Source of the DNA: Lingula anatina
Lineage: Eukaryota > Animalia > Brachiopoda
DNA length: 64,000 nt
Reading direction: 5' to 3'
Assembly: GCA_051362555.1 (NCBI GenBank)
Contig: CM120641.1
Location: 27,844,401-27,908,400, forward strand
The position numbers were made by a program, and so were the translations under genes. Position 1 is the first letter of the stretch. Every line of letters starts with the position of its first letter. Shown here one piece after another: positions 1 through 64,000 of this stretch. Below the pieces are notes generated by a model. The model was not told the origin of the DNA. It did not search any database and was given only the letters and a program-made list of their open reading frames with translations.

Positions 1-306
1 AGCTTAAGGTACATTTGGTTAATTGAGGAAAATTAGTCAGAATGACTGTGTAAGTTGTTAAAAAGTTATTCTGTATAGCAAAACTATTATGAACATTTGA
101 ATATAAATTGAATATAAAAATACATATTCAATTATCTTCTTATAAGTAAATGACCATAAAATACTGGCCCTATTGGTCTAAGTAAGATAAATATTAAAAA
201 ATCTTCCTACTCTTGTTAAATAATATAAGACAAAAAAAGATGCACACCCTGTTTACACAATTTAGAATATGGACACAGAATGATAAGGACAAGAATGCAC
301 CACATA

Positions 307-622
307 CATAGGCGTCTGCAGAAAATTTTCCAGGGGGGGGGGTCAAAGTACCCTAGGTTCTAGATTCCGGTATTGCCAGCTCGATCTTGACTTCATATAT
401 AACCAATATCAGCAATACCATTTCTAGTAAAAATGACTCCAAGGTATATTTAATATTTACAAGCTAATTTTTACGTTGCTCTGACACTCAGGGTAGGTCA
501 AAGTCATTGAAGGGGGAAATAATGATTGGCTGGGTACCCACAATAGAAATGCAGTTCCAAAATCCCAGGGGGGTCAAGTGATCCCATTGACCCCCCCCCC
601 CCACCCCCTGAGGACGCCCATG
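307..622. mobile_element. Non-autonomous hAT-like MITE (~316 bp)
   Basis: Termini cataggcgtc (307) and gacgcccatg (ends 622) are inverted repeats with 1 mismatch. Flanks accacata / tccacata form a 7/8 8-bp TSD. Internal G/C runs contrast with the AT-rich background. Confidence 0.7.
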
Positions 623-1454
623 TCCACATACAAAGTCTGTCCACTATATCTCATCCAATAGTGAACCTACATCTGTTGTAGGAAATGGCAGGTTCTGGCA
701 CTTGACATTGAAAGGGGGCGGTGAAGTACCACTGAGCAAGTCCTACTCTTTCTATCTCTCTACTATTTTTTTTCTTTACTGTAATTCCATTCCTCTATAC
801 AGTTCAGGGACAGGTGCAGATATGTTTTCTGACAGTCCTCCAAATTATCTTTGTTGATCCATCCTCCATTTTTGACCGTTTTCCGACAGAAAAACTTAGA
901 TGCCTTTCAATGTAAACTTGAAAAATTCTGACCATCTTCCAAAAGACCCATGGTACACAAATTAAAAAAACTATCCATTCTATATGATTCTCTAAATCTA
1001 GTTCATGAAAACTCTATAGCTAAGGCCTCTACATTGCTTTATGTACCAGCTTTTTTAATTGCCATTTAATTGAAAAGGTGGGAAATATATGCATTCTCAA
1101 AAGATTGTTGATAAAGCTGTAAATCAAATTTCTTAGGCACCGACTATCACAGAAATGCTAAAAATGTTTGAGGTTGATCTTTTTTCACCATTTATCCACA
1201 TTTTCTCTGTAAAAAAAAATACATCTTAGTTATTTCTTTAAAGAATCAATCAGTCATACCAGTAAAAGCCAACATTAAATCAAGCTTACTCTAATGACAT
1301 GATTTCTATATCTGTGGAAAAGAGAGTTGCCTTGTTCACAAAGAAAATTTTGAAACTAACAGAAATTGTTAAATTATATAATGAATTCTGTTACTTTGAA
1401 AGTATCTACCTGTTAATAAACTTTTACTTACATGTGCTATAAGGTAACAACAGA

Positions 1455-4122
1455 TTACGGATTTCCTTTTGAATCTTTGCCATTTTCTGTTGTTTCCTCA
1501 TCTTCACCTTCAGCTGCCTTGTTTTCCTAAATTCAGATCCAAAGGTAATTAAATGTACATTCATAATAAGAATACTATTAAATCCATGAATTTAGAGATT
1601 ATTAAAATCAAGTCAATTTAGATCTCTAACATAATACTGCATTTGCATGCTTTGTCATTAGCAGTTAAAACCAGAATAAAAATTCTTGAAATAATAGTTG
1701 CATTTTTTTTTATATTTCAACCACACTATACTACTGTATAAAAACAAAGCTTTAATTCTTTACTTTTCCCTTCTGCAGTTTTAATTCCACTTTGTTTGCT
1801 GTTTCCTCTACATCATCTGTTAAGTTGGAGACAATAACGGCAGCCCAGGCCAGGCCCAAAACAATCCATCCAGTCACAGCCAAACGATACACACCCCGAA
1901 AGGCTGGATCACTTTCAACACCTGAAAATCAGAAAAGAAATATCAATTTTCAAACCTTTAACATAATGGTACAAAATACTTAAATCAACACCCAAATGAT
2001 ATTCAGTGTTGAATGCATGGGTGAAAAACTGAAAATCTTGAAAATACAGCTTGCAATTTCACATCTAATCACAGACTGAAAATCCCATAATAAGGCATAA
2101 TCCTGAAATTTTTCACCCATGTGAATATAGCAACAGTGTTGTGGTTGGCCAGTCACACTTTGCTTCTTTTGCAATCCTTGAATAGTTAACCAGACTTTAC
2201 TGATCATCTGGTATAAATAATCATTGTCTACATCATCATCAGGATAAAACTGAACGCACAGCTCTTACATAATACCACTTTGCAAAACATGTAAATCTAT
2301 ACTGAGCCGCTAACTTATAATAAGCCATTTTAAGGTAGGGCAGAAAAGAAACACACTATTTATGACAATATGTTTTTTTTTAATAAAATGTACTTAATCA
2401 CACAATACCCTCAATGCATGCTTACCAGCAACAAAGTCCCCAAATCCAATTGTGGTCAGAGTGATGAAAGTATAGTACAAACTCTCAGCATAAGTCCAGC
2501 CTTCTATAGCAGTAAATATACCAGCAGGAACAATCATGAACAGGATTATTCCCAATGCTAGCGTAAGCAATGACTTTATAATCCAGATTTTTCTACTTTC
2601 TTTGCCTGGGAAGCATCTATTCCGCAATTTCTGAGCTCCATTTTTTATTTTTTGACCTATCGTGGCAAGGATAACGCCCATCATTGGAATGCCAAATATG
2701 GCGTATATGACACAGAAGGCACGTCCACCTGCAGTTGTTGGGGAGATGTTTCCATATCCTAAAAGAAATTTAATTGAGGTGTTATCTCATTTGACGTTAT
2801 ATAATGGTAGAAGCAAAAATTTAAGTTTTACATTTTTTTTTTGTTTTTTGGTTCCACTTATAAATAAATTTATTGTAAATACTTTAATGTATTCATTACC
2901 ATCATATAATAAATCCTCCTATCTCATTAAAGTATAAAGGCACATGCATCATTACTAATAAAATACATTTAAACATACAGAAATGAATAAACATAATCAG
3001 GTTCATGTGTGGCACATACCATTTTAACTCTACCATTTTGCCACTCAAATCTAATTCACTAATTCAAAAATATCTTATTTCAGTAGAAAATACAAATGGA
3101 GCTTGCACAGTTATACAAACGGTGCATTCATGCAAATAATTACCTAGGATAACAGAAGGAGAAATCAATTAATTTTTTTCATATGCTGGGAGTTTTTTTG
3201 ATTCCTACCTATAGTTGTGATAATTGTAGCAGAGAAAAACACAGCACTTGGAATGTCCCAGTTAGAAGCACTTTGTGTTGAATTGGTCTGCAATACACCA
3301 CTGTCATACGCTTTGATAATGGTTTTAATAAGAGTTTCCAGTTCCTCTTGACTTACACATGTAAAATTATCTAGAAAAAGAGAAAAAATATATCTAAAAA
3401 AATACATGCCTCAAAAAAAAAAAAAAAAAAAAAAAAACATAATATTGAACACGTCTTCATTTTGCTTTTTATAAATTGTCTTAATGAGCCATATCAGGAT
3501 CACTCAGGTGTAATATGAAAAGAGCTGAGATATGATATGATATGATATGATATGATAAGATACGATACGATACTACTCTGTTTATACGGTAATTAGTTGA
3601 CTTTATTCAATATAGGAAAATTGCTTATTTTACAAATACTGATTTTTTGATGGTCATAATTTCTTAAAATTAGAATATTCCTATTTAGTGGTTGCAATGA
3701 AATTAAAAAGCGGGCTACTCTACAGTATGGTTCTATTCTATGCAGTTTAAGCACCTCAAATGGTTATGCTTTATAAAAACTAGTTTTTGTGATTATAAAA
3801 TTACAGACAGATCTGACAGTTTGATCATTTTTGCCCATTGTAAAGATTGAGTAATTATCATACTTGCAGATATAAGACATCTTAATATATATTTCTGTAC
3901 CATTGACCTAAAACACAGCAAAGTGAAAATAAGTAATCACTGCCTATTCGTGAGTATCACAGTTAAAGTCATATACTTACTAAGGAAATTTTGATACCCT
4001 GTGAAAGCTGTTGTCCTCACTGTATCCTCATTTGGAGTTTCTATGAAATGGAACACTACTCCACCAATGATAACATATATGAGACAAACAAACAAAAGCA
4101 AGGCTAAGACCCAGCCCTTCAT
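1455..4122 (-). CDS. Two-pore-domain potassium channel (K2P), TREK/TALK-like (KCNK2/4/10/16 group), ~288 aa, 5 coding exons
   Basis: Exons with GT-AG sites and consistent phases: 3981-4122, 3209-3370, 2426-2758, 1764-1921, 1455-1526. Protein shows M1 (LLLFVCLIYVIIGGVVFHFIE), cap with Cys (NFTCVSQEEL), P1 [24 protein letters not shown], M2 FCVIYAIFGIP, P2 EGWTYAESLYYTFITLTTIGFGDFVAG and M4 GWIVLGLAWAA. The extreme C-terminus is uncertain (stop versus further micro-exons). Confidence 0.93.
3529..3572. repeat. (GATAT)n / (GATAC)n pentanucleotide microsatellite
   Basis: Direct reading, in K2P intron. Confidence 0.85.
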
Positions 4123-4708
4123 GTTGCCCCAAAAAACCGACTGGAGGGTTCAAGTTTCACCAGGTTAAGCCAGTAAATAGGTCCTGAAAATAAACATACC
4201 AATTTGCAATACATTTAGTCAAAGCATAACCATTCAAAGGAACATTGTTTGCTTCAGGAGAATTATAGGGTCAAAGGAATATCTTTATATATATATCACT
4301 TAAAGGCTCCATACAGTGCACACAAACTTAAGTAGACTGTGGTTATAGCATCCACTGCTTTTTTTTTTTAAATAAAAAATATCAATTAAAACTATTGTTT
4401 TTTGTTGATGCACTTTGGTACCAGATCCAAGTTGTACATGTATTTCTCCATTTGAAATATCATCATTCAGAGTAAACACTTATATTGCGTATTTTCCTTG
4501 TCATGCATATGTGGATCAATTTCCCTTCTCAACAAGTACACACATTTACTATGCAGTGAACAAATATATATCAAAGTACATAATTTATAAGCACAACTGA
4601 TATCATACCCTTTCCATTAAATTGTTGATGACTGAATGTCACCTGAAACATATGTGGAAACTAGAGATATATGTGGAAGTTTATATGCTGTACCAAGAAG
4701 ATTTTGGA

Positions 4709-4710
<2 letters not shown>

Positions 4711-4750
<40 letters not shown>
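4711..4750. repeat. (TTA)n microsatellite
   Basis: Direct reading; explains the poly-L and poly-N ORFs. Confidence 0.9.
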
Positions 4751-6639
4751 GTAAAACCACTTCACCTAATAAAAACAAGATAAAAATCTGTTTATGTTGT
4801 GTTTTAAAACTATGTACCACTACTTTCGTACAAAAGCCACTGAATGTCTTTTTGACATTTTAAAACAAGTCCCATAGTGTTTGCAATATGGCTTGACCAA
4901 AAAGTTATTAATTTTTAATTATTTAGTTTTTTAGTTATTAATTAATTTAATTTATCAATTAAAATGGTATAAAATATCCAATCCAAGGGAAGGAACAGTT
5001 CAAGCACAGATTCACAAGTACGTAGGAGAATTTTTTTTCATACAGATTATCCAATTCTGATGGGAAAATCCCAGATCAGATGCCTTAAATTGTTAAACTC
5101 TACAAGCCTTGACTACACATACATGTAATCTGTAATTCAATCTATGTCCTCTCTGTTAATGCCCTTGGGCCTAAAATATGATTACTGTATCCAATTAACT
5201 TCATATCATACACACAATTAATTAATTAAATCTTAACTACAGCCCATCCAGTCCAGTCCAATAATTAATGTACATTTTATCTAAATTCACTAGGTCCATC
5301 TCACCTGAATTTCTTTGAATAAGCTGTAAAACGCAGCCAGTCTTCTAAAGATGTTCTATTGATTTTCCACTGTCTTAGGCACATCCACAGTTGTCATCTA
5401 CAACTAATCAATAATGTTTCTGTGCCTCTGACATCTGGTATTTACCTCTAAATCAAACACTTATAACAGTGTTCTATAGCTATTAGAAACGTTAATTCAG
5501 ACAACACCATGTTTGCTACACTAAATAATGAATTCGATATCTATTCAATATTCAATGTGGCACTCGTAATGAGAAGGACACACTTCAATTCCTTGAGATA
5601 CAATTTTAATATCATTTTCCTCTCAAAGCTGATTGTCAGATTGTCAGGAAAAAAGGAAGTGATAAATTACCAGAGGTGGAAAAGATCAATACATTAATTT
5701 CTCATCCCTGATGATCACTTCTCAGACAAAAAAGAGAAAACAAATATCAATACTGAGCCTAGCAGTGATAATTTATACATAATCACCATAGTGAAAAACA
5801 AAAAGAAGAATTAAGCTCATTAATTGAAAATATATTCAGGATAATAGACAGTGCCAGGGCATGCTTTGTAAAATACTGCCAGAGAACTTAATTTCCTGTA
5901 ACACAGATTGTTATGACCTTCTGCTAGTAGCAAAGGATTAATTTTACCCAGTATTCTTTAAGGATAAAAAGTTCATTTTAAAATTTGGCATACCACAGTA
6001 CAGCTTGACTTTCCAAATTTAAGGTTGAATTATACTTCTTTGAGATGCCAAACCTACGTAACTCACAGATCCCTCAAAAATCAATAAATCAATTGATTCA
6101 TCAATCAAACAATCAATCATCAATCACTCAACTAAAGTGCATGTAACTGTAATTAATTGGTCGATCAATAATAATGATTAAGTTAGACGCGTTCCTGGCA
6201 GGGATGCTGTTAATTGCCAGAATCCTGTGATAACTCATGCCAAATGCATGCTAAGACCAATACCTGTTGAAGGATTCAATCATGAAATATCTTTTTTAAT
6301 ACGATAACTGATCACGACACATTAATATTGACCATATGGATATTACTGTCCATATGGATATTTGTATACTAGTTAATTATCATGTGCTGTTGTTTAGAAA
6401 CCTCAAAAGGATGATTTTGCAAAATGTCCCAACACACAGTGACCCGTTTTACATGTGTTAAAACATTAAAAAAATGATAAACCAAAAGAAATTATCGTGG
6501 TTAGGACTCAACCATATATATGTCATATATTTTGAATATACATGTACTGGTACAAGAATCCGAATAAATAACGTTTTCGACCGCTGTAAACTTGTGTTCA
6601 ATAATATTAATTAATTTTTTAAAAGTTAATAAAACTTCT

Positions 6640-7212
6640 TTTCCTCACCTAAATCCGACTGGATTGTACTACAGTTTGTTTGAAATGCGGTGGAATTCAC
6701 CAAAGAAGAATAACAAACATAGCTTTCTGTTGCGCTATAGTGAGTAACAGGTGTGCTAACATCACTATGTAGTTTTACGCTTAAATAAACACGAGTGACC
6801 CTCGATAACTCTTCATCTTTGAATAAATATCATGTATCGAAAACGAGGGTCTAATGTGGATAAGCTGCACTAAAGAAACACGAGAAAAAACTGATCAATA
6901 GAAAAATGAAACCTACATTTATGAAGTGATACTCAAAATCGACCTCTTGTCAAAAAAAATTCATGTTTGTGTCAGCTTGTCACAACACATACTCGGATCA
7001 GAATTAGGGTTATGCAGAGAGAGGTTTGAGAGTATGCAATGCTTTTGGAGAGTATTTGAAAAGGCAGCCTGGGATAAGACGCACATTTTGATTGGTCAAT
7101 TTGTGTGGTTGATAGTAACAAATATGGCGTACTAAGCCGAAAACAAGAACTCCATTTTCGGAGTTCAAAACGACATTTGCACCCCTTTTGTTCCCATTTG
7201 TTAACATTCAAC
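6640..7212. promoter_or_regulatory. Probable bidirectional promoter region between the K2P gene and SPATA7
   Basis: Locally CpG-enriched. Reverse CCAAT (attgg 7091-7095) and a YY1-like caaatatggcg (7119-7129) lie just upstream of the SPATA7 ATG. Minus-strand donor-like sites (ag|gtgagg near 6648, ag|gtgaga near 5304) and an acceptor at 4184 suggest non-coding 5' exons of the K2P gene. Confidence 0.5.
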
Positions 7213-10200
7213 ATGTCATCGAAGCCAAGGAAATCAGGTGAGACCTTATATTTGACAGATTCGCTGTGTGCATATTTTTTATTTCCAAATATATGGCACC
7301 AAATTGTTTGCTCAAAGTTACAAAAAATGACAAAGTTGTGACACGTACAGTGTAGAACTTTGTTAATCTTAATGCGTTGACTGATATTATGGACTGGTTG
7401 CTGTGCTGTGTGTTGGTCTTTCATGATTCATCTCGGCGTGCACCAGGATTTTTACGTATAAACTGCGTGAATAATATTACTTGCAATGTAACGTGTTGAT
7501 GCAGGTTTACTTGGAGTGATGCGTTATAACCTTAAAATTAAATTATATGAAGTTTATTATTTTTGTAATATTTAATCCAGTTTGATGTACACTAGGAGGA
7601 GAAAGCCTACATCCCTAAAGTTTCAGATTTTTAGTCTGATTTTATGCCTTCAATTCATACGTGTGCTTACAGAAAGCTAGTGCTCCCTTTATAGAAATAC
7701 ACTGTAATACATGTACATGTCATTTCTCAAGTCATAATATAATACACCTTTTTGTGCATCCTTTTAGCTGGCTTTCCAAAATATTCAGTTTTTATTTTTC
7801 TAAATCCAAAACATAAATGCCACATGGTAAGTTTTGATTTAGATGTAACAATACAAGTACTTATTTGTAGTCTATTCTCCGCAACCTGCTCTGGCAAATG
7901 GAATGAAGGGAAACCTCATCCTAAAAAGTAGCCGTAAGTACTAACATCTACTAAACTTGCTTCTTTATTATGTAGAGTGAAGTGACAGTATGTTAATAAA
8001 TAATTGCTTTTAATTTTTCTGCATAGTAATCAGACATATTAACATTTTTCCAAAGCTATGGATGAATTTACTTACATGAAAAAAAAAGTATTGTGTATTT
8101 ACATGTATTTTTTAATTCATGTGTTATTATTGAATTTTGTGACAGCATTTGCTCCCACACAGAACAGTCTCAACTCACAGTACCTGGTCCTAGATCACAT
8201 GAATGCTCACTACAGGAAAGTTAATACTGCAAAAAGTAAGTGTATACTAAAATCTTTGTAAGTATTCAGATATCAACATTAAAAAAAAAAAAACAGTTAA
8301 AGAAACAACATATTAAAATATGAGTTTGAAATGAATCTGCATACTAGTACAGTATGTAGCCTCAGAACTGAGTTTGTCACAAATGTCAATATGAGGTGAG
8401 GTTTTTGAATTTTTTATGATCCTTCTTTGATTGTATACATTTTCCTAGAAATCATAAATGCTAAAGGTATTCTTTTAGTTCAAAAGAAGGTTCTTCTGAT
8501 CTTCTAAAACCCATTTAGAGTCATAACAAGGATAAACCATCTTCTATTTAATTGGCATAATAAATTATTGACATTTATCATTTTCTTTTATTATCTAAGG
8601 TGCTATTGACATGTCAGTTCCAAAAGCTTGGCTTGTCAGTCAGAAAGGTAATAGGAAAGCAAAGCACAGAGAGTACTAGTAGATGGCAAATATGTTGAAT
8701 AAGTCACTAGAAGATAATTAAACTTTTAGTTATAATGAAAATTGTCCCCATTTGTCAGTTGCCTGGTTGTAGAAAATGAGAATTTGTTTTAATTATGTCC
8801 TTTTTGATATTGTTACAGAGAGGTTGGTACATAATTTGATTGTTCCCATTACTTGGTGCAATGCACGTACATGTTACATATATGTAAGTATTCTCCATCT
8901 ATATATATGTATGCACTTATGTATGTATGTTCTTTCATAGTCCGTGACCAGAACAGACGTGCACAGCAACAGAAATCTAAGAGTCGTCCTCCATCAGGTG
9001 CCAAGTCTGTGCCAACTGCACAAATACAGGATGAGGAAGATGAGGATGATTTTGACCCAGAAATTGTAAGTGATATATTCTTGATAAAGTTAAAGCAAGA
9101 AGGTTATGTAATTAAGATCTATTCCAGTTGAGAATTGGATTATTAATGTGCTTGATTTTACTTGTTTTATGTTTGATTTAGAGATACAGTGTATTATCAT
9201 TTGATTTTGAACTTTTTAGGGCACATCGCGAGAAGAAATGGCTTTAATTAAGAACTTAATACATGAAACACAACAAGAAAAAGAGGAGGAGGAGGCTAGA
9301 ATGTATGCAAAGAACAACGGGGAAGATTATGACCCTTACCAAAACAGGAGACGTCCCACAGCAAGTGATATGCAGCTCTTAGACCGAATGATCAAGGATT
9401 CAAGACAATCCCCAAGCTCATACAAAAGCCCACGTCCCATGGCCTCTAATATCCCTGACTCCTGGGAGGGAAGTATCAGCCAAACCCAGGGGGGAACCCC
9501 TAGGAGAAAACAAGGCGGAGACCTTCTAGATACCAGGGGACATAAATTTACTGAGCCACAGAAACCTTTTACCCCAAGGACTCTCAAGTCAACTAAGTCG
9601 TCAAAGCTGACTCAGTACAAGTTTTACAACCCACCGCCTAAGAAACAGGTACACAAGAGAAGGGGTATCGACCCTTCAGTTCGAGGAGAGACACCCACGG
9701 ACACATATGATTTGATGGATGAAACTTTGCAAAGTCGGGATTTCTCAAGACTCAGGCAGTCAGGTAAGAAAGATGTCCTTGGATTTCTTTTATTATTAAA
9801 TGCATATATAATAGGTTTCATGCCTTTAATGAAATGAGATAATATGAGAACCCAGTCTAATCTGTTAAAATATTCATATTCGTACCAGGAACTGTGCCTC
9901 CATTGGACATCTCTCTGGACGCTGACCACATGAAGTGGTTAAAGGAACAGGAGAAGAAAGCTCAGGTCAGAGCTGGAAGCCATGTGCAGCATGAACTGGA
10001 GCCAGATCACCAGCGGGGGTCACTCATGCAGGCCCATGGGGGCCTGAGAAGAGACAGAAGTAACAGCTACTTGGACATGACTGGCAAGCATCAGCAACAA
10101 GACAGGTTGGTTAAAATTATGATTACAATATTGAACAAACCTGACTTCAAGACAGAAGATAGAATTTGAATTAGTTTTTTTTTTTTTTTTGCATGGAATA

Positions 10201-11156
10201 TTTGGTTATTCTGAGCAAAAATAAGTTCAGATCTGTTCTGAAACAAAAATTCAGAAGTATTAAAAAAAAAAAAAAAGTTGATCTGATTTCATTTTTTTAT
10301 CTATGAAGCATGATGTTAAGACCCTTCATCAAAGGGTCTTTTTCACATGACTGACTCTTCTATGTAAACTCTGGAAGTTAGGATGTGATTGTAGCATAGT
10401 ATATGACTGTTAACTCGTTTAACATCATTACACAAGAGGCAATAAAAGTCTTATTTTACAATACATAGTGCTATTACTAGAAGGACATCTTTGCTGTGCA
10501 ACAATAAAATGTGCAGTAATGTGATACAGTCAAATGAGATGCTGATATAACATGAATATTTTTTCTGCTTATTTAGCATGTCAGGGTCAAGAAAATATTT
10601 GAGCCGCTCAAACACAAGTACAATGCAACGAGTCAAAGATGAGTAAGTATAAAATTTACTCCGTCATTTGAAGTATGTAGCATTTTTCAGGTAGACTTGA
10701 CTTTATGGAATGAATTACCTTGAGAAAGAAATTATATAACAACATTACATAAAACCTCAAGAGGCCAAAATGGTTTTTCCTGTTCTAGACTTAAATGTTT
10801 ACAAATGTTTATATCAATTAATTAAATAATTGTTTTATTAATCATTATCTTATCTAGGGAGGATGAACTAAAATATCTGGAGTTTATTAAAGAAGTTACC
10901 AACGATGTTCTGGAAAGAGGGATTTTTACAAACAGGTTATTATTATTATTATTACTATTTAATCATCTAATTTTATATCACTAGTAGTAAATTTTCCAGT
11001 ATTGTATTTTATATTAGACTGTTTTCATATTGTTGAGATAGGCTATAGATGTAACAGCAAGATATGCATTGCAAACATTGGAAGCTTGTTAAATGCATTT
11101 TGGCATTTTTTCAAACTTCTATCCAACTCTCTTTAATCCTGATACATCTTTTAAAT

Positions 11157-11210
<54 letters not shown>

Positions 11211-12792
11211 CTTTATGGATTGTATATAAGGCTTAATTTGTTATTTTTAGGGTGCTTAAGCAGGTGTTTGAACACCACATCGAAAAAAGAAAACAAGATT
11301 TGAAAATAGTGAGTCCTCGTTTACATTGTTAAAGCAATTGCAGTAATTGATAAAGGTTCATTTTAATCAATCCTCAGCAATAATATGGTATTCATGGAAC
11401 TGTCATTTAAAATGGTGCTTATAAAATATGAAATAATGAGAGATTGAAATCATGTGTAAAACAGTTTGTATTTTTACAAAAGTCTATTAGATTGCACGCT
11501 GTGTTCACGTGGACCAAATTGATGTAGAAATTATATGATCATTTCAGAGCCGAATGCGTGCCTTGGTGGACACTCTAAGGGAAGACCTTGGAATTCCTGA
11601 GGACGATGGCAGTTTAGACACAGATGATGTAGGTATGGGGTCCACCACGTCTGTGCCGCCTCTTGTCAAACCCAGGTCTGCTACACTCGGCAATAACCAC
11701 AGCGCTAACTACGAAGATGAATTCGTCAAAGATTATCTCAAACTGGCAACGAGGCTTCAACTGGAGGGAGGCTTGGATGGATCTTCGAGTTTTAACTCGC
11801 CGAAAAATTACGAAAATAATGTGAACAATAACAATACAGGACATGGAAAATTTGAATACAAAGGGATGAATGGTGGTGGTGGTGGTGGTGGTGGCCATGG
11901 AAAAGAAAACGGTGATTTAGGTTGGGTGAATGGTAATACAGTGGATGTGAACAAAAATACATACTTGACAGAAGTCGAAGAGGATGGCAGTGGAAGCACC
12001 CTTCTAAACATGAAAGGGACCTATGACAGGCTTGAGCCAGTGTCAGAGGAAGTGACTCCAGAGTTGACGCCCAAAGCACCGCCTCGTCGGTCTCTCCACT
12101 CCATGTCATCAGCACTGAGTGAAGAAAAGGAGGTTAGACATGGGAGTGTTGAAGATGATGACAAACCCAAGCCCAGCCCTAGACCACGACCTAGATTACA
12201 ACGTAAAAAGACCATAGAGGAGACAGATGATGATGACATAACAGAAACCAAGACGGTTACAACGGAAAATGAAGAATCCACAGAATTAAAGCAAAAAAAG
12301 ACCCCAGAGGAGGCAGATAATGATGATGATGATGACGGCTTAACAAAAACCAAAGCATTTACACTGAAAAATCAAAAATCCACAGACGTAGAGGACAAAG
12401 AGGAAGAACCATTGGATTCTGATGAACTTTTAAGACAAGTCTCAGACAAGCTAAGTGAGTTGAAAAGTGATGATGATGATGCAAAAAGCAACATTGATGA
12501 TAGCAATAGCAAGAAAAATGGTGCTCTTAGCAGGCAGAGTTCAGTTGATTTGTCAGAAAAACTCAACAAAGATAAAACTGTTGATAAAGAGGGTTCTACT
12601 TACCCAGAAAACAAAGAGGCAGAGACTTCTAGAAATGATGAGAATGCTGCTGCTGCCTCAACTAGTAAAGACAACGACATAGATATTACGTCAGATTTTG
12701 AGTATAGTGAAGATGAAGATCAAAAAGATGATGCTGGTAATGATGAAAATGGTGGAAAATCTACAGCAAGATCGGATGATGATGACTTTTAA
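7213..12792 (+). CDS. SPATA7: Spermatogenesis-associated protein 7 homologue (ciliary protein), ~852 aa, 11 coding exons
   Basis: Exons 7213-7237, 7871-7933, 8146-8235, 8600-8647, 8941-9065, 9220-9763, 9889-10105, 10577-10642, 10858-10935, 11251-11308, 11548-12792 (2559 nt, all phases consistent). KGNLILKSSPF..QYLVLDHMNAHYRKVNTAKSAIDMSVPK..VRDQNRR and EEDELKYLEFIKEVTNDVLERGIFTNRVLKQVFEHHIEK..MRALVDTLREDLG match the two conserved SPATA7 blocks as recalled. Long acidic last exon. Confidence 0.9.
11161..11205. repeat. (AT)n microsatellite
   Basis: Direct reading, SPATA7 intron. Confidence 0.9.
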
Positions 12793-13466
12793 GATCTGTA
12801 ATATCAATTTGTACTGTCCAGATATGTATTTCTGAAAATGTGACCGAAATGTCACTGTATTTTTTTCTGTCATTGACATTTGCTCAGACCAATTTAATCT
12901 TGTGCATGATCGCACAGCTGTGCTACTACTGGTATAGCTTTCCTGTTAATTATACATTGCTTAAGCTTTAAGTGTAGTATTTCAATATGATACATGGTGA
13001 GTTCTGTGATATGCTTAAAGAGGAATATATTTATACACACTGGTACATTCATATCATCATTTTGTTATTCATATTGTTTTTTAAGCAAATTTTTTATATA
13101 AAGCCATAAAAAGCCAGGTTCATTTTTCTTGTACAGCTCATTTTTTAGTGCAAGAAACATCCGTCCACAATGTTATAGACCTAAATGCAAATATATACTT
13201 CGAGTTTGTCATTATTTGTTGCATTTTTGTCATTGGTGTCCCTTTTTGTCAAAGAGAAAAAACAAATTCAGTATTTATTTATTTCTTTGGCATTTGTGTT
13301 ACCATCCAAAGTGATATTTTTTTAAAAATCTCTATCATTGTCACCAGAAAGTATGTTTAATAGCAGTTCCTGTGTTACTTTGTCACATTTGAAATGGTTT
13401 TCTATTATTAGTACCACCAGCGTGTACGCTGGCGGTACTCATGGTTTTAGTCCCGACCCGTCTCGT

Positions 13467-13530
13467 CCGGCTCCGCCGGCTCCGTTGGCTCCGCCGGCTC
13501 CGCCGGCTCCGTAAGCTCCGCCGGCTCCGC
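13467..13530. repeat. GC-rich 9-bp minisatellite (ccggctccg)n
   Basis: About 7 copies read directly, inside the Helentron-type element. Confidence 0.85.
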
Positions 13531-14224
13531 GTACTGGCGCCGGATACAAGTCACCGTTACCGCTTCTCCTCCTAGACCGCAAGGACCCCTGTCCCCATCT
13601 CTTGGATTTAGGTCACATATAACCTCAACTTGAACCCCCAGGTTTTTTTGTCTCAGTCGGTACATTGACCTGGGCGTGACGCTCCTTGAAATGCACCCTT
13701 GTCAAAATTTTTGAAAATTCAATGCCAATTATCTACCCTACGGAAGGAATTATGGGAAAATTTTCTACAGACGGCTTTCCAAAAGTCATATGTGTAGATT
13801 TCAAATATGCCCTTGGATTTGACCTTTGACCTTTATTTCAAGGTCAAACGGGCCAAAATTTTCAAAAAAATGAAATTTTTTACGAAAAAAAATATTATTT
13901 GCACTGTTATTCAGACACTACACAGACTTAACCAATAATTATATTGGAAAGTGTTACCCTTTGGGTCATCTTTCATCTCTGTGAATTTGGGGTCAATCGG
14001 TGCATTTTCACAGGAGTAGCGGCCATAAAATACCGAAAATGAAAACTGTCTCTAATTCGGGAACCGTTAATGCTAGCGACCCGTTCTTTTTTGCATTTTG
14101 TAGAGCATGTAAAGCCCAACACTGAGAGTGGTCTCCGTTTTTTTGTATTTCATACGGTTTTCGTGTTATGCTGTATTAAAAAGTACTTTGTGGTGGCACA
14201 TTTTTGTAACTCAGAATTGTAACA

Positions 14225-15120
14225 TTTAGTCCCTTATATCTCCAAAACTGGCAGAGATAGGTCAATAGTTATTATTTAAGTTGAATAGGAAGTCATTTAC
14301 TTGCAATCTAGATGTGAGCTTGAAATTGACCTTTGACCTACTTTTCACCATGAACTGAACTTTGCAAATTTTTGTTCCCTTTTATCTCCAAAACTGGCAG
14401 AGATAGGTCAATAGTTACTATTGAACTTGAATAGGAGGTCACATACTGGCAATTTAACAGTGACCTTAAAATTGACCTTTGACCTACTTTTCACCATGAA
14501 TTGAACTTTGCCAATTTTTGTTCCCGTTAATCTCCAAAACTGGCAGAGATAGGTCCATAGTCACTATTAAACTTGAATAGGAAGTCACATACTGGCAATT
14601 AATCAGTGACCTTAAAATTGACCTTTGACCTACTTTTCACCATGAATTGAACTTTGCCAATTTTTGTTCCCTTTAATCTCCAAAACTGGCAGAGATAGGT
14701 CCATAGTTACTATTGAACTTAAATAGGAAGTCATGAACTGGCAATTTACTGTGACCTTTAAATTGACCTTTGACCTTCCTTTTACTATGAACTGAACTTA
14801 GCAAATTTTCGTTCACCTTTATCTTCAAAACTGACAGATAGGTCCATAGTTACTATTGAACTTGAATAGGAAGTAATACACTAGCAATCTGTGACCTTGA
14901 AATTGACCTTTGACCTACTTTTTATGATGAACTGCTTTTTGCATGTTTTCTGGCCTTTAAATCTGCAAAATTGGCAAAGAAATGTCCATGGTTGCTATTG
15001 AACTTGAATAGAAATTCATATACTATGATATTGAAATTGACCTTTGACCTACTTTTTCACCATGAACTGAGCTTTGCATATTTTCTTGCCTCTCATATCT
15101 TTAAATCTAGCAGAGATGTG
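14225..15120. repeat. Tandem array of ~146-bp monomers (~6 copies) with ttgacctttgacct motif
   Basis: Anchor ctccaaaactggcagagataggtc at 14240, 14386, 14532, 14678, with degenerate copies at ~14823 and ~14963. Confidence 0.92.
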
Positions 15121-16221
15121 CCCATTGCTTCCCCTAGGTTTTCTCTTTTGTCAGCATATATGCACCATTGACAACACATTTCAAGGAAAACCAATAGGCC
15201 TTTTGTCTAGAGAATACAGTAGTGAGCAAGGGTAGGAAAATGCAAGTCAATTTGAAAATCTGCTTGATTGTATCATTTTTAGTTATATTTTTTGCATATT
15301 TTGAGAACTCTTGTTGATTGCATCTTATAGAGCTTGTCAAACACCAGACTGGTGATGGTGTCCCTTTTAGGAGGGGGGGGTCCATACGAATGCGCTTACT
15401 CCAGCTGGTGGTACAATATCTGGAGGCGGTATCGCCTCTCTGATCCTCTAGTTATCTATTGATTTCAAAAAATTTTAATAAGGGGTAAATCGGAAACACT
15501 ACTGTGGATAAATAATGCTATATATTTTGATGGAACCAAAAAGACTTCAAAAAGTTCACTTTATGGGTTGCTTTCTCTGGTTTTAAAACTAGTCCTCTGC
15601 CTCACTGATAATAGGAAATTTCAAGTACATTTTATAGCTTAAAATTACCATTTTCAAATATCACCGATTCTCAGCATCTGTCATTTATTTTAACTAGCTT
15701 AATTTTAGTTTTCGAACAATTATATATGTATTACTGCATTGAATTTGATATATAGGTTAGTATAATAGAATTTGAATTTGGTAACAAAGCAATTCAAAGC
15801 AATATACTGTAAGTCAACACCTTTGTGCTAATAAAAGTCGTGATGTCAATCAATACTTACAGGAAAACGTCTCATTGATGATAAAGTCTACTTATTTCAA
15901 ACATGCATCCTGGATTCTTTTGTCACATAGATGAATTGTTTCTTCTGGATGTATTTGCTCCTTGTCTTGTCTTCACAAATACATGACATGAGAGAGTAAC
16001 ATTTGGTGATAAACTGGTCATCTTCAATTTAATACACAGAAAGGAGCTTTTTTTCCCCAAGTTATACATGGGATGGTTACATAGCAAAACAAAAGAAAAG
16101 CTGTGGGAGTTTTGATGCTTTCGATAAGACTTTGTGCTCGCTGTGACCTAATACTGTAAAGTCACCAAATTGTAGCCAGTGGTTTAAAAAGCCTGCAATA
16201 TGTGAAAACAGCTGCATCAAA

Positions 16222-16233
16222 AATAAATAAATA

Positions 16234-16272
<39 letters not shown>
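16222..16272. repeat. (AAAT)n/(AAT)n microsatellite
   Basis: Direct reading. Confidence 0.85.
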
Positions 16273-17839
16273 TCTATTCATTTTCTGTAACCATACTGTC
16301 TTTTGGTATTCCTACAAGATTAAAAGTTTTACATTCTGACATTGAAACAAGTACACAATTTGATAATTAGGGGTTGTTAGTTCCTGAAAATATTTGGTTT
16401 TAGCCATTAATATATATATTGCTTAACCAACAATTTCATCTTCTTGCAGCTCATAATGTATAAGAAAAATAAAGAAGGGCAAAATTATCAAAATCATTTA
16501 TTACTGATTTGACGTATACATATTCAATATGAAATCTGTGATCACATCACACATGGACAAAACTGTGTAAAACTAGATTCCTTTGTGATAACATTTTCTG
16601 TAAAAAGCAAACTCATATTTCAAGACACTAAAACGGTAATAAAATATAACAACTGCAACACGTTGCTGCCTATAGTGCTCTCTGAATCTTTAAAAATAGG
16701 ATTTATCTCTGTCAACGCAAAATTAAAAGCAATGATCACAACATCTTGGCAAATAATTATATCAAACTGAATATTAATTCCATATATATATGTACATGGA
16801 CATACCTGATGTCTTCATCCATTTGAGACATCTTTAACACATAATCAACTGCAGGTAAATATACATCTACCGAATATTCAACTCTTTTTACAATAGACTT
16901 AATAAACAAAATCAATAAGTCAACTGTTCAACCATTTATGTCTACAATATGGCCAATGTGAGTTGTATTTACAGCAGGTACCTCAAATATTCACTGGAAT
17001 TTAACAGTTTGCATTTGCATATCTAATACACAATATCACTTCATGAAAGCTTATCAAAACTCATGATTTCTTACAGGCACAACCTGTGCATAAAAATGGC
17101 TAGTGATTTGAAACAGGCACTACACTGCCTTTCAAAACCATTACTGCCAACACTGCAAAATCAAGCTTCTGTCTCGACAGCACTAGTAAAAAAAAAATCA
17201 AAATAAATGAAAAATACATCATGATAAATTAAAAATCTGACCATAAACATGGCATGAGAACAGCTGTAAAGCCTAAACCATGAGATATACCCCATAACCC
17301 ATATAATTAATATAAATATATATTATCATATCATACAACTGCTTTGAAAGCACAACCAATAAGCATGTGTAAAATATCTCTCTACATCGAAAGTGCAACA
17401 AAAGTATGTACAAAAAACCGACACTCATCTATTTGTATCTTACATAAAATACACAAATGTACAAAATGATTATCAACATCAACTGTTAATTATATTTACT
17501 ATGTGCAATCACTTGGTTGACAAACATGATTTGAAATGCAATGCACTTAAGTATATTTACAAAATCTATGTATTTCTACAAGTATACAACTTGGCATTTT
17601 TAGCTGCTGCCTTCCAACAAAAAAGTCGTACATACACTGTGTATTTTGTGCTGATCTCTGAAGAACTTTCTTCATAATAACTTTATCATGGTATTGGCAG
17701 GTGATCCAGCTGATCACTGAATATACCTGGATAAAAGTGAAATCCCTGATTGGATCACCTAGAGGTTTTCTTTCTTTCTTTTTTTTTTTTTTAAATAAAA
17801 CTCCTTTCCACTGCTTACACCTCTCATGTCCATCACGGC

Positions 17840-18071
17840 TTACACTGGAGGTGGACCATCCAAGTAGGTCAACATGGGATCTAAGGAGCGCTGGAAATTG
17901 TTGCGCAGTTCGCACATGAAATCCTCCTCACTCATTGGCACGAGGCAAGCAATGCCGAGCAACAGGAGCAGCAATATCTGAAGAGGTAACGCTGTGCGAC
18001 ACACTCTCACCAGAAATGCAGCTGGACGGCGCCGTCTGACTGCTACTGCTCCTTCAGGGGGACTTTCGGTA
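17840..18071 (-). CDS. SYNE1: Nesprin terminal exon: transmembrane helix plus luminal KASH peptide
   Basis: RRRRPAAFLVRVCRTALPLQILLLLLLGIACLVPMSEEDFMCELRNNFQRSLDPMLTYLDGPPPV-stop: basic juxtamembrane patch, TM helix, conserved Cys and PPPX end. Confidence 0.97.
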
Positions 18072-21000
18072 CTGGAGGGAAAAGACAAAGCACAGAGATT
18101 ATTTCAAATGTTTGGCCAAAATAATGAAGAAATGAAACAAAGTATCAACAAGATGAAACTGCATTTTTAAAAACCAAATAGAAATACTTCGAGTTCAGTA
18201 GCTTTTATTCAAATACAATTTAAAAAAAAAATATTCAGACATAGATATATATATTCAACTGTCTGGAAACAGTCTCTGGCTATTATAACCTAGAAGAAAA
18301 GCACCGTTAATGTTAGTACACATGTAAGTATGCAGGCACAATAGTTACATAAGAAGCAGAGGGGTGTAAACGAGAATACACTGAAGTCCTGCCCTGAGAC
18401 ACCACTCACATATATATATATATATATGGGATACCCATTAGTAATAACATTGATCCCACAGTTAACTAACCATCACTCCTTCAGTGAATCCTCAGAGTTA
18501 TCATCATATAGTGCATTGTAATTTCATCATAACCATTTCTATGATTTTTATAAAACTGATTACGGAATCACTACTATATTGGAAAAATCCTGAAATTTTT
18601 AAGGTCCAAGAGGAGTACATAAAATGTCATTTTTAGTTTAAGGAAAAGTATTGGTCTGACTCGATGAATTTGAAGCATTTTAGGTCTATTAGGATAAATA
18701 GGCAGCAGATAACTGACAGATGGTCATACATCAAAGAAGAAAATATTGACATGAGGAATTCTCTACAATACATTAAGGGCTACAAAAATGCAAGATAACA
18801 TGTACTGTTTGATAGTGGAATATTCCCCCTGTGGCTATTGCAAAAGTGTGCAAAACCACATGATATCTGTCAAAACATGCTGTCTGTGAATCATGCTATA
18901 ATAGATATGAGCATTTCATAAAACAGCTCCATGGCCACCAAAACTACATACACTTAAGAGTTCTGATATCAAGCAAAAGAATAGAAGACTTACTTTCTAT
19001 GACTGAAGGTACATCAACTACACATCTCACATTTCTAACATTTAAACATTTAAATTTATAATCCAAAGAATACTTTATGCTCTATACACCTAGCAACTAA
19101 TTCTATGCATGTAGGTTATATTTAAATAAAACTACCAAAGCCTTATTTCTTCAGCAGTATGATCCTATTCTACTGTTACTATTCTACATAAGGAAGAGAC
19201 GGAGAGCTAGGTTTTAAATTCATGAAAATTCTACTTTAAATTTGTCATTATTATCTGTTACTACATGATGTTTTTGATTTGAAAATTGCTTTAATTCAAA
19301 ATTTTGCTAACATTATTAGTTTTATCACTTAGCATTTTAGTTCTCAAACAAGCATTAAATTTAAATAGAAATCAGGCTAGAAATCAGGGACAACGATTAA
19401 GATCACATAGATATTTCTAATACTATAGTATTTATCCATTAATTCATGCAAAACAGGTGAGGGCAAGTTCATTCTAAGATTGGATGATGGTACAAACTCT
19501 GATATTAACTTGTTGGTAAAATAATCCATGGCCAGAACAACAGATCAAGGTTGAAAACCTCACATCTCTTTGAGTTAAAATGAAAAAGCCCTCATTTTTT
19601 ATTTTAAATTTGCAGTGACTTTCTAACAAATTGGAACAGAAACATTTGAATACCTAAAGCATGCAGGGCCCCAGTGTGAGCTTGTCACCTAAAAATAATT
19701 TAAAATGAAAAGCAAGTAGTAAAAATCCCAAACCAAGCTGTTGGTGGGGTTAGTCAAGCAAACAAAAAGCAATAAGCAACACATCTTTAAGTGGTTATTT
19801 ATACAAGGTTTGTTCAAGTAAAACAATTCAACATATAAGTTATTAGCGATGTCTATCTACATGCACGTAGACCTACTGGCAAATGAAGTGGAATACAACA
19901 TTAGTATATTAATGACACACCACACCTCGATTGCATTAAATGTTAAAAATGCATCACAATAAAGCTTTCTCTTCTGACATGTCTATTTTTACTATGGCTG
20001 ATATTTGGGAAGAATAATAGCCGTTTTGACTCATAGCTTACTCTATAAAACCTTCAACACTCTGATAATATCATAGGATCATTTAAAAACTTCTAATAAA
20101 GACAGATCAAGTCTAGCTTCCTAAGTAATAGTTAACTATTTGGCAGAAAACAATGCATTTCGTCGAGCTTCAATTTAAGTTAAGATGGATGTTTATAATG
20201 ACAATTATATATCTCTTTTCATTATAAAATTTCTCAGTCCTTAAGCCAAATGAAAATACAGCTCAAAGAAAGAGCCTTTAATTCGATATTGAAAAAGAAA
20301 ACATCCCTCAAAGAGCATACTGAAAGAATTATAACACAATCAGACTATTTGGATAGATGAATTGGAAGCCTCCATGCAAGAATTGTCTAAACTACAGATG
20401 AACTAATACATATATACCTGGGTCTACAAAGAGCACCTATTAACTTGGTTAATAATATGTAAGAAATACCATTTTTTTTTTCAGATTTATCATTCGATAA
20501 TATGACCATGCAAAAAAAAAAAAATTTTTTTTTTACAAAAAAAAAATAATTTTTTTTTGTAAAAAAAAAGTAATGTTCCTTAAAATGCAAGCAATGTGTT
20601 ATATTGCTAAGTAATACTGATGCAGGTCAATCAACAAAAATTAAACACCGACCACAATTAGTCTGCAGTTGCAGAAAAGCTTCATGCTTAAACCACATCC
20701 ATTTTGGCATTAAAAAAAGTAAATGTGGACACACCTATGTACATGCTTTAGATATATTTTTTCCTTGCCCAGTGTATTATCCCAACCCGTGAAATACTAG
20801 TACATAGACAAAACAGTTCACATGATTTGTCTCTCAGTAAAACTGAAACCTTTAGGTAAAAAAGGATCAGAAAGGAAACTATTGTAGAAGTAGAAGTGGT
20901 AAAAGGAGTTTGTTCATCCACTGCTTTTTAATACATGTATGAAACCCTTACACTAAAGCACTATATGGATAGAAAATGTCATGAAATATGAGAGGATTCA

Positions 21001-23531
21001 TTCCTGACACCGAAAAATTAATGTCTGGTTTCAGTTTTAGGATACAGAGACATGCATAAATACAGAGTGCACTGTTGCCATGCAATGGAATTAAGAAGCA
21101 ACTATTACGTTTCAGCTTCTGCACGAGCCTCTGCATGTTCCTTCACTATCTCTGTTCGTATGGCCAAGAGCTGGGGAAAAAGAAAAAAATAATAATGTAC
21201 ATCAGTTTCAAAGGAATACTCCTCACAACCTTGACTTTCCAGACCTACTAGTAGCTGAAAACTGAATTTGCATTGTCTCACAAGCAACTGACTATGTATA
21301 CTTTCACAGCATGACATAAAAAGGGTAATTTTTTTCTTTTTTTAATAATATTGAATTCCTTATTCAGGCGTACAGATGTATTAGACAAGAATGTACAATG
21401 TAAGTTTTTCTTCCATAATTGTACTTCTAAAGTTCCAATTGGAAAGCTGTATTGTAAGCACAAAGATTTTAAGCTTTATCTCCGTGAAGAGCAAAATAAA
21501 GAAAGCCAAACAAGTTCAAGCCAATCTCACAGATTTGTTGAAGAAGATAAAATTAAGTGAAAAACTGAAACAGTGATGCCGAAAACACATGGTGACCACT
21601 ACAGAGCAATAATTGACACAAATGTTGTTTTTAGAAATCAAATAACAAACATGACCACAATATATATATACTCTACAAATACACAAAAACTTCATATTTT
21701 AGTTTCATTCTACAATTGGGAAACCCTTTTTCCTACTTCCATTTCCAAAAACTTACCTGTCTTGAGAAACCGGTGGGTGTCAGTGGAGAATTTGATGACC
21801 TTGACCTATATCTGGGTGTGCTAGTACGATACTGCCCTCTGTTGGCACTATCTGACAGGTCAAGACTAAAGGACAGTGGCTAGAGAAGGAGAATAAATGA
21901 TATATCTAAATTGAAATATGAATTCAACATCTCAATAGGTTTCAAGAAACTGCAACCGTTGCATTTAATGAGACAATTCCTTGTCAAATTACCCCTTAAG
22001 ACATATAGTTCACTGCTCTTTATTTTCTTTTAAGGTCCAAATCACACAAATATTATCTCAGAAACCATGGAGTAACTGATGAAGCCTATATGTAAAATGT
22101 ACAATAAGGCAGCTTTGAGATAATAAATATCTATAGGTATTTTGATTTGGAATAGCTAACTGATAGATTTTATAGGCAAATTAAAAAGATTAAATAGAAA
22201 TTTATATATATAATATATAATATAATATAATATAAATGATGTCTCACCATCATCACCAGAGAAGCAGACCCATATATACTTACAGATTCTCGCTGAGCAA
22301 TTCCCAATGCCACCTCCAGTTTACTGATATACAGCATGCATTGGCGAGACAAGGTCCTGAGTCTGGTGTCAATGATGATCATCTTCTCCCTCACGTGTTT
22401 GGCTTCACTGGAGTCTGTGCTGGACAGTAACTGGTCAGTGGATTCCTTCAGGGAGGTTACCCTTGGCTGTGACCTCTCAAGGTCAGTCTGAACTTCCTGC
22501 AAGTTAAAAATGTGAAGAAATCTGTAAGAGCAAATGCTTACAGATTCAGATAAAAATCTCATATTGCATAATTAAGAATGTCTTTAAATATACAAATATG
22601 AGTAATAAGCAAATTATACCAATTTATTTATTAGATGCATGAACTAGCTACTAAATACTGAACATGCACAGACTTTTATTTAATTTTCCAAAAAGAAAAA
22701 AAATTATGGAAACTATAACACTGTCAAGATACTGTACCTTGAATTTGTTGTATTTCAACCTCAGAGTATCTTTGTCATCGTGGATATTCACTGGCTCACA
22801 CACTTTGATCTTGGCCTCTATGCTCTCCAGCCACAGCAACAAGTCCTTGATTGTCTGATGGAAATCGTGGCACTGCATCAGCGCCATCTGGAGCTTTTTC
22901 TGCCACAGCGAGGTCTTGGAAGTGACATTTTCCCATCTCTGGTTCATGATCAGTAAATGTTCCTTCAAATTTCTACTCTCCTTGTTGTCCTGCCCTAAGA
23001 ACTGTTGACTCAGTAAGTTGATGGAGAGAACAATGGCCTTGCGACTGTCTAACTGAAGGAGAAACTCCTGGAACAGAGCATATAAGACACTTTTGTATAA
23101 GACTTCTCTTTAAACATTTTATCACCACCTGACAGATGAAAAACCATATTAAACCCTCCAAAAATTTTTCCACCATAACCATAAATGAATATTTTATTCA
23201 TCACAAAGCTTACCACCAAAACTGGAAATCATCATTTCACAATGTAACTTCCATCACTTTTCTATCTGGATCAAGATTTTATTAAGAGACAAAAGTCACA
23301 GAGAAACCCTCACCCTGTGCCTCCTGATCACCACCTCCAGCTGCTTGATATCACTAGGCACGATGACCTGTGTCCGTTGAATAGCCTCGGCTTCATCCAG
23401 CCACAAGATCACATTTCTGATGTCTGTTTTGAACTGCTGCCATTGCTGTCTGCTCTTTTTCAGCCTCCCGTCTTTGGCCTGGGCCTGGGCTTGTAACAGT
23501 TCCCATCGCTGAACAACACCTGGGATAATAA

Positions 23532-23562
<31 letters not shown>

Positions 23563-24155
23563 AAAATTAACTTTATTTAAAGAGGATAAAACACATTTTA
23601 AAAAAATCTATCTTCCAGATGGATAAGGAACTCAGGGGCCAGATATCCAGTGCTTATGTGTGATCTTATTTGCAGTACATATCATTTCACAAATACTCCC
23701 ATAACAGTTGAACTAACCACAACTTATGAACCTATGTAAGAGTACCCATATGGCAATCTATCTCCAATCTTTTTATATTCAATGTAAAGCAATTGTGTAA
23801 AATGCAAGTTGAAATTTGAAAATAATTTGGATGTTATATAAATAAGTTAGAAAATTTCACAAAATATTGTCATAACAACAATAAAATTTACTACCTTGAG
23901 CCTGAACTTGTACAGAAGTGGCAGCAGACAATCCAGTGTCTTGCTTGAAGCTGTCACACATACTTCTGATTAGTTCTAAATTACTTCTAGATCCATACAA
24001 ATATTGGGCCTGAAGTAGAAAACAAGTATTCACACAATAATCAGAATTTAATTACTAAACATATAAATTGTTCTTTTTTTTATATACATACTCAGATATA
24101 TTGTATGTTGTATTACCCTGTGAGTGGAGTAAATTTGTTTGTGCCAATATTATGC

Positions 24156-24198
<43 letters not shown>

Positions 24199-26664
24199 AT
24201 GTGTCTCTAGCTGTCAAGTATATACAGTAATCAGCCAGGAAATCACAACACAACCCCATAGCTTACATATCCTGTGGCTCCAGATTCCTCCAGTTCTGGC
24301 CCAGTGGGGGTCTTGCACCTCAGGGCTTGCTCTGTGTCTATCAGCTGAGCCACAGTGTGGTCTATCAGCTGCTCTAGCTCAGTCAAATAAGCCTCCGCAT
24401 AGCCCAACTTGCCCTTCTTGGCAGCTATCTGCTTCTGAATTGATTGCCACTTCAGTTCTCTCTCTTCTGAAATTGAAAGGTGGAAAATGAAGTTATAGAA
24501 CAGTGGCCTGCACAAATATTTTCTGATACTATACACTGAATACTATGCAACTTGTGCTGCAGATGACAAGATCCTATCTAACTGTGCAATTCAATTGCTT
24601 GCAAAAGTTTATTTTTTAAAATATTTTACCCCCCCCCCTCTCTCTCTTTTTCTCTCTAACATGATAATTAAAATCTACTATAATAATCCTTATTCTTAAA
24701 GAGTCTAAGCAGAACTACTAAGTAAATAGTAATGGAGATGTACCATCCAGAGGAGTGGGACTTTCTGGGGGGCTGTCATCCAGCATCTTTTCAACATCAT
24801 ACATGTCCCAGTCTAGCGAGGCCTCGCTACCAGGAGTACCAATACGCAGCCTGGAGGAACTGTCATGGCGGATGTCTTGGTCTTTGAAATGGACATGGCT
24901 GTCTCCAAGCTAGAAAAACCACAGGACAACGTGAAAACGTGAAGGTAATATTAATTCCTTAAATATGGCCTGCCAAATACAAAATCCTTTCTTTTGTGAA
25001 TTTTCATGACTGTTCTGTCACAAAGGCAATCCTTTCTTTTACAATTTGTTAACCTGTTTTTCACATTAAATTTTATCTTATCTCAATTTCCACAACTAAA
25101 AGCCTGATTTTAATCTCATTTTTATGGAATTCAAATTTGTATGTCTAAGTTGCAATGCTACTTCTCCACAAAAACTACAAGCTCCTATTATGTAAACTAT
25201 GACCGATTCATTATAAAAAATCTAAGTCAACAAAAGGCAAAAAAATCTGATGTGGCATGCTGAAAACTAAGAACAATCAAAGGTGCAACAAATGAAACTT
25301 AAAAAGTGCTTAAAAATATACAACTATACACATGCACTAAACACTGTCACATGTACATGCAGAAAAAATAATTGGTAAAAAAAATCAATCTATAAATATT
25401 TATGAAAATTTTAAAACAAATATAAAAATACTTTTTCTACATCTTTGAAAAAAATCATAAGGAAGAAAAAAATGAAAATGGGTACAAAGCAGCCAGTAAG
25501 AATAACTTAGTACAACTGCAGTCTCTCAGTCAGATGAAGGGTTAAGCTAAATGAAAGCACCACGTCTTACCAAAGCCCCGACTTCTGCATCATGATCATA
25601 ATCATGCTCTTGTCTTACACTACGCTGGGCCCATAACCCTGAGATCTAGGGGGTTAATATGGAAGGAGGAGATACATATATACATATAACATAAAATAAA
25701 CTGAACAAAAAAAGTGCACAGATTATATGAAATGTGAATGAGGAAAATTAAAAGATGTATTAAGGAAGGAAAAACTGAATCCCAAATTGGAAATAATAAG
25801 TCTGTCTCAGTGGAAACCACTACTATTTTGGACCACCCATCACCCATTTTTTAATTTTAAAAAAGAATAGGTAAGAGTTGACATATTCAATGAATACTTT
25901 TTCTTGTTGCAAGATACAACAGTTACAAAGCATAAGTTACAGATACTTAAAAGATTAAGCAAGTTATTAACAAAAACAATTTCACAGAAATACATCAACA
26001 GCCATGCTGAACAGAAATTCAAGCTAGTTGTCATTCAGAGTAAAAATGCCGAAATGGCACATACAGTGAGCTTGATACGTGTGAATCTTAAAATAATTAA
26101 AATAAAATATAGGTGAGGAATTTTCTGCACAGATGTAGCATAAAACTGATATAAAGTGTGTTCAATAATGCAGATAAGCCAGCATCAACTTACATTCCCA
26201 GTTGATATTTTCTCCAGTTTCTCCTGGTATCTTTTCACTCTGAGCAGAACTTCCTTGCTGTACTGAGAAAACTCTTTCAGTTCTTTTTCTATCCTCACTG
26301 TGTCGGAGGGTTCACATTTCTGGAGCAGATATGCTGCGGCTTTGTCCACATACTGGAGTTTGCTGGATCTTGTCTTGATCTGCTCCTGGAATTCCTGTAG
26401 AACAAGAGATAATGCTTTACACTACTTTATAATATATCTGAGAAACATCCATGCACCCTAGGGTTAATGAAGCACTGGAGACAAAAGAGGCCTGTTGATT
26501 AAGTGAGGTACATTTTTCAGTTGTCAGAGACTTCTCAAGCTCGGGGTGCATCAGTAAAATTTAAACATGAAACCAGTGCTTGCAACCACACACAAACTGT
26601 ATGATGGAATTGTTTGGAGACTTCTTAAACAGCGGGCATCAATATTGTCAAATCATCAATATTC

Positions 26665-26709
<45 letters not shown>

Positions 26710-29700
26710 ACATAAAATAGTAATAAACTTAAATTAAGGAAATATCCAACATCCCAAAACTCACCAGCATACGATGTAACTTGGTGTCTATGTCCATTTC
26801 TGAGAAGTGCTCCATATTGGTGATCTGCATGTCCAGGTCGGTCAGCCACACCAGCAAGGCCTCTCTAGTTGTTTTGAAGTCCTCATGGACATTCAGTAAA
26901 TGCTTCAGTCTGCGTATGATGCCAGAGAGACGTTTGGACAGTTTGTCCCATGCATTGTTGGCATCGGTAACCTGCCCCTTCAACATGCTGCTGACATCAG
27001 TGCGACTCTCTCGAGCCAAGCGACGATATTGCTTGTTGATAAGTTCCAGTTCTGCTAGATTTTCGTGGAGAGATCTCTGCAATGTCTGTAACAAAACAAA
27101 TTCAAATTGTCTCCTTGATGTTTGCTTAAATTTCAGCTATAAATACATCAATGAACATTTTTTTCAAATACTACCCAGTACATGTACATAATCTTCAGGT
27201 GCATAAATAGAATTTGTTAATATCTTGATAATGGGAATTTCTTGGAATCAACCCTTTATCAATCTTACCTCAAACTTCCTGAGTTCTTCCTTGGCTTCAG
27301 CAAATGTTACAGAAGCTGATCTTGGCTTTGTGGTGGCTTTCTCCATGTCTTTCATCCAATCCACAAAACGATGGTAATCCTCACTGAACTTCTGCCACAG
27401 CCGCCATGTTTCTTCAATTCTGAATTAGCAATGTATATTCTATGTTATCAATTTGGGCAATACATGTTCATCTAGGTAGGAAATAACTTGAAAAGATATA
27501 TATGCATTAGGGGCTAAATTAAAACTTGAAGTTGAAGGTGCATTAAAATATTACAAAAGTAATGTTAGATATTTTGTAAATACTGACTTACTAAAGACAG
27601 CTGGATAGTACTCTAAATCCCCATACTTAAAATAAATGTGCAACTTTTCACTCTCTCACAAAAAAATCAAAAGAACAAAGAAATAGTTTTTACCTCATTC
27701 TCCTTTCTGTTGAAAGTGCTCTGATGTTCTTCCATCGTCTGTCCAGGCTTGTCTTGGCATGTTGTAATGCAGAGACCTCTACATCAGTGGGACAGGCGTC
27801 TGTATCATGAAGTAACACTTGGCACAAGTTGAGTACAGAGGCCACACCTGCACTGTGTCGCTCTATGTCCTGTTGGTGTTCCTGTGTGTAATAAAATACA
27901 GAAGTCAATCATCCATTAAACAATAGAAAATAAACAAAAATGGAAACAAATTTTTGGAAGAACCAATAATTCTTTTTCTTTCATGAGTTAGATTTAACAT
28001 TGTTACAATTACCTATAAAGATTAATACTTATTTTCTTTATAAAAATAACATTTGATGTAATATCAATTTCAATCCAAGCATTTAATATCACACATCAGA
28101 GGAAGGTGCGAGTAAATTAATTGGTGTTACCTGTTGTTGCTGTAATCTCCTGTGTATCTCGGTGAGATCAGCCTGTTGGTACGAGACTGGGCTGCTCAGA
28201 GCATGTTCTATGTATGCCAGCCAACGTCGCAAGCTGGCCATACTCTTCTCTAACTCTTGGACTGCTGTTAAGGTCTCTTGGAGTTTCTTCAATCTGAAGA
28301 CACAGGTAGAATGTAATTACCATCTTTGATGTCAATATTACTTATTATGAAATTGGTTGGTCATGTTTTAGAATTTCTACAGAATTTTTTCCGGTTCTTC
28401 ATCCTAAACAGCCCACAAGAATCAATACATGGCTTTCAAATGATGAGTACACAATAAAAAGGTAAGAGCTGTACTGATTGCTGTCACCAATCTAATCCAA
28501 TGGTGACAATGTGTTTTTTTTATACAGGTAAGAACTGTTTACCTGGCTGTCACCAATTCTTGTAACCTCTGCCACCTGTCTCTCAGCTTGCTGATCTTGT
28601 ACTCAATGTCGTTGGCTCTGACTTCACTGCTGGATTTGATCAAACGGTGGCCATGTGCAAACAGATCATCACGGTTAACCTGCATGTTTGTGATCTCTTC
28701 TTTATAGTCCTAGAAGAAAAAAATAATAATAATAAGCATTGAGCAACTAGGTCTTTAGACCTCTAGTACCATTACAATGTCTGGTGTAATCATGAAATTA
28801 TCTTACTTTTTACATAATGAAACAACAAAAATGCTTTATCAGGCATAAAGAAATTAAAATTATACTAAATAACAACATTTCAAGTTACCAAATTATGACC
28901 TTAAGAGATTAAGGAAATTTCAAATGGTACAGTACATAAATGTAAAATCATCTTTAAAATCTATAAGTGTTCCTACCTTTTGCAATTTCTCCAGTATGTC
29001 TTCAATATGGAACTCTTGGTTGGAAGACACCTTGGCCTCCATATAGGAAAGCCAGTCCAACATCTCTCTGTATTTATCATTGAACAGTGTCCACTCATTG
29101 AGACGATCTTCAATACAATTTCTCCGAAGTACAATCTGGTTAGCTATTTCATCCCACTGTTTGGTAAGTAGGACAATTCTCTGGCGCAGAATTGTCAGAT
29201 CATCTGGTGACACCACTAGCGCCAGCTGGTGTTCTTTTTCCAGGAGAATTTTCCTCTTGTCTGCCGCATTGGCGAAGGCCGTTTCGAACTCCACACACTG
29301 CTGCAACTGCCGCTGGAGATCATCATAATTCTGCGCCAGCCCTACATTCAAGGCTTTTCTCATTTCCTTCAGCCATGCAAGGATGTCTTCAATGCCTTCC
29401 TCACAACCTTGCCACTGCTTCAGTATACCCTCTAGGTGTTCTCTCCTGCCGTCCAGCTTGCCTATGATCTGGAACCAGTGCTGCTGGATGTCCGTCAAAT
29501 GTGACCGTATGGTGGACTCAGTGGTCTTATCAGAGATACTGACCAGCAGACACCCAGCCTCGTGCACACGCTGGTACATCGATTCATGCATGGCAAGGTC
29601 CTTTTGAGTGGCCTGAAAATAGATTATAATGGGCATTTAAAAGGCTTTATTTGATATGTCTCCATACTTTCAAAACCAGAGTAAAAGGACGTGTGTTGGT

Positions 29701-32700
29701 TCTATCTATGATTATCATACGTTTCTGGAAATGGCAATATTTATTTAGTTATTCTAAGATAATAATAATACATAAAATTTAACTTTTCACTTTCTACACT
29801 AAAATTAAAGCTATAACCAAGTTAATAACAGACTACACAGATGAAATTCCTACAGAATAATCATATAATGTTCAAGTCGTCTTTTGCCTCATATTTCATT
29901 ATCACTTACTCTCAAATGTTCAATCAAAGCCTTGATTTTCTGCAGTGTAGCTGTACTAAATTCAAATATATTCAAGTTCTCATCCATTTCATCAAGCCAA
30001 TTAGACAGCTTCTCTCTAAGAGTCTTGTACATTTGCCAATGGGAAATGTTGTGGTCAATAATAGCCTTCCTCTGATTGGTTCTCCTGACAACACTCTGCC
30101 ATTGCTGATCCAACATGGAGAGCTTCCTCTGGAATTCCTGGCGTTCATCTGAATCGCTGTCTCTCATCATCTGGTGGCCATCGCTGATGATGGACTGCAG
30201 GATTTGTTGCCTAGAGTAGATTTCTGACTGGAACAGCTGGAGGGATAATAGGAATTTATTTGTAATTTACATTTCTCATTTTTATAAAAATAGTTAAGTT
30301 AATTGAGAAAAAATTGGTTTAAATGCATTATCAATTTTGATGCAGAATTATCTCCAACAAAAAGAACATAAATCAAGTATACTTACTTTTCTTGTAAAAA
30401 AAGTAGAACTAGTATAATACTCAACTTGAAGTAATCAGAAAAAATTGGTTCATCAACAGAACTACATGTATGTACAAGATAACTTTGCTATAAGAAAGGC
30501 ACTGAATATATACCTCATATATTTTCTGCTGCTCCAAAAGTCCTTCATAATTTCCAGCAATATCCACTGCCAAGTTCTGCTCTGCTTGAGCCAAGAAAGT
30601 CATCCATGCATCGCACTTCTGCTGGAAGTCGTGGTGGAGTAACATGTGACCCTGCATGGTGCGATATCTCTCAGACGTCTCTGCAAACATCTTATACCAT
30701 TTCTGATTGGTCTGTTTCAATTTCTCCGAATTCTTCTTGCTCAGGGGCAGGCGGTAGCCCATGTTGTTTAGATTGTCTAGCTTGGATTGGTAGTTGTTAA
30801 ACTGTACATTCAAAGCCTTCAGCTCCTCTAGCCTATCTTTCAAGGTGTCTTCATCGGCAGACTTGTTGGGGTCTTCCTCCTCTAAGACTCTTTCGGCATC
30901 GGTGAAGAACTCCTGAATCACTTCAATCAGGTCATCAAATCTCCTTTGCTGTGACAGGTCATTCTGCAGGTTATGGGTGTGTTTCAGGAGAGCTTGTCTC
31001 ATTGTGGACACTCTTTGGCTGAGGGCAGTCTCGCGAGATGTGATGCCTATGATGGTGGTGTTGTCCATGTTTTTGGTCAACTGGTCACTTGCTTTGTTGA
31101 GGGTCAACAAAGATGTTTGGAAATTGTCCAGTTCTTGCTTCAATTCCTATACAATTTAAACATTTGCTTGTTAATTATTGTGAAATATGTTACTATATAT
31201 ACATAAAAAGAAGGGTTGAAACTTTTCATGACAAATTTCAAAGTAACCAGAAAACATGTACTTAACAATATACTAGTAGTACATATCATTAGTTTGATAA
31301 AAATGAAAACTTATATTTTTACCTTCTACATTCAACAGTCATCCTAATCCCATAACTAAACAGTACTTTCATCTCATAACTATCCCCTCCATGACTTAAA
31401 GATACCACTGACCTTGCTCTTGTTAAGATGGCCATCCTTGTCCTCCGCCTCCTCTCTCAGCAGCAGAAGTTCATTACACTGGATTTCCTTCTTCTCCACC
31501 CAGTCCTTGGCCTTGGTGTAGTCTGCCTCGTATTTCTGCCATTTTTCTAGGATGCCCTCATACTTGGACACTCTTGTGCGCAGCTGAGACACTAAACTGT
31601 CCCATCTGTGAAGATAAAGAAGTTCAGGTTATTAAAACCTACAATACCTTGTTTGCTTCCCAATCAAGTGCAGAAATGATATAGCATTTTGCAGTGTAAT
31701 TCTTGAAATTGGCTACCATTCAGAAATTGAGCTGATGTCCATTGCACTGTTTGCATGTATCAAAAGATGTAGAGGATTGAGGAAAGCACTTATTAAATAA
31801 CTGTTCAAAAATGCCCTTCACTGAAAAGCCCAGATGCGTAAAATGTTAGAAGATAAAGTTGGCTTTTTGCCTCAGGTGAAAAGATTCAACCAGATAAATG
31901 ACACTTATGCGATCAATCTTACCTGCTCTTGACATCTGTGACAGCTCTCTGCAGTCCTTGGGTAACAAATGGCTCACATACTTTTATAAGCTGGTCCCCA
32001 TCATCCAGGAACTGCTTCAGTTTGCTTCCTTGTTGATCAAACTCTTTCTGCATTCCCTGTAAAAGAAAATTATTGAGTTCAACAAGCATATGTTGATAAC
32101 CATGCCCAATTTAAGTTCTAAACTAAACAAAATGTGATAAGACACCATTTATATATAACTTTACCATTATCTTTTCAAAAGAAATTTTTCTATATAAATG
32201 AGTTTTTTCTTTCCTTGAACATTTATGCATAATTATTATGTTTATCTTTATCAGGAAACAAACAAGCAAACAAACAAGCAAACAAACAAACAAACGATTC
32301 AAACTATAGAAGTTACTTTTACAAAAGGCTCCAACAAATGCAACACTTTAAACTTGGTTCTTATCCCCACCTTAAGTCTTAACAGCTGACTCTTGAATGT
32401 GGTTGCATCGCCACTGACCACATTGTATCGGCTGAGCAGGTACTCTGTCTCGGTCAGCAGCTGGCTGACCACTTGAAGGGAGGCCTGGTAAGTCTCCCAC
32501 TGTCTCAAGGTGTCCTCCAGGACATTCTGGACCTGGCACACCTGGTGGTCAAGGCAAGCCCAGTGCTGGTTCAGCTTGTCCACTGTGGTCTTCACGTCGT
32601 GGATGCTGTCTGAGGAGCCCTTGCTGGACTCCATGAGACTCAAGCCCAACTTCTTGACTGATTCTATCTCGTCTTCTTTTACTTTGAGCTGTTCTTCAAG

Positions 32701-35700
32701 TGACTAAAATGAAAAAGTAGGATTGTATGAAACAAAGCATGTATTAAATATAGACTAAATGTATGGACCATTTTTTTACCTGCTTTGAATAAAATTTGCT
32801 GGTTGGTTAAAATGCAAATGTGACATGTCTTATACCTATATATGATGCTTCTCCATCATTTCAGAAACCATTCTATAATAATTGTCTGATTACCTTGCAA
32901 TCTTTGAGAGTCTGACGTATGCTGATCTCGTGACCAATCCGGTGATACTTCTTGATCTTATTCTCCTGATCATCGAACCATTCCATTAATCCTTTGACAC
33001 ATTTCTCATACTCCTCCCATCTGACTTGTAGCATTTCTAGCGTCTTCAGTCTCTCCGCCACATCACTGGCTGCAGCCTGCCAGCGCCGGTTCATCTGACC
33101 CAATTTTTCCGCAAAATCCGTCTTCTCTGCTTGGTGACCGTGAGGGACGCGTATGCTCATCTCCAGAGCAGACTGATTGACAAAGTCCACTGTGAGTTGC
33201 TTGTTAGAGATGTCCACCTTGAAGCCGCGGTATTTGGTCAACATGATCTTGGTGTCCAGAGCACTGTCCAGTGGGATGTTCTTGTCATCTTTGAGGACTT
33301 TTTCCAGTCCGCTGATCCAGATGAGGAGCTCGGACAGAGCTTGACGGGATGGCATTAACTCCATCTGAGCCTAGGATGGAGAAATAGAAATAGGAAATAA
33401 TCAAATTCTATGCTTATGAATGTTTAATCAATAAAACACTTGAAATTAACTCTGCAAATACTGAAAGCTTATTAAATTAAGACACAATAACAACTTATAA
33501 CCATAAACGGTTGCCAAAGTTGGAAATGAAAAAGAACATCATTTAATGAGGATTAACAGCAGATCCCTAAATCTTGTCAACTCCAAACGTGTGCAAGTTA
33601 CACACTTTTACAGAAAATTTGACTGGCAAAAAAGATGAAAAATAACAGCAGACAGCAGCTACCTGGTGAAGCCTATCTTCACAACTGGTCAACTGAGTGG
33701 TCAGCTGGAGCCAGGATTCTTCAATACTGTTTAATCTCTGCGGAAGACCACTGGAATCCGTCTTTCTTGACCTTAAGATCTGGTTACCAGTTAGCATCAC
33801 CTTATTTTTCAATGGACTCTGATGTTCAACCTCTTTTCTAAATTCCTGTAAACAAAAGTTTAAACTTTATTACAATCTCAGAATTGATTATCAATTATAA
33901 TTCAATCAAATATATCAGCTTGAATATCTATCTATAAGACTGATAAATTATATACTTGATTCTTCAATGTCAGTAATGGGAGTAAGAGTACTAGAAATGC
34001 CTACAAAACAATTAAAAATTTTATTCTAACAGTGAAGAGAATTCACACCTACTGTTACACTAAAAGTAATCTCAGTGGAACAAAATTCCAATCTTACCAG
34101 GAACCTATCAATATAGCCACGTATTGCTCCAATATCCTTGACATCTTCATCCTTCAAGACAAACTCTCCTGCCTTTTCCTTGGCTGTGGCCAGCCATTCT
34201 TCCAGCATGCCTGCATCATGGTCAAATGTTGTCTGTTGGTCAAGAAGTACCTCAAGCCTGTGAAAATAATAAAAATAATAATAATAATACCCAATAATAA
34301 TACCCTCTATTAAGCTATGGATATTATACATTCTTTGAAATACTGGTAGCTTATCAAATTAAGACAGAATCACAAATTATCACCATAAACATAAAATTAT
34401 ATTATATTATATTATATTATATTATATTATATTATATTATATTATATTATAATATAATACATCTAATGATGGACACATTGGGAAAGGGGAATTACAACTT
34501 TATCTTTACTAACCGTTTCAGTTCTTGATTGGTTGCATTGTTAATTGCAACCCATCTTTCAGCAAATGTAGCCACATTGGTCTCCAGAGCAGGACACTTC
34601 ACCCTCTGTGCCAGCTGCTTGCCCTTCTCAACAACTTGGTACATTGCCGCCTTTTCATCGTTCAGTCTCTTCTGCACAAACTGGTGCTGTCTAATGGCTG
34701 CCGTCTCATCGCCAGTGGTACGAACTGGAGACTGTTTTTCCAAAGATAACAGCCACTCGTTTGTCTGATTGAACTGGTCCTCAAATTGGGCCCATTCTTC
34801 CACAATGCGCTCGATACGCTGTCCTCGCAGGCTGGCCTTATCTTGGACAATGTGGGTCAAGTTGATGAGACGCGTGTGCATGCTGAAGTAGCGCTGGCGT
34901 GTTGCCTTGTCAGTTTTCTGTGCTAATGCGTCCAGCATAGACCTGTGCCCTTCTAAGTCGCTGAAGAATTCCTGTCAATGACAAAAAATTGACATGAGCT
35001 ATTATCCCAATTCAAATTTACTCTCTATGATTTTTATCAATAGATAATCTAATAATGTATATCATTATTATTATACATATCAAGCACATGTAGAGAACCT
35101 ACAAATGTGCAGATAGTTCAAATTTGTGCTCAAAATCATTTTTACTAAAAATTTACTAAAAATAACAGGAGTATTTACAGTGACCACTGCTTGATTTTTT
35201 GTATTCAAATAAGATATTGATAACAATTCATAACTCTTTTAACCTAAAAATTATTTCCTATACATCTCTTTCACTTACTTTGTGTGCCTTCAGTTGTTGA
35301 GCCAGGTGCTGCAGATCTGATGCTGCAAGGGTGTCTGCACGTAGTTTGTCTTGAGCAGTGTCTAAAAACTCTGCATATTCCTGAATCATCTTCTCATACT
35401 GACTCTGCACTGTCATGGCGCGCTGGAGCTGAGCCTTCCTCTCAGTTGCCTGGTGATGGAAGCAAGAGTTTAAGCTAAAGTTGTCTGTACAAAACATATT
35501 TAGGTAAAGGAGATGTAGTCCCTTGGTTGTGTCAAGCAATCATGCCCACAGAATTATTTTTCATCTTATTTATTATGATTTAAAATGTCTCGATAAAAAT
35601 TTATAATAAAAGATTCTTCAAACTACAAATAAGACTCAGGAGTTTTTGGTTGCAACATTTACATAAGGAGGGTTTTAAATACCTGTTGCTGTAACTGCTG

Positions 35701-38700
35701 CCAGGATGTGTGAAGTGTATTCATTTCTACTGGCAGAATGGCTCTGGGATCTCCCTCACTCAGCTCCTCTCCCTCCTGACTTAGTTTGTGGAGTTTCTGT
35801 TCGTACTGCTTGATACTGTCTTCAAGTTTCTGAAGTTCACAATTACACAAAATAGAATCTAACAGGTGTCGCTTATTAAAATTTTAGCAATTTTTTAGTT
35901 TCATCTCTTTGCTGCACTGAATTTTCTCACTTAACTTAAGCAGTCTTAGAATTAATATTTATACGTAAGTAGCACCATGCTGTGCACTGATTTCATATGT
36001 ATAAATTATATATTGTAAACATCAATTTCTCCACAAAAAGATTCACCTAACACAGATAAAAATTTAAAGTAGACTGAAGGAACTTTGAAAATGTAAAAAA
36101 AAAAAAAAAAAAAAAAAAATTATAAAATCTGAAATTACTGATTAAAGAAAATGGGCACAGTATAATTCAAAAGAAAAAATGTTCACAAATTCAAAGCACG
36201 TAAAATGTCTGACACTAAATATAAAACACAGCACAAAAACTATTCAAATCAAAAATTGTTTCCTTACTGGCTCTTCCTTCTACGGAAATCATGCAAATGG
36301 ACAAACAATATTTGATACATGCAATTACAAAAGTTTTAAATGATTTCTTAAAGTACAAATTAGCTATACACATCTATCATAATAGCTGCAATATATATGC
36401 TTTACTAAGTTAGAGTAATATGTATATGACACCTGACATAAAGAGGAGCAGGCAAATTAAGGATTTCCCCTGAAAATTCCATTTCCATCTGAAATACATG
36501 ACATAATGATAAGAGTATATAAAGCTAGCTTACCTTGATCTCAGCCAGCTGTTGTTCAAGAGGAGCCACACTTTGAGCAGAAGTAATAAAATGCCGCCTG
36601 GTTTCTGTAAGCTTGCTCTGCAGACTTTTCACTTCAGTCTGAAATAGAACATTAACACCTTAGTACACAATTCTCATAAATAAAATAAAATTATCTTTCT
36701 GATACAACAATATGCAACTCTTTACTTGGTCTTCTTACATCAAGCCTTATAAATTATTAGCAAATAAATCATAAATTCATGAATCATGTACTTAGTCTTA
36801 CTTGATAATGTTTCCATTTCCTTGTCTTTTCCATCAATTCCTGCTCCTGGTCATATCCCCTTCTCTCCAAGACTTGCAGACGTTTGCCCATGTTCTCCAT
36901 TGTCACCTTGACCATCTGCTTCTCTTCTTCACCAACTTCAGGGAGAATGTGGTGTGAAGTTCTCCCAAGCTCTTTCACATCTTCCTGTACTGAGCGCAGT
37001 TCTTTCATGACAGACTACAAAATGAAAAAGATAACCTTAAAAGTAATTTCATATCTAAGGCACTTAAACATTTATTATTTGAGCATAATGAGCACAAGGC
37101 ACCAATTTTGGTAACAATTCTGATGATACTCTGCATATATTCAATAGTAAACATTTAGCAATACAGGAGTCTGAACCCTATGAAGTGTTTTTTTTACAAT
37201 GGGAGAAAAAAGAAGTTTGTTACAAGATGAACTTTGACCTTGCCAGAGGTGGAGTTCACACTTTGTTCACCAGATGGCACTGGGAATCAATTCCTGTGAT
37301 CAAGACATACCTCATTCTCTTTCAGTTGTTCCTCAGCTGTCCTGTCATGGTCCACTGCAAACAATTTCACCTCAATGAGGTCCATCCACTCAGACAAAGT
37401 TAAAATGGTCTCCTGGAACTGACGCTGGAATTGGAGCAGACGTTCAGAGCGGGTTTCGTCATCCTGGTCAGGTCGCTGCAGACGTTCCCAGCACTGGGTC
37501 AGCTCGAGCATTCCAATCTTTACTTCTTCTGTCTTGGTTGTGGTGCCTGGCTCGTGAACTGACCTCTGACCTTTTTGGTAGATAGCCAATGGCTTGCCCT
37601 AGTAACATGAAACACACAGGTATTTAATTTAAGGATAATATGAAATAATTGCACCAAATTCAGTGAAACTTCTGTAGTTTTTATATGGTTCTTTTTTATT
37701 TATTTTTTTTATTTTAGTAGGTAAAATTAATATTCAAAAACAATTAAATTTACAAATCAATTTACAAATAGCAGCAGGAAATGATTTTCAATCAAACCCA
37801 CCTCACTTCTAGCCCTATTTATAACTTCCTCTGCTTGTTGTTTCTTATCAGCAGCCATCTTGGCTAACCTGTCCCAGTTGGCCTGGACGACGTCTGCTCT
37901 TGCCTCAAATGGGGCATCCTTGGGCTCCACATAGTTTACACCAGATGTGGACACGGAACGAATCAGTCTCTGATGTTTGGCAAGGTCTGTTTCAAGTTGC
38001 TGTAATAAATCAGATACAAATGTTTGAACCATAACAACTAATAATTCGTTTTCATAAAATTACAATTATTTCTGAATTGCAAGTTGAAAAATGAAGATAA
38101 GCCACAGAATTTCTCAAATATTATTTTCACATAAATATTGCTATGGTGCTAAAAAAAGAAACATTGCAAAATATTGAAAGAGGACTACAAATATGAAAAA
38201 ATATAAACCATGTTCTTACTACAAATACATTAATTATTTACATTCTTACCTGTTGCAACTGGTAATTCTCCTCCACCAATTTTGGACCCGTTTCATCCTT
38301 CTTTGGTGACAGTGTCATTCTGCGAGTGTCTTCCATCCATTGCTGTAATTCCTGCATGGAACTCTCCTCCTCAGCAGAAAGTGCCTGGCGCTCTACATCT
38401 CTGATTTTATCCTTTATCTGTCTTTGGCCATCAATGATCTGCAGTTTGAACTCTGTCACCTGTGCCTTGAGCTCGGACACCCTGGATCTCAGTCCTGTGG
38501 CCCCCTCTGAAGACCCAAGCTCCATGAGACTTTCACACTGGACGGCCATGTCTGAGAGCTGCTGGAGGCGTTTGTTTACTTCAGCTTGCAAGTTCTAAAC
38601 AAAAATAAAGTAACTTTTTAATTTCTATATAAATGATAATATGGAAACCTTAGTTGAGAGATTGCATTTTAAATTTACTGATCAAAGCAAATGTAGACAT

Positions 38701-41700
38701 ATTCATATGTTTGTGGCACTTACTTTGCACAATCCCAAAATCATATTATAACAAATATATGTTTTCAAAATGTTACTGTGCTGTAATGGCTATTACCCTT
38801 TCAAGATACGAATAAAAAATGAAAAAAGAAAGAAAACTGCCAATACCTTATTTTTCTCAAGTTGTTGTTTTAAAGTGGCAGTATCTGGGTCTGTCATCGC
38901 TTCATCTGAATTCTCCAGTCTGGCTGTGGTCAACCATTCATCGAACTCTTCTATGTTTGTCTGGTACTCCTGTAAGTCTGCTTGGTGCTTCTGCTGGTCA
39001 TGCAGCTTCATCTGTCAATGCACGAGTTTTTACATGTATTTCTAGGTAATAAGTTATCATTAAAAAATCAACATTGTAGTGCATACTTCTTGCACAATTT
39101 CTTAACTCAAATTCGACTTAAAATTCTAAATTCAACAAAGAATTTAAAGATCACTTCTTGGCTATAACTATCATCTATTAAATCATGGCCTGATAAAGGT
39201 AGGAACACTACATCTGTCCTTTACCTCTGTCTGTCTCATCCTTGTTCTGGTCATAGACTGCAGAGACTCCAGTCTATCGGTCAGTACCACCAGTGTGGCT
39301 TGCATGACTCGAGGCCCCTCTGGCTCTGAGCTACTGGACATCTGCTGACCCAGGGATCTCACTCCGGCCAGTTTTGTCTTTATTTCCTCTATGTGTGTCA
39401 TCAAAACCTGTAGAATTTTTTTTGTTTGAAAGAAGAAATAAACAAAAGGATAATTATTATATAGGTAAACATTGAAAATTTGTGGATAAGAAAAAGCAGA
39501 ATGAAGACCAACATATGCACAAGGACATTCTACAATATGTCATTACAGGCATTTGGACATATATGCATATTTATGTATAATGACAAATGTCAAAACTACA
39601 CAAGAAAGATGGCCTAATGATCCTGAATACCCCCCTGCCCTGCCCCTTCAAAGTGTTCCCTGCCCAGACCTCACCTGACACTGTGTCACCATACTCTCCA
39701 GGTCCTCTGTGGTCTCAGGTGACAGGGCATCCACCTGTAGCCTGACCTGCTCAATGTTGCTGGTGACATCCTGCAGGGCGTCTTGATACTGCTCCTGTTT
39801 ATGGAGGGCTTCTTGCAGTTGCTGCTCCTTGACACCAAGCTTAAGATTGAAATAAAGAATTTATGTCAAATTTCATATTTTTGTTAACCCTAAGAAATAT
39901 AGTAGAGCCACCTGTAGCTGCTGCTCCTGTCACCAAAATAAGGAGAAAAGGCAGGATCAATTAATACTTAATTTTCATATTTATACTAAATCCGTAAATG
40001 CCTTGGAGCCTTTCTTAAGTAATGGCTTCTGTATTATATCACATGACATCAATTTACTTATTCTTTAAATCCACAGTTGAAGGTATGTATATGGGATTTG
40101 AGAGACAATATTAAAGAATTACATGATCCACATATAACACAACTGATTTCTCAATGTCATATGACCTATGGAGTTTTCAGGTGATACAGTTCCACATACC
40201 TGAACCTGGAGAGTGTTCCAGGAGGAATTGAGTTCTGCCAGTTGAGCCATTTTGTTTGGGGAGCCTGGACCACTAGCACTCATAGATACATCCCCCGTAG
40301 TATCTCCCAGAGTGGACACGGTCAGGTCAGCTGGCTTCACTGGACTGCCCAGAGTGGCCATAAGGTCACTACTCACAGAAGCCTTCAAGGGAATTTAAAT
40401 ATCAAATTAATATCCACATGTTTTTCCTGTATACTATTAAAGATAATTATTACAAAACAGTAGATTCAAAATCAAGTAAAAGCTTTACTGTTCTACAATC
40501 TTCTATGTTTGTGAATTATTTTCAAAGTTCAAAATTTGAATGATTCTTAAAAAACATGGAATGCTTATATATTTGAACAGTACCTAGACAACTTTCATAC
40601 TAATCAAGAATAATATTCAGTGAAAAAAACATGGCAACAATCTAAAAACTTACCTGGTCTGACAATGACTCTGTGTCCTCTGGCACAGTAAGAACCCTCT
40701 CTGGTGACAAGAGTTGTTCTAAATTTTCTTTGTTAGGACTTTCCCTGATTTCAGTATCAACCTGAGCACGTTGGGGCTTCTTCTGAGGAAAAATCTCAGC
40801 TTCTTCCACCTCCATGGCTCTAGCTCCTTCGATTTCTGTCACCAACTGTTCTTGTACTGGACTCTTTCTGTCCCTCATGGCACTTTCCACCATTTTCCTT
40901 AGAGAGTCCGATGGTTCTGGTTCTTCACTAGCTTCAGGGTCTTTGACAGTACCATCTGTCATATCTCTTGCAGCCATAGCATTTGAGTACTCTTCCAGAA
41001 GATTATCAGTATCATCGGACTTGATGCTCATTTGATCCGAATTATCAGTCACTAGTTTGGATTTCTGTCGATCAGATTTTTTGCCAGGTTTCGCAGCATC
41101 CGGCACATCCTCATCAACTTCACGGATCTTGGGAATCTTTTCAGGTGGTTCCATTTCTTGAGACTTGCCTTTCCCACTGCTTTCCCTGTCTGGGGCTCGT
41201 CTTTCTAGGACTGTTTCAGCAGAACTGGCACTCCAGCCTCCACTTGGGGTATTAGACCTCCCGTGCATGGCACTTTCAACCATTTCTCTCAAAGCCGTCC
41301 CACCAGCATCACCAGGTCTGAGTGAATCGGCTCCTCGGCGCTGGGTCTCTTTTGAGCTTATGGAGCCTTCAGGGGTCATCATAATACCACTATCAGTCCT
41401 ATGTTCCTTCCAGTCTCCTGGTGGCTGCCCCTGGGATGTCTTCCTGGTTGCTATGGACTCGGAGCTCAACGAGGACATCAATCCCGTCTCGTCGCTAGCC
41501 AGACTCCTTTCAGAGCCCCAGTTGAACTTTTTGCGAATAGTTGGACTCATCTGCTGGGTTCTCTCCTGTAGCTGTAGGCTCTGCTCATTGATTTCTCTGA
41601 TTTTCTCCTGGTAGGTCTTGATCTGGGCTGTCAGGGTCTGAAGTTTATGCACATGACATAAAACATAACATGAAACATCACAGGTAATATGACAGAAAAG

Positions 41701-44700
41701 CAATAATGAAGACATCTATTTGATCAATGTCAAAACACTGCATCAACTGAAATGGATTTTAATATCCCTCAAACTGAACCACTGTTCTTCTTGTGTTTGG
41801 AAAGTGTGTGGTTATTAATATTTTCTGAAACTGTAAGACAAATTAATGAATTTCAAATGCAATTCAATGGTACACAGCATGACTAAAAACCAATCACAAC
41901 CTGGCTTAATTATTTTTGTAGTAATGATGAGAAAGCCTAATTTCAATCACAAAATCAAATCACAATGTCAAACAAATCCTTTGAGATAAATCATATCAGT
42001 GAAGCCAAATAAATACTTTTTACACAACAAAAAGTCCATGCAAAATTATCAATTAACCATAGTTAGACTGGAGTTAACTGCCACATACAATAAATAAGTT
42101 AGGAACAGCACATGTAATGGTATTTCCAACAAGTAAAAAAAAAGAGCTGTCTCAAAATTTCAATTACATGGGGAAAAAAAAAACTATTTCATTTTTGTAA
42201 AAATTACTGGCAGAAAAACTGAACGTAATGCACCCCAAAACCAAACTAGGCCAGCTTTGGGGCAGCAAGATTAACATCACATAGTTCATGCACTTTATTC
42301 ACCTTTAACCTAGAGAATGCAGTCTAGAAAAGAAGACACACACAACAGCTGTTACATAAGGGTTATAATAGAAGCAACAATACATTCAATAAAATAACTC
42401 AATCTTGTTAGTTTTGAAATATATGGCAAACCTACAATTTTAAAGTACGAAACAGAATGTTTTCTACACATAAAACAAGAAAGAGGCAAACAAAAAATTC
42501 ATTATTTTTATAACCAATTAGTAATGTAGTTAGTATGCCATTAAAAAAAACTTGTACCAGTTAAAAGTGATCACATAACTACATAATTTTGAGTGCTGAA
42601 AAAGATAAATGAACAAACGAAAAAGTTGACAAAAGAAAAAGAACCAAATGTTTGTTAAAATGTGTCAGTTGCTAAGGGATAAATATTAAAGTTTCTGCTG
42701 AAAAAAAGAAAAAAGTTGAGTGAATACATACAGTGTGACATAAGATTTAAAATAAGAACAGTTTCAAACATAACGAGATAACTAAAATATAAAAGATAAA
42801 ATTGCAAGAAAATAAGATAAGAACTAATTTTAAAGAGAGATGGTGAAAGTAATGATAAATAATAGAACTTATTCTATGAAATTTAAAGATAGAGAAATGT
42901 ATATGCACCCTTTAGCTTACAGTTAAGATTCATGACATTTGCAAACTAACTTGAAACTCAAGCAGTCAACAAATATCACAACCTCTGGTATCATAAACTA
43001 TGTTGTGTTACACCTTGAAGGTTAACTCTTTACAACAAAGGTTTTATAAAATATGTCTTTTGGTCTCAAATGTTGCACAAAATAATAAAACACCAGAAAT
43101 TGCACATATGAAATCAATAACTGTAAAATGATTATTGGATTTGGCAAGAGATCAAATAAATTGTTTTTAAAGTTTGTATTCACAAACAGTTGAGACAAAA
43201 GAAACACGAAAAAAAATCTTTGTTTTAAAGAGTTAGCATACATTATGTTCAGCAATCTGTTTCTTGAGTCCCTCAACACTAGATGCCACCACTGGCGATG
43301 TGGTCAACTTCTGCTGCGCCTCTGTAATCAGCAGCGTCAGGCGGCTAATTTCTGCCTCGTATTTCTCTTGCTGAGCAATGGCTGATACCAGCTTCTCATA
43401 CTGATCCTTGGCTTCATTCTGCAGTCTGGCTATCTCTGTGCTGAGCTGTGCGCCACGTGTTGGCGAGAAGTCGCCAGCCATACAGCGGAGCTCCTCATGG
43501 CGAGCTAGAATAGTGTTTGCTTTGCTGCCATGTTTTTTAATGTCTGACAACAGTCGCTGTAAAAAACAAAGGTTATGAATGAAAAGAGATTATCTACCCT
43601 CGCTATCAAACAATTTTTTTTTCAAGTACAAAAAAACATGCCTGACAAAAAACACAATGAAATACAAAAATATCACCAAAAGGATAAGAATGAAAACTGA
43701 TTCTTTATCCAGGAACATTTCATCCTAATACAAAAATATCAATATTTAAATCTGCTCTCAGCAGTGTTCACATAACAAATCTGTAATTGACCAACCTCCT
43801 GTGCTGCAAGCTGCTCCTTCAAGGACAGAGTGGTGTCTTTCAAATGCATGCTGTGTTTGGTTTCTTCCATCCACTTCCCAATGTCCGCCATTTCCTTCTC
43901 ATATTGCTCCCATTCCCCAACAGTCTCTTCCAAGATGGCAGTCCTCTCACTGACCTGAGTCTTCACGGTGAACCACTGATCCTGGAGGTCCGACAGCTTG
44001 TTGGACACTGACCTGGCATTGCAAATGTCCGAAAGCTGCCTTACCGTAGAGCTCATGGCTTCCAATTTAGAGTCAATTTCTGGGGCATTTTCAAGTAAAG
44101 CCTGTCAAACAGAAGAAAAGTTAATCTTTCATGTGGATATAAAGTTTACGAATTGTATGAAAAATGATTTGGTTTATTACTCTAAGACTTGGTCTCAGCT
44201 ATATTGTGGCGACTGTTAAGAATATTAAGAAACATCATTTCATTACTTGTTTCTATGGTGTTAATTATACCATTATCTTTTACATGTACAGCCTCTTTGT
44301 ATAAGTATAGGCAAACTGATATTACATTTCAAATAAACTAAGTTTGATCCACCCTGCTTACCTACGTTAATACTTCAGATCATAAACACATTAAGTCATG
44401 TACTATTCTTTTCTGATAATTAAATCATGTACAAAATCAACGCATGTGTAATTTTGAACTGGACATACCCTATGCTCTTGTAGCTGCTGTTTCACACGCT
44501 CAAGACTAGCCCAAGCCAACTCGGTACAGACCACTGTCTCTGTCCTAGTCAGCTGACTACTAACAACAATATGGCTGGACTCAAAACTATCCCACAAATC
44601 TAAGGCTTCCTGTAAGTGTTCTGTTCTCTCGGCTGCTTTCTGTAGTAGCCTGGCCCAGCGATCATTGACAGAATTAACAGTTTTTGTTATGGAACTTCTT

Positions 44701-47672
44701 TCTTTGGGATCATCTGTGAGATTTATAACCTCACTGGCTTTGGATTCTAATTGTTCTGGTTGAGTCTTGAAAAGCTCTAACTCCACACAAAGTTGCTGAA
44801 ATTGCAATTATAGAAGCATGCATAGGTGAAGATGCTGTATCTTCCTACCACTTCAAAACAATACACACGTTGTAAAATTACTTGTATTTATCTAAAAAAT
44901 ATTCACTGATCTTTTCTTGCAATCCTACCACCTCTAAATATCTTGTTATATCCAAAATACTGCAATGTTCCCAAACAAGAAAAATTCTCTTCCAACAAAA
45001 TAACATCTATGATAAAACATTTTATGGGATAAAGAACTCATTTCATCACATTCAGACTAAGAAAAAAAACCTGACATTTCAAACACAATACCTTCATCTT
45101 TAAGTAAGGAATGTGGACAGATTATTGAGAGAATGAAAAAAAAAAGAAAACTGAATGCACCCCAGTGCTCACCTTCATGTCCTATATGAGGGAAAGTATC
45201 AATGTAGATACTGTATTTACAAAATATCACACAATCAGATTACATGCGTTTCCATTCAGTGACTTTCGTGTTTCTAGCTAACTGAATACAAGCAAGGCTA
45301 CAAACAAACCGTTCCAAAATAATAACCCAATACTAAAAGCCAGCCATAAAATTTAATGTTAAAACCTTCTGCAAATCACCGTACTTCAAATATATTTCAT
45401 AAGACATATATATTCCTCATATTAATATTTTCTATTGTCAATGGAAGTCCTACCTGATGCTTCTGATTTGTTTCTTCCAAGTCTCCATCTTTGTCTTGAA
45501 CTTTTTCCTCCGCATTGGTCAACCAGGTATTGACTGTCTTGACCATGTCATGGTATTCAATCTGAACAAAATACAAATAATAAAGTTTTAAAATAAGTAT
45601 AATTAGTAATCAAAATTATTTATTACTTCATCATATTATTTTATCAAAAGTAATGCCACATTTAATGTATTTCTGGCCTTAAAATAATGTTGTCATTACT
45701 ATACATCAGTGATCAAGACAGTGGATAATGGTTGAAAGCTCTGAAAAAACCTTTTTACAAATTTCAGTTTTCACCAACACTTATAATAATTTGAAATATG
45801 TTTATTGTAGTTTTGTGATAAGTGTCAAAGACTCATACATTTTCAGTTTCCAAGATCCAAGACATAAGTACCAAAAAGGACCACAACTACTCCTACTCAA
45901 AATTTTTACACATATTAAACCATACCAAATTCAGGGAAAAAACTTCAATCAAAAGTTTGTGCTGTTTTATACTGATGTTACCTTGCTTTGTTTGGCATGA
46001 TCCAACTGCTTCTCACTCTCCTTCAGCTGTTTCACTGTGGCTTCCTCAGCCTGTTTGTACACCTCTATCTCCGTGATCAGCTCTGGGGGCAGGTCACGTG
46101 ACAGGGCACGGTACTTCTCACGTTGTTTATGCACAAGAGTCTTGAGGTGCTCGGTTTTCAGGATAACTTCTCTTTGCAAGGCCTAAAGAAGAGAAAAAGA
46201 GTCCGGAATTGCCTTTGTTTCTTTCAATAAGACTGTTGCAACACTGATGTAGTTTTTAAATAAGCACAAAAATAAATAAATAAACAAATATTTGAAATAA
46301 AATCCTGCGTTTATGCCATAACAAGACACAATTAAACAGTCTGCAAAAATTTCATTATTCATTCCTGAATGCTTTATCTATATCCTACAATTCTTTTTCA
46401 ACCTGGAGGTGACCTACCTTATATTTTTCAGTTCTAGTATGTAAATCTCCCTGAGTGAGAGACTGAGATCTTGCTTGGGCCTCTTGCAACCACTGAAGAG
46501 TTAAATGAAGCTCCTGAAGGAATGTATCTCTAGTCTGGACTTCACCAAGGGCCGTCTGCTGGATGTCAGTAGCTTCTTTGTGAAGTCTAAAAGGAAAATC
46601 ATGCCATCACATTGATTTTTGCCATACATAAAAATTTTTAATTACCATTTTTTTCTTGTATACTCAGAATTTATCTGAAACTTTGGAAAGGAATAGGTCC
46701 GCTTTGAATCAAAATTTAATTTAGGAATCAAAATTTAATCCAGGTTCTATGCCATTATGAGATAAAAGTACTTTTTTTCAGAAAAAAACTCATCCTTTGG
46801 CTGTACACCTAACAATGAAATAACTTTTCACAACTGTTACAACATACTTGTCATATCTGTCCTGTGCAGCCACCATCTTCCTCTGCACTGCAATTCTGGC
46901 ATCACTGCTAGGCAGTTTACTCAGTATTGCCTGGGCTGCCTTCTGCATTTTGCCTATCTCCGAGTGCTGCTTTTCTAGCTCAGTTTTAATGGTCTGAAGA
47001 AAAAGATAAAGATGTATATCTTGATAACATATGGGCCTTACAGGGATGAGGCTGCCATTTAGTGAAAAAGTCAGCAAATATGGTGTGGGGTCCAGGGAGC
47101 TGCCTAGGCCATTGATATTTTTGGCTCCCAAAAAGTTGGAAATCTGCTGATAGTTGGAATAATCTCATCCCTAGCTTTATCAAAATATTGACATAACATT
47201 TTTATATTATATATTTTGAGTACTTTCTCTCAATCAGAAGAGAAAACAGGTACTGACAACATGTGCTGATACATGTTTGGGATAAGGGTATGGTGTAAGT
47301 TATTTCCATAATATCTGTTGTTATATTTTGCCATTTGGAATAAAAACAGACTGAATAAGGGATATGTTTTTACCAATTATCCACTCTTACCCACCCTGAA
47401 TTCCGTGTTGCTGGAAACTCCCCTTTTTTCAGCTAATAAGACAGGTGAGTTTACAGAAACCACTTGACATGCAGGGTGCTCTTACCTGGCAGTCAGACAT
47501 CTGGACCTGGAGCTGAGCTGTGGTGAGCTTAATGGCATCTTCCTTGGGCATCCTCTCCTCAATGGTGATTAGGAAGTGTTCAAATCTCTCATAGATTTGA
47601 TAGAAAAGGTGCCACTCTGTTACATACTCCTGTAAATTATGAATGAAAATGGTTAGAAAATATTTGGTATAA

Positions 47673-47708
<36 letters not shown>

Positions 47709-50700
47709 GTTAAACCCGTTTCTTACTGTAGATATTCAGTTGAATGTGAGATGGTAAAGAGTCTGCCTTATTTAAGCATCCCAAAGCTAAAAAAACTGTT
47801 TTTATTATATCAATATAGTTCAACAATGACAACAAATTACCCTGAGTACAATCTGTCTCTCATCTGCCTGACTGCTGACGGTTCTCCACCTTTCATTAAT
47901 ACCAGCTATCATCCTGGTAATGACCGTCTGGCTGTTCTGGTTTCCAGAGCGGGTCAACTCTCTGGCCTTCTGGTTCATCTGGTCCACTACTGCAGCACGC
48001 TTCTGGACAGCCTCAGTGAAATTCTGAACATAACAAAGTCAACATGCAAATAAACATGCCCATAATGAACACTGCCCCCTGCTGAATAAATAATGTTTCT
48101 CAAACAGCTTATTTTGGGAAGGAAGTGAGTATTGGTACTTTCAATGATCTAAAATTGGTTACAACCTTGATGATAGTATACATAAAGTAAACAAGTTCTA
48201 TTCATGACTGATACTTTTAAGTCCAATGGCTTAAATCCGAAGTTTGCGGAGTTTTTATATTCAAGAGTTTCTTATCATCAAGATTACATACCTCAATCTG
48301 GACCAACTGTTTAGCAGCTTGTTCAGAAGTGGCAGCAGCAGTGGTGTCAACATTTTCCCATTTCAGTTCCAATTCTTTCACTGTTTGGCTAGCATCTTCG
48401 AGTTGACCCTGAAGCAAAAAAAATGAATAAATAAATTAATAACAATAATAAACCAGCAATGTAAACAAAAATCCCTATTAATCCAAAAGTATGCCAAGCA
48501 TCAGTGATTAAAATATTTGACTTAAAATATTTCACTTCCTTTGAAATTACACTCATTAAAAGCAGAATTTTTGCCCCTGTTGTAACATTCATTGTTTTTA
48601 TTGTTAAAAAATTGAGAAATGTGAAGATGTTGGACAATATTATAAATTTATGTTATAGCCATGGAGACAGTATATTCAGAAAGTACCTGGAACTCATTCC
48701 AGTTTTTGAGCTCATCTTCTAACTGTTTCTGGCGTTTCGCGGCAGCTTTCAATACATCAGTGAGTTTCTGGTTGAGAGCTTCTACTGACTGCTGCAGAGT
48801 CTCTTTGTCATTGGGATCAAGTGTTGGGAAAAGACGCTCTGCTGTGTCTTGGATTCTGGACATTTCATCAGTTCGCGTATGTCCATCAGCAAAATATTCC
48901 TGGGTCACAAAAATATACACAATTTATACATTTGTATCAAACACAGCAGCACTTTTTGACTGAAATAATTCAATCATGAAAACTAATTCATGACAATATT
49001 TTTCAGGACAACAGAGATCACAAGGTAGTTTAATTTTTAGAAAAACAAACATCAAAGTAACGCAAATGTATTTAAAAAATGCGGAATTTCTTATTTCATA
49101 TGTACTCACCCTGTGTTGCTGTAGCTGGAAGGTGATGCTCTCATAATCTATCCCATCATACACAGGGACAAGCAGTTTCTCAGCATCCTGAAGCCAGATG
49201 GTCAGTGTCGTCTGCTTGTCATCAAATCTGAGGCGGTTATTCTTTGCAGCATTCAAGTAATCGGATTTACCATATAATTTGGACTGAAAATGATAAAAAA
49301 ACATTATAATTAATGTTTCAATATAAATTACTATTATTTCAACTCAAACATTGTGTAAAAGGAACTGTTGAGTGCAATAAGATTGGCAATACCAGGAAAT
49401 AATCATTATATGTAATATATGAAACATTTTGGTTATACATGTACCTGCAAAGCTGCTCTGTCATTTTCGTATTGCTCTAATCTGTCTGTCATCTCAATAG
49501 GCATAATTTCATCAAGCTCTTCAAAGTGAGCTCTCTGCTGAGCTATCTTGGTTTGTACTTCTCTTAAATGGCTGTTTATTTCATCAGCAACAACCTGAAA
49601 TGAGACATTACAAATTCATCAGATGAAAGTTCAATAATCACATCAAAATCACCTACTTCAATTCTAGTCTGACTCTTGAAGATACTGCGTTTCTTTATAA
49701 TTTAGTCTAAAACTGCAACTAAAAAGTTGAATTTCTACATACAAATTAATACAATAAAATGCTTAAAGGCCGATAGGGCTTACACATTAATAATGCACAC
49801 AAAGTTCATGAAATACCTGAAATTAGTGGACATGGCATAGGGAAACCTTGTTGAATACAGTGACCATTGTTTTAAAGATCCCTTATGTTGTTTCCTTTTA
49901 AGAAATGATCCCTTACTTGATTAAGAAATAGAAAATAATTACGAGTTACAAAACAAGTGCCATATATACCTGTTTATTTATCACATTTTTCATCATTACC
50001 TTGTGTTTCTTAATCTCAACCTCCACCTCATCAGCTTCCATACTGAGAGGTACCTGGACCACAATCTCTCTGTTCTTCGACTGCAACCACTCTAAAGTCT
50101 TATCCATTTCAGTCTCAAAGTCTCTCCTGTCTGACATGATTTTGTCCAATTCCTCCGTTTTCTTCTCAACTGCACGGAGCAATTTATCAAATTTCTGCTT
50201 GAGGCTTTGGTTTTGGTCTGCCACTGTCCTCTGGTCAGTGGTGTTGCACTCTATGGCTATCTGCTGCCCTTTGTCCATTATGGTGGCCAGCTGGAGTTCT
50301 TGCTCCTCTAGGATGGTGTGGACAGTCTAAAGTATGAAAAATATATAATTAGACAGTTTTGTATTATAATATTGAAATATACTCCCATATACTCTCAAAC
50401 AATACTATATAACTAAATGTTATATTGATTTAATTCCATTTTCTGAAATAGAATGTTTCTCAGCATAGAGAATAAGAGAGATCTGCACTATAATTACTTC
50501 ATCCTTTTTTATCCATATAGACTTTCCCACGCCAAGAAATATTCATGTTGAAACAATTGTGTAGACGAAATATAACTGCGCCAGTGTATTCATTTGTGAT
50601 ATTTTTTTCACTTACTTTGTATCTGTCAAATTTAGTTGGAGTTGGTATGCCAAGCTCACTGACTGCATCCAGTTGTTCTTGGCTCTCCTTCAAACAAGTT

Positions 50701-53700
50701 TCAAACTCTGTCTTCAGACTCTCATAATGCTGCCTGATAGTGACAGCATTTTCCAGCCTGGCGTAGGACTGTTCCACCTGCATCATGACCTGGTCAAAGG
50801 TCATCGTCAAGCGAGACAGTTCCGAGGCTTCCGTGGTTTGACCTTTGGCTGCCATACTGTCTTTTGATTGGTTGAGAGCAATGATGGTTGGCTGGTAATC
50901 ATTCAACTGGGTCTGCAGTTTCTGTAGAACAAAATACAAATATTTTATTGTTATCTAACAAGTGCTTGTCAACTTGCTTCTGCTAACAACTGTCTGAAAT
51001 ATAAAGAGGCAACAAAATACTATATCTTTCTTTTATTTTTCTCCTACATGCAATATGTCTAGAACCAAGGCTGAAGGCTCTTATTTTTAAACCACATGAT
51101 CCCTTTTTTTAAAGTCCTGGGTATACTGTATGCCTTTGAAATTCTCCAAAAAGCAAACAATCTAAGCAATGTCTACCTCACACTGGGCCAGCATCTTCTG
51201 GACCTCTACCGCTTTGATGGCCAGAGGTTTGTTCAGCCTGCGAACATCTTCCTGCAGTGAGTTCAGGATCCTGGCGCACTGGGAGATCTCATCGTCCAGC
51301 TGACCCCTGGCATATACAGTATCCTCCAGTGTCTTCACACGCTGTTTGGCCAAGTTGGATATCCTGTGGGAATAGATCAGTGTAGATGTGAACCCACTGT
51401 ATTCAAATACATTTCTATTTTTGTTGATGTCTTTACATTATGTTCAAGACATGTAGTTCCTTAGATGGAGAAATTTTAATGAACATTACTTCTCAAGTTT
51501 AATTTCCTGCAGCAGTGAATGAATATACATGTGAGAAAACCAAGTTCATATTATAAACTTATTGGAACTGAGTTGCTTTTTTTCCACTACAACTGCTTAC
51601 AGGTGCTGGTAATAACCTGCTGGTTATTACAAATAATTCCTTAGATGGAAAATTTTTAAAGAACATTACTACTCAAGTCTAAATTCTTGAAATGAATGAA
51701 TAAACATATGAGAAAATAAAGTTCACTTCATAAACTTATGGAACTGGGTTGTTATTTTTTTCTACTGCTATAATTGCCTACACCTGATGGTTCTTACCTC
51801 TGATGTCTATCCCTGAGTGTTTTAATCTGTGCTTGCAGAGTCAGCTTGTCTGCTTCGCTAAGTGACCCCAGGAAACTCTGACCTTGAGAGGTCACTTCAT
51901 CACTGAGAACTTCATATTCAGCTATCTTCTGCAACAAACTCTGTAAACGAACCAAAAAATGCATTTTATCTATCCAATAATTTCAAAATGTATTCTGATG
52001 TTCTCAATACTCTCCACTTAAAATTCTTGATCTACCAAATGCACAACAAACATGAATATGTCACTGCTTCTACATGATAAAAACCAGCAATGTTGGCTCT
52101 TTGTTTCACTTTCAATCACCCCAAAACATTAAATGTTAACATTAAAACATTAAAGAAAGTAACTTAATCTGGCAAATTTCAGACAGTGATTTCAGATGGG
52201 TGTTAGTTATTACATTAGAAATGTTGTGTCAAACCAAACCTGATATTTCTTGAGCTGTTCCTCTATCAGCTCTATTGTACAGTCCAGTCTGATCTCAGTA
52301 GTGATGGTAAGCTCTACTTCCTTTAGCCACAGTTCTAGTCTCTGAATATTGGACTCATATTTCCTCCTGACGGTTAGGCTCATCCTCAAAGTGGTGACAT
52401 GCTCAGACAGGCGTGTTTTCATTGTTTGATATCTTTCAAGTAGTTCTAGAAAAATATAATATTTCATCAAGAACATGTACAGAATACCACTATCTTTTTA
52501 AACTCCACCAATCATCAGATGATTTTAATTTGTAGAGAACATATACATATTATGTGTGTATATAATCTCTTTTAAAGAGAAATTGCTTATAAACTCATAA
52601 GATACATGTAATAATCTAAGAGTCCCTCTTTCTCATTGAAAATTTTAAGATTTTTTTTCAATATCAAAGTAGAACTGACCCTTCAACATTGTCTCCAGCT
52701 CAGAAGTCCCCTGCTCATCACAGTCAGTCTGGAGATTTCTTCCCTGGGTCACCACTTCCTCTAGTGTACCCTCCATGGAAGTAACCTCTGTCAGCAAAGT
52801 CTGTGGAAATAAATGAGATCATTTCAATATGTGTGACATTTTGAAATCTGAAATCGGAAGAGCCTCTGGGGGAAACCACGATAAAGATGGAGGAAACGGG
52901 CTAAATTGGTTATCTTGTCTTTATATTTAAAGATTGTTTATATTTATAAAATATCAGTATTATGCTAATAATACCGCAGGCAAAAATGTGAATATTATTT
53001 TGCTAACAGAAATTATTAAGCTGATTGCACACAGCAAGAAATGCCACGGAGTTGATCCACGTAGTCCAATGGTGTGTAAGGGAATGGGGACTTAGGCTCT
53101 ATTCCCATAGATTTTACATCGATCTATCCCCGCGGGGAGTCTCACTAGATTACTTTCAGATAATCCGACTTAAATGTCCGTCCCACCTACTACAAGCTGT
53201 AAGGAGGTAATTAACTTTCGTGTCCACTCAGCTGACAGCTATTTAGCGTGAACCCCCAGGGAGTTAGGTCGATCTAAAGTAGGTCGATCTAATCTATGGA
53301 AATGGGGTGTAAGTCATTTAAAGTATTTCTGGGGCAATTGTACCAACCTTGTATTTTTCATGCTGCCTCTCCACTTCCACAGCATATAGCCTTATGGTGT
53401 CAATTTTCCCAACAATCCTCTCCTTTTCCACAACCCAGATTGTTATTTTCTCATAGCTCTGGTAGAACTCCTCTCGGAGCTCCAGACTCCTAGAGAGAAG
53501 CTTCTGTTTTGTGAGGGCGTTGTTGTGAAGCTGGCTATGCTCTTTCTGAACAGACTGGATCTGTTTGTCAACTGATTCCCGCTCTGGGTGGCTGAGCTCA
53601 GAAAGCAGTGTCTCTCTTTGTCTGCTCACGGACTCCAGCACGGTGTGTTTGCTCTCTATTTCTTTGCAGATGATCTGATAAATGAATTTAAAACCATTGT

Positions 53701-54592
53701 AATTCTGAACCATGCATAAGTTTGCTTATGTGTTAAGTATAACTTGTGATGACACAAACAGTGTATACTTTTGTTAAATTTGTATTCCTCCAGTAGGAAA
53801 CTAACATGTACATTTTCAAAATATTTAGCCTGTTGAAAAAACAGGCATGTAATCTGATTTCAGATCTGAAATATATAAATATAAATATACTCAGCAATAA
53901 AATGTAAGAATCAGAGAGAGTCAGGCTTTGACAATTATTTCAGGAAAGGAAAGAATTTCAAATTATATTTTGACCTATCATATTTATATAGGAAAAACCG
54001 GCAGATTTTGACTTTTCATTTTATTAGAAAGCAATTATCTAACTTTCTTACATTATGCTCATGCAACTGCTGCTGTACATTTTGGACCCCATGTCCCAGA
54101 GATAGCCGACTCCCCACCATCTTCTTTCTCTCCTTCAGCCATGCCACGTAGCCGTCCAAGTCCTTCAACAACGTCTCTCTGCTGATGATCACCACCTCAC
54201 ACGCCTGCTTCTGATGTTTGGAACGCTGGCGTAAATCATTGTAGCGACCTTCTATATCTCTGTAAAATCAGTCATGTTTCTTATTTACTTGCATTCTCAA
54301 ATCAATGCAATGGCCTTCCTTGTCTTAAAAAGGCTTCCAGGTAATGACTTATTAATCACGCAACACATTTCAGCTTATCTTCAATATCTACACTTTAGTA
54401 CTGAGCATGAGAATTTAGTATTTTGATAACCAGAGGGTAATATTATGATTGTAGTAATAAAATTTATTAATGTACTGTTTTTTTGAACTAACAGTTAATC
54501 ATTAAACATCCTGATGATATTGATACAAATATATTTAATAATATTTAAGTATTCTCTGAGAACTGATATAAACTTTTACTACTACTCACTGT

Positions 54593-54666
<74 letters not shown>

Positions 54667-54960
54667 GTGTAACCACCAGGAGCCAAGAGTTGAAAGACCA
54701 CCCCTTATAACTATGTTTTTAAAATAACATATTACCCTGGTTCAAAAATTAAGCCTGAAAGTTTAAAGCCCATCTTTTTTTTTTTTTTTTTGAACTGGCC
54801 TTCAGACTCCCCACCAGTTGAGAGAAGATCATTTGGCTTACCTGACTTGATAGTCCACCAGGTTTCTGTCATGGGGACTGACCCGGGGGGCAATTCTTCC
54901 ACCAAGTTGTCTAAATGCTGCCACATCTTCCTCTTTACTGTCTAAGTCTGATACAAGTTT
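17840..54960 (-). CDS. SYNE1: Nesprin-1/SYNE1-like giant spectrin-repeat KASH protein, 3' part (60 exons, ~4696 aa in window; 5' part outside window or from alternative first exon)
   Basis: Exons (GT-AG, phases consistent, 14091 nt in total): 54842-54960, 54052-54259, 53348-53674, 52680-52800, 52240-52445, 51798-51940, 51177-51363, 50616-50921, 50000-50326, 49445-49594, 49110-49283, 48687-48899, 48292-48408, 47841-48023, 47486-47629, 46848-46993, 46418-46586, 45982-46182, 45454-45561, 44469-44795, 43796-44101, 43242-43556, 40654-41637, 40200-40382, 39675-39839, 39225-39407, 38847-39011, 38250-38594, 37802-37999, 37311-37598, 36802-37014, 36534-36638, 35683-35829, 35279-35449, 34514-34971, 34098-34257, 33663-33845, 32894-33370, 32371-32703, 31923-32056, 31413-31605, 30514-31146, 29910-30236, 28977-29612, 28543-28709, 28131-28293, 27694-27881, 27269-27419, 26765-27085, 26194-26394, 25571-25645, 24744-24909, 24267-24466, 23895-24009, 23314-23519, 22738-23067, 22284-22496, 21757-21879, 21109-21170, 17840-18071. 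Spectrin repeats throughout. Nesprin-specific blocks GVASVLNLCQVLLHDTDAC, IEETWRLWQKF and RCKTPTGPELE, plus the KASH terminus. Confidence 0.95.
24158..24200. repeat. (AAAT)n microsatellite
   Basis: Direct reading, intronic. Confidence 0.85.
26668..26709. repeat. (AAAT)n microsatellite
   Basis: Direct reading, intronic. Confidence 0.85.
34396..34452. repeat. (ATTAT)n microsatellite
   Basis: Direct reading, intronic. Confidence 0.85.
36268..36279 (-). CDS. Candidate 12-nt nesprin microexon (KEEP)
   Basis: Minus strand tgcatgatttccgtag|AAGGAAGAGCCA|gtaagg; phase 0-0, inside a phase-0 intron. Confidence 0.45.
42303..42323 (-). CDS. Candidate 21-nt nesprin microexon (TAFSRLK)
   Basis: Minus strand tcttcttttctag|ACTGCATTCTCTAGGTTAAAG|gtgaat; phase 0-0; TGCATG just downstream. 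Confidence 0.35.
47041..47173. mobile_element. Degenerate hAT-like MITE remnant
   Basis: cagggatgag ... ctcatcccta inverted termini, internal ggggtccaggg; TSD not convincing. Confidence 0.35.
51457..51797. repeat. Diverged tandem duplication (~180-bp period, 2 copies) in nesprin intron
   Basis: ttccttagatgga...gaacattact...ataaacttat...ggaactg recurs at 51457 and 51637. Confidence 0.8.
53091..53313. mobile_element. Degenerate MITE
   Basis: Imperfect inverted termini cttaggctctattcccatagatt..atcgatcta / taggtcgatctaatctatggaaatggggtgtaag; CpG-rich interior. Confidence 0.45.
54597..54662. repeat. (TA)n microsatellite, ~33 units
   Basis: Direct reading. Confidence 0.92.
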
Positions 54961-56066
54961 CTGAAATGGGAAAATTTAGCTACTGAGAAACTGCTGAAAA
55001 TGTTTCACTTTTCAGTGTATAAAGTCAAACATGATAAGAGGAATTGTTACTGTTCAGAACTTCATATTAATATGAGTGTCAGGAAAACCTCACAAGTGAG
55101 AGTGGGATCATGATCAATACAACTGCATTTAATTTTTTAATTAAACTAGAAAAAGACCTTTGGTTACCAATTCATCTGAGAAAAGTTGTGAAATACATAA
55201 GATCAAGGATGAAAAAAATGTAAAGATGAAACTTTTTTAAGGCCCATTAGTGAAAAGTTTTTAAAAAAACCAAAACACCACTGAACAATTTTTCCAATAT
55301 GTGATATTCTGCTATTTTAGAGCCTATACTTCATACAAATGTAAATATAAAACTTGTTTTAGTATTACTAATTTTACAAACTCAAAACTTATGCATTTAT
55401 ACACAAACCACATACTAGACTCTTGTGTATAACTACTGATATTGGACGACATTAGGTGTGCCAGATGCAATAAGACAGCAAAGCAATTGTTGCTAATTAT
55501 CTTCCAGAGTAAGCACATAGTGTCAACATTCATGGAATGCTGTGTCAGCCTTGAAATATGCTCCACAATTTCTATACATGCATAAACATACTTTTTCACT
55601 GACAGTGCTGAATAGATATAGAAAGTTCAAAATAATGTGTTTTAATTGATACTTAACACCGAACACTTACATTTTCTGATTTTCTGTCAGTGACATCAAA
55701 AGTGAACTTAATGTCCAGTGAATTTGCAATTCACCTGCAGTCAATGTCAATATACAAAGTTGACATTATTTAATAGGGGTTCACTCTTATACATAAGGTT
55801 CAGAAAATTATGCATCTATTCTTTATTTTTTAATAGTGAAACAGGGGAAATGCTTCCATTATGACAGACTGGTTTCAATCAACCAGTTAAAATACAACAT
55901 GCTCAGAGCATCAGAGATTGGTAATCCAAAGTTATTATTAATATTTACTAAAACTTAATCACTTCCATTATGCACTGGTTTAAGCATATCCCATTCAGAA
56001 CACACTATCAGTTTCCATTGGAACAATTCAGTATTGATCAGCCTCAACAAACAACTTTCATCTTAC

Positions 56067-56153
56067 CTTTCTCTTTCTCCTGAAGCTAAGAGTGGTGTAC
56101 GTTTTCTCATGTCGCGATCCCTGCTCATTTTTACACGACAGACAAGCACCCAT
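56067..56153 (-). CDS. Candidate alternative first coding exon of nesprin encoding an N-acylation signal (MGACLSCKNEQGSRHEKTYTTLSFRRKRK)
   Basis: ATG in atcATGG context at 56153; 29 codons; phase-0 donor AAG|gtaaga, compatible with the phase-0 acceptor at 54960. Confidence 0.6.
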
Positions 56154-57832
56154 GATGCCCTCATTTTTTACCTGAACCCTGAGTCCAAACACATACTAAA
56201 GCAGCTCTATTTCATTTGCAAATTTTTCTCTGCATAAACAAGTTTTTGCATCATATTGCTGTCTAATTTATACCATTGGTTCATGTATGGTTTTTCAAAA
56301 TTGTTCCTAAATAACAGTGATGGTTGTAACTGGACACTGGGCAGTACAATGATTTACATGACGCAGCATTGCTTAATATGTATGCCCTTAGTCCTGTTTG
56401 AGTTCAGGTGTCACATTATTCTCTCAATTTCCTATCCTCAGTTAACGCATGCCCTGAACTTGATTGTTATCCTAATGGATTTTCTAAGATTATTCCTGCC
56501 ATTTGCAATCATTTCCATCTCCATTTTTCATCTCGGAATCTTATTTTTCTGTAGAACACTTCACCAACTCTTGGCACTGCAAACTGCCACTAACTAATTG
56601 ATTGAATGGCACTGCAATGGCCTGTCTACTAGCTCATTGAAAATTTAAGCAAACAGTTCAGTTATACTATAATCACTTTAGCCTGTGTTAATTATTGACC
56701 ACTGTAAACAAATGTACACTCAATATCAACGAATCAAAAGTGGGATTTTCTTGTAAGGTGTAGATTAATGATAACACCATGTTAAAATTCTGAGCCCCAT
56801 TACTTAGAGATATGCAGGACATGAGAATGCTCCATTTTGAGAAAGTTATCAAATCTGCCTTCTTTTCAGAAGCATTTATTGCCGTGTAACAGCCTTTGAT
56901 GAAAGGCTGAGTCAATATTGTAGGTCTAATTGATTACCAATATATGGACGCATTCTTAAGGTTTTCATTACCCAATACTCGGTATGTAAACACTGAACAC
57001 AGCAACATAATATCATATCCTTTTTTCAATAATTGTATTTATTTTAGGTGGCAGGTTTATGGCCTCACATCATGTATCAATCACATAAATTGGTTACATT
57101 TTGCAAATCGATAAAGTTTTTTTTTTTTTATACATGAATGTACTTTAGTTCAAAATCAAATACTTTTTGTATTATTTGTGAGGGTAAACCTTGGCTTACA
57201 TCTATACAAGACAAAAAGCAAACAAATTCTTTATCAAAAAAAATTTATAGTAATACTGCTTGAAAATATTGACAAAAATGGAAACCATTGTAAAATCTTA
57301 CATAATTCCATTTTAAATTCTCAAAGAACAGAAAGCACAAAACCATTAATTTCTTCTCCTTTAAACGACTAGTATGATAGGATACATTTAATTTTCTGGC
57401 CTAAGCAGTTTCAAATATATAAATCACATCATATTGGGTTGATAATATTTCTAACATCTACTTTAAATGAAAAATACCAAATCAAAATAATCAGCAAAAT
57501 TTTCAGAAGGCACTTCAATTACTTAATATCGGTGGACAAATGTTATGCGAAAAGTTCAAATTGTTTACCCTTTTAATATAAAAAAGCTTCACATATATGC
57601 TTTTTCAAGTATAAATGACTGTTACCCTGAAAATTTGAAAAATTTATCAAATCAAAATACAATTAAAAATATTATGCATGATCTGGAAAGTGTAACAAAA
57701 TACTTTCATGAATTACAGTGGGATATAAATTTCCTGAACAAAGTGACTCCCTTTCTTAGGTGGTATATGAGAAAAATATTTCATCCAACACGCAACTTCA
57801 ATTCTGTCCTATATGTTTAATTGAATGAACTT

Positions 57833-60445
57833 CTATGTTTCTATCAGATCCTTTAAAAGGGATCTTTTCATGGTCTCAGTAGTCTCTTTCATATCTCTAG
57901 CCATTTTTGTAGCTTTGGCAATAGCAACATCCATATCCTGCTTGACCTTTTTATCCTTTTGTTTAGCACTCTTATGTTCTTTCTTATCAGACAGTCCTGC
58001 TGACCCGTATTCCCTGGTGAATTCCCTGGGTGTGGCTCTTCTTGGAAATGGAGGAGACCTGGCTAGGTTCACAGGCACTGGGATTTGAGTGCGTTGGGAT
58101 GTGACAGGAGTGGTTGTGACAGGCACAGCTAACACAATGGGTTGAGGTGGTGGTGCTTGTGGTGGTTGTGGTGTGTTGACAAGCTGTACAGGGGGCTCGG
58201 TGACAAATATCATGTTTGGAGAGTTAGGTGGTGCCATAGGCATGGAAGACTGGGGCCTGGGAATGACTTGCCTATCAGGAGGCAACCAGGGACTTCTTGG
58301 TACTCTAAGAGCGTGTTGGCCTGTTGGATAGTTGGGTGCTTGTTCTCTTCTCTGCTGCCTTGGTGAAGGTTCTTCATATCTGAACGAGTCTCTCTGTTGG
58401 GATCCAGTTCTATTTCTTGTCCTGTCTGGCAACAGCGGATACCTGCCTTCCAGTCTATCACTTAAACTCCTGGAGTGCCTATCATTATGTTGTGCTGAAG
58501 AATCCAGTGTACTCACGGGTTTTCTGTGCCACAGTATGGGTTCCCTGGCACTATGGCTCCTATGGTGCCTTGGTTGATCAGGTGTATTTGAAGGTGCATC
58601 CACCTCCATGGGCATGTCTCTGTTATCCATATCATCCTTTATCTTCCTAACTTCATCAATCAAGTTTCTAATTGCACTATTCCTGGGGTTTTCACGGCCT
58701 TTCCTTTTTGGTTTGCTTTTTACAGGAGTCTGAGTTTGACTGCTAGTATGTAATGGGGTCTGATTAGTGGCATCAGCTACCAAATTCTCAGTTTGACTTG
58801 AAATACTCCATGGTCTAACAGAGACTAGAGTATCTGCATCACTGTCAAATACATACTTAGGTTTAGTTCCATCCAAAGTCTTCAATTTTGGATTATCTTT
58901 TACATTTTTATCAACACGATTCAATTTTGTTGGAACCAAATCGAGATCTTCATCATTCCTCATTGACTTAGTCTTGGGCAGAGATTCCCTAGAACTAGAT
59001 TTTTTCTTTAATTTCTTTGAATCTTTGTCTTTCTTTTGCTTCAAATGCTTCCAATGATGTCTGCTTGGAGTCTGTGTAGCTGCATGGTCTGGTGTCTGAG
59101 TGGAATGATTTGATATTGTTTGACCACCAAAATCTCTCATTTGTGGAATGTTTTCTTGGGAAACTATTGAAGATGCAGACGGAAAAACATCCATTTGCAT
59201 GGGACTTTCCCTTCCTCTAACAACAGGCAATCCAAAAGGTCTTCTCTCCTGTCTCCTGGTCTGTGGTGAAGGCTGTGTCAGAGGTTTCTCAGAAGTTTGT
59301 GTTCCAGCATGTCCTGTAGTTTGCATAGTATTGTTTCTTAATCCCTGACCTGAAGAATCCAAGGTACCTGGTACCTTCAAATTTCTTCCAGTACCAAGTG
59401 CTTGGAACATATTCCCTAATGTTCCACTTGGCACTTGGTTTCTGAAGTTTCTGTAATGTGTTTGTGTGCCAACATGTCCTGGGGTCTGTGTGGACCCACT
59501 TCTCACAGTCTGCATTGAAAAGTCATATGTTTGCCTTGGACTAGAAGTGCTTTCAGGTTCTATGACCATGGTCTGTGTACCAGCATGGCCAGGGGTTTGT
59601 GTCACACTATCTCTAATAGTCTGCATTGAGAAATCCCTTGTAATGACAGGAACCTGGGTGTCCAAGGTAGTCCAAGAAGCAGTTACACTTATGGTGTCCT
59701 CTTCACCTTCTGAGCTTTGAGAGTTGCGATCAAAATTTCTAAATTGATTTCCAGTTCCACTGGACCTATCCATCATAGTTGACTGTAGAGGACCTAATGA
59801 GTTGTCTGTTTGAGTTCCGTAGTGAAGACCTGGCAATCTAAGACTAGAATCATTATGTACCGGTGAAGTACCCCGACCAACCTGAAGAGGTCTTAACATT
59901 GAGTTTCTTAAAGTATCTTGACTAATTTGTTCAATTTCCTGTGGTGCATCTTGATTATCCACAGCAGGACTACTACTGCCATCTAGAATAGTAGAACTAT
60001 TCTGTGATGCAGGCATGGTGCCACTGGTAGAACCCTGGAATGTATACACAGTCTCCCCCAGTCCAGATTCATCACTCTCATACTCCAGCTCATCTGGCCA
60101 CAGTTTCTTCCTCCCCCTGGGGGTACTGCGACCAGACCCTGTCCTGGGGGAATTGGCATCACTTGGATGAAGCCATGGAGTGGTCCTACCAGATCTTGAT
60201 CTGGGGGTATTGGTACCACTTTGGGTGTCCCTTGGGGTGGTCTGGTCTGTTTTAGGGCTATTGGTGTCAGTGTCATTACACTTTGCTCGAGTCCTATGGG
60301 ACCGAGACTGGGATGTTTGTCTACCACTCTGTGGCAGTCTTGGTGTGACGCCACCTGATGGTGACCTTGCCATCCCTCTTGACCTTGATGAGTGACCTTC
60401 ACCTAGGGTTTGCGTCCCACACTCATGACTATCCATGGCACCAGG
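57833..60445 (-). CDS. ~870-codon intrinsically disordered ORF with multiple TQT motifs; probable alternative terminal exon of nesprin (or nested gene)
   Basis: An uninterrupted 2.6-kb ORF in AT-rich intron. In-frame phase-0 acceptor tgtttgtatgtctag|CCTGGTGCCATGG at 60445, strong Kozak ATG at 60436, stop at 57833. Minus-strand AATAAA at 57038-57043 and 56875-56880. Confidence 0.85.
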   Translation of the reverse strand, partial: PGAMDSHECGTQTLGEGHSSRSRGMARSPSGGVTPRLPQSGRQTSQSRSHRTRAKCNDTDTNSPKTDQTTPRDTQSGTNTPRSRSGRTTPWLHPSDANSPRTGSGRSTPRGRKKLWPDELEYESDESGLGETVYTFQGSTSGTMPASQNSSTILDGSSSPAVDNQDAPQEIEQISQDTLRNSMLRPLQVGRGTSPVHNDSSLRLPGLHYGTQTDNSLGPLQSTMMDRSSGTGNQFRNFDRNSQSSEGEEDTISVTASWTTLDTQVPVITRDFSMQTIRDSVTQTPGHAGTQTMVIEPESTSSPRQTYDFSMQTVRSGSTQTPGHVGTQTHYRNFRNQVPSGTLGNMFQALGTGRNLKVPGTLDSSGQGLRNNTMQTTGHAGTQTSEKPLTQPSPQTRRQERRPFGLPVVRGRESPMQMDVFPSASSIVSQENIPQMRDFGGQTISNHSTQTPDHAATQTPSRHHWKHLKQKKDKDSKKLKKKSSSRESLPKTKSMRNDEDLDLVPTKLNRVDKNVKDNPKLKTLDGTKPKYVFDSDADTLVSVRPWSISSQTENLVADATNQTPLHTSSQTQTPVKSKPKRKGRENPRNSAIRNLIDEVRKIKDDMDNRDMPMEVDAPSNTPDQPRHHRSHSAREPILWHRKPVSTLDSSAQHNDRHSRSLSDRLEGRYPLLPDRTRNRTGSQQRDSFRYEEPSPRQQRREQAPNYPTGQHALRVPRSPWLPPDRQVIPRPQSSMPMAPPNSPNMIFVTEPPVQLVNTPQPPQAPPPQPIVLAVPVTTTPVTSQRTQIPVPVNLARSPPFPRRATPREFTREYGSAGLSDKKEHKSAKQKDKKVKQDMDVAIAKATKMARDMKETTETMKRSLLKDLIET

Positions 60446-61115
60446 CTAGACATACAAACAACCCATGTGTTAACACAACTTGAAATGGCATTGTTGCACA
60501 CAGCAAGCTCCTGCAGTTGCCCTCTGAATTTTGCCCTTTATAGGTATTTTACAGTCCAGGTAGGTCGACTAGATCATACACCTCATACAAATATGGGGGA
60601 TGTTCCATGGGTAAAACAGCTTTGGGTGGTAGTTTTAAGGAATAGTTTAAAAGAGAAGGCAGCAGCCATGGCAAAGAGTATTAATGGTGAGTCAATGTAT
60701 CATTCTCTGATATAAGATGTCAATCAGACCATATTTCACTTCATTCCATAAAAATCATTAAATTAGCCAAACGGTTGCTTATTTCTCTATTTTGATAAGC
60801 TGTCTAATATATTCATCACACTTACAAAATTATAAAATTAAATCTAATATCTACCAAAATGTAACAGACAGTTTTTAGCCTACCATCTCAATATTCACAA
60901 TCATATTTCAAGATTTGATTATATGCAACATGCCAATATAAAGCATCAGCTTGCAGCTTGAACTGAAGCTGGATAATATGATTAATATAAAATCACTGGC
61001 AAATTATGCAACAAGTGGTTACATATTAAAGAAATCTATTTTAACATTTAATTAGAAGTTAGCACATAATGGTTATTCATATGCCACCAAAAAATCATAT
61101 TAGAATTTTTTTGTC

Positions 61116-61701
61116 AATGGTCTATTTTTGTAACAACAGTTTTATATTTTTTTGCCATGCAATTATTTATTTTGGTGTAACTTGCAGTTACCATTTTTAT
61201 CAAAAAAATGTATAATTATTATTTTATAGTTCAATGTTCATGATCCAGTCAAGATTGGAAACATACATATAATACAGAAGACAACTTGAAATAATGTGGA
61301 AAAGTGACAATATTCACTTGTTGTGTATAAAATATATATAGGTATGATATTTGCAAATTGTGCTGAAAGTTCCATTGATCTGATGAAGAAAAATAAGACA
61401 GATTTGAAAATATTTTACTAAATGGTCTACTTTTGTAACATCAGTTTTCTTGCCATGCAATTATTGATTTTAGTGTATCTTGCAATTCCTATTTTCAACA
61501 CAAAATTGTATATTTATCATAATTCAGTTAAATGTTCATGATTTATTCCAATCAAGATTGGAGAGATAAAGGATACAGAAGACGATGTGAAATAATGTGG
61601 AAAAGTGATGGAATATGAAGCTTGTGGTGTGTAAATGTGTGTAAAATATACAGGTGTGACATTTGCAATCTGTGATGAAAGTTCCATTGACTTCATGAAG
61701 A
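61116..61701. repeat. Diverged tandem duplication (~305-bp period, 2 copies)
   Basis: aatggtcta..ttgccatgcaattatt..tcaagattgga..gaaataatgtggaaaagtga..gaaagttccattga recurs at 61116 and 61421. Confidence 0.85.
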
Positions 61702-62771
61702 TGTGATTAGTGTTAGAAGTCAAAAGCAAGCCACTCAACAAGGAAAAATTCAACCAGGAAAACAAGCACAGCAAAAATGGGCAAAAGCTGTTAGGATAAG
61801 GGACATGCAATACAAAACCACTAAATTGCTGCTTTACCCACTAACACCACTGTTACAAAACAGAAATCAATTTCTACTCATGCAATTTTTCAGAAACAAT
61901 TTCATTTTTTTTTTTGGCTATTTCATCTGCAGGAGCTACATGCTAACACAACAATGAGAACCTGAGAATGCACTACTTTGTTAATATAAAGAGTTTAAAT
62001 ATTTTTGATCTATAATTTAATAAGATTGACTAAATTAAACCCAATACTAGAAATGCATACAAGTAAAATCATACCAATGTAAAATCTATTTTTGTAAGTT
62101 TTTAAAAAGTTTCTTTAAGGAATATGACAATAAAGAAATCTACTTATTTATCAAGATTTTTTCATTAACCCCGCCAGCAGCTTGTTACATCCAAATAATA
62201 AATTGCAACAAAATAAACCATAAATTAAAATTAAGCAAACAAAGTAAACATACGTTGAAATCAAAACATATTCGCAAATAAAACTCAAATTATATATCAC
62301 TGTTAGTTTTGATCATTCACTGTTAGAGGATTAAAGCTTTAATATTTCAGCAATATTGCCACATCCATGAAAGGAGTCCTAGCTAGGTTACTTGTCTTTA
62401 CTTGTCTGCATAAAATAACTGAGTGAAAAAAGTTTTATAAATGAAAATCCTTTCATTCTTTTTAGCAACTTACTGATGTAATTCAAAGAAAAAAATTTAA
62501 GAGTACTTGAAGATTTTTCAATAAAATACCAAACATATACCAAAGCCATATTGAGTATCCTTTCATGGATCTGTAGTATTAAACCACGTTGACAAAAAAT
62601 GATATTAATAAATAAAATCAAAATAAACAAGCCTTCAAAAACACATGATCAACTCACCTCTACAACTTCTATAAGGAGCTTCCATCAGGAATAAAGCTTA
62701 AAGCACACATCAATCCACAACAAGGACCAGGTGAAACAGGACAGTTCACATAAGCCAGCTGATGAGCTATA

Positions 62772-62935
62772 GGCCGCATTCAGAGGAGCGGACTAACTAG
62801 TCCGCGGGTCAAATATGGTGATCCACTAAAAAGCTTGCTGTCTAATCCACTAATAGATTCCCCCTGGGAAAGTATTCAAGTGGGTCGGCCATATTTGACC
62901 TTCGGACTTGTTAGTCCACTGTTCTGAATGCGGCC
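62772..62935. mobile_element. MITE with ~55-bp imperfect TIRs (Tourist/PIF-like termini)
   Basis: ggccgcattcaga..ggactaac.agtccg..ggtcaaatatgg..ccact is mirrored by agtgg..ccatatttgacc..cggact.gttagtcc..tctgaatgcggcc; flanks ata/atg. Confidence 0.8.
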
Positions 62936-64000
62936 ATGTAGGAACTCTATTGAAGGTTAGTGAGCAGCAGGGTTACCATAGGTTAGGTGTTAGGTTTGGT
63001 TACAAGCACATGTAGTTATTATCAGTTTGCATTTATTTTATGTATCACAAGGGTTATTCAATTTTGCACAATGTACGAGGATTTTGCATTCATGGTGCCC
63101 ATGTACACATGAATCAAATGTTTTATCTTTCATTTTGAATATCACTGACAGAAAACATCAATCACAGAAGGATTGACATTTTGAGAATATTCACTGCCAA
63201 TAACAGGCTTGGCAATATGGGTAATTATTCATTTGCAGACCCCATTTTTCCACATTTAACCTTCCAATACTGCACTCATAAAACGGAGAACAAGATTAAA
63301 ATATCCGAAATTATACCTCACAAATAAACAACCCCTACTTCAATACCAGAATGAGGAAATACTGCATTATTTGCCAGATGTTCTCAATATTTAGAGGCAT
63401 TTATGTGTAGCAAATATATAAATCCATCAAAACCCCACCAGGCTTTCAAGAAAGTGAGTGTCTCATCCAGTATTTTATTGCAATATTCTACTCTAGCAAA
63501 ACTAACAACTGTGAATGTGTTTGCTGATCTTACAAAGTAACTGCAAGGACATGTATTATATTCTTCTTTCTTAGCTAGGTCCCACTATGTTGTAATAATA
63601 TACCAGCTGTAGCTATTTCTATGTAGTACAGAAATTCTAAAAAAATTCAAAACAGATATTTGTCCTCTTTCTAGCCTTAACCTACAATAACCTATGGAAC
63701 TAAAAGTATTGGCACAAGCTAATAGTTACACTATACAAACAGCCATTTTACAGCTTGTAAACAGAATAAAAGATGGGTACAGCTAAATAGTCATGTCACT
63801 GGCATTTCCTAAACATACATTTAGTAAACTACATTTAATACTGCAGATAAAACTTTTCCAGTGCCCAACTAAGTTTACTGAAACAGCCTTATTTGGTATA
63901 TTTTAATACATCTTTAAACTTGATTGCTAGGAAGATTCCCTCTTACAAATGAAAGACAGTGATTTTCTAAAATAAATTTTCCAATTATAATTGATTAACA

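Follow-up and report, generated by a model that had tools for sequence, protein, structure and literature searches.

Several giant genes of the spectrin-repeat kind are already known to end one transcript and begin another within a single locus. In human SYNE1, the 3′ end E82 adjoins the 5′ start E83 and the 3′ end E14 adjoins the 5′ start I14/15; an N-myristoylation site is predicted in p931KASH, the product of the latter start (PMC3388047). The resulting pairing of a terminator with a new start at one intron, giving KASH-less (p603CH) and CH-less (p931KASH) products, is the arrangement we propose for the locus described below. According to the part of the published account of Drosophila Msp300 consulted here (PMC11230431), one locus likewise produces CH-only and KASH-only sets of isoforms by means of internal promoters and terminators, and some isoforms contain large non-spectrin repeat regions, as does the tail at our locus; those repeats are units of ~100 aa in the CH-less PE/PG isoforms, and that part of the account describes no acylated leader or LC8 motifs. 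Alternative first exons also give dystonin, a spectrin-rod giant, a potential myristoylation/palmitoylation leader (bioRxiv 10.1101/122010), but dystonin is a spectraplakin with the leader at its actin-binding end and without a KASH domain, unlike the nesprin studied here.

Within a 64,000-nt stretch of the Lingula anatina genome (the window), we read one intron of a nesprin-1-type gene as a likely stop-and-restart point that is also removed whole to make the long rod, and we give this combined reading a probability of about 0.45. The principle is not new, since stop-and-restart introns are already described in SYNE1 and Msp300. The original prediction that no described nesprin resembles this one was therefore too broad, the restart at one SYNE1 intron even giving a product with a predicted myristoylation site; a mid-rod acylated restart common to oyster and a tail with multiple TQT motifs do appear to be new. 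The SYNE1 myristoyl start is near the N-terminus whereas the one proposed here is mid-rod, and at the SYNE1 3′ ends described, retained intron sequence supplies a few extra residues (8 aa for E90), in contrast to an 870-codon exon in the window (PMC3388047). The split point is ~4,550 residues from the C-terminus of bird nesprin-1, and judging by size (603 of 1008 kDa) it likely does not correspond to the E82/E83 intron. The features that frame the intron are as follows.

17840..54960, minus strand: nesprin-1-type gene, C-terminal half, modelled in 59 exons (4,711 aa) from the spectrin rod to KASH
17843..18071, minus strand: last exon, KASH domain (PF10541, E 2.5e-27, scoring 95 bits where the cut-off is 23)
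54842..54960, minus strand: split-point rod exon; strong phase-0 acceptor (score 8.1), spliced to an exon outside the window, aligning with Ostrea from residue 22 onward
54961..64000, minus strand: long intron of the full-length transcript, from loose ends of RNA reads; its 5′ end is beyond the window

The acceptor at 54960 had been predicted to open a chain of spectrin exons running to KASH, and the 59-exon model bears this out, with the C-terminal KASH domain by which nesprin-1/SYNE1-type giants are recognised. The predicted length of ~4,725 aa for this half is close, the model giving 4,711 aa, or 4,740 aa when the small exon described below is added. Single exons gave weak Pfam spectrin matches below the cut-off; over longer spans the modelled rod is colinear with nesprin-1, being 38-46% identical to the nesprin-1 of molluscs and vertebrates along as much as 1,300 aa, and 27-38% identical to Ostrea and Nucella nesprins in three colinear blocks. 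The rod exon next to the junction matched nothing in a metagenome scan.

Expression was followed in eight raw RNA runs of the same species (X1-X5 and X7-X9) at a low depth of 0.2-4x, with about 6-30% of each read, and a second read mapping was made at 90% likeness, with a repeat at 62.8 kb crowding its results; loose read ends and read-versus-genome differences are given for the matches listed. The full-length giant form is very probably made. As the original prediction held, reads join an upstream exon to 54960 (three reads in X4 and six in X7, two of four runs), the loose ends matching an exon outside the window joined in phase 0, so that the frame is kept while both cassettes, a small exon starting with Met-Gly and the 870-codon exon, are bypassed. 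All nine listed joins into 54960 come from this outside exon. Its sequence was searched for and is absent from the window, and 60446-64000 has neither read depth nor a rod-like frame for an upstream exon. Ten open codons, together with a bird nesprin-1 that runs continuously over the split point, suggest that this outside exon is the one that precedes 54842..54960 in the rod.

The upstream cassette of the intron comprises a long exon and two candidate poly(A) signals.

57833..60445, minus strand: 870-codon transcribed exon; S/T/P/R-rich, likely disordered, with its own stop and its own ATG at 60436; reads in X1, X2, X3 and X8
59070..59635, minus strand: four ~65-nt repeats encoding xQT clusters at 8-residue spacing, predicted LC8 sites
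57038..57043, minus strand: proximal AATAAA, candidate poly(A) signal from sequence
56875..56880, minus strand: distal AATAAA, candidate poly(A) signal from sequence

An exon of ~870 codons with its own stop had been claimed here, and the open frame at 60445-57833 is indeed present, opening directly after a "tag"; among 1000 shuffles no frame exceeded 213 codons. The exon is transcribed on the nesprin strand, its reads sharing their mate side with the rod-exon reads of X4 and X5. It gathers about 5,350 read bases, and 4.3 kb of non-repeat intron about 470 (densities 1.94 vs 0.11, from binned depths). Both AATAAA signals are where they had been placed (57043-57038 and 56880-56875); a single fragment from X1 seems to continue past the distal one, and the read ends listed near them in the eight low-depth runs include no transcript 3′ end.

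In the tail encoded by this exon, the claim of multivalent TQT motifs was borne out: there are ten, against a shuffle mean of 0.66 and a maximum of 6 in 2000 shuffles, and none in the 4,711-aa rod. All 16 listed xQT motifs are polar at -4 and lack internal Pro, following the published LC8 motif rules (polar -4, no Pro before the anchor; PMC6607443). With several TQT-type anchors in a disordered chain, the tail has the sequence make-up expected of a multivalent LC8 client. In KANK1, LC8 dimers are described as pairing and stiffening the chain (PMC12803091), and by analogy the closely spaced QT motifs here may load several LC8 dimers that would pair and stiffen the tail. The KANK1 linker and ASCIZ resemble the tail as long disordered chains with many closely spaced QT motifs; they have no homology to it, and LC8 binding by the tail is predicted. 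A literature search found no nesprin with a multi-LC8 tail, and nothing relevant on nesprin and AKNA in invertebrates, AKNA and DYNLL1, or nesprin in molluscs or annelids.

The tail had been described as AKNA-like, and it has in common with AKNA a disordered, P/S/T-rich chain and a helical-looking C-terminus. An AKNA/AKNAD1 identity gained no support: Pfam gave no AKNA family for the whole tail at E<=1 (where it gave no family at all) or for three pieces at E<=10. No homologue of the AKNA-type C-terminal, centrosome-targeting region was found in the protein, representative and ESM Atlas searches, the last with the whole tail and with residues 815-870. More broadly, relatives were sought among proteins of up to 5,000 residues, and none of the long-exon protein was found among near-length proteins, 1.84 billion representatives, metagenome contigs or the nesprins fetched; these blanks are no proof of novelty, because the tail sequence is of low complexity.

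How the long exon is used is more finely balanced, and we consider it an even chance that it is a tail fused to the nesprin N-terminal half through a candidate splice. If so, tissue-specific splicing into 60445 with polyadenylation near 57.0 kb would yield a KASH-less N-terminal half. The in-frame phase-0 acceptor claimed at 60445 has its AG in phase, compatible with the donor of the upstream exon, but it is weak: it outscores two of the 58 modelled acceptors, and 50 of the 562 AG sites in the intron score equally well. That weakness also fits a different arrangement, in which the exon is a separate nested gene on the same strand, read from the ATG at 60436 into a disordered multi-TQT protein of 867 aa, leaving nesprin with the full-length form and the acylated C-terminal half alone. 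The ATG, at codon 4, sits in a GCCATGG context, the sole TATAAAG of the 9 kb is at 60542, about 100 nt upstream, and the joins listed in the eight low-depth runs include none into 60445 from a rod exon. Long-exon expression also does not track that of the 54960 exon: in X1-X3 reads fall on the long exon but not on 54960, in X4, X5 and X7 on 54960 but not on the long exon, in X8 on both and in X9 on neither. On the other side, this use of the two exons looks reciprocal across runs, the frame begins exactly at an in-phase AG, a transcript starting near 60512 would have three upstream ATGs in a 76-nt leader, the expressing samples X1-X3 have a few same-strand intron reads upstream of the TATA (and none at 55102-56636), and introns with a terminator followed by a promoter are described in SYNE1 (PMC3388047). 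The reciprocal pattern is itself limited by the small size of the 54960 exon: at 119 nt, it could go without reads in X1-X3 by chance. We regard a nested gene as a possibility, somewhat less probable than the fused tail.

Downstream of the candidate poly(A) signals in the direction of transcription is the second cassette, at which the C-terminal half would restart.

56067..56153, minus strand: probably an alternative first exon, coding for 29 aa; MGxxxS, Cys at 4 and 7, basic end (MG...RRKRK), phase-0 gtaaga donor

The sequence confirms the predicted ATG exon at 56153-56067 and its phase-0 donor, which ranks first among the 504 GT sites in 9 kb and beats 52 of 58 real donors. Of 1000 simulated introns, 11 produced a Met-Gly start whose donor reached the median or better, and none of the 1000 combined this with Ser/Thr/Cys6, an early Cys and a basic end, although these criteria were set after the exon had been seen. 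The Met-Gly start, Ser/Thr at position 6, and a Cys or basic patch in addition agree with the N-myristoylation consensus, making the exon a predicted acylation leader.

A counterpart is found in oyster. All three Ostrea edulis RefSeq isoforms (XP_048737333-5) begin with a 21-aa MGxxxS/Cys/poly-Lys leader that, by alignment, passes into the rod at the residue corresponding to 54960, the same combination of MGxxxS, Cys and polybasic leader on the same rod residue as in the window, and oyster isoforms X1 and X2 end in KASH, as does the Lingula gene. The oyster leader is, however, a database gene model rather than a described isoform, and its sequence is unlike that of the window's exon, the 21-aa and 29-aa stretches not being alignable. 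Such a leader occurs in one of the four mollusc species compared; the Nucella model also opens at the split-point exon, after three residues, and the Haliotis and Lymnaea models begin further down the rod. A restart exon would suggest a reason for some mollusc gene models beginning at the split-point exon.

For the claimed lipid-anchored half, then, donor strength, the chance test and the orthologous position of the oyster leader speak in favour, while 56067-56153 has zero reads in all eight runs at 0.2-4x (about 6-30% of each run) and the joins listed in them include none from 56067 to 54960. The same silence, together with the origin of every listed join into 54960 in the outside exon and the unmatched oyster sequence, would be expected if the small exon were chance or dead sequence and use were confined to full-length nesprin and the long exon, whether fused or separate. 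We find this unlikely, given the top-ranking donor, the simulations, the like-type leader at the identical oyster residue and the poor sampling at such depth of a first exon that lies 14 kb away from the poly(A) end.

The acylated C-terminal half is thus probably made from an internal start. Its transcript would begin at a putative promoter upstream of 56153; Gly2 would be N-myristoylated, with palmitoylation at Cys4/Cys7 and the basic patch as possible second signals, and the 4,740-aa KASH half would carry a predicted fatty-acyl and basic membrane anchor. Because the N-terminal actin-binding domains would be absent, this half could connect the outer nuclear membrane, through KASH-SUN, with another membrane rather than with actin. 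If it is real, nesprin links the nuclear envelope directly to another membrane over ~4,700 residues without actin-binding domains, and the oyster match would mark a conserved invertebrate isoform that is now an unremarked database N-terminus. More speculatively, the intron could be an old invertebrate switch point at which anchors are traded by tissue between an actin-nucleus giant, a 4,740-aa lipid-anchored strut from membrane to nucleus, conserved at that junction in oyster, and a KASH-less actin-binding half with an LC8-stiffened 870-aa tail.

One further reading, that the long exon stems from an insertion that is recent, drifting fast or without function and is transcribed without selection as protein, is very improbable. 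Its internal repeats, its lack of a homologue among the representatives and its listed read differences (4 of 13 synonymous, 3.7 expected if neutral) would allow it, but its open frame far exceeds the shuffles, those differences include no stop or indel, its QT motifs are ordered with LC8-type flanks, and its read boundaries are exon-like. The selection test on the long exon is small and neutral-looking; in the rod exon, all three listed differences are synonymous. In a quick tree with a midpoint root, read for this point only, the gene of the window falls outside the four mollusc sequences.

The intron upstream of the rod exon at 54960 is a real feature: reads join across it, and one of the two cassettes inside it is transcribed. 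Its upstream end lies beyond the end of the window (64000) and was supplied by RNA reads. The sequence bore out the original prediction for the reading frames of both cassettes, the phase-0 splice sites and both AATAAA signals.

60445-57833, minus strand: long exon of 870 codons, encoding the tail
56153-56067, minus strand: small exon of 29 codons with an ATG, candidate first coding exon
54842-54960, minus strand: rod exon that follows the intron

From 54960, a chain of short exons in animal DNA runs along the minus strand to a stop at 17840, and the splice-aware model (59 exons, 4,711 aa, stop-free) is colinear with the Ostrea and Nucella nesprins, with the KASH domain as its final exon. A 12-row quick tree placed the gene next to four mollusc nesprins but outside them, and apart from seven vertebrate rows; with midpoint rooting, it says no more than that this is a nesprin-1 of invertebrate type falling outside the molluscs sampled. 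One modelled rod exon (41637-40654, minus strand, 984 nt) encodes mostly a low-complexity non-spectrin insert, and the stretch at the matching place in the mollusc proteins aligns poorly.

Among the eight RNA read runs compared with the window (X1-X5 and X7-X9), 3 reads in X4 and 6 in X7 join the 54960 exon in frame to an exon outside the window, with 10 open codons visible. A transcript skipping both cassettes therefore exists; we infer that the outside exon is the preceding rod exon. Bird and fish nesprin-1 likewise continue across the residue matching 54960, about 4,550 residues before the bird C-terminus.

For the small exon, a splice matrix trained on the 58 introns of this gene ranks the donor above 52 of 58 real donors and first among the 504 GT sites of the 9 kb. 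It is the only candidate with a Met-Gly start and a phase-0 donor in 6.4 kb of non-coding intron; such candidates arose in 11 of 1,000 Markov simulations, and in none of 1,000 when Ser/Thr/Cys at position 6, a Cys near the start and a basic end were all required, criteria chosen after the exon had been seen. No reads fell on it in any of the eight runs, in which the neighbouring exon has a depth of 0-4x. The best outside evidence for this putative exon comes from oyster: all three Ostrea edulis RefSeq isoforms open with a leader of 21 residues (MGxxxS, a single Cys and a Lys/Arg run) that enters the rod at the residue aligning with 54960, with colinear downstream exons. The oyster leader, itself a database gene model, shares these features with the small exon, although the sequences are not alignable. 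Mainly because a leader of the same kind sits at the same residue, we put the predicted C-terminal half, with an acylated start and running from the small exon through the rod to KASH, at a probability of roughly 0.75. The Nucella model also opens at the equivalent of the 54960 exon, preceded by three residues, but lacks the MGxxxS/Cys/basic leader, and those of Haliotis and Lymnaea begin further along the rod. That the Nucella (P0005) and Ostrea (P0007, P0017, P0018) annotations both begin there may mean that they divide one gene into two.

Stop-and-restart introns are already known in human SYNE1, one with a predicted myristoyl start: 3′ end E82 adjoins 5′ start E83, and 3′ end E14 adjoins 5′ start I14/15, from which would come the hypothetical p931KASH, with a potential site for N-myristoylation (PMC3388047, where large SYNE1 variants are termed hypothetical). 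Msp300 has CH-only and KASH-only isoform sets (PMC11230431), and dystonin has potential myristoylation or palmitoylation leaders (bioRxiv 10.1101/122010). Levels of nesprin-1-beta (383 kD) are low or restricted (PMC3981789), which calls for caution, as many predicted nesprin isoforms are minor. Searches of the open-licence literature yielded no invertebrate nesprin acylated in mid-rod and no nesprin with an LC8 tail.

The 870-codon frame is far beyond chance (longest frame in shuffles, 213 codons), and the long exon is transcribed, with about 1,150 read bases in X1, 2,390 in X2, 1,200 in X3 and 600 in X8 (binned depths), a read density roughly 18-fold that of non-repeat intron. X4, X5, X7 and X9 have zero bases on it, although a single X7 read lies on the stop or immediately after it. 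Reads at 54960 are absent from X1-X3, a zero within chance, and X4, X5 and X7 show the opposite pattern; with that reservation, the pattern fits a tissue switch. Long-exon reads share their mate side with the rod-exon reads of X4 and X5, which, provided that the library chemistry is the same, probably places transcription on the nesprin strand. Judging by its base count, one X1 pair at about 56.7-56.95 kb appears to run past the distal AATAAA.

Whether this exon ends a nesprin is an even call. Among the joins listed, none enters 60445, and few reads reach that far. The weak acceptor there outscores just 2 of 58 real acceptors and is matched by 50 of 562 intron AGs, and the frame has its own ATG at codon 4 in GCCATGG context, with TATAAAG about 100 nt upstream, which together make a nested gene a serious rival, if a somewhat less probable one. 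About four same-side intron reads above the long exon in X1-X3, with none in 55102-56636, slightly favour transcription from further upstream and so tell against a nested gene. Four of 13 read differences in the long exon are synonymous (neutral expectation 3.7; rod exon, 3 of 3) and thus give no sign that the amino acids are constrained; stops and indels are absent from the differences listed. Immediately upstream, a six-codon in-frame Met-Gly-Cys frame (60466-60446, minus strand), whose TAG stop is the 60445 acceptor, is possibly chance or a second acylation-type start cut off by a stop.

Fused or not, the encoded tail is rich in S/T/P/R, with 17% order-promoting residues versus 27% in the rod. 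It contains 10 TQT (0.66 in shuffles, 0 in the rod), and four DNA repeats code for groups of two or three xQT motifs at 8-residue spacing, which are not independent counts. In all 16 listed xQT motifs, position -4 is polar and no proline lies within the motif; P/D/E stands at +2 in 7 and a disfavoured small residue at -3 in 4. The LC8 recognition motif matches that spacing, being 8 residues long (PMC6607443), and LC8 is treated further in PMC12057147. Several LC8 dimers on the predicted QT sites would make the tail rod-like, as in KANK1, where a disordered linker becomes a rod through many LC8 dimers (PMC12803091). Homology searches of sequence databases found no relatives of the tail. Neither Pfam nor homology searches supported its description as AKNA-like, a proposed likeness of its last helix. 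AKNA is covered in PMC8535656 and 10.64898/2026.08.17.745143; the main text of 10.1101/2023.09.15.557927 mentions neither AKNA nor nesprin, and its supplement might list either.

Elsewhere in the window, a MITE-like element at 62772-62935 has 47-nt inverted arms (87% complementary) and many diverged copies among the RNA reads, and at 61097-61701 a unit of about 300 bp is duplicated in tandem in degenerate form, 80-92% alike in pieces. Exons at 4149-1755 (minus strand) encode two GYG/GFG pore motifs and resemble those of a two-pore potassium channel. Long acidic low-complexity frames at 9220-9834 and 11539-12789 (plus strand) belong to a gene that lies beyond the 3′ end of nesprin and is convergent with it.

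Follow-up and report, generated by a model that had tools for sequence, protein, structure and literature searches.

An 87-nt exon in a long mid-gene intron of the Lingula anatina nesprin-1 gene is likely an alternative first exon, which would open an isoform of ~4,725 aa that lacks CH domains. This reading is supported, at the level of sequence, by a RefSeq gene model that begins with the exon, by the best splice donor in the interval, and by a leader of the same type in a gene model of the gastropod Elysia. We regard the product as probably a real, rare, lipid-anchored CH-less isoform with predicted acylation. A further proposal, which we put forward tentatively and as somewhat short of an even chance, is that a lipid at its head and KASH at its tail let this rare isoform tie the nucleus to a second membrane, with the plasma membrane as the most likely partner.

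Giant KASH proteins are generally seen as holding nuclei via the cytoskeleton, yet anchorage by ANC-1 of Caenorhabditis elegans does not need its CH domains (PMC8139857). A lipid-anchored head is a concrete candidate for how the far end of a CH-less rod takes hold. Here, we describe the exon, its annotation, its RNA reads, its counterparts in other species, and the alternatives to the proposed tether. The window referred to throughout is the whole stretch of 64,000 nucleotides that was analysed; the principal features are collected in Table 1.

Table 1. Positions in the window of the leader exon and of the features discussed with it.
Feature	Position	Strand	Description
Leader exon, coding part	56067..56153	-	87 nt; likely alternative first exon
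Out-of-frame ATG (56164) and competing donor cag/gtaaaa (56172/56171)	56162..56172	-	From sequence and donor matrix
Leader-isoform intron	54961..56066	-	1,106 nt, GT-AG; also the 3' end of a longer giant-form intron, no donor of which was found in the window
Shared exon (KLVSDLD...)	54842..54960	-	Helices B-C of a spectrin repeat; acceptor used in RNA by the giant form
Exon read through by XP_023932383.1	49433..49594	-	Model continues past donor 49445 to a stop codon; that donor scores 7.7 and exceeds 23 of the 59 gene donors
Bridging exon	49110..49283	-	In frame; in neither RefSeq piece; joins both
Rod exons (60 beyond the leader)	17840..54960	-	Open frame, GT-AG introns
Last exon	17840..18071	-	Transmembrane segment and KASH peptide ending GPPPV

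The leader exon and its splice signals

Read on the minus strand from 56153 to 56067, the 87 nt translate as MGACLSCKNEQGSRHEKTYTTLSFRRKRK, a 29-aa leader that begins MGACLSCK, ends RRKRK, and carries Gly2, Ser6, Cys4 and Cys7, and eight Lys/Arg residues including the terminal RRKRK. The donor (AAG/gtaaga) is phase 0, as is the acceptor (tttcag/54960), behind which the shared exon opens AAA CTT GTA (KLV) in frame with the leader. The first-pass annotation had described a 29-aa leader followed by gtaaga and in frame with KLVSDLD, and translation, phase, and donor score bear this out exactly. When scored with a matrix derived from the 59 other donors of the gene, the leader donor reaches 11.5, which exceeds 53 of the 59 and ranks first among the 504 GT sites between 54970 and 63990.

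The combination of an MG motif, a Cys, and a good in-phase donor arose by chance in 8 of 2000 Markov copies of the 9-kb stretch, and the same combination with a basic cluster in addition arose in none of 2000 first-order Markov copies; the criteria of this control were set post hoc, with the exon already known.

Two neighbouring signals complicate the start of the exon. An out-of-frame ATG, claimed to lie 10 nt upstream, is indeed present (56164, minus strand), and the distance to the leader Met, once measured, is 11 nt; it has a good context (A at -3) and starts a frame of 38 codons whose stop falls in exon 2. A competing donor, expected near 56170, was also found, as cag/gt at 56172/56171, with a score of 9.1 (above 43 of the 59 gene donors and third of the 504 GT sites). 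Together, the upstream ATG and the competing donor could suppress the leader product. The same cag/gt was considered as the acceptor of an internal exon and ruled out, as its score in that role, 1.5, lies below those of all 60 acceptors.

Annotation of the locus and the path to KASH

A protein search with a rod exon returned a single match, nesprin-1-like of Lingula anatina. The exon had been called ‘hidden’, a description that must be dropped: RefSeq protein XP_023932383.1 starts with the leader, its residues 1-29 being identical to the 29-mer and spliced to KLVSDLD, and the leader exon is therefore already in public annotation. This model, which agrees with the window at 728 of 730 residues, is 730 aa long and ends at 49436 without KASH. 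The adjacent RefSeq piece on the same contig, XP_023932384.1, starts at an internal Met and is also without KASH; the KASH end is found in RefSeq models on further contigs (XP_013387270.2 and others). The split, with the internal-Met start of XP_023932384.1, looks like fragmented annotation.

Within the window, a path of 61 exons leads from the leader Met to KASH, with no internal stops and with GT-AG introns throughout, and encodes 4,725 aa (547 kDa). The path is a model assembled from the sequence of the window, and the sampled RNA-seq runs, in which no read connects its two ends, are all short-read. The acceptor of the bridging exon is strong, outscoring 46 of the 60 gene acceptors, and orthologs in Owenia and Bulinus run through its stretch. 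KASH is recognised as PF10541 at 87.8 bits (cut-off 23) in a scan of the matching RefSeq protein, and the transmembrane segment of the last exon is the only strongly hydrophobic stretch of the 4,725-aa model. The rod matches PF00435 and PF25034 and is collinear with vertebrate SYNE1 and amphioxus proteins at 22-38% identity; in vertebrate SYNE1, the leader isoform corresponds collinearly to the last 4,550-4,620 aa. With KASH and a long SYNE1-collinear rod both present, the gene has two hallmarks of the Nesprin-1/Msp300 type, and the paired N-terminal CH domains of its giant form would lie beyond the window. Nesprin-1-beta was set aside as a match for the leader isoform, its position being further downstream.

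Two features of the rod may be recorded separately. A low-complexity exon of 984 nt (40654-41637, minus strand) is inserted at model residues ~1529-1856, and alignments with vertebrate and amphioxus nesprins break around it. In the adaptive-domain region, LDWD occurs at model residue 4209 (24744-24909, minus strand); we take it to be the likely counterpart of the nesprin LEWD motif for kinesin light chain.

The 730-aa protein was modelled with AlphaFold (mean pLDDT 84, alignment of 5); residues 1-28 fall below pLDDT 50, and two helices, 21-55 and 58-90, precede the first full spectrin repeat. As there are only two helices before that repeat, the leader takes the place of helix A, and the first repeat of the leader isoform is modelled without it.

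RNA reads and the giant form

Eight of nine listed Lingula RNA-seq runs were sampled (X3 was left out), at 6-30% of each run. In at least 10 reads (6 in X6 and 4 in X8), the exon at 54960 is joined to another upstream sequence, which by hand translation reads in frame as TISERAEWLK and matches TVADRAEEIK of Owenia. In X4 and X7, the listed read ends were taken up by the palindromic repeat at ~62770-62935. This sequence has no match in the 64-kb window at up to 3 mismatches, and a location of the giant form's upstream exon inside the window is thereby ruled out. Because the reads join 54960 to a rod exon outside the window, a giant form exists, within which the leader would mark an internal start. 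The upstream exon most likely lies beyond position 64000, with the leader exon near the 3' end of the intervening intron.

The rod is continuous at the leader register in Owenia, Strigamia, amphioxus, and fish proteins, and the Strigamia protein, a CH-domain protein by its source name, has ~6,200 aa upstream of that register. The earlier suggestion that the leader isoform would replace the actin-binding CH domains stands to the extent that, judging by the 54960 reads and the Strigamia protein, its leader takes over from the N-terminal half of a giant nesprin; the CH domains themselves would, in Lingula, lie beyond the window.

A search of RNA-seq reads for the junction from 56067 to 54960, one of the checks proposed for the exon, came out negative: no spliced read was found in the eight partly sampled runs (6-30% of each; at least 3 reads are needed for a joint to be listed, single reads appearing as depth), against at least 10 for the giant junction. 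Depth on the leader exon is 0 in seven of the eight runs (X1, X2, X4, X5, X7, X8, and X9); of these, X9 has no reads on the whole stretch and hence is no test, and X1 and X2 have none on the shared exon either. In X6, ~295 letters fall on the leader exon, the other bins of 54992-57000 being empty, and the bin depths suggest one sense pair at ~55972-56171, unspliced across the donor. The leader isoform is not the main form in the sampled RNA. As coverage of the shared exon is thin (0-16 reads per run), a tissue- or stage-restricted leader isoform could escape such sampling.

The same register in other species

Among the best 150 of 326 representative matches, 14 start with MG, four fit a simple myristoylation rule, and one other species has a leader at the nesprin register, namely Elysia marginata (GFR84706.1). 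Its leader is a polybasic 42 aa with Gly2, Ser6, Cys8 and Cys15, and 14 Lys/Arg. Behind the leader, residues 43-240 align without gaps to Lingula residues 30-227 with a score of 170, compared with a mean of 63 (sd 13, maximum 92) for 280 other alignment windows. GFR84706.1 runs on beyond the Lingula RefSeq end point (49436) and is 65% identical to a model of Elysia chlorotica, in which a neighbouring locus tag ends in a KASH-type tail. The similarity of the two leaders themselves is not significant (454 of 5000 shuffles score as high); since they are not alignable, Lingula and Elysia share position and motif type only. On conservation of MGxCxS at this position, also proposed as a check, the Elysia model has an MG/Ser6/Cys/polybasic leader at the same residue, with Cys8 and Cys15 where Lingula has Cys4 and Cys7; no other species among the best 150 of 326 matches has one.

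Both leader-bearing sequences are gene models, separately deposited in RefSeq and GenBank, respectively. Gene predictors are prone to splitting giant genes where introns are long. In Bulinus, a model begins at this register with a leader that is hydrophobic and lacks MG, which indicates that predictors do split the gene at this point. Close to the register, fish ORF calls (P0019 and P0176) begin with MG by chance and have hydrophobic, intron-like leaders. An alignment-based profile search returned the Lingula protein alone, and a search of proteins of 4816-5000 aa returned seven vertebrate nesprins, none with an MG leader; neither search could reach full-length mollusc isoforms, so this absence is weak evidence. 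Clusters of 21 distinct proteins contained no further leader-bearing nesprin at the register, and the ESM Atlas returned generic spectrin/nesprin clusters only.

Additionally, seven spectraplakin-type models start with MG and have Ser6 and a Cys at positions 7-10 (P0034, P0035, P0065, P0135, P0079, P0109, and P0054); three of them are named at source, as fish MACF1, a bird dystonin-like protein, and an amphioxus protein. No CH domain was found in the three such models that were scanned. Lipid leaders on mid-rod starts may be recurrent in spectrin-family giants.

These data bear directly on the possibility that the leader exon has no productive use, either as a gene-finder's pick or as part of transcripts that mostly proceed via donor 56172 or the out-of-frame ATG and yield no acylated protein. 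We consider this unlikely, though deserving of weight: the sampled runs contain giant-junction reads and no spliced leader read, the competing donor stands third of 504, the upstream ATG has an A at -3, and the Lingula and Elysia leaders cannot be aligned. Against it count the Markov background (0 of 2000), the agreement of a RefSeq annotation of Lingula with a separately deposited GenBank annotation of Elysia in placing this type of motif at this junction, and the small fraction sampled, in which, with 0-16 reads per run on the shared exon, a minor isoform is easily missed.

A predicted lipid anchor and a possible tether

The usual consensus for N-myristoylation is MGxxxS/T; myristate has to be backed by a further signal, for example palmitate or a cluster of basic residues (PMC4736023). 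As the first-pass annotation had it, the leader conforms to the consensus (MGACLS, with Gly2 and Ser6), and nearby Cys residues (Cys4 and Cys7) and a polybasic cluster (eight Lys/Arg) are present in the low-pLDDT segment 1-28. We treat productive use of the exon as probable and the leader as a predicted myristoyl/palmitoyl/polybasic anchor, in which both second signals are present. In reporter work on G-alpha-o, a myristoylated heptapeptide went mostly to the plasma membrane once its Cys had been moved to position 4, localisation there increased with a basic stretch, and the compartment of acylated N-termini depended on which zDHHC acts (PMC9018777).

In the mechanism that we propose, the leader transcript would come from an internal promoter whose activity is confined to few tissues or stages. 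Met1 would be removed and Gly2 myristoylated, Cys4 and Cys7 would be palmitoylated, and the basic cluster would favour the plasma membrane or endosomes. Full-length SYNE1 has ~8,800 aa. The predicted reach of giant nesprins is 300-400 nm (PMC2733748), and the leader isoform is about half of a giant nesprin, so its rod would measure ~150-200 nm. With KASH in the outer nuclear membrane, such a rod would hold the nucleus against the second membrane without actin. A more far-reaching version, in which an ancient lophotrochozoan internal first exon at a fixed mid-rod nesprin-1 junction supplies a dually acylated polybasic head that replaces the actin-binding half, creating a single-polypeptide, actin-independent tether of 150-200 nm between plasma membrane and nuclear envelope, strikes us as conceivable and, taken as a whole, rather doubtful.

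If the tether proposal is true, nesprins, like dystonin, would make use of a myristoyl leader as an exchangeable N-terminus, and direct tethering at membrane contacts could be the work of a nesprin. If the exon is real but the tether is not, there would still be an unremarked isoform common to a brachiopod and a gastropod.

The isoform could also be real, acylated, and equipped with KASH while its lipid end sits in an ER/nuclear-envelope, Golgi, or endosome membrane, making it an organelle-positioning scaffold like ANC-1b; we assign this a minor share of the probability. CH-less ANC-1b is the main hypodermal nuclear-anchorage isoform and is seen throughout the cytoplasm, according to the section on ER-membrane localisation in PMC8139857. 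A KASH-anchored rod of ~150-200 nm would be long enough to meet the cell surface only at sites where the nucleus lies pressed up to it, and the dependence of the compartment on the acting zDHHC would suit an internal membrane; the presence of Cys4 and of the basic cluster, both of which favour the plasma membrane in the reporter work, speaks against one. Quite improbable, finally, is that the leader heads a short KASH-less product of 730 aa with its end at 49436, which would serve as a spectrin scaffold bound to membrane, much like the rod-only nesprin-1 variant CPG2, since although XP_023932383.1 stops there, donor 49445 is middling, and rod-only variants such as CPG2 are common in human SYNE1 (PMC3388047), the next exon is in frame behind a strong acceptor, the KASH-less XP_023932384.1 with its internal-Met start looks like a fragment of annotation, the leader-bearing Elysia model extends past the equivalent of 49436, and 49440-48920 contains no AATAAA and one ATTAAA.

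Other features of the window

The long nesprin intron that contains the leader also contains, on the minus strand, a single-exon ORF of 867 aa (57833-60436) that is rich in Ser, Thr, Pro, and Arg, has 13 [T/M]QT motifs, and has no Pfam or ESM Atlas match. These motifs resemble sites for dynein light chain LC8. Sense reads of this ORF occur in X1 and X2 only, runs without reads on exon 54842-54960; AATAAA is found at 57043 and 56880, and the acceptor at 60445 is weak (above 2 of 60). The ORF may belong to a gene nested in the intron, or it may be an alternative last exon used by the N-terminal half.

Elsewhere, a palindromic MITE-like element (62772-62935) has many divergent transcribed copies, and intronic tandem duplications of ~170 and ~300 nt occur at 51454-51799 and 61104-61701 (76-78% identity). 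The neighbours are a SPATA7/HSD3-domain gene (9220-12792, plus strand) and a potassium-channel-type exon (PF07885; 2394-2786, minus strand).

Relation to known systems

Our search of the open-access literature returned no description of the leader isoform and none of a tested myristoylated nesprin. The closest record is XP_023932383.1 itself, with the same first exon and junction; it differs in that it stops at 49436 without KASH, has a name that is silent on lipidation, and does not connect the leader with the giant form.

Nesprin-1 commonly has 5' ends inside the gene (PMC3388047). One of them, human p931KASH, keeps KASH and, according to an ELM prediction, has a site for N-myristoylation (Rajgor et al. 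2012, PMC3388047). By its name, it is a protein of ~931 kDa and hence starts near the top of the gene, whereas the Lingula start is mid-rod; its myristoylation is a one-sentence prediction, and Cys residues, a basic cluster, and conservation go unmentioned in the available portions of that paper.

The a3/b3 isoforms of dystonin/BPAG1 offer a likeness from another family, that of a giant spectrin-repeat cytolinker in which an alternative N-terminus with a putative myristoylation motif replaces part of the actin-binding head (PMC3352950, PMC6975176, bioRxiv 10.1101/122010). These isoforms are spectraplakins that keep one CH domain, end in a microtubule-binding GAR domain, and are without KASH. 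Ending in GAR and not in KASH, they are not membrane-anchored at both ends.

Caenorhabditis elegans ANC-1b resembles the Lingula isoform as a CH-less giant KASH isoform that is made from an internal promoter and is sufficient for nuclear anchorage, for which the CH domains of ANC-1 are dispensable. It differs in its rod, which consists of 900-residue repeats, and a lipid anchor is not mentioned in the sections of that paper available (PMC8139857). In flies, a distinct Msp300 isoform organises the microtubule centre of the fat body (PMC11230431). A functional parallel is the contact formed by nesprin-2G, actin spots, and beta1-integrin, through which a nesprin connects nucleus and plasma membrane; that contact is indirect, via actin, FHOD1, and integrin (bioRxiv 10.1101/2025.06.13.659552), whereas the Lingula isoform would use one polypeptide.

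Follow-up and report, generated by a model that had tools for sequence, protein, structure and literature searches.

An intron of a giant nesprin gene of Lingula anatina holds a transcribed, stop-terminated open reading frame (ORF) that is likely a nested gene and whose product, predicted to be disordered, would bind many LC8 (DYNLL) dimers. We give this combined explanation an even chance. That the product is a multivalent LC8 client is in itself likely, since QT and TQT are in excess, their flanks are LC8-like, the Q and T codons are kept among the modules, the chain is predicted to be disordered, and the ORF is transcribed. The original prediction had proposed such LC8-type motifs from the letters of the DNA, and the flank preference, the selection on Q/T among modules, the predicted disorder and the transcription argue for it.

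An open reading frame dense in QT motifs

All positions refer to the window, the whole stretch of 64,000 nucleotides that we analyzed, and all features described are on its minus strand. The ORF (P0001) occupies 57833..60436 and reads, without need of an intron, from an ATG in a GCCATGG context to a TAG at 57835-57833. The stop-free frame spans 57833-60445, and its first ATG, at 60436, gives a protein of 867 amino acids (aa), rich in S, T, P, R, and Q. The 867 codons stay open although the DNA is AT-rich. QT occurs 21 times in this protein, against a shuffle mean of 6.56 (maximum, 15; none of 5,000 shuffles reached 21), and TQT 10 times against 0.67 (0/5,000). Both excesses persist when shuffling is confined to 50-aa blocks. 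As controls, TQT is absent from the predicted nesprin chain of 4,638 aa, and two further disordered ORFs in the window, of 328 and 417 aa, contain no QT. The S/T-P-R/K sites number 9 versus 2.5 expected (4/3,000 shuffles), with six of the nine inside a basic N-terminal stretch (60116..60364), and a proline-rich stretch at 58037..58339 has 28 Pro in aa 701-800.

The motifs stand singly and in modules, and we name each by its Q. Q9 (HECGTQTL, 60404..60427), near the N terminus, scores 7.3 on the LC8 matrix described below; Q209 (LHYGTQTD, 59804..59827) has the top score among the sites, 11.7; and Q261 (TTLDTQVP, 59648..59671), a QV, scores 4.9. Module A (59567..59638) is made of three abutting octamers with Q at 272, 280, and 288, and is followed by modules B (Q309/317/325, 59456..59527), C (Q372/380, 59291..59338; the first octamer of the triplet is lost), D (Q439/447/455, 59066..59137), and E (Q548/559/567/569, 58724..58810). 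Every motif named in the original prediction was found in its place in a single stop-free frame. Internal duplication, which it had proposed as the origin of the clusters, is borne out by a 65-nucleotide (nt) unit present in four DNA copies with 60 to 74% identity to the reference copy, and by a fifth module that aligns with the others at the protein level; Tandem Repeats Finder did not detect the modules. The regular 8-residue spacing it described holds for eight neighbor intervals, which are exactly 8, but not for 261-272 and 548-559, which are 11.

An AlphaFold2 model from the single sequence, weak evidence when taken alone, gives 758 of the 867 residues a pLDDT below 50, and all LC8-type sites lie within such segments. 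The chain is predicted to be disordered, as had been supposed, except for three helices. The first is Lys-rich (aa 459-477, 59006..59062) and is possibly a nuclear-localization or polyanion-binding patch; the second is short and amphipathic (aa 584-604, 58625..58687). The third, at the C terminus (aa 821-866, 57839..57976; pLDDT of about 90 from aa 831), lies about 250 aa beyond the last LC8-type site, has 8 of 14 a/d positions hydrophobic in a modest heptad pattern, and is a candidate for a weak coiled coil.

Searches for relatives came back blank. Searched with phmmer against 1.84 billion representatives, the entire ORF gave no match at E 0.001, and an exact look-up of the protein found it absent. 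Word searches returned 0 of 5,196 candidates for aa 200-620 among proteins of 1,519 to 4,335 aa and 0 of 17 at E 1 for aa 795-867 among proteins of 476 to 1,518 aa. ESM Atlas gave no usable match to the whole ORF or its C-terminal part, Pfam found no domain in the whole ORF (two helices gave subthreshold matches only), PDB sequences had no match to the repeat region at E 10, and Rfam had none over 52500-64000. Whether the ORF is a true orphan can hardly be judged from these blanks, because close relatives seem poorly represented: a search with a nesprin exon yielded just one relative, at 27% identity, from 1,594 candidates of 418 to 2,000 aa.

Nested gene or nesprin exon

Of the host, a giant nesprin gene, the window contains the 3′ part (17840..54960), with 60 predicted exons encoding about 4,638 aa, spectrin repeats, and a terminal KASH domain (E 2.5e-27). 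The ORF lies in an intron of more than 9 kb, while the other nesprin introns have a median of 272 nt and a maximum of 3,037 nt; the next nesprin exon, of phase 0, is at 54842..54960. We aligned 7 of 9 raw RNA runs of the same species (X5 and X6 were left out), using about 6 to 30% of each. Stranded reads cover the ORF in X1 to X3, with a few in X8, at a depth of 1 to 3×. The original prediction depended on the ORF being transcribed, and these one-strand reads indicate that it is. They focus on the ORF, with nearly none in the remaining intron, and no indels are listed. X1 to X3, which cover the ORF on one strand, have zero depth on exon 54960, and in X1 the nesprin-exon bins of 49001-55000 are all zero save a repeat bin. 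Four spliced X8 reads skip the ORF, joining exon 54960 to in-frame upstream sequence that has no match in the window. Because the frame ends in a stop and no joints are listed, we reject an internal cassette exon as the main form.

We consider a separate nested gene on the same strand the probable reading. A TATAAA at 60537..60542, 30 nt before a CA at 60513-60512, is a candidate weak promoter, and the ORF has a Kozak ATG of its own. Candidate AATAAA signals follow the ORF at 57043, 56880, and 55827. Third-position GC (GC3) is 0.354 in the ORF, versus 0.545 in nesprin and 0.46 in nesprin's own disordered exon, and GC remains at 0.39 to 0.46 for about 250 nt 5′ of the ATG. Counting against a separate gene, TATAAA is common locally (8 on the minus strand of 55000-64000), and three ATGs, at 60491, 60466, and 60453, stand between the TATA and the start.

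Those three ATGs all precede the AG of an in-frame TAG just ahead of the ORF (60446..60447), a candidate splice acceptor that is exactly of phase 0, the phase of the intron itself and of 45 of 56 nesprin exons. This phase match counts against a separate gene, and a last exon would just as well be expressed in the absence of the exons downstream of it. Tentatively, the ORF could be a last nesprin exon. Since it ends in a stop, it could, even as an exon, only end a KASH-less isoform. In its full form, which is rather unlikely, this alternative has upstream nesprin exons spliced in phase 0 to 60445, giving a KASH-less nesprin with an LC8-zippered, dimerizing tail. The accessible part of PMC4284225 reports that KASH-less nesprin isoforms exist and that the Caenorhabditis elegans KASH protein UNC-83 binds DLC-1, the LC8 orthologue, an earlier case of a KASH-family protein with an LC8 site. 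UNC-83, as described there, has one site near its KASH domain, whereas the array of the ORF, because of the stop, cannot be on a KASH-bearing chain. The acceptor is very weak, at 1.1 to 1.35 bits; at 1.35 bits it falls below 55 of 56 nesprin acceptors, and among 558 other AGs in 55000-64000, 22% reach as high a score; weak sites can, however, occur in alternative exons. Such an exon would have its Kozak ATG, at codon 4, by coincidence, and GC3 is unlike that of nesprin. No splice joint is listed at either end of the ORF and no loose end at 60445, at the very low depth of 1 to 3×. The failure of aa 200-620 to match any protein of 1,519 to 4,335 aa is weak evidence in the same direction. The nesprin-isoform tail of the original prediction is therefore the less likely reading, given the reads that skip the ORF, the lack of exon 54960 in X1 to X3, the weak acceptor, and the differing GC3. 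Our literature search found no publication joining nesprin, LC8, and TQT, nor one on a gene nested in a nesprin intron.

LC8-like flanks and retention of the motifs among modules

We scored octamers with a matrix hand-tallied from 64 verified Q-anchored motifs (S1 table, PMC5746249), with assumed background frequencies and a tally that may include rows which that paper marks as rejected. The flanks of the 21 QT had a mean score of 0.80, versus −4.4 for draws from the ORF composition (0/10,000 as good), and the result stayed at 0/10,000 when position −1 was left out and paralogous sites were merged into 11 classes. Downstream flanks scored in mirror gave −2.2 versus 0.75. A score above 6 is reached by 15 of the 860 ORF octamers and by 3 of 4,631 nesprin octamers; none of 1,000 shuffles gave more than 5. 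Among the QT and QV sites, 18 score above 3.3 and 15 above 6; the value of 3.3 is the cutoff of PMC5746249 and is not strictly transferable to our matrix. Pro is absent from −5 to +1 in all 17 sites of the original prediction but present there in the other lone QT (40, 65, 302, and 392), which score at most 3.0; Pro within the LC8 motif core is described as inhibitory in the available portion of PMC3078936. The constant pair is QT, with T at +1 in 16 of 17 sites, while −1 varies (T 10, M 3, S 2, G 1, and N 1).

The strict ELM-type LC8 pattern has K at −3. The scan with it that the original prediction had suggested matched no site in the ORF. According to PMC5746249, the ELM definition is too restrictive, and the preference for Lys at −3 is unsupported. 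K or R stands at −3 in none of the ORF sites, versus 25 of the 64 verified motifs, and M, G, or N stands at −1 in 5 of 17 ORF sites, including the first site of every full triplet, versus none of the 64.

Another reader of QT would make the LC8-likeness incidental: ATM/ATR kinases acting on S/T-Q clusters, proline-directed phosphorylation, or a beta-strand binder of smaller footprint. S/T-Q is indeed enriched (23 versus 13.6 expected; 11/3,000 shuffles), as is S/T-P (27 versus 18.3), and the lack of K/R at −3 and a pitch of 8 residues, under every verified LC8 pitch that we found, are also what such a reader would allow. We nevertheless judge it improbable: the invariant pair is QT rather than TQ, and positions −4 and −2 by themselves fit LC8 preferences (0/10,000).

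Across the five modules, the Q/T codons have no amino acid difference on 93 sites and 26 silent differences on 26.7 sites (saturated), whereas pN is 0.47 at other module positions and 0.68 in flanks. The original prediction had set the QT positions against their flanks, and Q/T are the better kept, in a comparison among paralogous modules that is partly circular: the zero is partly by construction because the modules were aligned on Q. Among the polymorphisms that the reads show in the ORF, 8 are silent and 13 replace an amino acid (P = 0.079), pointing to weak selection only; a recount by hand with the two changes in codon 636 taken jointly gives 9 and 12. An apparent nonsense variant in that codon was discarded, since a neighboring change of the same codon in 6 of 6 reads makes it Ser.

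It is very unlikely that the ORF instead begins an alternative first exon, with a promoter at about 60540 and an internal phase-0 donor at 59881 joining exon 54960 to give a short nesprin, the remaining ORF being read only when unspliced. The donor, at 8.4 bits, is within the range of true donors, and nesprins use internal start sites according to the accessible part of PMC4284225, but X1 to X3 have zero depth on exon 54960 with no joint listed, 682 further codons remain open, and the splice would drop 17 of the 18 sites. After the last site, no phase-0 donor is strong except 58603 (5.9 bits). A low-complexity ORF that is young or in decay, or the remnant of a repeat, transcribed as intronic noise without a selected protein function, would fit the lack of a homologue, the depth of 1 to 3×, and the nonsignificant polymorphism test, but it is equally remote, since the frame stays open for 867 codons of AT-rich DNA, Q/T persist where silent sites are saturated, and the reads center on the ORF.

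A proposed over-packed LC8 array

In the reading that we prefer, a nested gene for an LC8 client, LC8 dimers would join two copies of the chain, in register, into a ladder, with one beta strand per octamer entering one LC8 groove, and the C-terminal helix would serve as a weak dimer seed. At 0.35 nm per residue, an abutting octamer spans about 2.8 nm. LC8 beads measure about 4 nm in the part of PMC5963919 available to us. Verified neighboring LC8 sites are at least 11 residues apart (U19, 11; Nup159, 12 to 13; 53BP1, 17; PMC5746249). The accessible portions of two further papers put 3 to 9 residues between motifs in solved structures (PMC12797016), and 3 to 4 in KANK1 and 4 to 5 in Nup159 (PMC12803091). 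Since the pitch in the ORF is 8 without a linker and the tightest verified pitch that we found is 11, neighboring sites should exclude each other. The original prediction had cautioned that so tight a pitch may prevent simultaneous occupancy, and we agree. A triplet would hold one dimer, at the middle site, or two, at the outer sites 16 residues apart, but never three, which would limit the filled sites to about 12 of 18 at most; setting the minimum pitch at 11 likewise lets 12 of 18 fill. A fully occupied LC8 rod of the KANK1 or Nup159 type would need linkers of at least 3 residues for neighboring sites to fill together; eight intervals here have none. Because the first site of full triplets has M, G, or N at −1, occupancy of the outer pair depends on an atypical site.

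The middle triplet sites are QT-P. In Bim (BCL2L11), JNK phosphorylation in a QT-P context, at T116, the T of that motif, releases the protein from dynein. The one LC8 site of Bim has K at −3; the ORF sites lack K/R there, and QTP occurs six times in the ORF (0.7 expected). Since the middle sites are QT-P, we infer that proline-directed kinases could shift the register, which would alter the stiffness or length of the duplex. The most specific version, a lineage-specific LC8 client from an orphan gene inside nesprin whose zero-linker triplets are two-state register switches flipped by proline-directed phosphorylation, is unlikely as a whole. If true, it would be a multivalent LC8 scaffold design resting on steric exclusion, not cooperative filling; were the ORF the last nesprin exon, the outcome would be an LC8-zippered KASH-less nesprin. 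For want of a homologue in our searches and of an assignable cellular role, the importance of the ORF is limited.

Linker length is treated as the main control of cooperativity in the literature on multivalent LC8 clients, the accessible parts of which cover linkers of at least 3 residues. A natural zero-linker array of five modules, apparently kept by selection, is a test case below the LC8 footprint, where possible outcomes are redundancy (avidity), alternative registers, out-of-register chain cross-linking, and a phospho-switch.

Known clients share some of these features. KANK1, in the accessible part of PMC12803091, resembles the ORF in its long disordered region with about 15 LC8 sites, but these are weak, noncanonical, 3 to 4 residues apart, and filled cooperatively into an L2-LC8 rod of about 53 nm. 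The predicted sites of the ORF, by contrast, are near-canonical and in spaced clusters, and complete filling would be impossible. ASCIZ/ATMIN (7 to 11 LC8 sites) is like the ORF in its high valency, its mixture of strong and atypical sites, and the partly filled complexes expected of it, as far as the available parts of PMC5963919 and PMC10046861 go; ASCIZ differs by its zinc fingers and by linkers that are irregular and at least 3 residues long, where the ORF has regular duplicated triplets and no Pfam domain. The yeast nucleoporin Nup159, with five sites for the LC8 protein Dyn2, also has tandem QT-anchored octamers in a disordered chain. Its neighbors are 12 to 13 apart with linkers of 4 to 5 residues, versus 8 and no linker in the ORF. 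We found no sequence homology between the two, yet Q309 and Q447 of the ORF closely resemble two Nup159 motifs (PMC5746249).

Composition and flanks of the QT array

On the minus strand, 60445 to 57833 is a single frame free of stops. Its ATG is at 60436, it has 867 codons, and it contains every motif named in the original prediction. Its protein contains 21 QT, against a shuffle mean of 6.56 and maximum of 15, and 10 TQT, against a mean of 0.67; neither count was reached in 5,000 shuffles, whole-protein or local. As controls from the same window, 4,638 residues of nesprin have no TQT, and two other disordered ORFs have no QT. The predicted regular spacing and internal duplication were both seen: eight neighbor intervals are exactly 8 residues, and a 65-nt unit occurs in four DNA copies of 60 to 74% identity, which show an old internal duplication. 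A fifth module can be aligned to the others at the protein level. In a single-sequence AlphaFold2 model, pLDDT falls below 50 in 758 of 867 residues, which in a model made without an alignment is weak evidence of disorder only; the sole confident helix is C-terminal.

The LC8 motif is an octamer spanning −5 to +2 relative to a Gln (PMC3078936). The S1 table of PMC5746249 supplied a hand-counted position matrix built on 64 Q-anchored rows, after removal of orthologue duplicates and non-Q anchors; rows marked in red by its authors were indistinguishable from the rest. With this matrix, all 17 sites proposed originally score above 3.3, as does one more, anchored at Q569. Octamers scoring above 6 number 15 of 860 in the ORF versus 3 of 4,631 in nesprin. 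A test of flanks that leaves out the QT itself is less circular than the whole-octamer score. The flanks of all 21 QT, four poor ones included, average 0.80 versus −4.4 for residues drawn at random from that protein (0/10,000); the result stands when position −1 is dropped, when −4 and −2 alone are used, or when paralogous sites are merged into 11 classes. Mirrored QT flanks score −2.2 versus 0.75.

In a comparison of all five modules, silent differences in Q/T codons occupy 26 of 26.7 sites and replacement differences 0 of 93, a zero partly built in by aligning the modules on Q. Neighboring positions are divergent (pN 0.47), and module flanks look neutral (pN 0.68 versus pS 0.70). The QT positions were conserved relative to their flanks among modules, in a comparison that is partly circular. 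Since silent sites are saturated, the copies are old. Reads over the ORF carry 8 silent and 13 replacement polymorphisms (pN/pS 0.47, P = 0.079; 21 of 24 listed rows), with no indels listed.

The proposal of a multivalent LC8 scaffold is favored by the LC8-like flanks and the selection on Q/T. Counting against it, none of the candidate sites has K/R at −3, and the M, G, or N found at −1 in 5 of the 17 sites occurs in 0 of the 64 verified motifs. On balance, we predict with good confidence that the protein binds LC8. The ORF is a real, selected, and transcribed array of probable LC8 sites at unusually tight pitch.

No homologue of the ORF was found by phmmer, word searches, exact look-up, or ESM Atlas, or among PDB sequences for the repeat region. 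A nesprin exon used as query gave a single match, at 27% identity, so these blanks mostly reflect poor sampling. The protein may work like ASCIZ, Nup159, and KANK1; it is a homologue of none. Literature searches, whose coverage mostly excludes subscription papers, returned nothing combining nesprin, LC8, and TQT and nothing on a nested gene within a nesprin intron.

Pitch and occupancy

At an 8-residue pitch the octamers abut with zero linker, which sets the array apart from fully occupied LC8 rods, whose linkers have 3 or more residues. Verified LC8 neighbors in the S1 table of PMC5746249 lie at least 11 residues apart. Spacing between motifs in solved multivalent structures is 3 to 9 residues (PMC12797016), with 3 to 4 in KANK1 and 4 to 5 in Nup159 (PMC12803091), and LC8 dimers are visible as ~4-nm beads (PMC5963919). 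If filled sites must be at least 11 residues apart, 12 of the 18 are computed to be fillable, in keeping with the earlier caution that tight pitch limits simultaneous occupancy. An extended chain measures ~0.35 nm per residue, and eight residues ~2.8 nm. Because this octamer span is set against an LC8 bead of ~4 nm, adjacent sites should not be filled together in register. No overlapping or mutually exclusive tandem LC8 arrays are described among the 12 of 35 literature matches listed.

The middle site of every full triplet of octamers is TQT-P, and QTP occurs 6 times versus 0.7 expected. In Bim, JNK phosphorylation of a Thr leads to release from microtubules (PMC4695108); this residue, T116, is equivalent to the Thr of TQT-P (position from the S1 table, PMC5746249). 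The analogy suggests a register switch, in which phosphorylation at the middle sites would shift LC8 register within triplets. Plain redundancy for avidity is an equally simple account of the crowding.

Transcription and the host gene

The ORF's host is a giant nesprin gene with spectrin repeats (Pfam) and a terminal KASH domain (E = 2.5e-27). Our own script predicts 60 exons encoding ~4,638 aa; five RNA joints agree exactly, and two others approximately, with the introns it predicts. The intron that holds the ORF, upstream of the exon at 54842-54960 (minus strand, phase 0), is >9 kb long; other nesprin introns have a median of 272 nt and a maximum of 3,037 nt.

Transcription of the ORF was confirmed by RNA reads in runs X1 to X3 and X8. 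X1 to X3, from one study, have 17, 21, and 16 reads on 54801-62700, with ORF depth of 1 to 3× on a single strand and zero depth on exon 54960; the strand is that of the X4 nesprin reads, assuming equal library direction. X8 has a few ORF reads too. X4, X7, and X9 cover nesprin exons and leave 58001-60500 uncovered, the opposite of X1. The ORF's transcription pattern is distinct from that of the 3′ nesprin exons, which counts against a regular cassette exon of nesprin and suits a last exon as well as a nested gene. At the 5′ end of the ORF, depth is under the listing threshold, and no joint or loose end is listed. Four X8 reads splice exon 54960 to an in-frame sequence that finds no counterpart in the window (the closest has 10 mismatches in 30); the transcript they come from therefore skips the ORF. 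One X1 read pair at 56649-57176 (minus, the ORF strand), ~0.8 to 1.2 kb beyond the stop, suggests a long 3′ UTR.

The ORF had been proposed as a nesprin tail. The sequence evidence points both ways and tips toward a nested gene, which we consider the probable identity. The splice acceptor at the ORF start scores 1.35 bits, under 55 of 56 true nesprin acceptors; 22% of the 558 remaining AGs between 55000 and 64000 do as well. The ATG has full Kozak context, a TATAAA stands upstream, 30 nt ahead of a CA, and raised GC persists for ~250 nt upstream. GC3 is 0.354, versus 0.545 in nesprin and 0.46 in nesprin's own disordered exon. The weak acceptor, the Kozak ATG, and the GC3 also weigh against the last exon of a nesprin isoform, a less likely alternative. 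For it speak the phase 0 of the acceptor AG, three upstream ATGs that would burden a TATA-driven leader, and the known KASH-less nesprin isoforms and binding of DLC-1 by UNC-83 (PMC4284225). Any other identity is very improbable. Most of these signals would fit together if a non-coding first exon were joined to 60445 by splicing. A strong donor at 62657 (minus; 9.9 bits) lies directly downstream of a repeat at ~62780-62920, with a few X3 reads nearby (61929-62700), and marks a candidate non-coding first exon, of the ORF or of a short nesprin isoform.

Other features of the window

A largely low-complexity 984-nt nesprin exon at 40654-41637 (minus), with both ends in phase 0 and no QT, served as a control. 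Possible KASH-less nesprin 3′ ends lie at 21109-21100 (minus), where read-through of donor 21108 gives an immediate stop, and at ~18290-18200 (minus), where an AATAAA stands downstream of an acceptor-like site near 18290. Tail to tail with nesprin is a SPATA7/HSD3-like exon (9220-9837, plus; Pfam E = 4.7e-14); an acidic 417-codon ORF after it (11539-12792, plus), without a Pfam match, may be the long last exon of that gene. An exon at 2394-2786 (minus) with two pore-loop motifs resembles part of a two-pore-domain potassium channel. Short elements with inverted ends at ~53090-53315 and 62780-62920 look like MITE-type repeats; RNA reads that originate at other genomic sites fall on them, hundreds on the former and few on the latter, and some join both. 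In the space separating the 3′ ends of nesprin and SPATA7, imperfect tandem repeats (~14200-15100) and a GC-rich short-unit repeat (13440-13560) are probably a transposon remnant.
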